The position numbers were made by a program, and so were the translations under genes. A stretch of 63,999 nt of DNA, the filler included, from Streblomastix strix (taxonomy: Eukaryota): assembly GCA_008636045.1 (NCBI GenBank). It is 4 parts of 4 records of this genome, joined end to end, with 100 filler letters (N's around TTAATTAATTAA, not from the genome) between each part and the next. Parts side by side here need not be neighbours in the genome. Positions count along the whole stretch, not along the records: positions 48,155 to 63,999 come from SNRW01000922.1; 3 more parts are not named here. One strand, given 5' to 3'. This document shows, one piece after another, positions 1-63,999 of this stretch. Positions within the stretch are counted from its first letter, which is position 1, and every line of letters begins with the position of its first letter. The notes under the pieces are model-generated. The model saw only the letters and a list, made by a program, of their open reading frames with translations, was not told the DNA's origin and made no database searches.

Positions 1-872
1 AAGCAAATAATATTATTAATGGTATGTTAAAGAGAATATGAAATTACTTGATCATCTTAAAGTCAAAATTTATGAATCTTAGTTAATCCAACGATATCTT
101 CTCTATGAATAACGAATGAATTACTACCTACCATATCATTACGTAATGAATCATATACTTTCTGATTAGAAATAGTCATTAGTAAGCGATTTAATTCGCA
201 ATACTAATGTAATTAAATCATTAATCTAGATGTGTCTTTATCTTTATTAGAAGAATTCTTATTACAGTATAAGCAACAAGGTTGTTCATTAGTTTTAGTA
301 TGAGATTTATTATTATCTATTCTTTCTGGTGTTGGCTTATTATCATAAGCCAATCTTGCTTAACACATATGATATCGTTATATTAAGAATATATCATCAA
401 AATATTCGAAATCATCATACTATATGTTACGAAATATTCTTCTCTTCTTTCGTTTATTTTACTCATTGTACGAATTTATTTTAGATTTCCTGTAACCCAT
501 AGATAATTCAATGGGATTAGCTTTGTCTTCAGGATTATAACATGATGAAATATTAAAATTCTTATAGCAATACACATATTTCTTCAAGCAAGATAATTTT
601 GCTAACGATGTATTCTATGGAAGATTTATATGATAGTCAGTATGGTCTTTGATTCTATTATCGATTGTTAATAGTAATAACTAAGATTACTTTATTAATG
701 ATTCGCATGGTTCAAACTTACCAATATCTCTTAAAAAATTATCAAATTCCATACCAGAACTGACATAATTCTTAGCATCAATAAATTTTAAATGAATGGA
801 ATTCTCAGTGGATTTAACAATGATATGTATTGGACAGCTTCTTGGACCAAGTCTATCAATGATTTCACTCTA
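1..872 (-). pseudogene. Protein-primed family B DNA polymerase fragment (Polinton-like element), degenerate, cut by window/contig start
   Basis: Minus-strand translation (TAR=Q) gives LKFIDAKNY, an endonuclease VII-like segment ERIDNNKSHTKTNEQPCCLYCNK, and KVYDSLRNDMVGSNSFV. These are collinear with the pPolB at 49399-53795 (DRIDNEKLHTK..PCCLYCNK..VYKILRNCMIGGNSYV). Reading frame appears disrupted. Confidence 0.8.
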
Positions 873-1313
873 ATTTAAATAAATTTACTATAATCATTAG
901 AATATGATATTAATATATGTATATGATATATATGTATGTAATATTTTTATAATTCAATCAATGTTAAGTTCCGGCTGTATTTAATTTTATTAACATTTTT
1001 TATTTATAAGCATATAAAAGGAGTTTGCGATCTAAATTAATATTATGCTAACTTTTTTGTTACTAATAGCTATTATGTTATATTATATTATTTAATTACC
1101 ATATCTGTTCTTAATGCATTCTAATAACTATTTATGATCGTCAATAGAAACTTAAAAAATAAAAAAAATTTTTTTTTTTGATTTAATTTATTTGTCTCAT
1201 AATATTATATTAGTCCATATATGTAGTTATTATATAATTATTAATGTTTCATATTGCAATTGTTTACAGTTAGTTAAGTTTTAAAGCACTATTCTTAAAC
1301 TTGATCTATTCAT

Positions 1314-4300
1314 TCAAGAAATAAACTATAACTAATCAATAAGAAGAATTGAAGTCGATGCAATATCTTCATTCAAGCTTTATGCATATTATCGAATAAG
1401 ATTCAACGGCACAGCTTCTTTTACTACTTATTATGTTTCTTCTGTTCCAATATTCAGTAAATTAAGAACAAGTAATAATCCATGATCGATGATTTTATGA
1501 TTATTGCTCTACAAATATTTCATTATAAGATTCACAAACTCGCCAGTAGTGATATCAGTGTGATTAGCTTAATAATAAAATAAATAGTATAAATAAATAA
1601 AATATTAATAAATTAGACTTCTTTATCAAGAAAAGTATATGTTAATTCTAATAACAATTTAGGATTTGATATTTACCTTTACATTCAGCAAGTCTCGACA
1701 GAACAAGAGAAGATGATTCAATTAAATATTGAAAATTATCATCAGAAATTTCCTTCAGACATTATATCACAGAACTTCTGAATTCATCAGGAATTTTCAG
1801 AGCTTTGCAAAGTTGGCCAATTAAGAGTGCACAAAATTTATTTATTTTCCTATTTTAGATGTTATTATTCCGGAAGATCTTGACAATCTGAGCTAACCCC
1901 CCATTGTTCTCTAAAACTTTTTGAAGATCATCTTCTTGCTGAATTATTCCTGTCTAATTCATTTGTATGATAATTATACTCAAGAATTATGCGATTCTAA
2001 AAAGAATATTTTCACCTTTATTTTCCATAAGATGAATAAGTGGCATAATATATTTCTCTTATTTCAACTTTAGTTTTTGAGAAGATGTTGTACTTTTTAT
2101 CAGATTACGAAGAATATCAATAAATTCCACTATTATTTGATCAGATGAAATTGTTTCATAGAATCTGAAGAGCTCATCGATGAATTGTCCAGTTTCCAAC
2201 TCAATTTAAATAACTTCTTCAAATCTTTCAAACAGTTATTGCGCTACTCTAAGAGATGCAAGAACTAATCCTCCTTTTTCAATGATGTTTTCTCTTCCTT
2301 CTTGAAGAACAACTGTTATCTCACTCATTATTCTATCAACATCAATATTATTATTTTATTCCTCATCATTGATCATATTCTCGATCATTTTTTAATATTT
2401 TTCAAATTTCATCATTGATTCATGATTATAAATATATGAGAATAATGTAATAATGTTTCTCCTAACATTTTCATCTTAATGTTTTATTAATTCTCTTATG
2501 AAAGGATTTTAAAATTCTCTTTTTATATTATTTCGAGTTTGATCAGAACCAACTTAAACAATAGTCTTTATTATTTCAATTAGTTTAATTATATATACGG
2601 AAGATCCATTTGTTCTATTATATATAATATATGAATTAAAAATAATTTTAATTGTATGAATAAATTAGTTAAAATTCTATAAAATTATTATTTTATTCAA
2701 TAAATACTTAATGATCTAAGCAATGTTCGAAACGAAACTATTTCCAAGAATTTCAGAGTGGTTGCCTAAAGTTATAATGAATTTATAAAATTTTTTTTAT
2801 AAATTATATAATAATAATAAAAAAAAAATTATTATTAATTAAGAATATCAAAAATTATTTAGAATGTTTGAAAACCAGCATTTTGTGCTAAATATTGCAA
2901 TGTTTTTATAGCAGCATTTTCTGTACTTTAATTAGAATCATTAAGTAGATCTTTGAGATGGTTGATTATTTCAGTTCTCATGATTTAATCAGTTATTTCT
3001 TGTGAACGATAGATAAATCCAATTAATATTGCAGACATATCTTTAATATCTTTATTTATATTTCTTTGAAATAATTGAAAGATTTTATTGATTCCTCCAA
3101 TTGTTGATATTTAATCAAAATGAGGATGCGGTGTGGAAATTGAGGTTGAATAATTACCTGAAAGTAGAATAGTGTAAATTGAATTAATTGAATTTTTAAT
3201 AATTTAATTGTCTGGATGATCTAATAATCGGATAAGACCTTTGTAATGTTTCTGATTAAAGAGAAGTAATCTAACACTATTAACAGATAATGTTAATTAA
3301 AAGAATGCAAATGAGAAATTATGAGTGATGGAGATTAATTAGCGACTTTCAAAGATATTTTATAACGTTTCTGATATTTTCATTCTAATAATATTCGTTC
3401 TCAATTCATCATCATCAATTTCTTCTAATCCAATTGAAAGAAGAATACAATCATTATCTTATACTTTTATTATCTAATTCATTTCTTCTTCATTTCCAAT
3501 TAATGGTTTCATAAGATCTTATTAAATCATCAAAAGTTGTTCTTCATTCAAAATTTCATTTCGATTTACTATCAAATTCAAATAATGAATAAAGAAGAAA
3601 AAATGTTAATTAACAATATAAAATATTTAATAAAAACGAAAATATATAAAATTTAATATTAGAATTTAAGAATAAATAGAATAATTTATAATGATGGAAT
3701 ACCAGCATTTTGTGCTAAATATTTCAATGCATTTCTTGAAGTAATTATGTTAAATTAATTAGAATCATTAAGTAGATCTTTGAGATGGTTGATTATTTCA
3801 GTTCTCATGATTTAATCAGTTATTTCTTGTGAACGATAGATAAATCCAATTAATATTGCAGACATATCTTTAAAATATTTACTTAGATTTCTTTGAAATA
3901 ATTGAAAGATTTTATTGATTCCTCCAATTGTTGATATTTAATCAAAATGAGGATGCGGTGTGGAAATTGAGGTTGTATCAGTTCCTGAAATTAGAATAAT
4001 GTATATTGATTTAATTGAATCTTCAATAACTTAATTGTCTGGATGATCTAATAATCGGATAAGACCTTTGTAAGGCTTCTGATTAAAGAGAAGTAATTTA
4101 ATATCATTATCTGATATTGTTAATTACCAGAATGCAAATGAGAAATTATGAGTGATGGAGATTAATTAGCGACTTTCAAAGATATTTTATAACGTTTCTG
4201 ATATTTTCATTCTAATAATATTCGTTCTCAATTCATCATCATCNNNNNNNNNNTTGTTAATTACCAGAATGCAAATGAGAAATTATGAGTGATGGAGATT

Positions 4301-7300
4301 AATTAGCGACTTTCAAAGATATTTTATAACGTTTCTGATATTTTCATTCTAATAATATTCGTTCTCAATTCATCATCATCAATTTCTTCTAATCCAATTG
4401 AAAGAAGAATACAATCATTATCTTATACTTTTATTATCTAATTCATTTCTTCTTCATTTCCAATTAATGGTTTCATAAGATCTTATTAAATCATCAAAAG
4501 TTGTTCTTCATTCAAAATTTCATTTCGATTTACTATCAAATTCAAATAATGAATAAAGAAGAAAAAATGTTAATTAACAATATAAAATATTTAATAAAAA
4601 CGAAAATATATAAAATTTAATATTAGAATTTAAGAATAAATAGAATAATTTATAATGATGGAATACCAGCATTTTGTGCTAAATATTTCAATGCATTTCT
4701 TGAAGTAATTATGTTAAATTAATTAGAATCATTAAGTAGATCTTTGAGATGGTTGATTATTTCAGTTCTCATGATTTAATCAGTTATTTCTTGTGAACGA
4801 TAGATAAATCCAATTAATATTGCAGACATATCTTTAAAATATTTACTTAGATTTCTTTGAAATAATTGAAAGATTTTATTGATTCCTCCAATTGTTGATA
4901 TTTAATCAAAATGAGGATGCGGTGTGGAAATTGAGGTTGTATCAGTTCCTGAAATTAGAATAATGTATATTGATTTAATTGAATCTTCAATAACTTAATT
5001 GTCTGGATGATCTAATAATCGGATAAGACCTTTGTAAGGCTTCTGATTAAAGAGAAGTAATTTAATATCATTATCTGATATTGTTAATTACCAGAATGCA
5101 AATGAGAAATTATGAGTGATGGAGATTAATTAGCGACTTTCAAAGATATTTTATAACGTTTCTGATATTTTCATTCTAATAATATTCGTTCTCAATTCAT
5201 CATCATCGATTCCTTCTAATCCAATTGAAAGAAGAATACAATCATTATCTTATACTTTTATTATCTAATTCATTTCTTCTTCATTTCCAATTAATGGTTT
5301 CATAAGATCTTATTAAATCATCAAAAGTTGTTCTTTATTCAAAATTTCATTTCGATTTACTATCAAATTCAAATAATGAATAAAGAAGAAAAAATGTTAA
5401 TTAACAATATTAAATATTTAATAAAAGAAAATTAAATCCAAAATTTAATATTAGAATTTAAGAATATATATAATAATTAATATTATTTGAATACAAGCAT
5501 TTTGTGCTAAATATTTCAATGCATTTCTTGAAGCAATTTTAGTAAATTAATCAGAATCATTGAGTATATCTTTGAGATGGTTGATTATTTCAGTTCTCAT
5601 GATTTAATCAGTTATTTCTTGTGAACGATAGATAAATCCAATGCATATCGCAGACCGATCTTTAATATATTTATTCGGACTTTTTTGAAATAATTGAAAG
5701 ATTTTATTGATTCCTCCAATTGTTGATATTTAATCAAAATGAGGATGCGGTGTGGAAATAGATGTTGTATCATTTCCTAAAATGAAAATATTGCATATTG
5801 AAGTAATTGAATCTTCAATAACTTAATTGTCTGGATGATCTAATAATCGGATAAGACCTTTGTAAGGCTTCTGATTAAAGAGAAGTAATCTAACACCATC
5901 ATCTGAAATAGTTAATTACTAGAATGCAGATGAGAAATTATGAGTGATGGAGATTAATTAGCGACTTTCAAAGATATTTTATAACGTTTCTGATATTTTC
6001 ATTCTAATAATATTCGTTCTCAATTCATCATCATCGATTCCTTCTAATCCAATTGAAAGAAGAATACAATCATTATCTTATACTTTTATTATCTAATTCA
6101 TTTCTTCTTCATTTCCAATTAATGGTTTCATAAGATCTTATTAAATCATCAAAAGTTGTTCTTTATTCAAAATTTCATTTCGATTTACTATCAAATTCAA
6201 ATAATGAATAAAGAAGAAAAATTGTAAATTGATAATAAAATTTAATATTAATAATAAATTTAATTTTAAATTTAATATTAATATTAATAAATAAATAGAA
6301 TAATTTATAATATTTGAATACCTGTATTTTATGTTAAATCTTTTAACATATTTCTTGCTTTAATTTTTGTTTGTTAATCTGATTAATTGTGATAACGCTT
6401 GAGATGGTTGATCATTTAAATTATTATTTGTTAATCATTTATCTTTTACTGTTATTCCAATGATTATTTCTAATTAATTTTAATTATTAATTCAATTATT
6501 TTCAATGTGATTTCGTTTACTGTTGAATTTTTAAAAAGTTCAATCAATTCAATATAAAGATCTTTTTATCTAAAGCAATTTTTATAATAATTAAAATAAT
6601 AATAATTTTTAATATGAAGTTTAATAATTAATATAATGGAACATATATAATAATTATAAATAATAATTATTTCATACTTAACGTATCCAGCTACCGTTTC
6701 AATTATATTATTAGCAATAATTATTTCATGATTATCTGAAATTAAAAAAAATATATATTATACAAATTAATAAATAATAAAATATTTGAATATAATTTAT
6801 ATAAATTGTTTGTTGTAATACATATTTTCTCTTTATCTTATAATTTAATTAAATAAAGCAAACCTAAATATACAGCAAATAATAAAAGAGCTTTAAGAGT
6901 AAAGTTTCTATCATCTCCATTATTAGATTTTGCTTATTCGCAAAATTGGTTTAGCATTTATGATTATTCTTCTGGTTCAATATTACTAATCAATCTTAAA
7001 TCATCTAATATTAATTATTTGATCTAATAATCATTGGTTTATCTTAAAAAGTCAATTAATTCAATAAAAAAGTTTGATTGAAATATTAATTTAATATCTT
7101 CTTTATTTTTCACTAACTTTTAAACTAATTCAGATATATTTTATATTATTTCTTTGATTATATTATTTATTTCTTCAAAAAGCATTTATTACCCTTATGC
7201 AATGAAAGAATTAATAGTTTTCAAAGCAGTTGAAAGTTAATTATATTAATCTTGAGTAAATTCCTCCAATAATTTATAAGATTAAACAAGTTATTATTAT

Positions 7301-9968
7301 AATTATAACTATTCAATAGATATGGCTTGTATTATTTAAATTGGAAGATTGATCTAATCTTTATATTCTGATTAAGGAGAAATTGTTTCTTAATAATTCG
7401 ATTAAATTAAATCTTCTTTATTTGGCGAATTAATCATCTATTATTATTCTATTAAAGTATTTTAAATTTATTTTAATTCATTCTCTAGATCTTTTTCAAT
7501 AATTTCTTTAGCATCAGATAATGGGAATATGAAATATGGATCAGTATTATACTCATTGATTGTATTATCTCCTTATATTAATGCTTACTGCGCTGCTTAA
7601 ATCAAACATATCGCTAAACCAGGAACTTCTTTACCTGCTTTGTCTCCTGTGAAATATTCATGTTTCAGTGCTTCAGAAGATGAAATGCGATCTTTACTAT
7701 CAAACCGAAGCATTTTTGTGAGCAAATCCCATAATTAGTCATCGACTGATGTTGGCCTAATCAGATTCTATATGGATGGTTTTCTAGAAATTTAAATATA
7801 TGAAATAAAAGAATGTAAATAAAATAAATAATCAATTAATCTTAATATTTTTATATCACAAATTAATTAAATAAATTAAAAATAATATTTAATCAATATT
7901 AATATACTTATTAGTATCTATTAATGATGATGTTTCAAAAGGAAAAGAATGAGAAACAATATGATAGAGAAGAATACCAACAGGCCAAACATCAATCTGA
8001 TCATATTAATATAAAATTAAAGTAAAAATAATAATAAATAAATATTAATTTTAATTAAAATATAAATATTAAAATATATTAAATACTTTGTCATCAAATA
8101 ATACTTTCCCTTCACGTTTTACATTATCCATATTTTCATTCATCACTTCAGGTGCAATAAATGATAATGCTCTATAAAAAATAATTTACATATGAAAATA
8201 TTTCATTAAAATTATTAATTAAAATAAAAAAATAATATTAAAATATAAATAACTTACTCAGCTTCTTCCATTAAAGAAGATTATTAATCATTATGATTCT
8301 GCTATAAAACTTCAAATCCAGAAATCTTAATTAACTGCATTTAATTATAATAATAAAAATATTAGTAATAAAATATCATTTGTATTTTAAATATATAATC
8401 AGAATAAATAATACACACCACTCTTCCAGATCCAGGTGGATTGTGAAGCATAATATTCTTCTCATTTACACATCTATATCAAATGAATATATGAAGAAAA
8501 GTAAAATTAAACAAATAAGGAAATAATAATGATAATAATAATAGCAATAACAACAAAAATAATAATAATGAAAATAATAACAACAAAATAATAAAAATAA
8601 TAATAATTTTAATTAAAATAATAATAATAATAATAATCTTAATAATAATAATAAATATAATAATAGTAATAGTAATAATAATAATAATAATTACTTCAAT
8701 AATAATAATAAGGAATAATAATAATAATAATAATTATAATTAAAATAATAATAATTTTAATTAAAATAATAATAATAATTAATAATAATAATAATAACAA
8801 TAATAATAATAATAATAATAATAATTAATAATAATAATAATAATAAGAATAATAATAATAACTACAACAACAATAATAATATTAAAATATAAATAATAAT
8901 AGTAATAATAATTATAATAATAGTAATAATAATAACAACAATAATAATAAATACAATTGCAATAAAAGAATTGAGGAAAATTAATTTATTTCTCTTTCTA
9001 TATAATTATTATTCAAACTTATGAACAAGACCCTTTTCGTGCATCAAGCGCAGTCCCTCAACTGTTAATCAGAATTAAATAAATAAAATTTTAAAGATAA
9101 TAATAATAATTAATGAAATTATAAGGTAATTTATTATTTTAATTAGTCATTATTGTTAAATAGCATAATTAATTACATTATCAATTTTCTCATAAGATTG
9201 CATTTCAAATATATTATTTATTATATAAATGCATACGAAGCTGTTTTATAATTACTCGAACAATGCCAGGAGGAATATCTTTCTTCTTCACAATCAGACT
9301 ATGAAGGCTCTAGATTAAATAATTGAATATAAATTAATAATAAAATAAGTAATATAATATAAATAATAGTTAACAATTAATTCTCAAATATAAACGATTT
9401 AAAGTGCAAACTCCCATATTCGCATATTCAAGGACTATTCCTACGACATCACCACTTGAAAATTATTCAATGTATTTCAGTACATATGGATTTTTATCTT
9501 CTCTGTTTGGATAGATACCAAAATAAAGAGTATAAAACAGAAAATGAATAATAAAATAGCTTTTAAGCCTGCCAATATCAAGTCCCACTTTCCATTCATT
9601 GGAATCGAAGTCTGAATTCTTCATGAACTTCACTGCAACAATGCCTAATCCTTCTTTGAACACCAGATATACGCTATAATCAAATAAAGAATTGATTAGT
9701 CAGTTATAAATGAAAAGCAGCACTGTTCTAATGCATACTTTCCGGATTTGCTCTTACCTAAACAATACAAATAAACGGAATAGGAAATTTTAAATTAAAT
9801 TAAAAATTTTTACTTCCACACCGATGTGTCGCAGCATCTTTGATGATTTAGAAATAAACATGCAGAATTAAATAACAGTAATTATGATGTTAATAATTAA
9901 AAATATGTGAATATAATAAATATTACCCGAAATCCCTATTATTTCAGAAGCAATAAATTGTTCTCCAT
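1314..9968 (-). CDS. Multi-exon Ser/Thr kinase-fold protein (probable pseudokinase) with C-terminal tandem ARM/HEAT-like repeats
   Basis: Manually spliced exons: MENNLLLLKQQGFR / MLRHIG / KSKSGN / VYLVFKEGLGIVAVKFM ... EGLRLMHEKGLVHK / CVNEKNIMLHNPPGSGRV / LIKISGFE ... FIAPE ... DVWPVGILLY ... LLTKMLRFDSKDRISSSEALKHEYF. Helical repeats follow, with TGA at 1314-1316. Exact exon limits are approximate. Confidence 0.8.
2870..6230 (-). repeat. Tandem ~830 bp exon+intron units encoding ARM-like repeats (about 4 copies, one split by a 10-N gap)
   Basis: Near-identical blocks (e.g. GAGGATGCGGTGTGGAAAT at ~3122, ~3948, ~4913, ~5741). Each is followed by a similar AT-rich intron. Confidence 0.9.
8515..8960. 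repeat. Degenerate (AAT)n microsatellite inside a kinase intron
   Basis: About 450 bp of AAT/AAC/AGT triplets between the exons encoding ..GLVHK and CVNEKN.. Confidence 0.9.
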
Positions 9969-10659
9969 TGAACAGTTCGCAGTATAAATCTTAAAATAAA
10001 ATAAAAGGAATAAAATGTCTTAGAACAAAGAAATGCGATATGTTAATATTACGAAATAACAGAATTATTAAAATTAATTGCAGTAATACCTCTTAAAGAG
10101 GTATGTAAGTTGCTATAAATGTTAGGAACGACTTTTTGTTTGGAATAATAGGATTAGTATGATTGTTTGGCCCGATTATCGGGCCAACTGGCCAAGGTCA
10201 TGATTGATTCAGAATGAATATATTGATATACAAATTATTATGAAGTTAAAATTACCAGGAGATGCCTTTGGCCCAAAATTTTCAGTTTTTTTTTTCTAGA
10301 TTCGCTCAATACCTCTGTGCGATTTTCTATGAATGTAACATTACCAGTAATTGTGTATAAATTAAGAATAAAATATACTCAATTAAAACAAATTTAAATT
10401 ATCAATCATTGAATCTTTCCTCGTGCTGAGAAATATAGAATACAAGAAAATTGTATTATATTTCTTTATCTATTAAATATAAATGTAACATTAATATTAA
10501 TTCGTTTTTATAATATTATTTTAAAATTATTTACTTTAAAAAAACTGAAAATAGCTTCTTTTTTATTTTTGAACATAAAGATAAAATTTTATCAATAAAA
10601 TAATGAAATACACATCTAATTTAAAATATTGTTTTAATTCTTCTATATTTTATATTAAT

Positions 10660-11490
<831 letters not shown>

Positions 11491-11915
11491 ACAAAATTGA
11501 AATTGAGGTCTGTCATATTTTCATTTACCAATACATCAGTATGTCTTATATATCTGATTCTCAGGATTGAATGAAATACTTGGAATTTTCTAACCAAAAA
11601 ACAATAAAATTAATAAAAAAATTTATTTAACAGAAAAAAATCATAGCAATCTAGCGAAGAATTGTCTTTGGTGGGAACGAACCCGAAGATGATAAAACAC
11701 TATAAGCCGATAATATTCAAAAGGTTGCTACTATTCATCTTGTGATGTTGAAATTATTCTTCATTTTGATTTGATCAGACCTATCTTGGAGAGTCGGTAC
11801 TTAGTTAATAATATACATTACAATTAATTATGTTTAAATAATAAATAATCATAAAGAAATAATGATTGTTGAATTAAATAAATTATTCAGACTAATTCGT
11901 GGTAATCTATTTAAA

Positions 11916-14467
11916 ATGGCTCAAATCCATAAATAAAATATTTAATAGCTCCCTGACTATTCATCATGTTCATAAGAATGGGTATTGCTTGGTGAGGGCA
12001 ATAGCGCGATCGTATATTCTTAGAAAACAGGTCCGTACTCAGGCCTAGTACTGCGTATTCCAAAATATTCAGGATCAAATGATATTGATATGAATTTATG
12101 TGCATTATAAATGCAATATGAATAGATTTTTCAAAGAATTCTTCCAGTACCAACCAAAGTTTGTTTAATTTGCACTTTAATTAATTTTGCTCTGTTAATA
12201 TATTGTAAATATTATTTTTAATTTCATAATTTTTTCAATTATTTTATTTGACATATTAATTTTCCATTATAATATTTTTATGCTTTATGGATTTCCAGAT
12301 CATATATGAAACTAATCCCGACTTCCTTGCTCCACTGGAACGTATATATAAGCAAGCAAAAGGAATAGAGGCACTTGATGGTGAGTTATTTAATTCTAAA
12401 AGTGAATTTGTGACTATGGAGCGGAATGTGATAGTTGGTGGAGATAAATTAAAGCAGGGTTCAAGATTGAATGAAATGTAATTTGTGATTGAAGGAGAAT
12501 TCCCATAATTAAAAGGATGCATGGCTGTAGAATTGAAACCTAAAGTTGGATGGGCGGAATTTTTAATTGATCAAATGAGAGAGAAAGAAAATAACACGAA
12601 CAAACTCACTCCAACACCTTCCAACAAATATTCTGAAATTAATTCAAATATTCAAATTCCTTAGAAAACACAGAAAGAGTTTATCAAATGTAATAATTTT
12701 GAAGAGTCAATTTAATAAATTATTTAGAACAGGGGTAGTTAATCAGCTCCTGCTAAACTTATATAATAATCTTCCAATTTAAAATAGGATCCAAATTAAT
12801 AAGAAACGATAAATTCATCTCCAGTATATTTTATTTCTACTCAAATATCACCTTCTTTAACATCTTCTAATTCAAATGCAAGTGAATAAATACATATTTT
12901 TTCTGAATAAAACTAAGAATAATAAATGAATTTTCACCATTAAGAAATTATGGAATAGAAAAACAATTAAATTGATTTACTCTATTCATCGTCATTGAGG
13001 GAGTATTAATAATAAAAATAATTATTAATCAGAGATTTAATATAATGAAATGATAATAAAATGCAGTTAATGAAATGCTGCAGATTCTCATTATTATAAT
13101 CTATTAAAGCATCTGCCAGATTAAATGAATAGAAAATTGAATTAAGAAAAACAGGAAATTAAATATTTACTTATATATAAGAAACTAATAAATTGAAATG
13201 TAAATGCATATATGAAGAAATAAGACGATGTTTGATTGATACTTGGTCACTAAAATCATAATGTGGAAGGAGTTTATTCTGTCCAGTGAAATTATTTGGA
13301 GCTAGAAATGTATAAGAATATGTAAGAGCTATTGCTCCTTTATATTCTGACCCATAGAATAACATGAGAATATTCATTAATGGTGCTCTAATATTCCCAC
13401 AGAATAATCTTCAAAATAAAAAAGATTCATTGTAAGTATTAGAACAATAATTGATGTAGATTGGATGTTGTATATGCGGACTCTCTAAATATGTCGGCGA
13501 AGGATTAATTAAATCTAGAATATTAGAATGAATATTATATCTGCAGAAATTAGGAGGTTGAGGATTAATGAATATTATGAATTCATATTAATATGTAAGA
13601 GATATTTGTAAAGAGAAGATATAGAAATGGATATAAATGAATAAAAGAAAGAATGAACACAAAGAGAAGGGATAAGAAGATATTAATTGGGAAGAAGATT
13701 TACATTAATTTATGAGTAGTTTAAGTGTTAATGAATAAATTGGAGAATAATGTTTGAATAGAATAAGAGAAGAAATGAATAAGGATTTATATGAATAAGG
13801 AATTGATATTCTTTTAGATTCAATATTCAATCCATTAATTTGTGCTTAACTTTCCCTTTAAAATATAAACTTGGACGATAATAGAATAAACGAATAATAA
13901 AGATATTAATGTGTTTGTAGAGATGAATCAATACTTAATGAATTAGATAGAATTGGAATGCAAGGATTTGATGGAATGAATTGGGATGGAATAGCAGGAA
14001 AAGATAAAGTTAAATATAAGTGGGAAGATATTATTTAAGAATAATAAGATAATATAATAATTAATTAAAATAAAAGAGAAAGATGGGGAGATTTGGTTGA
14101 AGATGAAATTGAAGATTAATGTACATTGAATGAACACAATATATTGAATGACTGTAAAATGGTATGTGAAGATTAATGTTCATCATTAACAAATGAAGAT
14201 TAACAACTGAAAGAATGTGTAAGTTAAATACGAAGATATCTTGTTGCTGATTCTGCGAAAGATTGTTCAATTGTATTAAGATTCTAACCTATTGAAGATG
14301 AAAATCCAGAGAAATAGTAAAGTTCTGAACATTCAAAGGTGTTATGTGGAATAAATGTAATTGATCTTGCTCCAAAAGTTCATAAGCGAATATCCAGATG
14401 GGTGAAATTAGAACGAAGATTGGGATTAGTGGTACAGATATTATCAGAGCATAATAGTTTAATCTGA
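11916..14467 (+). CDS. IPK1: Inositol-pentakisphosphate 2-kinase (Ipk1/IPPK family) with Q/N-rich insertions; intron ~12159-12298
   Basis: Motifs WVLLGEGNSAIV, VLRIPK, AVELKPKVGW, CCRFSLLQ, CPVKLF, PQNNMRIFING, SAKDCSI, VIDLAPK..ISRWVKLE match Ipk1 motifs in order. Ends at TGA 14465-14467. Confidence 0.85.
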
Positions 14468-14806
14468 AAGAAACAAATAAATATTATCATATTAAACACA
14501 ATTATTGAATAAATGATAATGTGCTATATTCAAATTGAATTCATTAAAGTTGGGACCACCAATTTCTTGGAGACTTAAAACACCTCAAATCATTGCACAA
14601 GTAATTCAGATGAATTGATTGCAATTATTAATCATACATTCTTTATAATTCAAGATTTTACTATCTTGTTCAATTGTGAAATAAAATGAAATAATTCAAT
14701 ATTGAATTTTATTAAAAAGTTAAATTTATTTATTAGTTTGTAATAATTAAAGAACTATTCATAATAATAAGTTCTTCTTAAATTGATATAGAATTTTATA
14801 AATATA

Positions 14807-15928
14807 TCAATCCATTTGTTGTTTATTTATTAGATTTTATGCAATATCTGAAGCTCTTTTCCTTGCAATATCAAATACATTCTTACCAATACAAGCACTT
14901 CCACTTATATTTTTCTTAATTAAAGCTCCATCAATCCAATTATTATGAAATCCAACAAAAGGATTATTAACATCAATTGTTTATCCAGATTCTCCAATTA
15001 AAAGATAAGATTAAGATGAATCTTTACTTTAATCTACTTACATTCCAACTTCATTTAAATCTAAAATGATTGGAATTCCTCCATCTTTTAGCATTAACCA
15101 GAAAACTGGGGAATTAGATACAAATTCATTAATTTCATCTATTTAATTGATTTATTCTTTATTTTCTTTATCTTTCTATTTACAATCTTAATCTTTTATC
15201 ATCGCAACTTATCCTCGTTTCTCTCTTCTGAGAATATCAAATATCAAAGAAAATGTACTCATTCCAATTTTATCTTCCTCTTCTAATGATGGATCAGCAA
15301 ATAAAAACATTCTAAATTGAATTATAAGGTTATAATAAAATTAATTAATTCATAAATAAAATAAAAATTATTATCATACTCTCCTTTTACAGGAAATATT
15401 GCAAATGTTATTGAAATGGGAAATGAAGTTAATGCAATTACTCTCTCATCAACATAAATACAGCTTTTCTTTTTGATTTCAATATTTTAATCTTTAATCA
15501 TTTAGGTTTTATCAGAATCTGCTTTAATTCTTGGTTTAGGAATAGTTCGAGCAACATAACAACCATTGCTTCTATCTTTCTCAACACAAATCTGTGGGAG
15601 AATAGCTATTCCAATATATACAAAATGAAGAAATACAAAATGTCAATATATGAAAATTAAATATAAACTGTCTTTAATAGCCATCATTGCACATAATAAA
15701 CATGTGTCCATTAATGATCCATCTTCCTCTAATATGGCAATTTCTATTCTTAAATTCCATGCAAGACCAAATCCAGATGTCCATTAATATAAAAGTGATT
15801 ATTTATTAATGGATTTATTTAATAATTATATTAATCTATCTGAGATTTTAGAACTACGTGCTTCTTGTGTGATGCTGTTGATTTCTGCATGAGATTCAAC
15901 TTGTGAAGTGAAGAATACCCTGACATCT
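14807..15928 (-). CDS. Exosome RNase PH-like subunit (RRP43/RRP42/RRP45 group), 5' part missing at contig end
   Basis: GLAWNLEIEIAILEEDGSLMDTCLLCAMMAIKD, PISITFAIF and FLFADPSLEEE are RNase PH domain motifs. At least 2 introns; TGA at 14807-14809. Confidence 0.75.
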
Positions 15929-15953
15929 GAAAAAAGAATAAATAGGTTGTTTA

Positions 15954-16053
15954 NNNNNNNNNNNNNNNNNNNNNNNNNNNNNNNNNNNNNNNNNNNNTTA
16001 ATTAATTAANNNNNNNNNNNNNNNNNNNNNNNNNNNNNNNNNNNNNNNNNNNN
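15954..16053. other. Artificial contig linker (N44-TTAATTAATTAA-N44)
   Basis: Identical 100-nt spacer occurs three times, separating contigs of 15953, 15952 and 15949 nt (decreasing size). Confidence 0.95.
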
Positions 16054-16315
16054 TTCCAAGTTCATCAATAGATAATTGCTTGCAAATATTATTAAGTGAT
16101 TTTTTATTGATTAAATCTATAATTTAAAAAATTGGCTATTTTCTGAGAATTTTAAATAATTCTATATGATAATAAGTTAATAAATTAAATATAAAATGAA
16201 ATAATTAAATAAAGAAAAAAAGATTGAAGATAGAAAGAAATAGATTGATAGGAAAAAATAAAAATTAAAAAGAGAATAATTAAACTTAATTAATCTAAAA
16301 TTAGCAAATTTATTC
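16054..16315. repeat. Direct repeat copy A (copy B at 23162-23423)
   Basis: TTCCAAGTTCATCAATAGATAATTGCTTGC...TTAGCAAATTTATTCT is near-identical at both sites. Confidence 0.9.
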
Positions 16316-17548
16316 TTGATTTCTTTTAATTTCCTATTTCACAAATTTGTTTCATTTCATTTATTTTTCTTTTCTTCATTCCAATAAGTTTTCTTTCTCT
16401 TTGCCTTTCTTTTATTTTCTATTCATTTTCCTCGTAATATTTATTCAATTTTTAATATTATAAACCATTTCAATTCTAGCTTAATTATCTACAATTTTTC
16501 CTTTTATTTCAATATTTTATCCTTTAATATTAATTTTTATATGTTATCCTTCTTTTGAAAAATCGGTTATTCTATTTTCATTTATGTATTAATTAACATT
16601 TGAAGAAATATCATTATATAGTTTAATTTATTCACCATTATATTGTAGTAATAATCCTTCAAAATAATACTTTTCTTAATTAATGAAATTTTTAAATTAG
16701 TTAATGTTTTCATTTATTCCATTAGAGTCAATTTATTATTTATTATTATTTAAATGGATACTGAAGTATTAAATTCCAGGAAATTCTCTCTGTTTATTAT
16801 TTTCAAATTCTTATTTCATTTTCTTATACTAATCATCAATACTTCCTCTATTATAATATTTATCTCCTATCCTTTCTAAATATTACATTCTGTTGTTATT
16901 TTTAGTAGTACTGAAGTGAATCAATGAAAAATCATCTTCATTAACAACTTAATCACAATTTAATAATCCTTTCTAACAATTTTCTAAAATTATATATAAT
17001 GATTTCTTATTATTTATTTGATTTCCTAATGTAAAATCAACAGCTTAGCCCTTTACATGTTAAGAATTACTAACAGCTTTTTTTGTATTTCTATTTAATT
17101 CTTCATCCCTAAATCCACTTAAAATTTGAAGTGTTATTTATTTATCATTTTCAAATAATTTTGAATTTAAGCATAAATCATATATCTTATCGACTTGTTA
17201 GGCAGTAAATAATAAATTATCTTTTTATTCTTATGTTGTTGGTTTGTTGTCAATTCCAAGTTTTTCTGCATTTAATGACTTTAAAAAATCATTTTCTGTG
17301 AAATGCTTTGAAAATTTGAACTAATTATTTCTGTTAAACTAAAGTATATCTGCATTTAATATATTTGTTGATGTTTACTAATTATAATCGTAATTATATA
17401 ATTCAATATATTTGTTCTGATAATATAAATTCGCGTTATTAAGCGGTATATTATCATATATAAATGAATTATTGAAGTTAGACTGACCAGCATAGACTTG
17501 ATGTATCAGATCCAGCATAATACAAGACAGCACAAATAACATCATCAT
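16280..17548 (-). CDS. Hypothetical protein with N-terminal signal-peptide-like segment; possibly a pseudogene (in-frame TGA near 16445)
   Basis: Begins MMMLFVLSCIMLDLIHQVYAGQSNF.., followed by a long frame under TAR=Q. No recognisable domain. Confidence 0.4.
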
Positions 17549-18316
17549 TCGTACTTAAATAAATTTGCTGAATAATTTATGAATTATAAATAAGTAAATA
17601 TTGCTTGATGAATATATTAAAATGCAAAAATAAAAATAAAATCCACTGAATTTCTCATTTTATTGTGAAAGAAAATATTATGGCATTTTTGCTGTTAAAA
17701 TAATCGTACTGTAAATGGTTATAGTTGGATATAGCGCTAATGAAAGTGCGGTACAAATATGTAATATGCTATTATTGATAATGTTGTGAAAATATTGAAT
17801 TTAAGCAATATTTACATTTTCGGTTGGCACTATTATTTGAGGCTCATAAAGGTTGAAATTAGCTTAATATATAATAATAATATATTCATTACAAAATATT
17901 AAATTTGGGGAAATTTAAACTTTAAGATTTGGAAAATGAGCAGAATGTAGATGAACTCCTAATCACTAGCATTGAGATTTATAAAGTATTATATTGATAT
18001 TTTAAATTTTACTATTTCATTTTAATATATTGAATAATTCATCAATATATAAATCTCAAGAATGTGAATCGATGCAAAAAGCAGTTTTTTATTTTAAAGG
18101 ATAGAATTATTATCAGAGAAAATATGAGCAATTTAATGAAGATATCATTCTAATCTCGTATTATAACTTGAACTAAAATTAAGTTGATTGGATGTACTTT
18201 AATAGAATATGTTGATAATGAGATTACAAACCATAGATCTTATTAAATTTTACTAAATTGATATATAATGTTGGGTATTTATATTATTCAAATAATTATT
18301 TTAATAAAAATATAAG

Positions 18317-18352
<36 letters not shown>

Positions 18353-18479
18353 TTACATGATAATAAATATAAATATAATTAAATTATTATAATAATAAAT
18401 TATATTTTTATGTGTATTATTATACTAATCTAATTTAATAATTTCATATAAAACTTAAAAATATAACATTTGAGAAAAA

Positions 18480-20433
18480 AAGCAATACTCATCTTTTTCA
18501 TTCCATAATGTCATAACTCTTTCTTATCTATTTATATATGATTCCCTAAATAATGGAAGTAATAAATTAAAAAATATATAAATATATTTATATTTATGTT
18601 TATATTAGAAAATTTATTATTATTTATTTATATTCATATAAAATATACTGTCATTCAATGATAGATAATAGAGTGCAATTTTAGCAGATTCCTTTGTAAA
18701 GATATCTGAATTATTAAGAAGTGACTTGAGGTGAACAACAACATCTCTCTTAATTGAATCATCGGGAATCTCTCGATCTTTGAAAAGATAACCAATATAA
18801 ATGGCAGTTCTATCTTTTGCAATTTAATTATCATTATTCAGAAACAATTTAAATATCTTATTAATTCCATCAATTTCTGAAATTTAATTGAATTGAAAAT
18901 TTATTTTATCTTGAAGGTTTGATTTTACTCCATAATCAATCAATTATATTAATGAGTTTAAAATATTGTTAATAATGAGATTATCTTTGTGATCAAGAAG
19001 ATGGAATAATCCAGAGAATGGATGTGTATTCAGCAATAGCTGTTTGTTTTCATTATTTGTAACAGATAATTAGTAGAAAACTTCTGAATATTCTAATATA
19101 ACAGTGTTGAGATCTTCTAATTAAAATATTTAAAGAAGACCATCGACAATTCCAGATTCAATTATCATTTTTTTTCTTTCATTATTTTCTTTTGCTTAAA
19201 GAATTGTTGAAATTAGGATACTATCGCAAGTTTACTTAATTTCAACTTATTAATCTTTTATTCCATTTTTATATATTTATTATTTCAGATCATTTGCAAT
19301 TTAAACCAATAGATAGGTATCATGTAAAATACAATCAATATTACCTAAAATAAAATATAATTATTAAAAATTTAAAAATAAAAATAATTATTATATGTTA
19401 ATAAATAAAAAAAATTAGTCTATAATAAATAATTCTATAATGTCTTTTGATAAACATACCTTCATTAAGCGCTAAATCTGTAAGTGCATTAATAGCTAAA
19501 GCCTGCTATTATAAATCTGCTTCGATTGCAATTTTCTTCAACAATGTAATTATCTCCAGTTTTATAGATGCATTTGGAATCTCTCTAGCCCGATATAACC
19601 ATCCAATACTAATAACAGCTTAATAAGTACATTGTTGACTTTAATTTGAATGGTGAAAATATGTAAGAAGTCTTTCAATTCCATTACATTTTTCAACTTC
19701 TTCAAAATGTGGATGAAATTTTGTACCTAAAATTGCATTTGACCCTTAATTGGCTAATAAGTAAATTGAAAAAATTGCATTTCTAATAATATTGGTATCT
19801 TTGTGCTAAAGAAGACGAGTGAGGCCATTATATGGTTTCTTTTCAAACAATAATTTTAAATTTTCTTAATTTGAGATTGCCAATTCAACAAAAACTGTCG
19901 TATAGATCTCTGTAATAGTCTAAAGATCTCGATTTTCAAAGATATTAATTAGACCTTATGCAACTCCTACATTTATTGCTATTTTACGAAGTTTGAGATC
20001 TTTGTCCTCTTTGAACTTTCGTAAAAGAAGTTTGCAAATATTTTCTTATTTCTCTTGAATATCCTTTTTCTATTATTCAGTTCCTATAAATTGTTCTTGT
20101 AGTTATTAGGAAATCGTAACCCAGATTTGAGGTAATTATTCTTTTTCATTTTCTTGCTTATTTTCAATATTTTATCCAATAATTTCTCCTTTGATCATTG
20201 AAATATTTAAAAGAATGATAAAAATTGTAGATATGAATATCTCATTCCCTTTGGATTGTCTATTTTGTATTTTGAGATTCTAAACTCCCATAAGTTGTTT
20301 CATCACCTATAAAATAATATAGATTAGATAAATAAAAGAAAAGAGTAACTTTGCAACACACTTGAGTGCAAATCACTTGTATGATGTGAAGATAATGATT
20401 ATATCTATTTGTTTTTCTTTCAAATTTACTCAT
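18480..20433 (-). CDS. ARM/HEAT-like repeat protein of the same family as the repeats at 2870-6230; ends uncertain
   Basis: Two repeat exons: KPYNGLTRLL..HPHFEEVEKCNGIERL..IGWLYRAREIP and DRTAIYIGYLFKDREIPDDSIKRDVVVHLKSLL. They resemble the repeats in the first kinase. Confidence 0.6.
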
Positions 20434-21221
20434 TTCTAAAATAAACAAATAAAAATATATATTTATGATTCTCTTATAAAATTAAAAATACAAATTTAAT
20501 ATATTTAATCATCAAATTATAGAATTAAATAAGTTTAGATTTAAATAGTGCAAAATTTTCTGTAGCGTATAAATATGCATATGTCAAGTGTGCAGAAAAA
20601 CTGTATGTGCTACAATAGCTTTGATCAGCAAGAAATTTAGCTTGAGATAGCAGAGAAAATATTACATTATTATTATAATTTTTTTAAAGATTTAAAGCTG
20701 CGAGATTCAGTCACTGCTTTCGATTATTTAATTGAGATTTTATTTAATGATTATATTCATGCAGTTATAATACTGTTTCTTATCACAAAATTGCTTTGCA
20801 GTGACAAAAACGAGTTTCAATTAAGAATCTTGCCAAAATGTCATATATTAATCAATTGATTTTATTTTAAGTTTATATTATCATATTCCCCATTATATTA
20901 CATTGGTGTAAAATAAAGAAACTTGCAGCCTCCTCTTAGATTGCCTATAGATTTTTCCAACTAGTTTTTAAGGTGAAAATTTTTTCACTTATCATATATA
21001 TTCAAATTGATCATAATAAATTAACTTTTCTATCAAAAGCGATTGGAAATTTACGCTTTCAAAGCTTACAAACCAACAAATTAAAAAATTTGTTAACAAC
21101 TCCTGTCTTGCTGAAAATAATACAATAATTTTTTATGTTTCTTTCTTTCTTTTTATATAGACAGTTTTTTAGAAGTCATGATATTGATATTTGTCTTACT
21201 CATTTCATAATTCGTGAAATT

Positions 21222-22857
21222 AGGATTTTGTGACGATATTCTCCTCGCATCTTCATATTTTCATGATTTATTCTTTCCAATATGGAACGAAAAGATACAT
21301 TCAATCACAGTTTCATTAGAATAAACATCTCAGTTCATATCTTCAGATTATTATTCTCATGAATATATGCACGAATAGTTATAACCTGTATCTATATAGA
21401 TCAAACCAGAATTTTTACGGCCAAACTAAATTTATGATAAATAGTTTAATGAATTGGTTTTGTTTAAGTGGAATCATTCAAAAGAAAATCAAACCTTAAA
21501 AGATAATTATTGGAACTCGGTTTCGTAAGGAGGAATTAGAGATTGTTCTCTTATATCGGCATTAATTGCCATGGCTATGATGGAAACACATCGAAATCAA
21601 CAGTTGATTAGTGATAAAATATATCCGAGAGATTCTGGGAATGTGGGAGTATATAATCCAAGTGGTTAATATCGATTGCGTTTGTTCATAAACGGATGTT
21701 GGCGAATGGTTGAGATAGATGACTTACTTCCTTGCTTCCCATTGCCAGTAACTTTGGAGAGCGATTGGAATACACGTGTAATAATGTCAGCAAGTAGTAC
21801 TATTAAAGGCGAATTGTGGGTTCCATTACTTGAGAAGGGGTATCTTCGTGCATTAGGTAATGGATATGATTCTAAAAGTATTAATCCATTCGATGTTTTC
21901 TTTTCATTTTGTTAATGGATACCTTAAACATCGTGGAACCTTAAAGGAATCTTTGAAAAGGATTATGAGTGGAAAAAATTAGTAAGAAGAGTTAAATCAG
22001 ATAATATTCTTGTTATACTTGGAATATAATAAATTGATATGAATGATTAAGGACCATAACGATTCAACTTTATAACAACTCATTCCTATACTCTAATAGA
22101 TGTTGCTCAAATAGGGAATTCTAAGCTTTTTAGACTTCGTGATGCACACAGAAAAGAATAAGTGAGCAGAAAGTTTAATTCTACTACATTACTATAATAA
22201 TATGAAAAAAGGAATGATGGAAGCTTCTGGATTGATATTGAAGATGCTAAGAAATATTTTAGTATGGGATTCCTGAGTTGGCGACCCGATTTGTTTACAT
22301 ACAAATAACAAATCAACTTTGTTTGGAAGGAACAATAGTACATGCATGACACAATTGATGAACTTAGTCAATTTGCTCCATAATTTTTATTATATAAAAG
22401 ATCTAAAGAACAAAAGATATGGATCCTTCTCCATAGGCATTATCAAAGCAAAGTATCACCTTACAGTTTAATCGAATCAGAATAGAAAGAAGAAGATATG
22501 CTTATTAGTATCAGTTTCTGCCGCCACAATCATCCAGAAGAACGCCCTGTGAATCCAAAAATAACTCATCGAGATGGAAATATTTGTTTCTCATCCACAT
22601 ATTCAAAGAGCCATTTCAATTTATTTTAAATTGGTCTATTTGATGAAGATATTCATAAAACTGATTAGAATGAGTTAGGATTAAATGAAGTGCAATTACA
22701 TTTAGCAAAAATGTAAGAATTCACTTGTAATTATGTAGGTTGGTTCACCATTCGCGCAGAAATTTTAAAAGCTCCTGAGCATTCCAAAGGAGATCTCCGT
22801 TTCTCACTATACATTTTCTCTGATCAAAAGGTTGATTAACCCGTTCCTATTTATTGA
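21222..22857 (+). CDS. Calpain-like cysteine protease (calpain-7/PalB-like CysPc domain); 5' exons upstream (~20580-21220) unresolved
   Basis: FLRP, Q(TAA)GGIRDCSL, YNPSGQYRLRLFINGCWRMVEIDDLLP, ELWVPLLEKGY, THSY, LRDAH, DGSFWID. TGA at 22855-22857. Confidence 0.85.
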
Positions 22858-23161
22858 ACTTTAAATTATATTTAGCAATATAACAATTAGTAAATCATTT
22901 ATTTAATTTATTTTATAATAAATTTCAAACATTAACTAATAATTTCTTTATAAAAATTACAAATTCTAGCTGTTTGTGATTTTATTTGTCAATTTCTAAA
23001 CACCTATTTAAATAATCCCTGTCTTAAATAATTAGTTCTCAATTCAGAACAAATATAACATACTTCTGAAGATTCTTGTTTTGATGCTGAAAATTTTGTA
23101 TAAAGTATATTGATTACTCCAATAATTATAACATATAAATTATTTTACAGGTAAAAATAAG

Positions 23162-23423
23162 TTCCAAGTTCATCAATAGATAATTGCTTGCAAATATTAT
23201 TAAGTGATTTTTTATTGATTAAATCTATAATTTAAAAAATTGGCTATTTTCTGAGAATTTTAAATAATTCTATATGATAATAAGTTAACAAATTAAATAT
23301 AAAATGAAATAATTAAATAAAGAAAAAAGATTGAAGATAGAAAGAAATAGATTGATAGGAAAAAATAAAAATTAAAAATAGAATAATAAAACTTAATTAA
23401 TCTAAAATTAGCAAATTTATTCT
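23162..23423. repeat. Direct repeat copy B; homology ends at the start of the virus-like region
   Basis: Matches 16054-16315. Confidence 0.9.
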
Positions 23424-23506
23424 ATCTTACCTTATTAATCAATATGAACATGATTCCAGATAATTAATTTCATTTCAATGAAAATAAAAATAATATTTAA
23501 TAATTT

Positions 23507-24687
23507 TCACTGATCCTCAATAACATAATCATCTAAATCATTTTGAAACTCATATGGTAGTAGTCCAGCATTTTCTAATGTCTTTCCTTCATTAAATGTT
23601 GGTTTTTTTTCTTGTTTTTTTGTCATATCCTATTCATATGATCTCTATTCTCTTAGTCTTTTCTGATATCTTCTCAATTTAGATTCTTTAATAGCTTATT
23701 CTGTTGGAATAGTAAATATATCATCTCCATCAGCATTTGTACTGTCAGGGATTTCACCTAATTGTTTATTCCAAAAAAGTTGCATAACCTGTTTATATCA
23801 GTCTCATCATTTAATTTTCTTTTTACGAACTTTAACCATTTATGAAATATTGATTATATGCTTATTTTATTGCTTTACTCAATTTCTTATATATTGCTAA
23901 TGAAGTACCATCGCCTCCAATAAATGTTTATGCTTAATATAATTTATCATAATATTACAATAGCCATGGAGCAATAACTCCCTTCCATATCCTATCTCCA
24001 ATGACTGAATATACTTAAGCAATTGTATAGCCACGCTCTTTCAAAAATGGAGATAGATAATATTTGATGAAATGTCTATAGCCATCAGCTGGCTTATCTT
24101 CTTCTTTCCATGATTTATAATGTGTAGCTGCTCCGTCTTTTCTAGATGGATTTTCAGTGAAATACTTAGTTATTTTTTGACGCTTAAATGGGACTGTAAT
24201 TCTAAGTCTATCAGCTGATCGAATAAATCCGTTATTATCACGAACAGCAAACTCTGCAAATTTATCACCATTAATATCTTCTACTGTTTCATTCCATATA
24301 TTTTATTTTCTCTGTATCTTTTTTATTTTTTTACCATTCTTCGAATGAAAGTGGATTTGACCACATTTTCTTGAATTGAATATCTTTATTCTTACCGATC
24401 AAATCCATTGGAGGAGCATATGATTACTACTTTGATTGTACTAAAAGTTCATTTCTCTTCTTTGATGCTTATTCTTTAACTCTTTAATAATCATTATTAT
24501 CTATCAAATCTTATTTGTCTTTTATTTATGATGCTAGTGACGTCTGATATTTTTCATATGATAGTACCAATCCCTTATTTCCATTGTAATCTATATCAGG
24601 GTTTCTTGGTTTAGTACGTGAACGATATCCTAATTTATCTGCAACAATTAGTTATGAAGATCCACTTTATTAAGTTTGTTCACTCAT
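23507..24687 (-). pseudogene. Hypothetical viral protein, frameshifted
   Basis: MSEQTQQSGSSQLIVADKLGYRSRTKPRNPD... through ...FQNDLDDYVIEDQ*, intronless and disrupted. Confidence 0.5.
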
Positions 24688-24754
24688 TTAGTTTAGTTTA
24701 AGCAAAAAAATAGATATCAACTACACGACAATCATTAGTTTCAACTGAAAATAA

Positions 24755-25542
24755 ATGTCAAATCATTCATTGACGCAATATGTAAATGAATTACTAGAGA
24801 GTTAAGTCACTAATAAACATGAGGTATAAAGCACAGTTCACAAGGAAATTAACTTTACATATAATTCTATTAACTTGCTTATAATATAGAGAGAAAGCAG
24901 AAAATCTTATAATGTATTCAAAGAATTAATCAAATTGAGTTAGATTAAGAACTGTTATACATTATTTATATATGTTACTGATAGCAATAATGATTAAACA
25001 TATAAGAAGATGAGTATACTAATCAATATTCCAACAAAGATTGTCACTTATGGTGAGATTGATGGTGTACTTAATGACCTAATTGAGGCAAAAGCAGCTT
25101 ATGATACAGTTGTTGAGAAACATCTAATAAATTAACTTACATCAGATTCAAAGCAGGAAATACTGACTACTATTTGGAGCAGAGAATTTAAAAATGAAAT
25201 ATCCTCATACACTAGTTTTATTTGATGATACAACGTCAGTGTTCAAAAATAAGTAATTACCATTATTCAAAAAACTATTTAAGAACACATTAACCAAGAA
25301 TCACTTCTTTTCTATGCTTATAAGACATAATGGGTCTTGACGCAAGTATAACAGCTAATGTTGATACAATATACTTTTTCGGTGGATTCTATCGATAGAA
25401 GCTTAACTTATTTTATTATTAATCTTCTATATCATTTGATAAAGATAAAATATGGGAATAGTATATAAATTTAACAAAGAGATAAGCCTTAATAGCATAA
25501 TACAACAATGATGGAACAAAAGTATTGATACTAGACTCATGA
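24755..25542 (+). pseudogene. A32/FtsK-HerA-like genome packaging ATPase
   Basis: Degenerate Walker A region near 24890, Walker B HTLVLFDD, then FLCLQ(TAA)D..LDASITANVDTIYFFG, typical of A32-family C-terminal motifs. Frameshifted. Confidence 0.7.
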
Positions 25543-26525
25543 TTCTTTATCTAAATCATCAATTGAAATAATTCCTTTATCAACTAATACACTAATTAAT
25601 TTATCCAATTAATCATTTTCAATTATGCTATTATTTTTATAATGATATTTTCTCAAAGAGATTGCACCTTAGAGTTTAGTAATACAATACCCTTTGACTT
25701 TGAATGTCTTATTTAATTTTTATGTAGTCATTTAATCTATTGATTCCTTATTCAAAACAAGATACTATTTGAACTCATCAACTGTTTCAAATGTTACTAA
25801 CTCAGGTGAATACTTCTCTAATATCTTCAGATACGGTAATTTATTGTTTAATTTATTAACTACCTTCTATTTGCTGTCAAATATTACTAGACTCGTTTTA
25901 TTAGAAACAAATTCATAATGTTTAATCAAAATACTAAATAGATTTCAAGTATAAATGATATATTATTTTAATCAACTAATTCACCATCAATATTCTTAAA
26001 CCAAAATTATACATTTGTATCATGATTTAATTAGCAAAAGTGTTTATCTGTACATTTTTCATCACATTTACCTAAATATTAATCATCATCTTAATCTTCT
26101 TACATAATTGAAGCATGTAAATATAGATATTAACTAATTAATTACTTATTTGTTCTACATTATACAAATATTATCTCTCTATTATTTTTCGATGTGACAA
26201 ATTCCACAGTTAATTAAAACTGGTTAATCCCTTCATATGTTTGTATGGTTGAATTTTAAGTTAATATCATCCTTTTTTCTGTTAAGTTATGTGATCATTT
26301 TATATTCAAAAATAATTTCAATGAATAAGTTATTCTTATCTTTCAAGATAACTATCGCTTATACGTATTAAACCTGTCACATAATCTAAAATTATATATA
26401 AACTTTATGCTTATTTTTTTCTTAAATTCTACATTAAAATCTTAAATTTCTTTAGTTTTCTGTTGGTAATCGTTTTGTAGTTATATTTGCAGCTGTATAA
26501 GTATATCATATGTTTAATGATCCAT
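25537..26525 (-). pseudogene. Hypothetical viral ORF(s)
   Basis: Starts MDHQTYDILIQLQ.., with a C-terminal TTQKLNKTFKVKGYCITKLQG segment. Its stop overlaps the ATPase end in TCATGA (25537-25542). Confidence 0.4.
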
Positions 26526-26583
26526 TTTAGATTAGATAAAAAAATAATTATTAATATTGATTTTTTATCCTACAATCAACTCA

Positions 26584-26784
26584 TCATTTAGGTTGTTCTT
26601 ATATTTAAAGATAATCATCTGCTGTGCGTATTAAATATCGTACATTATCAAGCATTTGATTTAAATTTTATTCTTATTTTTTGTTTATGTCATTAAATTC
26701 TAAAATTTCTTTAGACTTTTATTAATGATCTTTTATCAGTTATAATTCTAGCTGCTTAAGTGAGTCATATGTTTATTTATCCAT
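26584..26784 (-). CDS. Small hypothetical viral protein (~66 aa), paralogous to the N-terminus of the ORF starting at 26525
   Basis: MDKQTYDSLKQLELQLIKDHQQKSKEILEFN.. versus MDHQTYDILIQLQIQLQNDYQQKTKEIQDFN..; both have the identical upstream TTTTTTATCTAATCTAAAATG. Confidence 0.55.
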
Positions 26785-26831
26785 TTTAGATTAGATAAAA
26801 AAATAAAAAAATAATTATTAATATAAATTTT

Positions 26832-28545
26832 TCATCCTTCAATCTAACTTATCACTTCATCAAATGTGTTTTTTACATCATAAACACATGATCCTCCATT
26901 AATAGGTCCAAATAGCCAGGAAGTATCATGCATTGCACGTAGAATTAGTGGAAGTAGTCTCTTACCAATTAGATCAACATTATAATAACAATCTGTATCA
27001 CCTTAACATATTGGTGCTCCTCTTAATTCTACTGATACATTTTAGTTTTGAGTATCTAATCCATGAAATATTAGTGCACCATTACTACTACATTCACATA
27101 AAAGATTGATCATGAAAGATGTAAGATCAGTGTGAGGATTCAATCTTCTTGAAGCAGTGTTTCTTGGTGTTGTGAGAGTATCATCGAATTCATCAGTTGC
27201 TTCGAATAGCAGGTCTAGGTTACTTGCATTCAATTACATTTAGAAGACTTATTAATCTGGTATATTTATTTGCATTTCAGGTAAATTTCTTCTACAAATA
27301 GTAACTTACATATTATGATATCTTGGACTTTCATAGCAAATTGCGGCTCTAGCATCTTTAGGAAATTGCAGGAATAAATCAGGAATATGAGATAATGGAA
27401 TATTTTATGATGTTCTAATTCTTATTGTAGTAGCACTTGTTGGAAATGACCATGCTTCAACTCTCTGTGAAGGTACAACAAATGGTCCATTAGCATAGAA
27501 TTCACGTACTCTTTATAAACAGTCATCTGTTGCCTGACATCCACTCATATTAGCTGTTACTTCAGTTACAACGTAATTCTTTATTGATAATGTCACTGGA
27601 CTAATACTACACATCAAATTCTTCAAACCACTATCTGTTATTTATTCAATACTTATTTTGGTAATAAGATCTGCAATACATCCCATTTGAGTGAATTACT
27701 TTATATATTGATATCAAAGACTCCAATTTTTAAAGAGTAGATCAATGTTCTTCAGTTTATCGGGGGCCACTAGCAATAAGATCAGTTTTATTCATAATGT
27801 AGTATTTAGCCATACTGATAATTGGATTCACTTATGCAAATACAAATGAGTTGGGATTAATTTTAAATCTAATTTTAAGATCATCGAATTGTGAATTAGG
27901 ATAGTCAGTAAACCCACTAAATACAAGGATATCATCTAATGAAATTGATAATCTAAATATAATTGGCATAGTGTATGGAATAGAAACTTAATCTTTAATA
28001 GCTTTTTCTATTTCTCTTATTGTTACATAAGTACCACAAGCTGATGTATCATATTTGTGTATATTTTCATACAATGAATGAATGTGTTTTCTATTATTTT
28101 TCTCATTTCGCGGTTTAACAGTGTTATAGATAAATTATTCGGTAGTTGAATCATTCTGCAACGTTCCATCAATAATACGTCCTCTATGATAAATAGTATA
28201 TTCTCTTATAACTTAACTAGCTGATTTTAATTTAATGAACATTACAGTTCTATCTTTATAAGATTCTTCAAATCCTTCAAATTTGTTTTCAAACTGTACA
28301 TTAGCTGTGAGTACTATTGAAAGGAATGAATTCTGAATTTATTTTACATCATGATCAGTGTCAGATAAGCTAATTTAAATTTCCTTATCGAATAGTGCAG
28401 GCATGTAGCTCTCCGGTTTGATTTCTTTGATTGAATAATGGTGTTCTCCATCATTTTTAAATGCATCAACAGAATTACTTTTTAAAGTTGCTTCGATAGT
28501 TCCGAGTTATTGCAAATGCTTTTAATTATTGAGAAATCGGTTCAT
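26832..28545 (-). pseudogene. Putative major capsid protein (double jelly-roll) of a Polinton-like virus; in-frame TGA at 27714-27716
   Basis: ~570-codon intronless ORF MNRFLNNQKHLQQLGTIEATLK..NSFLSIVLTANVQF..SASQVIREYTIYHRGRIID..FRLSISLDDILVFSGFTDYPN..DLKIRFKINP. Size, beta-strand pattern and position beside ATPase and fibre genes suggest an MCP; the fold is inferred, not confirmed. Confidence 0.6.
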
Positions 28546-28611
28546 GTTTTATTTGAAGCAAAAATAAACTAATCATATTCAATAAGTTAAACTTTGAATT
28601 GAAAAATTTTC

Positions 28612-29017
28612 AAAAATCTTCTTCACCAATTTCTTGAATACAATATTGTGAATCACTTATAACTTAATTACTTGGAATCGCAAGATGAGTTCCCATAGCT
28701 TTATTTATATTTCTTGAGACATTCGGATGAAATCTAATGAATCTATTATTTTGAATTGACTATCTTACTCTAGGTTCATCAATGAAATTCCCTACGTCAT
28801 TTTCAAAATTTGTCATGTTAGTCATTCTGTCTTAACCGTTATTTGCATATATTAAATCTAAACCACTTGACGCAGCTTATAAACCTCTACTTATTATAGA
28901 TGGAGCGAGGGTATCGATATATGGTTTAAAGGGTTTATATACATGTTAATTTGCCCAGTTAGCTCTTTCACCAATTTTCTGTGCTATCTATTTGATTTTA
29001 TGAAAGATTCCAGCCAT
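28612..29017 (-). CDS. Small viral protein with amphipathic N-terminus
   Basis: MAGIFHKIKQIAQKIGERANWANQHVYKPFKPYIDTLAP.., an open frame of ~135 codons under TAR=Q. Confidence 0.55.
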
Positions 29018-29039
29018 TTCATTTACGAAAAATAAACAT

Positions 29040-30679
29040 CTTTAAATGATGATTCGTATTAAGTTCATACGAAATAATTTCCACTAACATAATAATTAAC
29101 AAATTTATCTGCTTTTAATTCTGATGATATATGAATATGCCAGCGAGCAGAATTATCTGTATCAGCAACAGTAAGATAAGCGGAAGGAATGTCTTAAATG
29201 GGATCTGTGTTGAAATCATATAAAATCATAACAGGAAACAATAATGTCCTTTTTGGATCTATTGACCCACTCATACTAAGTAAATACTGATTAGCTTCAA
29301 TAAACCGTTTCTATCTCAAATGCATATTGAACATTACTAATTTATTAACAGTATTATCAATAATATAGATCTTAAATTTATCTAAGTCATATGGGGTATA
29401 GGCTAATGCAAGTATTTAATCTCTTGATACTTCTGTTACTGTATATCATGGAAATACAGATGGTGGAATAGGCATCGGTGGTAGTATATCATGTTACATG
29501 ATAACACTATCTATATGAGAAATTGGTTATTCATTTGATGTTATGTTACTCTAATTTGATTCTTGTGGTTGTGGATCAATTAAATAACTTCCACTAAAGT
29601 CATATAAATCCATAGGATAATACCAAAATCCTTAATTCACAACAACTTCCGGTGTATCATTTCCATTAATCTATATCATGCCAGCGAATGATGTATAGGA
29701 GGTCATTATTGGGACGAATTTAGATAATCTAGGTTAAAAATCAGAATATATTGTTTAAAATACTTTGTATACATTATTTACATGTTAACTACTAACTTCA
29801 GCTTAGAAATGAAATGTACATATTAGTCCTTCTTTAACAAAATAAGAAGCTCTAAGTGGAACAAATATTTAATTATTCACTAATTTAGTATTGTTATTGA
29901 AATAATTAGATAATAAAACAGGTTAACTTGGATCATTTGGTTGAATTCCATCACCAATTGCTTCCTTCCGTTTTTACACAACATCTTATACCAATGATAT
30001 TGATTTCATTCCATCAATAATAGAATTGACATGCCAATCGTCTACAATTTTAATCATTCCATCACTTTACATCACTAGTTGATCTCTTTAATGGCTCATA
30101 ATCCGTATAGTAAACACCTGCAATTGCAATATGAGTATTTCTTTTAATTGATGTAATTTAATCAACATTCCCAATTGATGATCCAATATAAAATCCTTTT
30201 TCACTAATGTTTCTCATTATATTTTGTTTATGCCCACCGTCATCTCCTAAAACTAATGCTTGTTTACTAAATGGTCATAATTCTTCAGGAAATCTACTGA
30301 ATCCAAACCCCATGAAATCTTCTCTAAGATACAGTCCAATGTTATATACTACTTTATTTCTCAACTTATGGAATTTAATCTATCCGTCATTGATATTATA
30401 CGGAAGTAAGGGTTGTGTTAGTGTACATAATGGTACTGTTATCACCACTGCAGCAACAGGTATTGGACTTATTAGTGTTGGAGGAGGAGATTAAACACTT
30501 AATTTATCGTTATTATCTTCCACTTAATCTTGAAGATATTATGGTCCAACAATGATTTAATTAGTTATTCCATCAACAATTGGTTTAGGTTCACGCTCAT
30601 GAATATAAGTATATAATTCTGGGACTACTAATAGACCTGTGGCGTTAAGTAATGCTTCATCAATGTATATATTTCTCAT
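29040..30679 (-). pseudogene. Putative virion structural/receptor-binding protein (Pro-rich, beta-rich repeats)
   Basis: MRNIYIDEALLNATGLLVVPELYTYIH..QIKFHKLRNKVVYNIGLYL..FSRFPEEL*P. The pattern resembles phage receptor-binding head domains. Disrupted. Confidence 0.45.
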
Positions 30680-30795
30680 TTTATAGTCCAAAAATAAACA
30701 ATTTCATTGTTTGCCAATGGTAATGCGAAGTCTTACATTCTTTCAGGATTAATAGTAATAGATTTGTTTGATAAGTATTAAAAATAGACTTATTA

Positions 30796-31945
30796 TCAAA
30801 GCATCCAACTAAATTATACACCTACTACATCATTAATGCCCCATAGTGTTGATGAATCGGTAGATATTCGAATTTATCTAGTTGCTAATCCTCCAATTAA
30901 AGTTATTTGCCTTGATACTATTGAAATAAGATATACTGCATTTGCTGATGTTGGAGGAGTTATGATATTTCTCAAACTTCCAATTGTACAAACATAAGTA
31001 TTAGTTGCAACATTAATTTAAGTTTTTGGTTGAAAATCCATCATTAAATGATAAAAATTTCCTATTCGAACAAGTCGTAAATAATTGAAAGTAATATTTA
31101 AATATAAATCAACGACTAAGTTTGTAATATCTTCCACTTATACTCCTCCAAATGATGATAATAATCTATCTCCACCGCCAGCCAATAAGCCTGATGTATC
31201 ATCTTTACTTGATTTAATAAACTAATTTACAGTTAGATTACCACTAATAGAACCGCTATAGATAGATGAAACAAATTCACTTTTCACTGCTCTTAATGTT
31301 ATATAATCATCATCTGATGGCTCTGGGTATAGTTAGTCAAGTGTTGTTTTTCGTAAAATTCCTTAAATATCTTATACATCACCATCTTTTTTACATAATT
31401 TGAATCATCAATTGTGGTAGTGAATTCTGAGATTGGTTTATTTGATCCATTCGCCAATAGTTCTTGCAGATTTGTTCCGCCAAATTTTACAAATGCAGGT
31501 GCATTAACATTTCCAGTAAAAAATTTTACGCTTAATACTTATTATGCAGCTGCTGAATTATATGTAACATAATTATCTTCCACATAGCTTCGAGTTATAT
31601 AATCTTCATCATCTTCAGAAATATCACCTGCTTTATTACCTTTTCGTAAATAACCTTCAATTACTTATAAATTTTTACCAGTTTTCTTATCGAATACTTC
31701 ATCGATACTACATTTTGTAGCATATTATCTAGGTTATAAGTAATTAAATGAATCTTTACTATGTGATATTATTAAATTTCCTGCGATATTTTATGTTGCT
31801 TATCTTACTTCCTTCACATAATTCGAATCATCAACGCTACCACCGAACTCAGCTATTGGTTTAGTACCACCAGCTCTAAGTAAAACTACAGTATCATCTG
31901 TTCCTTATTTGATAAATGATGATCCTGTTACTGACGACCTCCATC
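30796..31945 (-). pseudogene. Phage tail fibre-like protein, C-terminal part
   Basis: Repeats SFIKQGTDDTVVLLRAGG, GNVNAPAFVKFGG and GNLTVNQFIKSSKDDTSGLLAGGG, then a beta-rich C-terminal domain ending VQFSWML*. Confidence 0.6.
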
Positions 31946-32005
31946 AATGGAATTTACAAATCTACAACTATTATTGAATGTCTTATTTTCATTTATTGTC
32001 TATGA

Positions 32006-32105
32006 NNNNNNNNNNNNNNNNNNNNNNNNNNNNNNNNNNNNNNNNNNNNTTAATTAATTAANNNNNNNNNNNNNNNNNNNNNNNNNNNNNNNNNNNNNNN
32101 NNNNN
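32006..32105. other. Artificial contig linker
   Basis: N44-TTAATTAATTAA-N44. Confidence 0.95.
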
Positions 32106-32941
32106 TTCATATGTGAGATTTAATGAGGACGACCTGGACCTGAAAAGTGGCGACTTAACATGCCAGAATAGATTCAAAATTAAAAGCATTTTGGACGACT
32201 AATTTCGATACGACTTGCAGGCAGTCTCAGAATTTTAGCTTCAAAATTTAAGAAAAGAGCTAGATCGTAGCAGATAGCAGAGACAGCCATGGATGCCAAA
32301 ATTAAATTTGTGCAAATTTGATATTAATCGGATGCTATTGATCTAATTGACGACAATCTGTAGACGCCAAACTCGGAGAGCTCGTCGCAATAAACGCAAA
32401 ATGCTTCATTGAAAATGTTCTAGAAGTAGACTAAAAAATAATACAGGAGTAAACCAAGAAGGATTTAGAGCTGGATATGAGTAAATGGAAGCAGATTAAT
32501 TATATAGACAAGCATTGGATCAATCAAGAAGCTATTTGATACAGTTGGACTGGAAATGAAATCCCAATTAAAATATAACAGAAGAAGACTGATAATTTAA
32601 TGTAATGATAATTTATTATAAAAATATGTTATTCTTCAAAATTTAGCAAGAATGAGTGATTCAACATTCCTTTTGAAGAAACGACAAACAACCATCGAAC
32701 GAATTTCTCCAGGTAGTGCAAGTGTCAACTAATAGTTGCAGTCTTGTCGCTCTCTCATTTCTCTAACTTTTGATTGCATTTTGAGCTAATTAAAAATATA
32801 ATATCAAAGATTATTTTAAATTTAGAAAAATAGACATATTTTAAAGAAATTGTGAAAAAATTATTAAGAACAATTGATCATAACAATTAGGCAAATTTAC
32901 ATAAAAATTAATCGGCAATCAATATATTTTTATTTTTCAAA

Positions 32942-34502
32942 TAGGGCTGTTAAAATTCGTCAAACCTATTTCAAATGACGGATGAGGTCGTCTAAGATAT
33001 TTTTATTTTTGAAGAATCGTATTTTTCAATCATTTCTCATTAAAGATGTGCAAGTATTGTTGCATATATAAATATTTGTTTTAAATGACATTTAATTGAC
33101 AGCTGTTATCATTCTTCAATATTTGATTTTTTTATAAAAAATAGGTTGAATCCATAATTTTTAATAAATAAATAATCTTTTTTAAAATATAACGAAATTT
33201 TTGATTTAAATGAAGTTCAAAAAAAGAAAATTGAGTATGTTATTGAAATATGCTCAAATCATATAAATATATTAATATTAATCTGTTTAATCTTTACAAA
33301 TTTTTTTGTTAGGAAAATAAAATAACTATTTGAGATTTATTAACAAAGGAAAACATTATAAATTGTTAAATTTTGATGATATAATATTTTAATATTATTT
33401 TATATAAAATTTAATAAAATTTATGGTGATATATTATGTAATTCAGTCATTAAATCAGTTTCTAAAAAATATTATTCATTGTTCGATTCAAGTTTAGTAA
33501 TTATTATTGGAATGATCAATTTATTATTAAATAAAGTATAAGTTATGTTTGTTTTTGACAATAACAAACGGAATATTTTGATTAAGAATCAGAATCTACA
33601 AAATCATCTTTTTCAGATATCTGCTATCTTCATGTTGAATTGACTTTTCAAATATATTTAATTTTAAAGAAAATACTAGATTCAACGTGAATATCAAATT
33701 GCGCATGGAAATTATAACCTACAACTTTCACCACTTTACGGAGGAAACCTCCCTTGACAATTTATTTAAGAGACGTAATGCTTAAATTTCGCAACACCTG
33801 TTCAGTTATTTATATTCAAAAATTTAAATATATGCTTAAAAGTGTACATTCTCGGTGAATAATTTTTTTTGAATTAATTGATACTGTTCTCAATAGAAAA
33901 ATAAATTTATCTTTTTTTTCACTTTTGTTTCATACTAATCGAAACAGTAAATATTTTATAATTGTTTCATATTTAAATTTATAAATATCATCAATATAAT
34001 TATATTTTAAAAACGAAACATTATTAAAATTTAATTGCTAACAAGAAATTAATAATTTGATGTTTCCGTCAAAATTTTATTGGAGTGACGGAACAGTCAC
34101 TGAGAAAAATTGTTACGGACCAGTCAATTTGCAATTTACTACTGGTACACATAACCAATTTTATAATTTTCATATTACTTTAATGGAAAATACAAATAAA
34201 AAACTAATTTATCCAAAAAATCTTATATATTATTTTTCATAAGTGAATCAAATGCATTTTCTCTTTTTTTTAAAAAAAATTACCATTAACTTCACAGTTT
34301 GTCAAAATAATTCTTATTTAATAATAACAATATATTTAAATTGACTATTAAAATATATATTTACTATCAAACAGACTAAATTAATTTTTTCAAATATAAA
34401 AAATTAAAAACGATTTAATATTTTTATTTTTTAATATTTAGCCGGATTATTCACATACATATTGGGCTTAACGGACGAAATTGACGAATTTTAATAACAT
34501 TA
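32942..34502. mobile_element. Possible non-autonomous DNA transposon (hAT-like termini)
   Basis: Left end TAGGGCTGTTAAAATTCGTCAA and right end TTGACGAATTTTAATAACATTA share a 14-bp perfect inverted core. The 8-bp flanks TTTTCAAA / ATTTGAAT match only 5/8. Confidence 0.4.
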
Positions 34503-36914
34503 ATTTGAATTTATTTAAGATCTATGAAGATGAAAATATATGTTCAATAATTTGTTAAAAGATATTTAATAATATGCATCAATTTCGCTTTAGTACCACC
34601 CATAAATCTAAAATTCTATAGAAATATTTTGATGTAATTTTTTATTTTAGTCCCATTCCTTTGTGACATTTGCGAATCGATCACTTTACTTTATGTATCT
34701 TGAATTTTCTTTATTACATTATCTTTATCAATCTCCTGGAAATGCTATCTCGCAACATTGACAAATAAGTAAGTAATCTGTTGAAAATAGAATCATATAA
34801 GCTAGTGGGCATGAGATGCCAGCAATCATTCATGGAAGGATATGCTCACGCAGTACACTGATAGAGTAGAAACTAGAAACAAGGAGATTTTAATTTATTG
34901 AACATTATTTTTAACATTTAACTATTTTTATTCTACATTATAACACCGTTTAACTATAATATTATATTGTATTTTGTTTAATCTTCGTGATTAAATTTAA
35001 CTTTAATCTTTTTGTTCGATGAGAGAGAACTTCTAAGTTTAATTACGAAGTTACTTAATTTTTGCTTTACTTTTACACACTATTTATTTATGAAAAGTTT
35101 TTCTTTATGGCTCTATTCTCACTCACATTACATTTTTTAAAACGACACTTCGTCTATTTTTTCTGATGGATTTTCTGTTGTGAGTCCAGATTTATCAATT
35201 TTTTTCTCCCTTTTTTTTACTTTTTTTAAAATTCACTCGATTGTAAACATTGTTTGGAGAATTGTCCAAAAGAATTATTTCAAATAGTTGATGGCAATCA
35301 CTCAATAAAGGCGAAGTTGTTGTATAATATTATATATTCTCTAATTAATTATTTATTACAAAACTATAGTGACAGTTAATTAATGATGCGCAAATAAGTT
35401 CTAAATTATGAGTATTTGTCATATTTATACTAAATTCGTAGCATTTTTTCTAAGCCATTAAACTGATAGAAAACAAGAAATATTTATATAAAAGAGAAAA
35501 AAAAGATATATAGAAATTTGAATAAGTTTTTTTAAATTAACTTTGAAAAAGAATATTGTTTATTAATGCAAAATAAATATATAAATATTTTAGTTTAAAA
35601 TTAATCTTTAATTTAATAAATTTATTAAAAATTAAAGAATATTTTTGAAAATTTATAATTTTATTAAATTTAACGGTTTCATCGAAATTATCATAATGTT
35701 TAATTTATCATTTGTAAAATAATAATATAATGATATTGAAAAATTTTTATTTGTAATTTAAAACATTTTTTCTATCAAAATGATGATTTTTTATGAAAAA
35801 ATTCAATATCCTAGAATAGATTTAAGAAAAATTTTACTATATATATTACTTTGAATTGAGCATAAATTAATTAAAAATTAATATATATTTGTTTAATTTA
35901 AATATGCAATAATAATTGTTAATATTCAAATTTTGAAATTTTATTAAAATTTTTTTAATAACTTTTTCATTTTATTATTAAAAGAATAAATTTATAAATA
36001 TTAAGATTATATAAATGTTGCTCGACTAAATTTCGGCAGTATTTTAAAAAGTGTCGGTAGTGGATTTTTAAATTTTAATTGGTAGATTTAGTTTATATTC
36101 TTAATATTCAACTCAGAAAAAATTAAATTATAAACTCTTCATGGAGAAATCCGATAAATAATTTTTGAAAAAAAAATATTTATTAAAATTTATTTTTTAT
36201 TTGAATTGTTTTAAAAATATTTATAAATGTTTATAATTATATAAAATTTTAGGATCAAATTTTATTAAATTGAAATTATATCGAATTGATAATATTTATA
36301 TTTTTAATATTCTACCGCAAATTTTTGAACAATTACAAAATCCATTGATATAATTCTTTTAATATCTTATTTATATTTCAAATGAAAATCAAATAATTAA
36401 CAACAATTATAAAATTTTAAATTACATGGTTTATAAGCAATAAATTTATATTTCTATTAAATAAAAATAGTTTTTCAATGAAATAATATATAAAAATTAA
36501 TAATTTAATATTCATGGTATTTTTTTTCTAAAATGCTCTAAAGTGGAAATAATTGTTACTTTAAACTTCATAAAAAGACGGCCAATGTATGAATATATTT
36601 ATATTAATTAAATTATCATGAAAAACATTAAATGGCGAATACAATGGATGTATAATAACATTTTCTTAACTACTTCAATTTGAAGAATCTTCCTTACTTA
36701 TTTCATTTTCAATTCTTAGTTTTCATTTTCTATTTATAATTTCATCTTTTTTAATATTTTATTCAAATTATAATTCTTTTTCTAGTTTTCTAATGGAATA
36801 TCTTTTTTCGCATTTCTTTAGAATTTATTAGAAATTTTTATTTATTCATTAAATAATATTTCACTATTTTCAGGAAATTTTTCTTAATTATAAATATATG
36901 TCTTTATAGCGAAA

Positions 36915-37151
36915 ACGAAAGGAACCAGTTTTAAAAGTATACACATAAAGATAATAAATTAATAATACGAATAACCTTGTGCTCCAACTAAAGATACAAC
37001 ACTTGATGAATGTGGATGTCTGGAGAAAGATGATCCAAGAGCTGATACACTGTGCAAACCATGCGAGAAAGATTTTGTAGGCTCAGTACGTGCTGTTTTG
37101 AGAGTCATTATAGCAACTGTATTTTTCCCCGCACTGATATTTTGTGTGTGA
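36915..37151 (+). CDS. Terminal exon of a Cys-containing surface protein with hydrophobic C-terminus (TM/GPI-like); upstream exons not found
   Basis: After an AG acceptor: ..QPCAPTKDTTLDECGCLEKDDPRADTLCKPCEKDFVGSVRAVLRVIIATVFFPALIFCV*. Confidence 0.5.
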
Positions 37152-37498
37152 AATAAATGATGAAGACTACGCATATTTGAGGTGAACGCATATTAGAACC
37201 ACGTTCTTTTGTGATTTGAAGGAAACTTCAAACGTGTTATTTTTAATAGTAATAGTTTTATTCAATAGTTTAGAGTTAATATATTCAAATAAATTGCATT
37301 TTAATTTTTTTTGAAATTATTCTATATTAATTTGATTTTGAATTATTGATTTTTTAATATTTTGAGTATTTTTTAATTAAAAATTAAAGTGTAACAAATT
37401 GTAAAATATTTGGAATTTTATAGGTATGAATAATAAATTTATTAGTCATACAATTCATGTTAGTTATTAACTTGATATTATTTTCAAGTAGACAGATA

Positions 37499-40400
37499 AT
37501 GGATGAAAAATCAGCTCAAAAAGATTTATTAGGCAAATAGGTAGGAAATTATATTATTGAGAGCATTATTACAGATGGCGGCCACTATAATATATTTATG
37601 GGGAAAAATTGTTCTGTAAAAACACTTGCAGATGATGTAAGAACTGCTGTGAAAATTGAAAATGATAAAACAAGCAGTACTACCTTGAGCCGCGAAGCAA
37701 TAATTCTCGAAGCTGTCAAAAGTTTGTTATTGTATATTTATATAATTATTTTAATAATTATTATTGATTTTAATTGTGCTCAAACACAGATTCAAAGCAC
37801 TTTACAAAAATTATCTAAATTGGCAAACATTTAGAATATAGGTACCTTATAACTGATCTTCTTGGGCCTAATCTTAGGTATTAAAAAACCTTTTCAGTAA
37901 TTTTTCAATATTTCATTCAAATTAATATAGAGATCTTGCACTTCGACACAATCCTTCAATTTTCACCCTTCATACACTTCTAAAATTTGCCTATCAAGCA
38001 ATTGAAGCACTGCAAGATATTCACCAAGCTGGATTCATTCATTGTGATGTGGAAGCTGTACGATTTAATATTATTTTTCTATTCAATTATTAATTCTCTC
38101 CATTTTTTAATAAATAATCAAACTCAGAAAAATTTCTTCATTGGAAATTCATAACAATCAGCCGGAATTATCTATTTAATTGGCTTCAGTAAAAGTAGAA
38201 AGATTTAATAGAATAAAATTTCACTTGAAAATTAATTAAGCTAATCGAATGAAGAGATTTAATTAAAAAATTCAGATAAATCATATAATGGTCTTAAAAT
38301 TTCTATTCCTTAATTTAATAACATACTAGAAAAAAATCCTGTTGATGATTTAATTGGAGTAATGAATATTATTTCGGAATATTATTATTGGAATGATGTA
38401 AAATCCTTTGTGATAAATTAAGTATATATAATAATAAAATTAAAAATGATTTTTTTTTTATTTCTTATTAATTGAATTAAAAATATTATTTTTTAATTAT
38501 ATCTTTTATTTTATATTCGATTTGATTTAGATGAGTCAGGAAGAACGTGTGCTCTTGGACTAAGAAAAGATAATACCGACAGAATTCTTAGAATTAAATG
38601 AAGCTATAAACTTACATCTTCCATAAGATAAACCAGATTATTAATATTTATTGCAAATTATATCCAAAATTGCTGAATAGAATTTGCTTGATTTAAAACA
38701 TCCATTTGATTGGGAAATTGAAATGGAGTAAAAAAAGTAAAAATTACTACAAAATCACTTCATGAAATTAAATTAACTAAAATAATTGCAAAGATAAAGA
38801 ATTTAAAATAATGAAAACTCCAAATACGATGGAAAAAGTGACGATAAATAAGACTTTCTGTAAACAACACTTCAAAATCTACTTAACAAACTTTCTTCTC
38901 AAGATGATTTACAACCCGAATTGACTACATCTAAGTTGCTCCATACACCATCAAAGATAAATAAATAATTATCTAATAAGGAATTAGTACACAATTAACT
39001 ATTTCTATAGAATAGCAGTTCAAACCGATCTTTCGCACCATATTTCAAACATTTTAATGAAGAAGGACAATATAAATTAAATATGAATTAAAGATAATCA
39101 AAGGGTTCAACTTAATTTGATTAACAAATTCAATCTAGAAACAGAAGTTAAACAGTGCACGTACCGAATAGAACGAATAATGACAATTTTAATTTCAATA
39201 AATATAGCAATAGTAATAATTAAAAATCATAAGAAGAATTGAAAAGCGAAATTGAATACAAATCTTTTGCAGCTTTAGATATTCTTTAAACTTTTTAATC
39301 TCAAAATAAGCTGAAACATCAAAGAGATAGAGCTTTGAGTATTGGTAGAGTGCCTGTACATAATTAGTAAGATTAATTTCAAAGTTAATCAATAAATAAG
39401 AAAATATCATCAGTGTAATTTCATTAATTATAATAATAATAATAATAATAAATATCTAAAATTAGAAGAAATTCAATTGATGAATAAATTAACTCTTCAT
39501 AAATTGCTTAATTGCAAAAATAATTATCAACAAACACTTTACCATATGCAAATTATCATTCTTCTATTAAATAATAATCTAACAATAGTAATAATTAATC
39601 ATAATCATCATTACAAATGAAAAATTTCGATTAATAAAATGAAGTCGAAATTCTCTGTTATGACAATGAAAGCTATGCTGCTGATTTAAGTGAATACAAT
39701 CCAACTCATTATGAAAGCACATACTTAATTAAACCAATTTTATCTTCAGTCCCATCAGAATCTCTTTATTCTGAGAATAATCCTCTTTCTGTTGATCAAA
39801 GAAAAGAATCATTTTTTGAGCAGTAAGACTTGTTTGATGATTGTTTTGCTGAGACAGACAATTAATAAGATGAAATTGAGATAAAAGATGAAAAAAATAA
39901 AGAATGGGAAGATTATGTGTAATAGAATGAATAAAGTGAATAATAATTAGATGACTAAAATTATACCAAAACATCAAATAATCAACTAATGGAAATTCAA
40001 ACAAATAATTATGATTAAATTGAATATAAAATGTTAGCTGAAATTGAAGATTAATATTAACAATGATAATAATCAATTCTGAATGAATCAAAATCAAATG
40101 AAGACATCAATTAAATAAATAATATAAACAATTAAAAATAATAATAAGAATTAAATAATAACAAAATAATTTAAATTAATAATGATTTATTAAATTCAGC
40201 TTTGCCATCCATATCACAAACAAATATATAATTATTGTAATAATAAAATTCAATTGTTGGCGATAAATAATTAAATTTATTAACAAATTCAAATCATAAT
40301 ACAAACAAATCTTCTTAATTGTAATAATTAATTAATTTTAGTGAATCAAAATTTAAAGAAAAATAAACACAAAATTCTGAACTTAATGAAGAAATTAAAA

Positions 40401-42175
40401 AGAATGATTCTGCCATTAAAGAAATGCTTTCTTTATCAAATATTAATTAATTAGTGAAATCAATCACAAGCAATATTAATTTAACTCCTCCTTCAATAAT
40501 TTCATTTACTTCTCCTAATATAAATATTTCTTCAGCTTTGCAATAATAACAACATGTTTCTCCAAAAGTTTAAGAAGAATAATAATCACCAATTTAATAA
40601 AATCAAATCACATCACCAATTCAGCCAACACAAACTATTTCTCCATAAAACAGGACATCTCAAATTAAACTTATTTCTCCAATTTCTATTGGAATTCCTC
40701 TTTCTTAATTACTCAATTAATCAACACAATAAACTATCTCTAATCCAACTCAAAACATTTCTACTCAACCAATATCAGATTTGTTGAGTACAACCAATCT
40801 TCAATCTTCAAATTCTATTTCATCTCAATAATCGTAATAATAAATTAAATTTCCAATCATTTAATAAAATTAATCAATTTAAAATGCCCAAACAAATTCT
40901 AGTTCAAATACTTAATAATCTAATTCTGATTTTAATTCTATATTTTCGAATATTTTGTCATAATTTAAAGATAATTCAATTATAAAACCGAATGAAATTG
41001 TTGAAAATAAATAAAGCAACTCTAGTATATTTAATTAAATAAATAAACCAATAATTGATAATTTGTAATCTTCAAATAATCAATAATAATTTATTAATAC
41101 AATTTCATCTTAATAATCATAATCATCCAATCAACAAATTGATTCTTTATTTTCAAACATTCTTTCATAATTCAAACCAAATTAAAGATTGAAATAATAA
41201 GAAAATTAAATATAAAATAATCAATAAATTAACATTTAGAATAAAAATTTAATTCCTATCCATTAATTGTCATAATAATAATAAAACAATATTATTCCAA
41301 TAAATTATTCAGCGTATTAATCTTATTAAATAAATAATATTAATCCGTCCAATTAATCATAAATATAATCATCAAATTCATCATAAGAATCAATTCTTTA
41401 AATTGGATAATTTAAGAAAAATTAAAATAATATTATAAATCCATATTTGAATTAAATATCTAATTTTCCTTAAAATTAAGTTCGATTGTTTCCTTTTAAT
41501 TAATTAAATCAAAATTAGATGAATATCATTAATCCAAATAGTACAACAATTTAAAATAGATAATTATCACAAATAGTTTAGTAATAATAATTCCCAATAT
41601 TTCCATCATCTTTTTCTTAATAAGCTTTAATTTAAAATTAACCTTTACCTATTGGAGCAACAAGTAATTTAGCCAAAATTAATTCATAACATCTTAACGT
41701 TTTGCAATCAATGTAATAAGGATTAGATATTAAATCTCCAAATATTATATTTTAATAATAATCTCCTAGTTTAAATTATAATTAATAATTATCTTATAAA
41801 TAATAATAATAATTTAATAATCCTTTCAACAGATTTTAGTAATTTTAACCTTAATAAAATTTAGTTTAAACATCTTATAATATTAATTAATAATTTCAAT
41901 AGTAATAAATATAATAATTTAATAAGCCATCTTATTAAATTATTTAACCAAACGATAATTTGTAAAATATTTAGTAATAATCTAAATTCTTTTAACCAAA
42001 TTCTGTTATCTAATAAAACCAATATACTTAATCATAGTTTTAAACACCTATCATTAATATTTAATAGTAAAATTAATAATAATAATTTGGATCTCCTCAA
42101 TTGTAAAATTCTTCTAAAAGTCTTATTTTAAATAAAATAATATTCAATAACAATCCACTGTCAAAATAGTATTGA
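37499..42175 (+). CDS. CK1/tau-tubulin kinase-like protein (probable pseudokinase) with a very long Gln/Asn/Ser/Pro-rich tail
   Basis: TAVKIE, LSREAIILE, YLITDLLGPNL, LKFAYQAIEALQDIHQAGFIHCDVEA/KNFFIG, IYLIGFSKS, KPDY, PFDWE. About 4 introns; ends TGA 42173-42175. Confidence 0.8.
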
Positions 42176-42376
42176 AAATTATTAATATTTTGAAAATTTT
42201 TGATAATTATTTTAATTTTATTTTATATTGTTTTTGTAGCTTACTGTCAATTGATTTTTATTTGTTTTTTGATATAATTCATATTTTGATATAATTATTA
42301 ATATTTTTTGAGTAATTGTTGATTTCTTATTGAATATACAATAATTTTTATTGAAATTTTTCATTAATAAATAATA

Positions 42377-42735
42377 ATTTAATAAAGTGCAACACGAGAT
42401 TGAATTATCATCTCTTGTTTGATATTAACCTATTAATATTATATATTTTAATGTATTTCCAAACATTGTTTTATTAGTTAATATTATTTTCTAAAAGTGT
42501 ATTTCACTTTTAATTCTTGGATTAACCCAATTGTTTAATTTCATTTTTTTATATCTATTATTTTAATTGGTTTCAGTTTGTATTTTATTAAGAATCCTTT
42601 TTTACTATTAAATTATTTTTTCATGTCATTTATATATTTGAATATATTAATTTATATTTTTTTTATTTTGAATAATTTCCGTAAAAGAAGTTTCTATTTA
42701 ATTTTAATGTTAATAATTAAGCATATATTTTTTTT
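42377..42735 (+). repeat. Diverged copy of the cyclin gene 3' end and downstream flank (43808-44160)
   Basis: TTTAATAAAGTGCAACACGAGATTGAATTA.TCTCTTGTTTGATAT.. and the following ~300 bp occur at both sites. Confidence 0.85.
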
Positions 42736-43230
42736 AAATTTAATTGCACATGACAAAAAGAATAAGATCAAATTTTTACTGAATTACGTGATTATTTTAT
42801 TATTTAATTTGTAAAAAAATTTCTAAACATAACGAACATTACTATAAGATATATCAATATTTAAGATAATTGTATTTTTAATTTTAAAAATAAGGTAAAT
42901 ACACTGAATAAATATCACTAAATATAGAAATTTCTAATTTTATTTTAATGTTTTAAATTCTCATTAACAATTCATATTTTAATGTATACCATATTAAATA
43001 TACAATATAAATAAATCAATTTATAAGGAAAATGGTTATATAATGATCTATATGAATTTTAAGGATGAAATTATTTTGCTTTTTCATAATTTATTCTCTA
43101 CTCTTCCCCATGCTAAAAATTTACTATAATTTACATATTTTGATCTGAAAATATAAAATTATATTTAATTTAAACATTTTAATACACTTATGATTCTTAA
43201 TTTTCTTGATTTTTCAGACTTTGAACAATT

Positions 43231-43854
43231 ATGAGTGAAAAAGAGCTTATACGAATCCCTGAAACCGTGCAAGTGTTAATACCGTTGCCTATAATAGATA
43301 AAGATTTTTAAATAGATTCAAATAATATTAAACCAGAAGATATTATAAATATGGAACACCCTGCAACTAGCAATTTCATAAACTTAGCCGCGAGATATAT
43401 TACGAAGTTCATTTCTTCTATTATTTTCACGAAGGATAATTAAATTGAATATTAGAAGAAAGATGAGATTCTTTTTCTGAAAATCAAACATTTCTTCTCG
43501 TACATTCACGATTTTGTTCATCAGTCTGGGTCTGAGTTAATTCATACAATTTATTTGGTTCAGAGACTTATGGAATCAGAAGAAAAAGACTTTGATGAAC
43601 ATCAAAGTAGCATGATGATATCTGAAAGCAATTTGGGAACAGTTTTAATATGTGCTGCAATGCTTGCGATAAAGGTTCAACGTGATGTCATCGAATATAA
43701 AAACAGTTGGTGGGCAAAAGCTTTTTAAATTAAGTTAGAAATACTCAATCACAGTGAGCTTGCATTTTGCATTCAACTGAATTTCAGATTTGCCCTATCT
43801 GATTAATAGTTTAATAAAGTGCAACACGAGATTGAATTATTATCTCTTGTTTGA
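43231..43854 (+). CDS. Cyclin, PHO80/P-type cyclin-box protein (207 aa, intronless)
   Basis: ELIHTIYLVQRL..SESNLGTVLICAAMLAIKVQRD..YKNSWWAKAFQIKLEILNHSELAFCIQLNFRF. Confidence 0.8.
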
Positions 43855-44867
43855 TATCAAGCTATTAATATTATTAGTTTTCATATATTTCCAAACATTG
43901 TTTTATTGTTAATAATAGTTTTTAAAAGAGAATTTTTCTTTTAATAATTGAATTAGCACTATTGATTATTTTCATTTTAAATATCTATTCTTTTAATTGA
44001 TTTCAATTTGCATTCTAATAAGACACCTTTTTACTGTTGAATTATTATTTCATGTCATTTAAATATTTGAATATATTAATTTATATTTTTAATTTGATTA
44101 ATTTTCATAAAATAGTTTCTCTTTGAATTTTAATGTTTGTAATTATGCATATATTATTTCGATATAAATACACTTAATCTCTTTAAAATTCATTTTGAGT
44201 TTATTCCTTACTTCAATGTTTATCAGCGACTTTTCTTAAGTTTATAATTATCGGTATTCTACGACTCTTATCTTCCCAAGAATATCATCTTTTGTTTTAT
44301 AATTTTTAATTAAATAGGAGAATAAGCTTTAATTGAATTAGATTTAAACAGATCAGACTCCGAATATAATTTATGAATTTATTAACATCTATTAAACGCT
44401 TAAACTTAATTTTGGATAATATTTTATTAATTGAGTATTATAAACAAAAATAGTAGGTATTGAATTTAATCCATATCCTTTTTGAATGAAATAATTAATG
44501 TTTAAAAACCTAAAAATAAATTCAGATATCCGTTTTAGGGCCGGTCACCGTTTTAGGGTCGGACGCCCATACTGTCTTGAAATTGCTCAGCTATTCTAAC
44601 GTTTACTCAGCTTCATCAATTTTAGCTACATATCTACTGTCAACCAGTTCAGAAATAACTGCTGCTCTTTTGAAACGGCACGAATTCTGGAAGGAATGGC
44701 GGTAGCTTCTGTTGCTGCTACTGGCCTTGCTACGGTTTGTGCTTGAGTTTTTGATTCATAAGCATTGTTAGCTTTTCCAAATTCTTATTTAACATTTAAT
44801 AATTATATTATTTTAATAAATTAATAATTGAATTTAAATTTCAATTTAAAAAGTTAAAAGTACTCAT

Positions 44868-45235
44868 TGAAATTTCCCTATAATAAAGTATAGGGAAAAT
44901 ACCTATATTTCGAGATTTTGATAAGGGCAGCTTTTACTATGATTTCATATAAATTATAATTAAATTTGAATATATATTACATATATATATTTATTATGTT
45001 GATTGATTCATTATTAAGAAAAATATTACTAACAACAAATTAAAAAACTTTAAAGGCAGCTGATAAAAGCATACAAAATTAAAAGTTATATATCCAAAAC
45101 CCAACTGCCATCAGCCGATATCTCGCGTTTTCAACTACTATATGATTAACATATATATATATATATATTAAACAATATTTGATCATACTTGGTTGTTTCA
45201 GAAAGTTCGCCGGAGGGACTTTTTCCCGCTACCAT
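44868..45235. repeat. Dispersed non-coding repeat, homologous to 48155-48478
   Basis: Shared blocks CCTATATTTCGAGATTTTGATAAGG / CCTTATTTTTGAGTTTTTGAAAAGG, GCCATCAGCCGATATCTCGCGTTTTC / GCCATCGCCAATATCTCACGTTTTC and GACTTTTTCCC. A 10-bp hairpin TTTCCCTATA..TATAGGGAAA lies at 44873-44898. Confidence 0.65.
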
Positions 45236-45239
45236 ATTC

Positions 45240-48054
45240 GTTTATCTTCCTTTATATTTTGGATTCTTAGAAGGATGTAAGTCTCATTTATGGTCCAAAA
45301 CCTCTTTGCACTTTCAATTATTCCCCAGATGATAGTTAATTTAATATCACCATTCGCAATTTCTTAGTTTCATCTTCATTACAGTGGCCCTAAAGTTTAT
45401 TCATCATATTATTCATCATGTTTTTAAATTTTTCATTTTGCTCAGTATTATTGATGTATTAGACTTGTTTTCCTGTATATACTTTAATATTAACTTTTCT
45501 TTTAGGATCTTCTAAGAGAAATGGTAGATGATTAGCAGCTTGATTGATTGGGATATATTTGGATTATTTTACGCCATTTATGAGTTGATAGTTAGGGTCT
45601 ATAACGAATAGCGATTATTTCTGACTTGATTATTAATTTTATTTGACTTATTTTAGTGATGACGATGGTGATTATGATAGAGATAGTAAATAATATTGTT
45701 TAGTAAGAGAACCGGTCTTAGATAATGAAACTTAGTGAGTTAGATTAAGCAACCATGGCAAAGTTTATTTAGTTTAAATTGGACTAAATTCAGAAATATT
45801 ATTCAAATCATCACTTTGTTCTATTAACTGGAATTACAAATTACCAGGTGCTTCTGTTTTAGATGTATGGATTGCTTCTGGTTGGGTAGTTTATTCAGCT
45901 TTCTTATTTTAATTTTATTATCCATTCCTAGGAATGTCTTCTATTTACTGCTCAATGTTCTACTCCAAATCAATAACATCTACCTATTATCTCTATTCAT
46001 TTTATATGTTATTAACTGTGACATCCTGTTATTGAATTTGTAACATCTAACCATTGCGTTTATTCATTCTATTATTGCTATTGATGTTAACATTTTATTG
46101 GTGGATTTCTATTTTTCTCTATTGACTTCTTGAAGTTAGTTAATCTTTTACTAGATTTATATGTTCACTTGTTAATTCAATTATTCTCGATTCTCCTCTG
46201 CTGTGAGTAATTACTAAGCCGTTCGAAAGTTCGCAATAGGGATATATATTTCTAAGTTTATTGATTCTGGATTTGTCCACTAAGCACTGATCTCTTCGTC
46301 GAGACTTGGGAGAAATGATATATTTTCTACTAAAGGCTTCTTTTTTAGCTGTTCGTAGAGTTGCATTAAAAACTGGATTTTGAACTGTTCACCAAGCCTG
46401 TTCTCCTTCGTTGTATTGGACTCAACATTCCCTTAATAGATATCAATCAATCTCGAGATGAAGACCTTCAGCGCAATCATCATTATTCTATCCATTTCCT
46501 GAGCTTTCACTTGAAATCACTATTCTTCTTTTCCTGCCTCCTGCAAAGTCTAATTAAACATTGCTGTCGTTTCGCTCTTTTTAATGTTTGTGATTGTTGA
46601 CGTGATCATGGTCATCATCGTGGTCATGATGGTGGTGATGGTTATCGTCTTCATCTAATTCCATTCGTACTATATCCAGATATAGGTCTGTATCAACTTC
46701 TCTCCAAAATGCTTTCCATTCGCTAATTGTTAAATACTCATGTCTAGAACGTCTTTGAATAAATACATTGTCATTTTAGGAGGCCATCTCCAAATCCTCA
46801 ATAATGTTCCCCATTATCTTTTAGACCTAACCTTCTTAATATTTAACATTTCTATGCCCAAAAATCTCTGTTATCAATAAATTATTGATAATTAATATTT
46901 ATCGATAATTCCGGAGGGTTTACCTGAGTGAAGAGACTTTAATTTATCCCATATGTGCTCTCTTCGTTCAAAAATGGCTATAAATCTTATGCAATCATCC
47001 TTGTCAGGGCTGTTCCAGGTGATTCAAGTAATCGTCATTTTACGTATCTAGATTTGTTAACCTGGAATTATTGCTGCCGCACTAATGTAGGAGGCCTAAT
47101 TGTAGGTAAACGATTGTATTATTAATTTAATTAAATAATGTTCTAAATTTGGAAGCTAGATTGAAAATCTTAATTAGCCATTAATATTAGTGCTAATATA
47201 GTAAATAAGATCGATTATTAAGTTTATTACATTACAAATAATGGTTGGCTCTACATGAACAAAGGTAGACTTTCTTTGATGCTCAGCTATCTGTAAAATT
47301 AAAAGCTATAGCTTGAAGAAAGATGATCCTGCTAGAAAAGGCCTGACTAAGGGAAAACCTGAAATTATTGTATTGTTGAATATATGCCAAATCCTTGGAA
47401 TGGATATAATATCTATGTTCTTGGTATCAGCTGTCCTGAATAAAATTGTTGTATAATCTAAGTTGGTGTAAACGTCATCAGTTGCGGAATATATTGTACC
47501 GGTCCCATCGTGTTTGCGGAGTTTTAGCCATCTTTCGGGATTACTAGGTCCTGATTTCCTTATCCTTGTATCAGTCTCAACGCATGAAATGGTTGAATTG
47601 CGTTTGACACAAATCCATTATAGCCCGGAGCTACTTATTAGGCCCCTTAAGCGATTTCTTTCATCTGAATCAGGATATAAGTTGACCTTTCTGCGAAGCA
47701 TTGTAGTGCAGCATACATGCTTACTAGGTAATTAAATGTCTCTGTCGTATTCCATTTCAGTACATGTTGAGTCGATTGTATTGATAAAGTGTGTAATATC
47801 AAGATTTGAAATTAAAAATTCTGAAAATATCACTTAACTCGACAGTTCGCGGTGTAGTTGAGGATTTGGCGCGGTGGTATTTCTGCGAATTTAGTTATCT
47901 CTGAAGCTTGCAAAGTTCGCGCCTTGTAGTACCATACTTTCGCAAGCGCGATTGGATTCGCTCGAAAATCTTCTGTGAACGCGTTCCGTCCGATTAGCAG
48001 CTCCATGAATTTGATGATAAAAAAATGTATCTCCTGCATCAGAGATGTCTTCCT
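45240..48054 (-). mobile_element. Degenerate, intronless Gln-rich ORFs of probable TE origin (family not identified)
   Basis: Higher GC than flanks and long minus-strand frames under TAR=Q broken by TGA and frameshifts. No catalytic motif recognised. Confidence 0.3.
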
Positions 48055-48154
48055 NNNNNNNNNNNNNNNNNNNNNNNNNNNNNNNNNNNNNNNNNNNNTT
48101 AATTAATTAANNNNNNNNNNNNNNNNNNNNNNNNNNNNNNNNNNNNNNNNNNNN
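48055..48154. other. Artificial contig linker
   Basis: N44-TTAATTAATTAA-N44. Confidence 0.95.
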
Positions 48155-48477
48155 CCTTATTTTTGAGTTTTTGAAAAGGCTAGCGATTATATTAATTATA
48201 TATTGGTTAACATCATATATGAACATATATAACATATATATACTTAATATATCCGACATATCTATAATTAAAAAGATTTTAAGGACTTTATATTTTTATA
48301 CCCCCCCCCAAAGCTTATAAAAATTTAAATTGTTCCATAACGCGAAGACTGGCCATCGCCAATATCTCACGTTTTCTTGTACTAATTAATATACATATAT
48401 AGATATATAAATAAAAAGTTAATCTCAAACCGTCGTTCCATAAAGTTAACCGCAGCGACTTTTTCCCAACATTATAC

Positions 48478-49215
48478 ATCAATAGAAAAATCCTTTGTAC
48501 AAATTACGTTAACCATTGAATTTTGTTATAATTTGTATGGACCCATGTTACAATAAATATGAAATCCGCCTCTTGCTTATTTAACAAGTCCAACATTGCG
48601 ATGTTAATTGTATTTTTCCATCAAGATTTCTGCATCTTCTGGATTTACATTGCAACCTTCAAAATCTTGTTGTTTTGCTGGTTAAAATAGTTTTGTTATT
48701 TTATTTCTTATCGTATCACGCTGTGTAACATCTAATTTCTCTTTATGATCAATGTCTATATCTATTACAGCCAAGTATTTGCATTCTGCAATCTCAAGAG
48801 TATGCCCCGTGCATGTTTTATTCTTATTTTACTTGATATATACTTTTTCCGATTGATTATTAGTTTGATATGATATCTTATTATAATTATGCAGATTGAT
48901 TGTCGCAAACTAAATTCTGTCAACAAATCTTTTTGATATTTCATTTTTAGAACGCTCTCGATATGATAAATCATGCGTTTTTGCTTGAAATGAACGATTT
49001 TCATTATATTTACGAAGATCGATGTAAAGATCTATTTATCGGTATTTTCCATGCGATTTATAGCCTATTTATTCATATAACGAAGGATTATCTACTTCCA
49101 AATTATAAAGTCCAGCCCGCGACAGTTAAATTTTTGTTTCATTTCTTGATTTTTCCCCGATTTATGTATCGTAACGGATATATCCGAGATTTGAGACTTT
49201 TTCTTATTTGTACAT
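48478..49215 (-). pseudogene. AEP-family primase-polymerase domain, truncated after ..DFSIDV by a repeat insertion
   Basis: KYLAVIDIDIDH (DxD motif) and VGLVKQARGGFHIYC (His motif). Frameshift near the 5' end. Confidence 0.75.
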
Positions 49216-49398
49216 TTGCCAATTTACTAAAAGTGACAAAATAAAAAATCAAATGTCATGAATTAATAATTAATTATGACAAAAATTAAAAATTAAAAAA
49301 TTAAAAATAAAAAATAAAAAAATTTAATAAAAAATCTTTTTTAATATTTCAATTATTTTTTACGATTCTGTCTTTTTTGACATTTTACCAAATCTCAA

Positions 49399-52300
49399 AT
49401 GACAGCCAGTTGACGCCGCAGACGACGTAATCAACGCCGATATTAGCCTCCGCAATCATAACCTCCAGTAAACAAGGCAAAAAACAATAAAAACTGCACA
49501 AATTATCAGCAGTTTTAACTGATGCGTGATTTGTTATCGCAAAAGCTGCGTAATCAACAGCAAATTCGGTAAGCTAAAAATGCGCCGACCAAACCGCCCG
49601 CAACGTCAACAAGAAATTAACCTAAAGAAACCGTCGAAAATTAATCTAGAAAATAGCGTCGCAAACTTTAATCAGAATCTGGCAAACAGCAAAATAAGAA
49701 ACGTAAATAACGTAAATCAACAAAAAAATAAGAAAAGAAATAGATGTGCGATTAGATGAACCGTGAAAATTACTTATCTTGAATATAACATTATGAACAA
49801 AGTTTAGATAAAAATTCTCGAGAAATTCTCAGGAAAAACTAAGTGTAAATTCAAGATCTCATCGATTAATAAGGAGACTCCGTTTTAGAACTAGTTTCTT
49901 CTGGCGATACCGAGTTTATGATATTATCTAAGCCGCTTAATATGTGTTTGCTTACTTAAGCAATTAATGAAGCAAGAACCCGAAACAGTGGAATTAAATT
50001 CGATTTTCATAATTTAACTGATACAACTGCAATAACTATTGATTTCTGTCATAATGATATCCATTAGCTGGAAGATATTGATAAATTCATTGAATATATG
50101 TATTCACATGAAAAAGGAAGATTTTTCGAATGTACTTTTGACTTTGATGTCAGTAATGAACATAAAGAAATGCCAGAAAACATGAAGGAATTACTTAAAA
50201 ACAAGAAATTTATTCATAAACTCTAATATTTTGACGGGCGTTACTTAGTTACTTATAGAATTAAACTTTCTGATAATAATTTCAGTTAATTACATGCTCC
50301 AATAATTCACTTCGACAGAAATTCAATCGATATTTTCAAACAATTCGTACGTTTATCAATTTTATTTATGTAAGAGATCGGAGAACTAACTGATACAAAG
50401 GAATTGATTGTCGCAATCTTTTCCATGTAATTTACATCTAACAGACTACCTTTTCCAGGCAAATATATGGAAGAATTGATTAAAATTCATAAGAAAAAGA
50501 ATATTATCAAATATATAGATACTGACGATGATTATAACATCTGTTTCTAGTATAATATAACATGCGTAACTATACCTGATGCGAAAAACGTGAAAATTGA
50601 TAGACATAAACGAATTGCAGTAGGTAAACGTTTGTTATTTTCCTTTTGCGGAAATCCAGAACAAAATTAACGTAAATTTCTCAAAGAATATCGAGGATTT
50701 AATTGAAATGATGCAAATTAAGTTGCTAAAAAATTCAATTTAAATATCAATTATTATGAATACGTCTGCAAAGGATTCGAAGATGATATTTAAAAACCTA
50801 AATATTAACGATTAATTTAATATCCTGATATATAAGTTGAAGGACGAAAACCTTATAATATTCTCTTATTAAATGATAATATTGACAAATAACATATTAT
50901 ATATATTATAAATATCGAGAAACTGATTGGCTTACTTATTTGTACAATCTGCAATAATCAAGCAATCTATGCAATTGATGAAAATAGACATGTTTAACGC
51001 AAAATGGACGATTATCTTAAAGAATTCATGATGAATCTTGGAAATTCAAATAAATAAATAAGATTAGGGAAGTTTCCAAAACCATTTTTACCGCATATTA
51101 CATCGAATTAAACTTATAAATATCATCTTCCACACAATCGATTATACGAATATAAACCAACATAATATTGTATAATTTTTCTATTTTACTCACTATTTCA
51201 ATAAGATGATGAAATAAAATTCCTTTTAATCAAACATATTTCTGTTGCATCGGTAACTAAAACAAAGTTAAGAATAAATAGATGCTATTTTGTATGTAGC
51301 GATGCAAGTTTCATAGATTGTAGGTTTGATTATCTATTTACATATGCAAATTAGATTAAAATCGATAAAAAATACTCTGATGAGGTACCATAACGGTATG
51401 AAGTATTTGTTATCGGATTTGATTTGCAGATAACGTTAAAGACATTGATTTTCAGAAATCTTCGATCGAAGAACTATGAAATTGTCGATTTTGTTGTGCA
51501 AGCATCATCTTCTAAATATTTTATAGTAAAACCAATTGAAAAATATCTAGAAATCATGATAAAAACAAGATTAAAACGTAATATCCATTCGTTTTATGTT
51601 TCTTGATGCAAAGAACTATTTAGTTGACAATATTTCCTTTGCGAAATTCATGGAGGACGTTGGTTAAGTTAACTTTTAAGAAAATGATAGCCTTAAGGCC
51701 GGCAATGGAATTGCTATTCTCGAATAATCAAAATTGATAATAAATTCCATCGATATTTTAATAAATCTATATTTCAAAAACAAAATTGACTTATTAACGA
51801 ACATTTCACTTGCAGAACTTGCTTGTCTTGAAAAATATTTTTATGTTTATAAGAATTTTGATATAGATTACTCTTTAAAACGCTAACGTATTTAATATGC
51901 ACCATAAATCGACGAGCAAACATTCAATATAACAGAGAAACAATAGAAATATAAAGTGGAATCTTATAAAAAATTAGACAAACTAAAAAAATGACGAACA
52001 GATCACAATATATCTGATTATCATCTGAAATATTTTCAAGATTTATTCATTTCTTCTTGTTGTCACATTTGTAAAACAAGATTTGTTTATAAAAATCTGC
52101 GAACTATTGACAGAATAGATAATGAAAAATTACATACAAAAAACAAACGTTAAGCCTTGTTGTCTTTACTGCAATAAATATGCGTCAAAAAAAGATAAAA
52201 ATCTATGTCGATTTACGATCTAATAACGTTAATTTACATAACTTAATCATCTAGCAATGATTATTTCTGATTAAGATGTTTATAAAATCTTACGGAACTG

Positions 52301-53795
52301 TATGATAGGAGGAAATTCGTACGTTATGCTCAGAGAAAATATTTTTTGATTAATGCCAATTAACAAATTTAAATATAATTCTCCAGATAAAACAGTTCAT
52401 TCCATCAATTTGCCCCATATCCTATCGCATATATCATGTTTTGATTTCAATTCCTTTTATCCTTCAATAATGAGTTCAAATTCGCATTTTCTGATTCCAT
52501 ACGCAAATCATAAGATGTATATGCCTGGAGATGTAACTTCAGTAACTAAAGATGAATACAGAGCAAGATAAATAATTTATAATGAAAATAAATTCTCTTA
52601 CGATGAGGATATCATCGAAAACAAGGTTTAATTGTTCATTGCAATTGTTAAAGCTCAAATTCCAGAAGAATTTATCAATGAATTTATGGATTTTCCTGTA
52701 AATTGGTGTTATCTTAAGATAATATTGAATAAACGAACCGTCGGGGAATATATTTATAAAAATTTTATTGAACATCACATGGCATGCGATAAAGAAGAAT
52801 CAAAATTACTTATGTTATTGTCGACGCATAATGAATTCATAATTTTTACCAATTAATACTTATAGTTTCTTATAGATAGATGCCATCTTGTTATAGATGA
52901 AGTACAATAAATTAATACATAAAGTAAAAATACTTCATTTCATGAATTCGTCAATGAAACTCATAAGTATAGATGTGATGTATTAGCTGCTGGAAATTAA
53001 AACCTGGAATTAATGTTTAAAACAAAACTGAATGCATCAATTAGTTATGACACATTGCATACTGAGAAATTTTCAGATATTAAGATATGATACAGATAAA
53101 ATCTTGGAATGTGCCATATGCTAAATATATTTAAGTAAGAAAGAAATTAAACTGATAGTTTTTCAATTGTTGAGTTAGAATAGAGGTAATGTTAATACTC
53201 CACATCGTTTTAAGTTGCTTATTTCGTGATGGATAATTCCAAATATTTTTATCTTAATAATTTCAATACTTTTCTTGTTCCATATCTTGACATGAATAAA
53301 ATACATGTAATTTATGGTGATACAGACAGTTTATGCTTAGAAATCGCAGATAAAAATTTGCCAATTCTGTACAAAAAATTATTGAATAAATTTTATCACA
53401 AATTTTTCCAAATTTCAGATTAAATTCATGAAATGAAGATATTACTTGGTTTGAATATTGAACATCAAGTAATAACTTGCTTTGCTTTAGTTTCTAAGTG
53501 TTATTATTCAGTTACATAAGATAACGGTGAAATATTGAAGCTAAAGGGGTTTAATTAGTTGCAAAATTCCAATATTTTACGGAATTCTTTTATCAAAAAT
53601 ATTTATGATGATTATCGCACTGAATTAATATGGAAATTTGTAATTCAAAAATAAGGTTTAATGTCAGAAGTAATATTAAATCGTGTTAGAATTAACGGAA
53701 TTAATACAAAAACAATAGTTCTTAAAAATCAGTCATGCGCACCTCTGTTGTATGGAATTAAAGATGGTAAATATATAATTGATGAATCGCTTTGA
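49399..53795 (+). pseudogene. Protein-primed family B DNA polymerase (Polinton-type)
   Basis: Motif A CFDFNSFYPSIM, motif B FKTKLNASISYD, motif C IYGDTDSL, then SKCYY and KLKG. N-terminal DYNICF..HIIY and CxxC; endonuclease VII-like insert. Many frameshifts and TGA stops; start approximate. Confidence 0.92.
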
Positions 53796-53854
53796 ATGAG
53801 CAGCTTTTAATCCGTCATTTATTATCTTAAATTATTTTTGCATAAACTTATAAA

Positions 53855-55034
53855 TGAATGCGCAAACATAGGGGAAAATAACATAATGGATCGAATATAT
53901 CGCATATCGTAACATAAATCAAATAAGATTTTAAGAGTTTACTAATAATTTAAATAATTAAAATCTCGGAAATTCAACGAAAAGATGCTTGAGCAATTAT
54001 ATAAATAGTACATATAAAAACATGATTAATCAAGTGATGCAAGATTGCAAAACAAACCTAGGTTGCATAGTTAAAAAAATGCTTCTGAAATAGGAATATA
54101 AACAGATTTATCCATTCAAATCGAAAGTTTAATATAATATAAGAAGACTCATGGTGAAATACCCCAAAAAGGACAAGAAATTCCTTCAGATTATTAAATT
54201 AAACCATTAACTAAGTTAAATCGTCCATGTTATTCTCCACAATTCGGATATTGGGAAATCGACTTAGTATTTTCAATGGATGAACGTATAGTTCGAGTAA
54301 ATTTAATCTATTTGTTTTGCATTAAGATTAACACAAAATATCTCGTAGTTTTCCCATTGAGAGATAAATCTGCAGGTTAAATTAAGAATGCATTGTAAAT
54401 ATTGGTTAAGAATTACAATGTTACGAATATCAGGGGCGATGGCGAGAAATGATTTAACGGAAATATATTGAAAACATTCTGTTAAGAGAATAATATTACT
54501 TCATTCTTTACCGATTCTAAATTTACAAATCATAACAGAGTTGTAGATTCAGTTATCAGAACCATTCGCAATGGATTTAGAAATGATTATGGGAAGTCTG
54601 CAGATAACGATATAATGCAATAATTGATATAGATGTATAATTAGACTCCTCATTCTGCCTATGACAATAAATTTACACCGGAATAAGCCAATTCTAGTCA
54701 TGATATTCAAGGAATTTACATAAGATAATAGTAAAATTAGCTCTTTGAAATCAAAAAATAACAAAAGAAATAAGGACTTATGTCAATCTCTCAGGGAAAT
54801 ATTCTTATGATTCATCTTGATTATTCTAAAACAGGGCATCAGGTCGTTAAATAAAGAAGAAATTTCAATGAATTAGCCTAATTCATAAGAAATTCGAATG
54901 GAATTGTGGTTGCTAAGTTAATAAAATTATATTCTGATGTGAGTGTTATCGAATTACCTGCATAATATTGCAAATTGGTAGCAAAAGATATAAGTTAATT
55001 AGATTAAAAATATTAATAGTATTTCAAAATATGA
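53855..55034 (+). pseudogene. Retroviral-like (rve) integrase of Maverick type; in-frame TGA ~54450
   Basis: WEIDLVF, YLFCIKINTKYLVVFPLRDKSA, IRGDGEK*F, HNRVVDSVIRTIR, YNQTPHSA..TP. Confidence 0.88.
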
Positions 55035-56236
55035 GATCTGCGAAAATAGAAATTGTCTTATTATAAAATAAGCATATTGAAAAAATGTAAAATTCTACAA
55101 AATTCGCTGATTCTAAGGAGATAATCGTCACGATTTAAATATAAAACAGAAGAAGTACTTAAAGCTGATGAAGTTAGCCTTAAACGTGCATGTGCAAAGG
55201 AATTACTAAAAATGAAAGTTTATCGATAATTTGCACCTGATTCTTAGCAATATTTAAAAAATAAATTGAAAAAATTGATTGAAAACAGTGAAGTTTACCT
55301 TGGTTTATTGCATTAAATCGTAGATAAATACGATGAAAAGGATAAGAAAATAATGGAATTTGCAAATATTTGTTGATTTGAAAGAAGCTGTTTAATAAAA
55401 ATTAGATAAAATTAAAAAAAAAATGGTTTTTAGACATAGATTTTTCACCAAACGAAGTTTGGCGACGAGTAACGCAGTCTCCATAAATCTTTTTCATTAA
55501 ATCGTATTTCAGGAATTTCTTCTTATGGTTAAGTAACTTAATCTTATGGCGGAGTTTATGATTGAAGTTATTAATCTTCCACTGATCTCTTTTACTTAAA
55601 TATCTTTATTTTTTCGTTATACTTTTCAACTTACTTTATTGAAACAACTAGTAATATACCTTTAAATGCAGTAATATATGCGACTAAATAATCTAGTAAT
55701 CTAATAATATGGACTAAAGTAGTTGCTATTGATTGATGTATTAATCCTAATGATAATATTATAATTAATATAATGTGTTAGTTTTGGTTACCGGATGATT
55801 TTGCTATTTAGGTTTGTGTTTCATATGCTATTCATAATTAATCGGCAAATTGAAAAATATTCACTTCATGATTAATCAGTTAAAACTGAGCGACTGGAAA
55901 GATTGTCGAAATCCGTTCGGTAAAATGAATTTATTAAGCAGCAATAATTTTAATTATCATGATTTCTATTGTCGTCAGACTTCGTGTAAGTTTTAAGATT
56001 CAATAACTTTAAATACAATAAATATCTCCACAACTTTACAAGTTCCTCATCTTATTTTTCTATGGCTTCCTTAACGAAACACTCTATTTTTTCATTTGAA
56101 TACTTGGACAAATGGAAAAAACATGCGTAATTATTTGGTTTTTCCTTATTATCCATCTTGTTTTTGTTTCTCATTCTGTAAACAAATTAGAATATATAGA
56201 TAAATATATTCAATTGCACTAAAAAAAACATCAAAA

Positions 56237-57460
56237 TGACTCCATAATTACTTTATTAATGAGATTATTTATGTAAGTTATTCAGGAATAGATTGTGAAC
56301 GTACGGATATTATGAAGATAACACCATAAAATTTAGAATTAATTATTAGAAATAAACAGATTCAATTGGCAACTGATAGACCTGCAAGACGCTATTCGAG
56401 ATATAATCAGTTACATTTTACGATAATTCTATGCTAGAAGAATAAAAAACCAAATAATTAATCAGCAATTCATTATTCTTAATCTATGAGAATCATTATA
56501 TTGTTCATGATGTAGATTCAGGGAAAACAACATTATTAAGTAAATTAATTGTAATATACAAATAAAGAATTAATCGTTTCATTTTATATTTCTCCAACTT
56601 TGGTGCTGATGAGACTATGGCATTGAATCTAAACTCGAAGAATATCGTGTTAACCAACATAACATATGAGGAAGCAATATATTTCTAAACATAATTTGAT
56701 CTTATCAAATATTCGGTTAAAGAAGTCTATATTAATTAGAAATTACGCGAACTAAACATATCTTACAAATCAGATTATTTATAAAGAATGAAAGAAAAAA
56801 ATATTCAAAATAATCAAATTAAAGAAATTACAACTCGTCTTGCATCCGCATCAATCGAGAAATAAATGAAAAAACCAAAAGATTATGCAAGACGAATTGC
56901 TTAGATATTTGAATAAGAATGTATAGATAAAATAACGAAATATTGTGTTCCGGCAATGATTATGAAATTTACTATTCCAGCAATCATTAATTGTTTGTAT
57001 TTCGAGAGGAAATTATCCATTTCATAAGATAACGAAGATGCTGTGTTTAAAATAACAAAATTCCTATAATATTTCATAGCTCACTGCTGAATTCGCTGTT
57101 ATTTTCTAATGATATTCGAAGCAATGCTGATATATAAAGATTCTTTTCTGGTTTAGCTAAGACAATAACTCACTTAGTTTCCGAAAGTAGACATAGCTAA
57201 AATATTGTTTTCTTTGTTGCTTAACGCCCAAATTACTTGTTCAAAACAGCAAAAATATTATCACACGTAATATGTTCGAGTGTTAATCTTAGCGAAAGAG
57301 ATTTAAAGCAAGCATATGAAGAAAATTCTATTCGGAATCCGGATTTTGATAAATTTATGTTAGTGCAAGGTACTCTTACCAAGTATGAATTCACAGTGCT
57401 TAATAAGTGGTTGAGTAAATATATATCTTAAAGAATGAATGAAAATTTACACATTATGTT
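56237..57460 (+). pseudogene. A32/FtsK-HerA-like packaging ATPase with a long insertion between Walker A and B
   Basis: SGKTTLLSKL (Walker A), LLFSND (degenerate Walker B), ESRHSQ (Arg finger), FFVAQ(TAA)RP (Gln sensor). Frameshifted. Confidence 0.75.
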
Positions 57461-57699
57461 TCCCTTTTGTATGACTTCCAAATGACGTTGGCTAAAACTT
57501 TGAGTTAACAACAGATATAAGTAATATGATCTTTTATATAATCTAATTTCTAATATTTGATATAATATTCAAAGAAATCATCAATTGCAAGTAGATAATT
57601 ATCAGGAAGTGAATATTAATTGAAAATTGATGATTAAAACTCATTAATATATGCAATAATAGGCAATGTTTTGAATTAAGCAATGAAACTAGATACTAA

Positions 57700-59700
57700 T
57701 GGCGTTATGCCATTAAAAATATAATTTTATTAAATAATGAATTCATAGGTAAAATTACTACATTTGAATAAAAAGTTAATGTATTATAATAGACATTGGA
57801 AATTGTAAAATAAGATATTAATGGTTTGAAAAAATAAATTAATGTGAATAAATGAAGAACTTAATAAATAATCTCATTTTAGAGGATACTATTTATTGAA
57901 CAAAGATATATAATAATTAGAAAATTCTGCCTATGGTAATTTTGCTTTCTCAGCTGAAAGTGGTACTGTATGGATGTATGATAACTGTTGGTATAACAGT
58001 GGAGATATAGTTCCTGATCAAGTAACTCCGGCAAGTGATGCTAAAACATTAGTTGATAGTGGAACTGAAGTTACAGGAACCTCAACTGAGTTTTTTAGAG
58101 GAGATCATTCACATCCTCTATAAATATCTACTGTATTACCAAATAAAGATACATCAGTTGGTACTGTTGGATAAGCTAGTACCTATGCTATATCTGACCA
58201 TTAACATCCAATTTGGACTGCAGATACTAATCAAATTAGTGATAAAGTAGATGGATCATATGGTACAGTTGAATCATAAGCTCGAAACGATCACTCTCAT
58301 TCTATTAATGTCTAAACTAATGCTTCAATTGTATCTATAGTTAATGGAGTTGGAAATAATAGTACTTCAGTATATTATTCAAGACATGAACACATTCATC
58401 CGTAATAATTGACTTATGACGGAAATGTTACTGCAACTAAATTCATTAAATCTGAAGGATTAGCAACAGAAATTTTTTACGCTAATGGTGATATAAACAC
58501 AATAGATAGTAAATTTTCAAGAACATTTAACGCAAGCGCAGGTGGATGGGTTAGATTAAGTTTATTTCCTGCTGGAGCAAGTGTAGGTAATCCATTCATT
58601 GAATTTAAAATATATACAATGTATAATGCTGTTCAAACCATCAGATTGGTGTCTTATTATACCGTTAATGGAATCAATACTATATATGGCATATTTACAG
58701 CTCCAACTAAGGATAGTGCTAAATATGTTATAGAAAGTGGAGTAAGTTAGCTATTTCACACTCAAACTGCATCAAGTACATCAGCTATTTATTCAGCATA
58801 TGTTAGAATAGAATCAACTAATTCCCTTACGATAGTTGTATCTGATTAAAGCACCTATTATACAAATAGAATCATGTAAATATTAATATAAGATGTAGTT
58901 ACTAGAGTATCAAGCGGTACATTAAAACGAATTACTTATGATTTAGTTAATGGTGGAATAATAAATAATATGCTATAAATTAATACAATAGATCGATCTT
59001 AAACTACATATAATAATAGTATTAGATTCGAAAATGACAATAGTGATACAACATCTGCATTATTGTTAGGATGTGCAACTACAGTTATAAATACTGCTCA
59101 AGTCTGTCAATGGGAAATATGTAAAACAAGTGATAGTGCATTGACAATTAATCCATCATTTCCACAATAAGTTGATCAAAGTGTTGGATTAAGTATTAAT
59201 AGTGATAGTTCAATAATAAAATTTAATGGTAATGAATTAATGAATATTGGAACTGATTAAACAATTTCTGTTAGAAAGGCATTCAAAAATTACTAGTTTG
59301 AGATATGACCAACTAATTTAAACTATCCAATAATTTTATTCAGTAACATTCTGATTCTAAATTAGTCACTAATTATGTTAAAAATGCTGGTATATCTTCT
59401 TCTTTGCTGGTGTTACTTGTGGTAATATTCAAACAAATCCTACAATAGTATTATATGGCGAAAAACTATGAATAGCAAACATTGCTATTAATAGTCTTTG
59501 TGCGATATATATTGGAATTTCTCCTATCAGTTCATCTGGTTAGATTGTTATTGATTGTTGTGTTAAAGTTAATTCTGATCTTATGAATCTCAGTAATAGC
59601 ATTTAATTTATAAGTTCCATCACTATTAACTGATTATTCATAGAATTTTCGTGAAGGAGATGATGTTAAGTTATGTTCTATTTCAAGATAGTCCTAATTC
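57700..59700 (+). pseudogene. Phage tail fibre-like protein with HxH repeats; main open frame ~57870-59308
   Basis: Coiled-coil-like N-terminus, then RGDHSHP, ISDHQHP, RNDHSHS, SRHEHIHP, followed by DGNVTATKFIKSEG and beta-rich domains. Confidence 0.7.
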
Positions 59701-60426
59701 AGATAATAAGTAAAATTAATAGGCACATTGTGTAGAGAATTAACTTAGAATGAACTACAACCACTAGAAATAGATGTTTTCCATTAAATATAGTCGGAAT
59801 TGGAGTTAGAATAGATGATATGCAATTGTAAAGATGACATTTCAGTAATTTCAAAAACAAATTTATCATCACTCATCACTTCAGGCAAAGCCTTCAGCAA
59901 CAAAGTTGCTTTTCATTGAGAAATTATATATGTTTCAACGATGCTTCTTATCCACTAACATCTTATGCAAGCTTAATTATATCCTTAAATTATTCCATCT
60001 TAAAATGCTTATTATATTATTTTAAGATGAATCTTAAATCAATTTCAGGATCTGATTTAGTGGCAAAACAAAATATTGAATTTAAGAAATTAGAATAAAC
60101 AAGAAATTCCTCAACTGTTATATGCATTTAACGTTTCGATGAATAAAAATTTAACAATATTATTCACGAAGAATTTTTACCCAACAATGTAATAATTTAC
60201 TCAGCAAGCAATTTGCAAGATGAAACGAGAATAAAACTATCTCATGTAATTGGTTATTTGGTTAATATCGGCAAACTGCGTTTGATACAACTAACGTTGT
60301 GTTTGTTTATAATTAAAACAAATGCAAAAGAAAAGGAAAAAGAAACATTTATTCGCTGAATCAAGTGATTTCTTATAGGAGCATCTAAGCAATCCTTAAT
60401 AGAGATAACAAATATAATCAAAAAAA

Positions 60427-61260
60427 TGGATAAAGATAAATAAATAAGTAGAAATGCGATCCTACAATAGTGTCAAAAATACTTACTATAATGTTAGCTA
60501 TTTGAAGAAAATTAAGGAAAGGAATGTCAGAAGCAGAAAAACGTGCATTTGAAAAAAAAATTCGTAGAACAAATACGTCAATAAGACCAATTGATGCAAT
60601 TGCTGCAGTGTTGGGATTAACAGATTGCAGAGCGCGTCGAATAGTTTCGATGCAGGTTTTCCCAACAATTTATTGTAAGATTTATACGAGACTGACATCA
60701 GGATAAACAGCGAAGGAAGATTAGTATAAGAAAATTTTGTGGAAAATGCTGTAGATATGAGGAAAACATTAATGCTAGAATAAATTAACCATCCATGAAT
60801 TTAAGATCACGAAGACCAGTTGTAACAAAAGAATAATAATTAAACTAGCTTGTGAACTTTGGAAGTCCAAGACAGAAAGAATAAGAAAGATAATTGCTAA
60901 ATCAACAATTTTCTACAGAATCTTAAGAAGATCTTGGAAAAACTTCAATGTTTTAATAATAACCTCCAGAAATAACAGTTGCATAAGAAAAGTTAACTGA
61001 AAAATAACATAAAGCAATTTAGAAAGATATTCTTAAATAAGAAAATTAGAATACATTCGATGATATTGGTGCTTTAGACTAGGGTGGACCACCAATCATC
61101 GATATTTACAATAGATATCCTTGTGAAACCCATAAAATAAGCTATAAATGCGATGCATTAGAAAATCCATTAGCGGGTATGAAGATAGATACTCCAGTCG
61201 GAATTAAGAAACAAACAAAAATGAAGATAAACTACATTCAAACGTCATAGTTAATATCTT
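60427..61260 (+). pseudogene. Hypothetical viral ORF(s)
   Basis: MSEAEKRAFEKKIRRTNTSIRPIDAIAAVLGL.. and later DDIGALDQGGPPIIDIYNRYP..; intronless and frameshifted. Confidence 0.4.
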
Positions 61261-61375
61261 CATCAACTGCAAATGAGAAATTTGCATAAAATCTATCTGG
61301 AATACCCAAAAATAGAAAGTTAAAAAATGAAAAAAGAAACTCCCAAACTTTCCCGTTAAAAAACCAATCTGCATT

Positions 61376-63733
61376 ATGGGTGTTTTTTTTTGCGGAAAAA
61401 AGTCCATTTTTCCGCAGATTCAAAATATTGAGTTGCGGAAATCCCCATAAAAAATTTTTAAAAAAAAATAAAAAATTTTGTTTTAAATAATTTGTTTAAA
61501 ATATGTTATTTTTCTAATAAAATAATTATTATTATGTGAAATATAAGAATGAATATTTGTTTTTTTATGTGAATGCTGAAATTGAAAAAAATATTTTACA
61601 TCCATTTATCACCTAATAGATACAATTTTTGTTTTGAAAAAATATATTATTTTAAGTTTAACAATCATTTTATAATATTTTGATAAATTTTATTCATATT
61701 TTTCTGCTTAAAATCACATCATAAATTTGTGTACTTTATATTAACATGGTTGTCATATACTTATTATAATTAAATAATAAATTTAGTTTAATTCAACGAT
61801 TGAGTTATTAATTTTATTTAAAATTTGAAATATTTTCATAGATTAAAATAATTTATTTTTAAATTTATAACAATTCAATACAATTTAATTATTTTTATTA
61901 ATTTTATAAATGTTTAATAAAATTTAATTAGAAACTACTGAAAATTTCCAAATACTAACAATAAAGAGAAAACGCGATCCTCCATTGTAGCCAGTTCGAG
62001 TATAAAAGAAGGAATGTTTAAATCTTTGGAATTATTATTCTACTTTATACAAAAGAGATTAAAATTGTATAATTTATTTTTAGTTTCTCATTATTTGACA
62101 ATTTTATTTTTTAGTATGCATTCTTAAGCCATCTACAAGTAGATAATAACAATTCTAACTAAAAAAAACCCATTTTTCGTCATTTTAAATTAATTTATTT
62201 AAATTATATATATTATTTTAATTTGAATTTTTTTCAAATTATATTATTAATAATAATAAAAATATATAATTCTTAAATATTCATGAATTTATAAATATTT
62301 TAATTTATTGATTTAATAAAAATAAATATTAAGTCATAATATTCATTAAAACTAAAAAATTCTAATAAAATTATGTTTAAATGAAACCAATCTTGAAAAA
62401 AATAATTTTGAAACAAGTTCGAATTTTCATTATTACTTTGAATCTACAAATAATATTGAAAACAATTAATATAAATTAATATAAATTATATTATAATATG
62501 TTCATTAAAAGATAAAAAATATCAAACCAGATTCATTCCAGTGTTTGTTTCGATCAACATGAAATTCATGTAACTATCTTTTGTACAAAAATTCTCCAAA
62601 TTTATCAATGTTAATTAAATTTCTTCTTAATTTTGCTAAATCAGATACACTTGCCACATATGAAGTCAGTTATCGTGATAATTTCTTTGTTGTTATCCGG
62701 TTCTCGACATCTTAAGCAAATTGTTCATATTACAATATAAGGAAAGGTGTACATGTATTCTAATTAGTATATCAAAAATAAGTAAAGAATCTCTAAAAAA
62801 ATATTTTAGCAAACATCAATATCAAAGCAAAATATTTTCACTTGATGCTCAAAAAATGAAGATTTGTTTTCGTAACCTTTCATCTGTGCAGCATCTACTA
62901 ATATATATGAAAGAAATCCACTGATTTAGTCTATCGTACTAGGCGCAGGCCCTCCACCACATGATCCTTTTGTATGATTTTACTAATTCTATCTTTGATA
63001 ATTACTATTCTGTTGTTATTATCGACTACTTGGTTGACTGCTTAGACGAATATTCTATAGCGTTTATCTATTACCATGCTATGTTAACTACCTTGGCGAT
63101 TGATATAATAGTTTTACAGTCACAATATAAACGCTGAATATATCTGAAGTAAAATTATTCCAATATCATAAAAAATATATTCAAATTAAAATCAAATATC
63201 TATAATAATGAAATTATTAATTGAAAATTAATTAAAAATCTATTAAAATTATGTAATAACGAAATAATGAATTGGATTATTATTTTTTTTTATTTTGCAT
63301 TTTTACATTTATAAAATAGGTACAATGAAAAAAATACAACAAAAAATTGTTAATATATTTTGTAAAAGATTAAACATTGAGTTGCCATTATTATTTAAAC
63401 AGAAATTAGTGGAAAAATACAGTTTTAAAAAATAAAGTAAATTTTTGAGTAGTTGTAATAATAAATAGATTTATCGAGTAAATATATCTTAATATATAAT
63501 AATATTAATTTAATTTTATGAACAGATTTAAACATATACTAATAGGTCTTTGAATTTTAATTAGAATTTAAAAAAGCCTTAATTCTAGAAGCAGCAAGTG
63601 CGGATAAAAATAAATGTAAAATTTCGGGTAAATATATATTATATAATAATATTTTGTAGTTAGATTTAATCCGCATTTCCTTTTGCGGATCCGCTCGCAA
63701 TTGCCAAATTTTTTCCCGCAAAAAAACACCCCT
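61376..63733. mobile_element. Mutator-like (MULE) DNA transposon, internally deleted
   Basis: TIRs ATGGGTGTTTTTTTTTGCGGAAAA / TTTTCCCGCAAAAAAACACCCCT and a perfect 10-bp TSD AATCTGCATT at 61366-61375 and 63734-63743. Confidence 0.85.
62510..63145 (-). pseudogene. MULE transposase fragment
   Basis: LYCDCKTIISIAKVVNIAW, SVDFFHIYQQMLHR and FGEFLYKRQLHEF..HWN resemble the MULE D..(C/D)xFH..Q core. Disrupted. Confidence 0.55.
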
Positions 63734-63999
63734 AATCTGCATTATGAAATACAAAAATTCATAACTATTATTTTTGAAAATCTATTTTAAAATAGTAACT
63801 CCAAAAACACTAATTTTAGAAACGAAATCTTAAAAATATCATATAGTCCTTAAATTTTGGAACATGCTTGGTATTTTGTTATATCGGCCAATATCCCTCG
63901 ATCCCTTTCTAAATTTCACCTACTCCTCATCAGGCTCATCAGTTACTACCACATCCTTTAATTCCGATTTTCATCATCCCTATTACCGTTTATCCCCAA

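Follow-up and report, generated by a model that had tools for sequence, protein, structure and literature searches.

The closest described system is the MMN (Metamonada) capsid group of Bellas et al. 2023 PNAS (PMC10120064; cluster MMPC_40), for which 820 capsid genes were reported in the termite-gut protist Streblomastix strix. In the text passages and tables considered, that paper deals with the S. strix capsid gene and leaves its neighbours aside. Two S. strix proteins, KAA6381728.1 and KAA6401509.1, are given there as confirmed MCPs (Table S5), and a third, KAA6394011.1, was modelled and matched Sputnik 3j26_A in Foldseek with an E-value of 2.6e-12 (Table S3). Trichomonas vaginalis Maverick-Polintons carry an MMN capsid too, with about 32% identity to S. 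strix members (Table S5, PMC10120064). In the same source, DUF4106 is taken to be the capsid gene of T. vaginalis, and phage-tail-repeat fibres were reported for these elements (PMC12220804). No Pfam DUF4106 match was found for any S. strix protein scanned. A literature search for Streblomastix with capsid or Polinton, with most subscription papers and bioRxiv supplements outside its range, returned only PMC10120064, and no paper titled on the small genes of this module was found.

Extent and borders of the viral block

The window, i.e. the whole stretch of 63,999 nucleotides analyzed here, contains a decayed and truncated capsid-gene module derived from an MMN endogenous virus (Table 1). Very probably, this block is the broken capsid module of a Maverick/Polinton-like element, one of hundreds of copies. 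Its ancestors, while still intact, likely formed icosahedral particles from a capsid protein predicted to have the double jelly-roll (DJR) fold. A preceding sequence-only reading had described a compact, intronless block to be translated with code 6, the morphogenesis module of a poorly characterised metamonad virus. The compact code-6 block was recovered at 23414-32005, and the capsid, ATPase and beta-rich genes align to their relatives without any intron. The morphogenesis role is supported, with a divergent capsid of predicted DJR fold that travels with its ATPase. The novelty implied by "poorly characterised" was overstated: the family corresponds to the MMN group already in print, for which a model of a nearly identical S. 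strix protein appeared in 2023. The main genes listed in that reading are present; four conserved ORFs had been missed, among them the penton-like one at 25926-26270.

Table 1. Features of the viral block and its left border, in coordinates of the window.
Position	Strand	Feature	Basis
23162..23423	+	Host repeat broken by viral sequence	Second copy 16054-16316, 98.5% identical
23414..32005	.	MMN-group endogenous virus fragment	Depth step, GC, N run
23507..24302	-	Conserved element gene	Frameshift ~23776; parts of P0062, P0104
24289..24735	-	Conserved element gene, start probably 24687	64% identical to ATPase-fused part of P0076
24755..25542	+	Likely genome-packaging ATPase, ~262 codons, pseudogene	Motifs in relatives, capsid linkage
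25537..25902	-	Small conserved ORF	40% over 67 aa, E 1.8e-9, to ORF near capsid gene in distant locus L014
25926..26270	-	Likely penton, a minimal minor capsid protein with a single jelly roll; 114 aa, open frame	
26318..26857	-	Tandem duplication, ~265-nt unit	74% identical copies
26832..28545	-	Major capsid protein gene (MMN group, predicted double jelly roll), pseudogene	Frameshift ~27765, stop 27714-27716
28610..29017	-	Small ORF, basic amphipathic N-terminal helix	Frame open from 29068; homology places the start at 29017
29065..30679	-	Beta-rich gene, ~537 codons, pseudogene	65-81% identical to P0028, P0053, P0067
30796..32005	-	Likely fibre gene, 3' part	Aligns to P0059, P0053, P0047 (E to 2e-28)

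The left border of the block is marked by a depth step at ~23414-23444, and the GC content is 0.28 in the block compared to 0.24 in the flank. The right edge is the contig end, with an N run from 32006. The host repeat on the left reaches at most 10 nt beyond the point where the viral alignment begins. In other copies of the virus, the contigs match from 23414 onward and extend leftward with one common, different sequence (seven contigs, X1; also X2 and X3). Position 23414 was considered as a natural end of the element and rejected, since these contigs continue past it. The left edge cuts through the element, which is joined to host repeat DNA, and neither natural end is present in the contig. 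The summed contig depth was 3,755-26,875 across the block and 20-130 in the flank; this value is not a copy number, and the three runs represent one sample, which may be the window's own source.

The block shares one contig with the host repeat and with calpain and ARM-like genes, and is written in code 6. This code is supported by the residues opposite the window's standard-code stops: in three standard-code relatives, glutamine was the commonest (16 of 50 positions), while the next commonest residue was found four times. TAR accounted for 20 of the 32 glutamine codons in the capsid gene and 26 of 38 in the neighbouring calpain gene. The four largest genes of the block all carry breaks, and the small ORFs retain open frames. 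The same gene order, from the fibre through the beta-rich gene and the amphipathic ORF to the capsid, recurs in fused gene models.

Capsid gene and putative packaging ATPase

Searches with the capsid gene gave matches with E-values down to 1e-144, and 65 of 67 were S. strix proteins. Each of its two halves shares 59-73% identity with KAA6381728.1 and KAA6401509.1. The identity to KAA6394011.1 is ~88%, a manual count giving 30 differences over 252 positions. A single ORF of ~570 aa had been proposed here; the joined length fits relatives of 562-570 aa, but the gene lies in two frames and the stop within it is an in-frame TGA. No significant match to the capsid was found in Pfam, PHROGs or PDB sequence searches, nor any sequence match to a solved capsid. 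None of the pattern matches in viral contigs (142 and 69) or prokaryote genomes (132) was a relative. A metagenome scan resulted in 14 loci from 160 matches, all 1.4-4.4 kb. The MMN family is broad, because the capsid profile matches 640 cluster representatives, many of them S. strix fragments.

The capsid fold was predicted for the relative P0004 (open frame, 85% identical to the window copy; pLDDT 92.6, pTM 0.91) and not for the broken protein of the window itself. With this model, Foldseek matched the iridovirus capsid (E 1.5e-13) and the mavirus and Sputnik capsids (~2e-12). The value for Sputnik, 2.1e-12, agrees with that published for KAA6394011.1. Structural alignment (VIA) gave best Z scores of 19-21 to DJR capsids, among them PBCV-1 1m4x (Z 19.9, rmsd 4.2, 353 aligned) and iridovirus (~20), with mavirus and Sputnik lower at 16-17. 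The sequence identity in these alignments is only 8-11%. The divergent DJR capsid suggested for 26832-28545, with a fold comparison as the way to check it, is thus supported through the model of a relative, and the gene is an MMN capsid gene of predicted DJR fold, now a pseudogene. In the subfamily tree, which is star-like, the window copy has the longest branch (0.129 compared to 0.03-0.08), a comparison biased by the use of 90%-cluster representatives of 555-562 aa as relatives.

The ATPase gene lies in three frames, with breaks at ~25180 and ~25280. Its Walker A motif reads IIQRESRKS and is damaged, compared to IGQRGGGKT in P0069; the relatives also show a Walker B motif LVLFDD and a downstream R..Q motif. 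No significant Pfam or PDB profile match was obtained. Of 51 other ATPase records, 10 have a capsid gene as neighbour, compared to a chance mean of 0.23 and a maximum of 4 in 20,000 draws; one such pair is the neighbour of the published model KAA6394011.1 itself. The other 41 records have no listed capsid neighbour, the capsid list comprising 119 of the published 820 genes. Two further pairs on contigs of 1.2-2.3 kb were dropped, as equal contig size alone was rejected as proof of linkage. The predicted co-occurrence of capsid and ATPase in other copies was therefore found. Judged by its motifs and genomic context, the gene likely encoded a genome-packaging ATPase; the earlier label "A32-like" draws on the same motifs and context, no family match being significant.

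The proposed distinction from the element on contig 4 holds as far as tested: the window outside 26832-28545 gave no capsid-profile match, and no likeness was detected between the two ATPases.

Small, beta-rich and fibre-like genes

At the left of the block, 23507-24302 is 72-83% identical to parts of two fused models, P0062, which includes the capsid, and P0104, which includes the ATPase; it had no Pfam match. Homologues of 25926-26270 are found directly downstream of the capsid gene in three loci (L005, L008 and L010; E 1e-6 to 6e-8). Its Atlas neighbours are all viral, the nearest named one being PF21507 V18-19 (19% of members, low recognition score). The model has low confidence (pLDDT 53) and aligns end to end with the mavirus penton (Z 6.1) and with a PBCV-1 capsid chain of 167 aa (Z 6.3). 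Scores in the same range were obtained for a fibre domain from Bdellovibrio (Z 6.8) and for nucleoplasmins (Z 5.8), so that this weak model gives Z 5-6.8 to pentons and other jelly rolls alike. No Foldseek match among viral structures was found at E 0.001, and the profile had no PDB match. The product is likely a minimal penton. The adjacent duplication contains a small ORF (26584-26835), whose second copy is decayed, and the depth is lower there.

The small amphipathic ORF noted before was found again at 28610-29017. Related N-termini occur in the fused models P0017, P0029 and P0114, and similar but not alignable ORFs lie beside the capsid gene in L007, L009 and L014. The amphipathic moment of 0.54 was equalled or exceeded by 8% of 178 background ORF starts. 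By analogy, the product is possibly a membrane-lytic core protein; cupiennin-like genes (10.1101/697771) and "Macc" genes (PMC11071296) are described analogues for a small membrane-active ORF.

Two fibre-like genes had been suggested, and two long beta-rich genes are indeed present, one of them with fibre support through P0059, but for 29065-30679 a fibre is unproven. The latter is one gene with a frameshift at ~30070 and stops at 30275 and 29446. It had no significant Pfam, PHROG or PDB match and no usable Atlas match, its structure neighbours reaching a TM of only 0.20-0.26. A row of fibre-head domains was tried as an explanation and failed, all 28 profile pairs remaining below 4% probability. 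A structural role is possible.

The gene at 30796-32005 has frameshifts at ~31940 and ~31390 and breaks off where the contig ends. In P0059, the repeats, most of which lie beyond the portion retained in the window, resemble a tail fibre chain of L shape (8hqz_d, E 6e-5) and the tail fibre phrog_10305 (E 5e-4). With moderate confidence, the gene can be regarded as a fibre gene through its relatives. A tblastn search of 50,697 phage records did not establish an origin of the fibre from bacterial phages; two queries gave no match and P0059 one match of 57 aa.

Origin of the block and comparison with known systems

By analogy with Polintons, virophages and adenoviruses, capsid trimers of the intact element would form the facets of the particle and the 114-aa jelly roll the pentamers at its vertices. 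The ATPase would pump linear DNA into the particle, the fibre with its repeat shaft would bind the host and the amphipathic protein would breach a membrane on entry. The window copy may stem from one insertion burst followed by decay, its left part presumably lost by the join to host repeat DNA, and would be unable to make particles.

The retained 8.6 kb lack a polymerase, an integrase, a protease and terminal repeats, so that the half of the element for replication and integration does not appear; among the ORFs of this partial block there was no Pfam protease match. This composition would also fit a capsid-only satellite without its own polymerase and integrase, copied and inserted by a contig-4-type element, which has both enzymes and no MMN-type capsid gene. 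None of 21 contig-4-type integrase records lay within 20 locus tags of the 119 capsid or 51 ATPase records on equal-size contigs, but this test has almost no power, with four of the 21 integrase contigs reaching 9 kb and ~15% of the capsid genes listed. The satellite is improbable: the block is cut at both ends while other copies extend leftward, the MMN capsids of T. vaginalis belong to related elements that are Maverick-Polintons, their number taken from polymerase genes (PMC10120064), and contig 4 carries ATPase-like and fibre-like genes itself. Very unlikely is the wider view that MMN viruses combine one of the smallest pentons of eukaryotic DJR viruses (a bare jelly roll of 115-145 aa) with an adenovirus-protein-VI-like membrane helix, and that the S. 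strix module, lacking its own polymerase and integrase, spreads as the satellite of another Maverick family.

The many relatives with open frames of 562-570 aa, the three or four capsid subfamilies and the still open small ORFs of the window could indicate that the MMN family is active or can be reactivated in its host, with breaks only in old copies like this one. As the relatives differ mainly by private changes on the star-like tree, and some of the gene models, several in number, are cut short or terminate out of frame, such activity is considered unlikely. It would concern the family and not the window copy. A host-domesticated gene cluster, or contamination by a free virus or the phage of a symbiont, is largely refuted and has a negligible probability. 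The mixed gut sample used as source and the phage-fibre-like repeats would suit a contaminant, but code 6 is used much as in the calpain gene, no relative was found among the viral or prokaryote contigs scanned, the assembled contig joins the block to a host repeat, and four genes are broken.

The preferred reading, a broken fragment of an MMN element, agrees with the group of Bellas et al. in organism, genetic code and protein family and differs in that the window copy is a pseudogene. The headline is not new, because the capsid family and its abundance in S. strix were already published; the modest additions are the likely penton, the conserved basic amphipathic ORF and the left edge cutting through the element. 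In contrast to the T. vaginalis Maverick-Polintons, the partial block shows no polymerase, integrase or terminal repeats. With animal Polintons/adintoviruses and virophages (mavirus, Sputnik), the element shares the predicted DJR capsid fold; its candidate penton, its likely packaging-type ATPase and, by analogy, its small membrane-active ORF would be further common features. No protease was found in the partial S. strix block. The candidate penton family, with 114-178 aa, is far shorter than the chains of mavirus (297 aa) or Sputnik (362 aa). Metamonad elements are left ungrouped in a 2026 preprint (10.64898/2026.06.19.733378); the gene order, the candidate minimal penton and the amphipathic gene, which is conserved to standard-code metagenome contigs, are markers for placing them.

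Capsid gene of the decayed viral block

The window consists of four contigs separated by N spacers, and the viral block lies within the second (16054-32005). The block is genuine, though decayed, and represents part of an endogenous virus whose group is already in print. Where the sequence-only reading described a compact gene block, the genes and their order were borne out, but the four largest genes are broken. Open frames are kept in two small ORFs.

Features of the viral block, the host part and related regions
Feature	Positions	Strand	Remarks
Fragment homologous to contig-4 polymerase region	66-893	−	35-57% identity; cut by window start
ARM-like repeat host genes, tandem array (contig 1)	2700-6442	−	~830-nt units, 82-100% identical
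ARM-like repeat host genes, related tandem array	18116-20372	−	
Host genes	left 7.3 kb of second contig		ARM-like repeats and calpain (Pfam E 6e-20)
Calpain-family protease gene	21178-22857	+	intron-free; directly left of viral fragment; between two 263-nt repeat copies; depth host-like
ATPase gene			two frameshifts, damaged Walker A
Penton candidate ORF	25926-26270		frame open
Capsid gene	26832-28545		frameshift near 27765, stop at 27714
Amphipathic ORF	28610-29017		frame open; basic helix at start
First gene read as fibre-like	29065-30679		one frameshift, two stops
Second gene read as fibre-like	30796-32005		two frameshifts; cut off by contig end
Contig-4 element	49783-59912		second decayed Maverick-like element
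Contig-4 PolB motifs	near 52500; near 53320		DFNSFYPS; YGDTDS
Contig-4 integrase	near 53796-55030		
Contig-4 ATPase-like gene	56431-57485		longer form
Contig-4 fibre-like gene	57974-59308		

With the N-terminal half of the capsid protein as query, 67 longer proteins were matched (65 from Streblomastix strix), and the profile search yielded 640 representatives at E 0.001. The open-frame relative P0004, 85% identical overall to the window protein, was modelled from 92 sequences (pLDDT 92.6, pTM 0.91). The best Foldseek matches listed in the PDB were all capsids (iridovirus, PBCV-1, mavirus, Sputnik and other large DNA viruses; E 1.5e-13 to 8e-10), and the search of predicted viral structures had a similar outcome. 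VIA aligned 353 residues with PBCV-1 1m4x (Z 19.9, rmsd 4.2); identity to the structural matches was 7-11%. Together, these matches make the double jelly roll a well supported prediction for this capsid protein, in agreement with the divergent capsid initially proposed here. In the public record P0324 ("putative flagellar associated protein"), one gene model combines a WD40-like N-terminus from the host with a capsid gene of the Metamonada (MMN) group, which shares 67-69% identity with the window.

Left edge, ATPase and contig-4 element

The host repeat match at the left edge runs to 23423. Alignment to other viral copies begins at 23414, and to the left of that point those copies run on into one common sequence that the window lacks. 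The edge is therefore not the natural terminus of the element but a join into its interior, with an overlap of at most 10 bases, and may have formed by microhomology-guided deletion. Summed contig depth in one gut sample, which is not equal to copy number, was 20-130 on the host part compared to 3,755-26,875 on 23502-32005.

A Walker A motif, Walker B motif and downstream Arg..Gln motif are the pattern expected of FtsK/HerA-type packaging ATPases. The ATPase relatives carry Walker B followed by the Arg..Gln motif; Walker A was seen in P0069 only, the other models shown beginning downstream of it. ATPase profile searches gave no significant match. Locus tags put 10 of the 51 other ATPase records immediately next to one of 119 capsid records (0.23 by chance; nine pairs on contigs of recorded equal length, one with length not recorded). 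In a locus-tag test of low power, none of 21 integrase records was near a listed capsid or ATPase record, and no replication genes were seen in the block.

Neither blast nor profile comparison linked the block ATPase to that of contig 4, and the capsid profile had no match there, no MMN-type capsid gene being detected in 49783-59912. The distinction of a second family thus stands as far as tested.

Probable minor capsid, amphipathic and fibre-like genes

The penton candidate ORF is absent from the sequence-only reading. Eight metagenome loci extend 500 bases or more beyond the capsid gene on its downstream side, and three of them have significant homologues directly after that gene; L011 and L012 hold further relatives, joined by alignment only. 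For one homologue, the Atlas matches listed were viral clusters only, the nearest named lead being the V18-19 family (low recognition score). The model is poor (pLDDT 53) and found no match in Foldseek. In a wide VIA search it aligned end to end with jelly rolls, including the mavirus penton (Z 6.1, rmsd 3.4, 108 aligned) and capsid chains of PBCV-1, EhV-201, PR772, Sputnik and PRD1; a Bdellovibrio fibre domain and nucleoplasmins matched equally well, and every Z was below 8. We regard the ORF as a probable penton. In the distant MMN loci L011 (1993-3062) and L012 (2516-3625), two adjoining small beta-rich genes (130 aa and 221-232 aa) follow the capsid gene; by eye both resemble single jelly rolls, which suggests two minor capsid proteins.

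Relatives of the second fibre-like gene give that label moderate support: it aligns to long repeat proteins, and their repeats resemble both an L-shaped tail fibre of a phage (E 6e-5) and a PHROG of tail fibres (E 5e-4). The first gave no significant match in Pfam, PHROG, PDB, Atlas or profile comparison, so its fibre label is guesswork. Its intact relatives P0028 and P0067 carry a DVNGDGKINIVD motif (window place about 30060-30090, minus strand), which we take to resemble a dockerin or EF-hand calcium loop; the region had no Pfam match. Phage-like fibres are described as common among Polinton-like viruses in the accessible part of PMC12220804.

Other subfamilies in S. strix also have the amphipathic ORF ahead of the capsid gene. 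Among five metagenome loci with enough upstream DNA, three (L014 and the near-identical L007 and L009) have a similar ORF next to where the capsid gene starts, encoded on the other strand. The moments of these ORFs are 0.68-0.70 and their charge is +7; no alignment links them to the window ORF, whose own moment is unremarkable (top 8%). In L007, an HNH endonuclease-like ORF (901-1482, minus strand; Pfam E 5e-5) lies between amphipathic ORF and capsid gene; it is missing from L009. A putative membrane-lytic role, which we consider evenly balanced, would liken the ORF to adenovirus protein VI and the adintovirus cupiennin-like genes, as far as these are covered in the accessible text of 10.1101/697771 and PMC11071296.

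Comparison with the published group

Named matches assign the sequence to S. strix, an oxymonad that decodes TAA and TAG as Gln. The endogenous-virus group itself is already known; the penton candidate, the amphipathic gene and the gene order are small additions. In the accessible text of a 2026 preprint the group is still unplaced (10.64898/2026.06.19.733378). The accessible part of Bellas et al. (2023; PMC10120064) defines the MMN group, places 820 S. strix capsid genes in one cluster and remarks on the genetic code in common. KAA6394011.1, modelled in its Table S3 with a match to the Sputnik capsid, is about 88% identical to the window N-terminal half (counted by eye), and the window shares 59-73% identity with two proteins from the set confirmed there.

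Follow-up and report, generated by a model that had tools for sequence, protein, structure and literature searches.

A decayed, recoded Polinton/Maverick-like element, probably of the oxymonad Streblomastix strix, with primase, polymerase, integrase, packaging ATPase and fibre genes

One contig of the stretch of DNA analysed here (63,999 nucleotides, four contigs with N spacers between them; hereafter the window) most probably carries the decayed remains of an integrated Polinton/Maverick-like DNA virus that is present in many copies and reads TAA and TAG as Gln. The host is likely the oxymonad Streblomastix strix, or one closely related to it, and likely a protist of the termite gut. We hold the element's assignment to the class of Polinton/Maverick-like integrated DNA viruses with high confidence. 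All five genes considered are confined to contig 4 (48155-63999, 15.8 kb), where their motif positions were re-located. An earlier note on this DNA had recognised the five genes on one contig by their motifs, had named the same class and the same code, and had proposed an anaerobic gut protist as host; these claims stand, and close relatives are proteins named for S. strix. The note was silent on decay, whereas every one of the five genes is broken or cut in this copy. The contig 4 element is a real but dead copy, incapable alone of any of the steps proposed below. Its features are:

48161-48467, no strand assigned: piece of another repeat, abutting the primase gene (matches 44908-45227 of contig 3 at 66% across 325 columns)
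48427-49215, minus strand: AEP primase-polymerase domain, the first third of a truncated primase-SF3 helicase gene (three S. strix proteins match it at 77-78%)
49498-53795, plus strand: family B DNA polymerase, likely protein-primed (72-77% like P0127 and 37% like the front part of P0134)
53886-55034, plus strand: retroviral-type integrase with D-D(35)-D spacing and a single stop, at 54450 (acid spacing, weak rve_3 match)
55035-56250, plus strand: short broken ORFs, one beta-rich (55494-55847), none reaching the cut-off of a Pfam or PHROG family; many related contigs cover the segment
56377-57482, plus strand: packaging ATPase, likely of the A32/FtsK-HerA type (59-79% like the front parts of P0007, P0017 and P0050)
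57488-59546, plus strand: fibre with a coiled-coil front, four HxH repeats, a beta-sandwich and more beta repeats (454 relatives)
59838-61340, plus strand: two or three ORFs, none capsid-like (capsid comparison, family scans)
61349-61416, no strand assigned: possible right end, richer in GC and holding a 26-base palindrome (beyond it G+C drops from 0.28 to 0.21)

Genetic code and replication genes

Under the standard code, a single ORF of at least 150 amino acids was found across the whole window. In frames supported by homologs, the five genes held 140 TAA or TAG codons and 7 TGA codons among 2888, and off-frame reading gave 179 TGA in 5760 codons. The contig 4 genes are readable only with TAA and TAG as Gln.

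The polymerase gene is interrupted by five stops (49780, 50704, 51992, 52347 and 53088) and two frameshifts (near 51570 and 52140), and its motifs follow in order: A at 52443, B at 53019, YGDTDS (motif C) at 53313 and KxY at 53493. It matched Pfam DNA_pol_B at E 5e-5, just under the cut-off. Against a profile of five phage pPolBs it scored 15.2 bits, a value reached by none of 200 shuffles; on the same profile P0127 scored 17.9 bits and the T4 polymerase 5.0, with shuffle maxima of 4.7-7.8, and a further relative, P0129, did not stand out from shuffled sequences (10 of 200). Comparison with phage pPolB profiles by hhalign was not significant (probability 3%), DNA_pol_B_2 did not match, a PDB sequence search returned nothing, and named phages gave only matches at E 0.3. 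All eight named protein matches were from S. strix. A DNA-pattern search for motif A produced one locus, L009, which was unrelated by tblastn. The exonuclease motifs, read by eye only, appear to be gone, and an alignment of the exonuclease domain was not significant; whether proofreading has been lost is, on these motifs, an even call.

The primase carries a DxD motif at 48762, GGxHxY at 48570 and a third Asp near 48480, and the three acidic motifs were invariant across 33 alignment rows. The predicted structure of a relative, P0124 (77% identical), matched prim-pol structures with Z 9.4 and rmsd 3.7 over 159 aligned residues. The AEP primase named by the earlier note is confirmed in its three catalytic motifs and, through the model of P0124, in predicted fold, but what remains here is a primase-helicase gene cut off after its front part. 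Full-length relatives, Monocercomonoides included, are primase-SF3-helicase fusions, and DUF5906 was present in 19 of 27 relatives scanned, the more distant ones. The helicase part is missing from the contig 4 primase and from its three closest long relatives; all three long matches were S. strix proteins. In a tree built from all rows of alignment A3 without an outgroup, the contig 4 primase grouped with S. strix and Monocercomonoides proteins (99/96), part of that clade being named. Homologs of the primase cease to align at the repeat piece 48161-48467, which, judged from the alignments, likely truncates the gene.

We somewhat favour the view that primase and polymerase belong stably to one element. 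The main rival, less probable though far from negligible, is that the primase-helicase came from a neighbouring insertion or a mobile replicase and that sister copies use either a primase or a PolB. It runs opposite to the polymerase and sits at the edge of the contig, and no second primase-polymerase pairing was seen among the 14 named primase relatives and 8 named polymerase relatives, which are small samples on short contigs. Nor did any contig among 14 primase and 119 fibre relatives, again short, pair a primase with the contig 4 type of fibre; in P0125 the primase is joined to a second fibre type. Polymerase relatives are far fewer than fibre relatives (8 versus 454, with differing length windows), and the part of 10.64898/2026.10.13.758929 available to us (section 13) describes tandem insertions and extra AEP genes. 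Against this rival, the primase and polymerase starts lie less than 300 bases apart with no repeat or end motif in between, and each of the two genes shows about 77% likeness to its closest relatives in S. strix. The accessible portion of PMC7845603 also places both a primase gene and PolB in Trichomonas Mavericks.

Integrase, packaging ATPase, fibre and capsid

The integrase has its three Asp residues at 54261, 54438 and 54546, the second and third separated by 35 residues. The rve_3 family aligned to the region of the third acid at E 0.028, short of the library cut-off; one relative bears the UniRef name 'Integrase catalytic domain', and a PDB sequence search gave no match. The ATPase has a frameshift near 57058 and decayed Walker A and B motifs. 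Its R..hhhhQRP stretch aligned to a PRD1 P9/Bam35 profile with a score reached by 5 of 300 shuffles (2 of 300 for its relative P0007). The Walker A half did not score against the tectivirus profile, and no family of the Pfam and NCBIfam libraries matched the ATPase at cut-off.

The fibre is broken at its front and tail and open from 57848 to 59305, with its HxH repeats at 58097, 58193, 58283 and 58382. Relatives numbered 454 among 7331 candidates, and 119 of the best 120 were from S. strix. The fibre was 40% alike over 75 amino acids to a gut-phage protein of locus L002, and proteins of both L001 and L002 match it; the repeats found no match in PHROGs or named phages, and Atlas leads for them all stayed below 0.9, with two bacterial/viral clusters at 0.80. 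As a monomer, the fibre was modelled poorly by AlphaFold (pLDDT 42), and the best structural match of that model (Z 9.6, rmsd 3.9, 127 aligned) covered the beta-sandwich only. As a homotrimer it scored 0.70, compared with 0.00 for the best of three controls. In calibration, 21 of 30 solved pairs but none of 23 single chains came up to the mark, and three copies lie outside that calibration. The trimer runs agreed in at least 88% of contacts with pLDDT of at least 70, a pass that may come from the predictor's memory. The fibre is predicted to be a phage-type homotrimer.

The statement of the earlier note that this contig bears no MCP agrees with our comparison: the capsid protein of contig 2 gave only two chance-level matches on contig 4 (E 1.3 and 3.0). 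PHROGs and NCBIfam scans returned nothing at cut-off, and no cysteine or adenovirus-type maturation protease family was found in the contig 4 ORFs scanned, the element being incomplete. The note had proposed a search for terminal repeats, target duplications and the MCP. The search did find an MCP gene, but on contig 2, where it adjoins a different fibre and by eye corresponds to the S. strix MCP of PMC10120064 Table S3. No terminal inverted repeats or target duplication bound the genes on contig 4, whose left end is lost. The right-end candidate at 61349-61416 has a weak inverted match to 63710-63736 (32.8 bits, compared with 31.0 for the best of 100 shuffles) and no matching left end on the contig. 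Classic Polinton ends read AGTAGT/AGAGAG; these were not at plausible places on contig 4.

A capsid gene was probably present in the intact subfamily. It is unlikely that the subfamily has none of its own and is non-autonomous or transpoviron-like, borrowing the capsids of a capsid-bearing family, or is now particle-less. Such an element would fit the 13 kb of contig 4 without a capsid gene, and the contig 2 capsid gene with its different fibre, there being no protein-level match between contigs 2 and 4. It fits less well with the packaging ATPase and fibre that contig 4 retains, and a capsid gene could have lain in the left part that was cut off. In addition, the published MCP tag EZS28_022745 is three tags from the fibre tag EZS28_022742, by tag numbering only, and 12 of 119 fibre predictions start with a small amphipathic gene like the neighbour of the contig 2 capsid gene, a weak likeness (2.6 bits).

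Gene order in other copies

The earlier note had made much depend on synteny in other copies, and this was borne out in part. The polymerase was joined to the integrase in 3 of 8 predicted proteins and the ATPase to the fibre in 3 of 119 predictions, and EZS28_004615 (fibre) and EZS28_004617 (polymerase-integrase) lie on contigs of equal size (17,851); the primase beside the polymerase did not recur among the few copies checked. In run X1, 3939 contigs fell on all 30 bins of 49783-60400, of which 2968 were less than 95% alike. Summed contig depth was higher from integrase to fibre than over the polymerase; contig depth is no copy number, so this difference was set aside.

It is very unlikely that repeats were joined into this gene order as a chimera during assembly or amplification. 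No single related contig spans the stretch, in three runs that amount to one sample, and at the left end the sequence passes abruptly into another repeat, but the same neighbours recur on other contigs and the four plus-strand genes are co-oriented and nearly abut. We dismiss almost entirely the idea that a bacteriophage or plasmid from the bacteria living with the protist was binned with the host: the fibre repeat does have phage relatives, but TAA and TAG are needed as sense codons, relatives lie on megabase Monocercomonoides contigs, named phages gave no match and many copies are decayed.

Scans for copies with flanks confirmed none, in viral contigs for the integrase (27 stretches), capsid (104) and polymerase (30), in metagenome contigs for the fibre (363) and primase (20), or in prokaryote genomes for the fibre (29); nine primase stretches in viral contigs yielded no locus. 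These blanks carry little weight because the scans need exact peptide patterns.

Proposed working, known relatives and meaning

In an intact element, the D-D35-D integrase would insert the element. PolB would copy the linear genome from its ends, with the polymerase's N-terminal domain acting as primer, as it does in other Polintons. Unwinding would fall to the primase-SF3 helicase, which may also re-prime; this would suit a polymerase that seems to have lost its proofreading acids. The ATPase would drive the genome into a double-jelly-roll capsid whose gene lies in sister copies, and particles would bind a surface through the trimeric fibre.

S. strix elements of the Polinton kind and their recoding are already known. 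The accessible part of Bellas 2023 (PMC10120064) reports S. strix endogenous viruses that use TAA/TAG as Gln, as the host does, and a 'Metamonada' MCP group; its Tables S1 and S4 enter 820 for S. strix, which we read as MCP hits. That group shares the likely host and code of contig 4, and its MCP is on contig 2, but the S. strix data seen there are capsid counts with no gene map, and contig 4 itself has no MCP. Table 2 of PMC7845603, in the portion available, annotates Trichomonas vaginalis Mavericks with a primase, PolB, an integrase and a tail-fibre-like structural gene. Contig 4 differs in having no KilA-N gene that we saw and in using TAA/TAG as Gln; no Trichomonas protein was among the named search matches, and 10 further relatives are nameless. 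Since the first paper covers S. strix elements and the second a similar gene set, calling the element an undescribed system, as the earlier note did, was an overstatement.

Compared with the canonical Polintons of groups 1 and 2, as far as the accessible text of 10.64898/2026.06.19.733378 describes them, contig 4 has pPolB, rve integrase and packaging ATPase in common and differs in that no cysteine protease was found and the third integrase acid is Asp. In that comparison AEP-SF3 normally replaces pPolB, unlike on contig 4, where it accompanies it. According to the parts seen of 10.64898/2026.10.13.758929, AEP replicases usually pair with tyrosine recombinases and not DDE integrases, which counts against our main reading. 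Mavirus-type virophages, as presented in the available sections of 10.1101/2024.03.18.585575, likewise combine a pPolB without a working exonuclease with a separate SF3 helicase gene, if our by-eye motif reading is right, and section 10 of that source has exonuclease loss accompany helicase gain. The DSLV2 virophage (PMC12724248) and MELD viruses (PMC8502044), in the passages available, are small eukaryotic DNA viruses with tail-fibre-like proteins, as here; the DSLV2 fibre is a heterotrimer like T4 gp37, whereas on contig 4 a single gene encodes the fibre, which has four HxH repeats and is predicted to form a homotrimer.

In our literature search, Streblomastix appeared with Polintons or endogenous viruses only in PMC10120064, and Monocercomonoides with Mavericks nowhere. 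The gene map, the D-D35-D integrase, the His-x-His fibre and the apparently lost proofreading motifs had no counterpart in the literature searched. A bolder reading, which we consider improbable, is that oxymonads host their own Polinton lineage midway in a change of replicase, with a pPolB whose proofreading domain is dead beside a primase-SF3 helicase, and that a gut-phage-derived fibre docks on host-coating bacteria and so moves the virus between protists in the termite gut.

The oxymonad gene map provides a second lineage beside Trichomonas for metamonad Polintons, which the 2026 classification, in the text available to us (10.64898/2026.06.19.733378), left ungrouped and could not place. 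If proofreading loss and the pairing with a primase-helicase are both true, the element would be an intermediate in the exchange of exonuclease for helicase that has been proposed for these viruses. Should the fibre bind bacterial partners of the host, the hitchhiking route suggested for a virophage would extend to a gut symbiosis.

Gene content and coding of contig 4

The contigs of the window are mutually unrelated and separated by N spacers (1-15953, 16054-32005, 32106-48054 and 48155-63999). Contig 4 (15,845 bases) matches in length the contig on record for the window's own fibre protein; it is therefore complete in the window, and it carries the whole five-gene set, consisting of a primase, a family B DNA polymerase (PolB), an integrase, a packaging ATPase and an HxH fibre. 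The earlier note had read these five genes as a Polinton-like virus, and both the gene observation and the class were correct. When the standard code was used, a single ORF of at least 150 aa was found across the 64 kb. The homolog-supported frames of the five genes contain 140 TAA/TAG and 7 TGA per 2888 codons, and off-frame there are 179 TGA per 5760 codons. In the fibre alignment, the Gln share was 57% in TAA/TAG columns (419 aligned residues), 47% in CAA/CAG columns (219) and 2% in other columns; since the homolog sequences themselves come from translation in this code, the test is partly circular.

With the fibre as query, 454 of 7331 candidates matched, and the best 120 were 119 Streblomastix strix proteins and the window's own protein. 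All 8 polymerase matches and all 3 long primase matches were also from S. strix. Contig 4 DNA was matched in one run, a termite-gut metagenome. S. strix itself or a near relation is thus the likely host. Sequencing run X1 gave 3939 contigs over all 30 bins of 49783-60400, mostly less than 95% alike, and is possibly the window's own source; it lends no independent support. Judged by these sequences, the contig 4 element is a member of an old, diverse repeat family.

Polymerase and primase

Polymerase homologs align along 49498-53795, through five stops and two frameshifts. Motifs A, B, C and KxY come in the right order and can be aligned with five phage protein-primed polymerases (pPolBs), and the same alignment covers R..GG ahead of motif A and LG.W..E behind motif C. 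With a profile of the five phage pPolBs, the window polymerase scored 15.2 bits and its S. strix relative P0127 17.9 bits, and none of 200 shuffles was as high for either; for comparison, T4 polymerase scored 5.0 and P0129, another S. strix protein, 2.4. Although a profile-profile comparison of the window polymerase with phage pPolBs gave no significant match, the motif alignment and profile scores suggest that the polymerase is likely to be protein-primed.

The expected sites of exonuclease motif I (ITF-L/R-F-N/Q-T) and motif II (IGFD-S/C-LK-T/S) lack the catalytic acids in P0127 and P0133, two S. strix proteins that are 42% alike; these sites were read by eye against the expected Polinton forms, as the domain gave no program alignment. 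The polymerase is thus possibly proofreading-dead, and this putative loss matters because Krupovic et al. (10.1101/2024.03.18.585575) couple exonuclease loss to helicase gain. A zinc-finger-like insert was also seen by eye, and a Cys/His pair, likewise read by eye, may represent a vOTU domain. Contig 1 carries a piece of the same polymerase family at 1-920 (minus strand; 60% to P0133).

The primase gene is cut short, and the ORF stops where a piece of another repeat starts (66% to 44908-45227). This piece resembles the end of a repeat on contig 3.

49215 to 48427, minus strand: primase ORF, 77-78% to three S. strix proteins
44900-48054, minus strand: contig 3 repeat whose long ORFs reach the cut-off of no Pfam family

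A profile search found 74 primase relatives. Across an alignment of 33 rows, both motif I Asp residues and the third Asp never varied, and GGxHxY was almost invariant. A structure model of the S. strix relative P0124 (pLDDT 74) matched prim-pol structures (best Z 9.4, rmsd 3.7, 159 aligned). Of its top 15 structural rows, 13 were titled primase, prim-pol or LigD-type polymerase domain and 2 were replisome chains with polymerase alpha; viral primase-polymerases headed the Foldseek list. A DUF5906 helicase was present in 19 of the 27 relatives scanned, one of which is a Monocercomonoides 'putative Poxvirus D5 protein'. The unrooted tree grouped the window copy with S. strix, Monocercomonoides and one ENA protein (14 rows, only some of them named; 99/96). 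The model, the DUF5906 relatives and the tree placement therefore identify the window primase as the front part of a D5-like primase-helicase, which seems to be native to oxymonads. Primase-helicase relatives of the P0163 and P0198 clusters lie on 10-16 kb contigs in ENA and Logan assemblies, and these contigs could be intact relatives.

Integrase, ATPase, fibre and gene linkage

The integrase, with one stop in the gene, has its Asp residues at 54261, 54438 and 54546, the last two 35 residues apart; the third Asp is present in P0131 and lost in P0132, both S. strix proteins. The ATPase has a frameshift and worn Walker motifs, and its R..hhhhQRP stretch can be aligned with the packaging ATPases of PRD1 and Bam35, scoring modestly above shuffles.

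HxH triads bind metal in T4 gp37. The window fibre has four HxH repeats, and among its 119 best relatives a simple pattern found four in 40 and three in 34. A fibre-like protein occurs on two viral contigs, L001 and L002 (40% alike across 75 residues). On L002 its gene is read as lying after tail genes and before an endolysin; a family search of its neighbours gave no match. Residues 1-320 modelled in three copies scored 0.70, the best control 0.00; the interface ran along the repeats, at least 88% of contacts agreed between runs and pLDDT was at least 70. In the calibration, 21 of 30 solved pairs but none of 23 single chains attained the score mark; three-copy models fall outside that calibration, and among eukaryotic proteins lacking a solved relative just 1 of 7 passed. 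The pass may be a memory of phage fibres.

Linkage was judged from predicted S. strix genes that extend through neighbouring ones. Polymerase-integrase fusions were found in 3 of 8 predictions and ATPase-fibre fusions in 3 of 119, and one fibre and one polymerase-integrase, with tags two apart, are each on a contig 17,851 bases long. The core order polymerase-integrase-ATPase-fibre is supported. No shared contig was found for primase and polymerase (14 vs 8 proteins) or for primase and HxH fibre (14 vs 119), and in P0125, an S. strix protein, the primase is fused to a different type of fibre, namely that adjoining the capsid gene on contig 2. The earlier note had recognised no major capsid protein (MCP) on contig 4; a search likewise found no capsid gene there, nor a protease or clear ends. 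The primase and a capsid gene are candidate members of the element beyond its core.

26832-32005, minus strand: second Polinton remnant, on contig 2
30796-32005, minus strand: its different fibre
29449-29900, minus strand: its head-like ORF
28790-29020, minus strand: its small amphipathic ORF
26832-28572, minus strand: its frameshifted capsid gene, matched by eye to the S. strix MCP of PMC10120064 Table S3

A 263-base direct repeat (98% alike) lies at 16054-16316 and 23162-23423, the latter copy sitting at the remnant's far end. On contig 4, a weak inverted pair at 61373-63736 flanks 2.3 kb of AT-rich DNA and is perhaps a small transposon. The window also carries:

2700-6434, minus strand: four units, each of about 827 bases and nearly identical, that encode a repeat protein; this protein also occurs at 18113-20372
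16448-17962, minus strand: ORF read in the host code, whose Peptidase M15 domain scores above cut-off (E 1.7e-6)
21115-22857, plus strand: host calpain gene (E 7e-20)
43225-43854, plus strand: host cyclin gene (E 4e-8)

Peptidase M15 proteins are bacterial or phage cell-wall peptidases, and the gene at 16448-17962 was possibly acquired from bacteria.

Relation to published elements

In PMC10120064, S. strix capsids fall into a Metamonada group together with Trichomonas, 820 are entered for S. strix, and the S. strix elements use the host's code. For Trichomonas Mavericks, Table 2 of PMC7845603 gives primase, PolB, integrase and a structural gene resembling a tail fibre, a repertoire very similar to the contig 4 one. 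Among other sources, 10.64898/2026.06.19.733378 leaves metamonad elements ungrouped, and 10.64898/2026.10.13.758929 places AEP mostly alongside tyrosine recombinases, with two replicases in some genomes. Phage-like fibres are described in a virophage (PMC12724248) and in MELD viruses (PMC8502044), and the accessible portions of PMC3671162 and PMC11296320 hold nothing further on S. strix. No gene map of S. strix elements was found in the literature searched.

The proposal that this is an undescribed system thus holds for some of its parts only. The contig 4 copy is dead, and the existence of the family and its recoding are already published (PMC10120064). The undescribed features are its D-D35-D integrase and HxH fibre, the gene map as a whole, and a polymerase, possibly proofreading-dead, that lies beside a primase-helicase.
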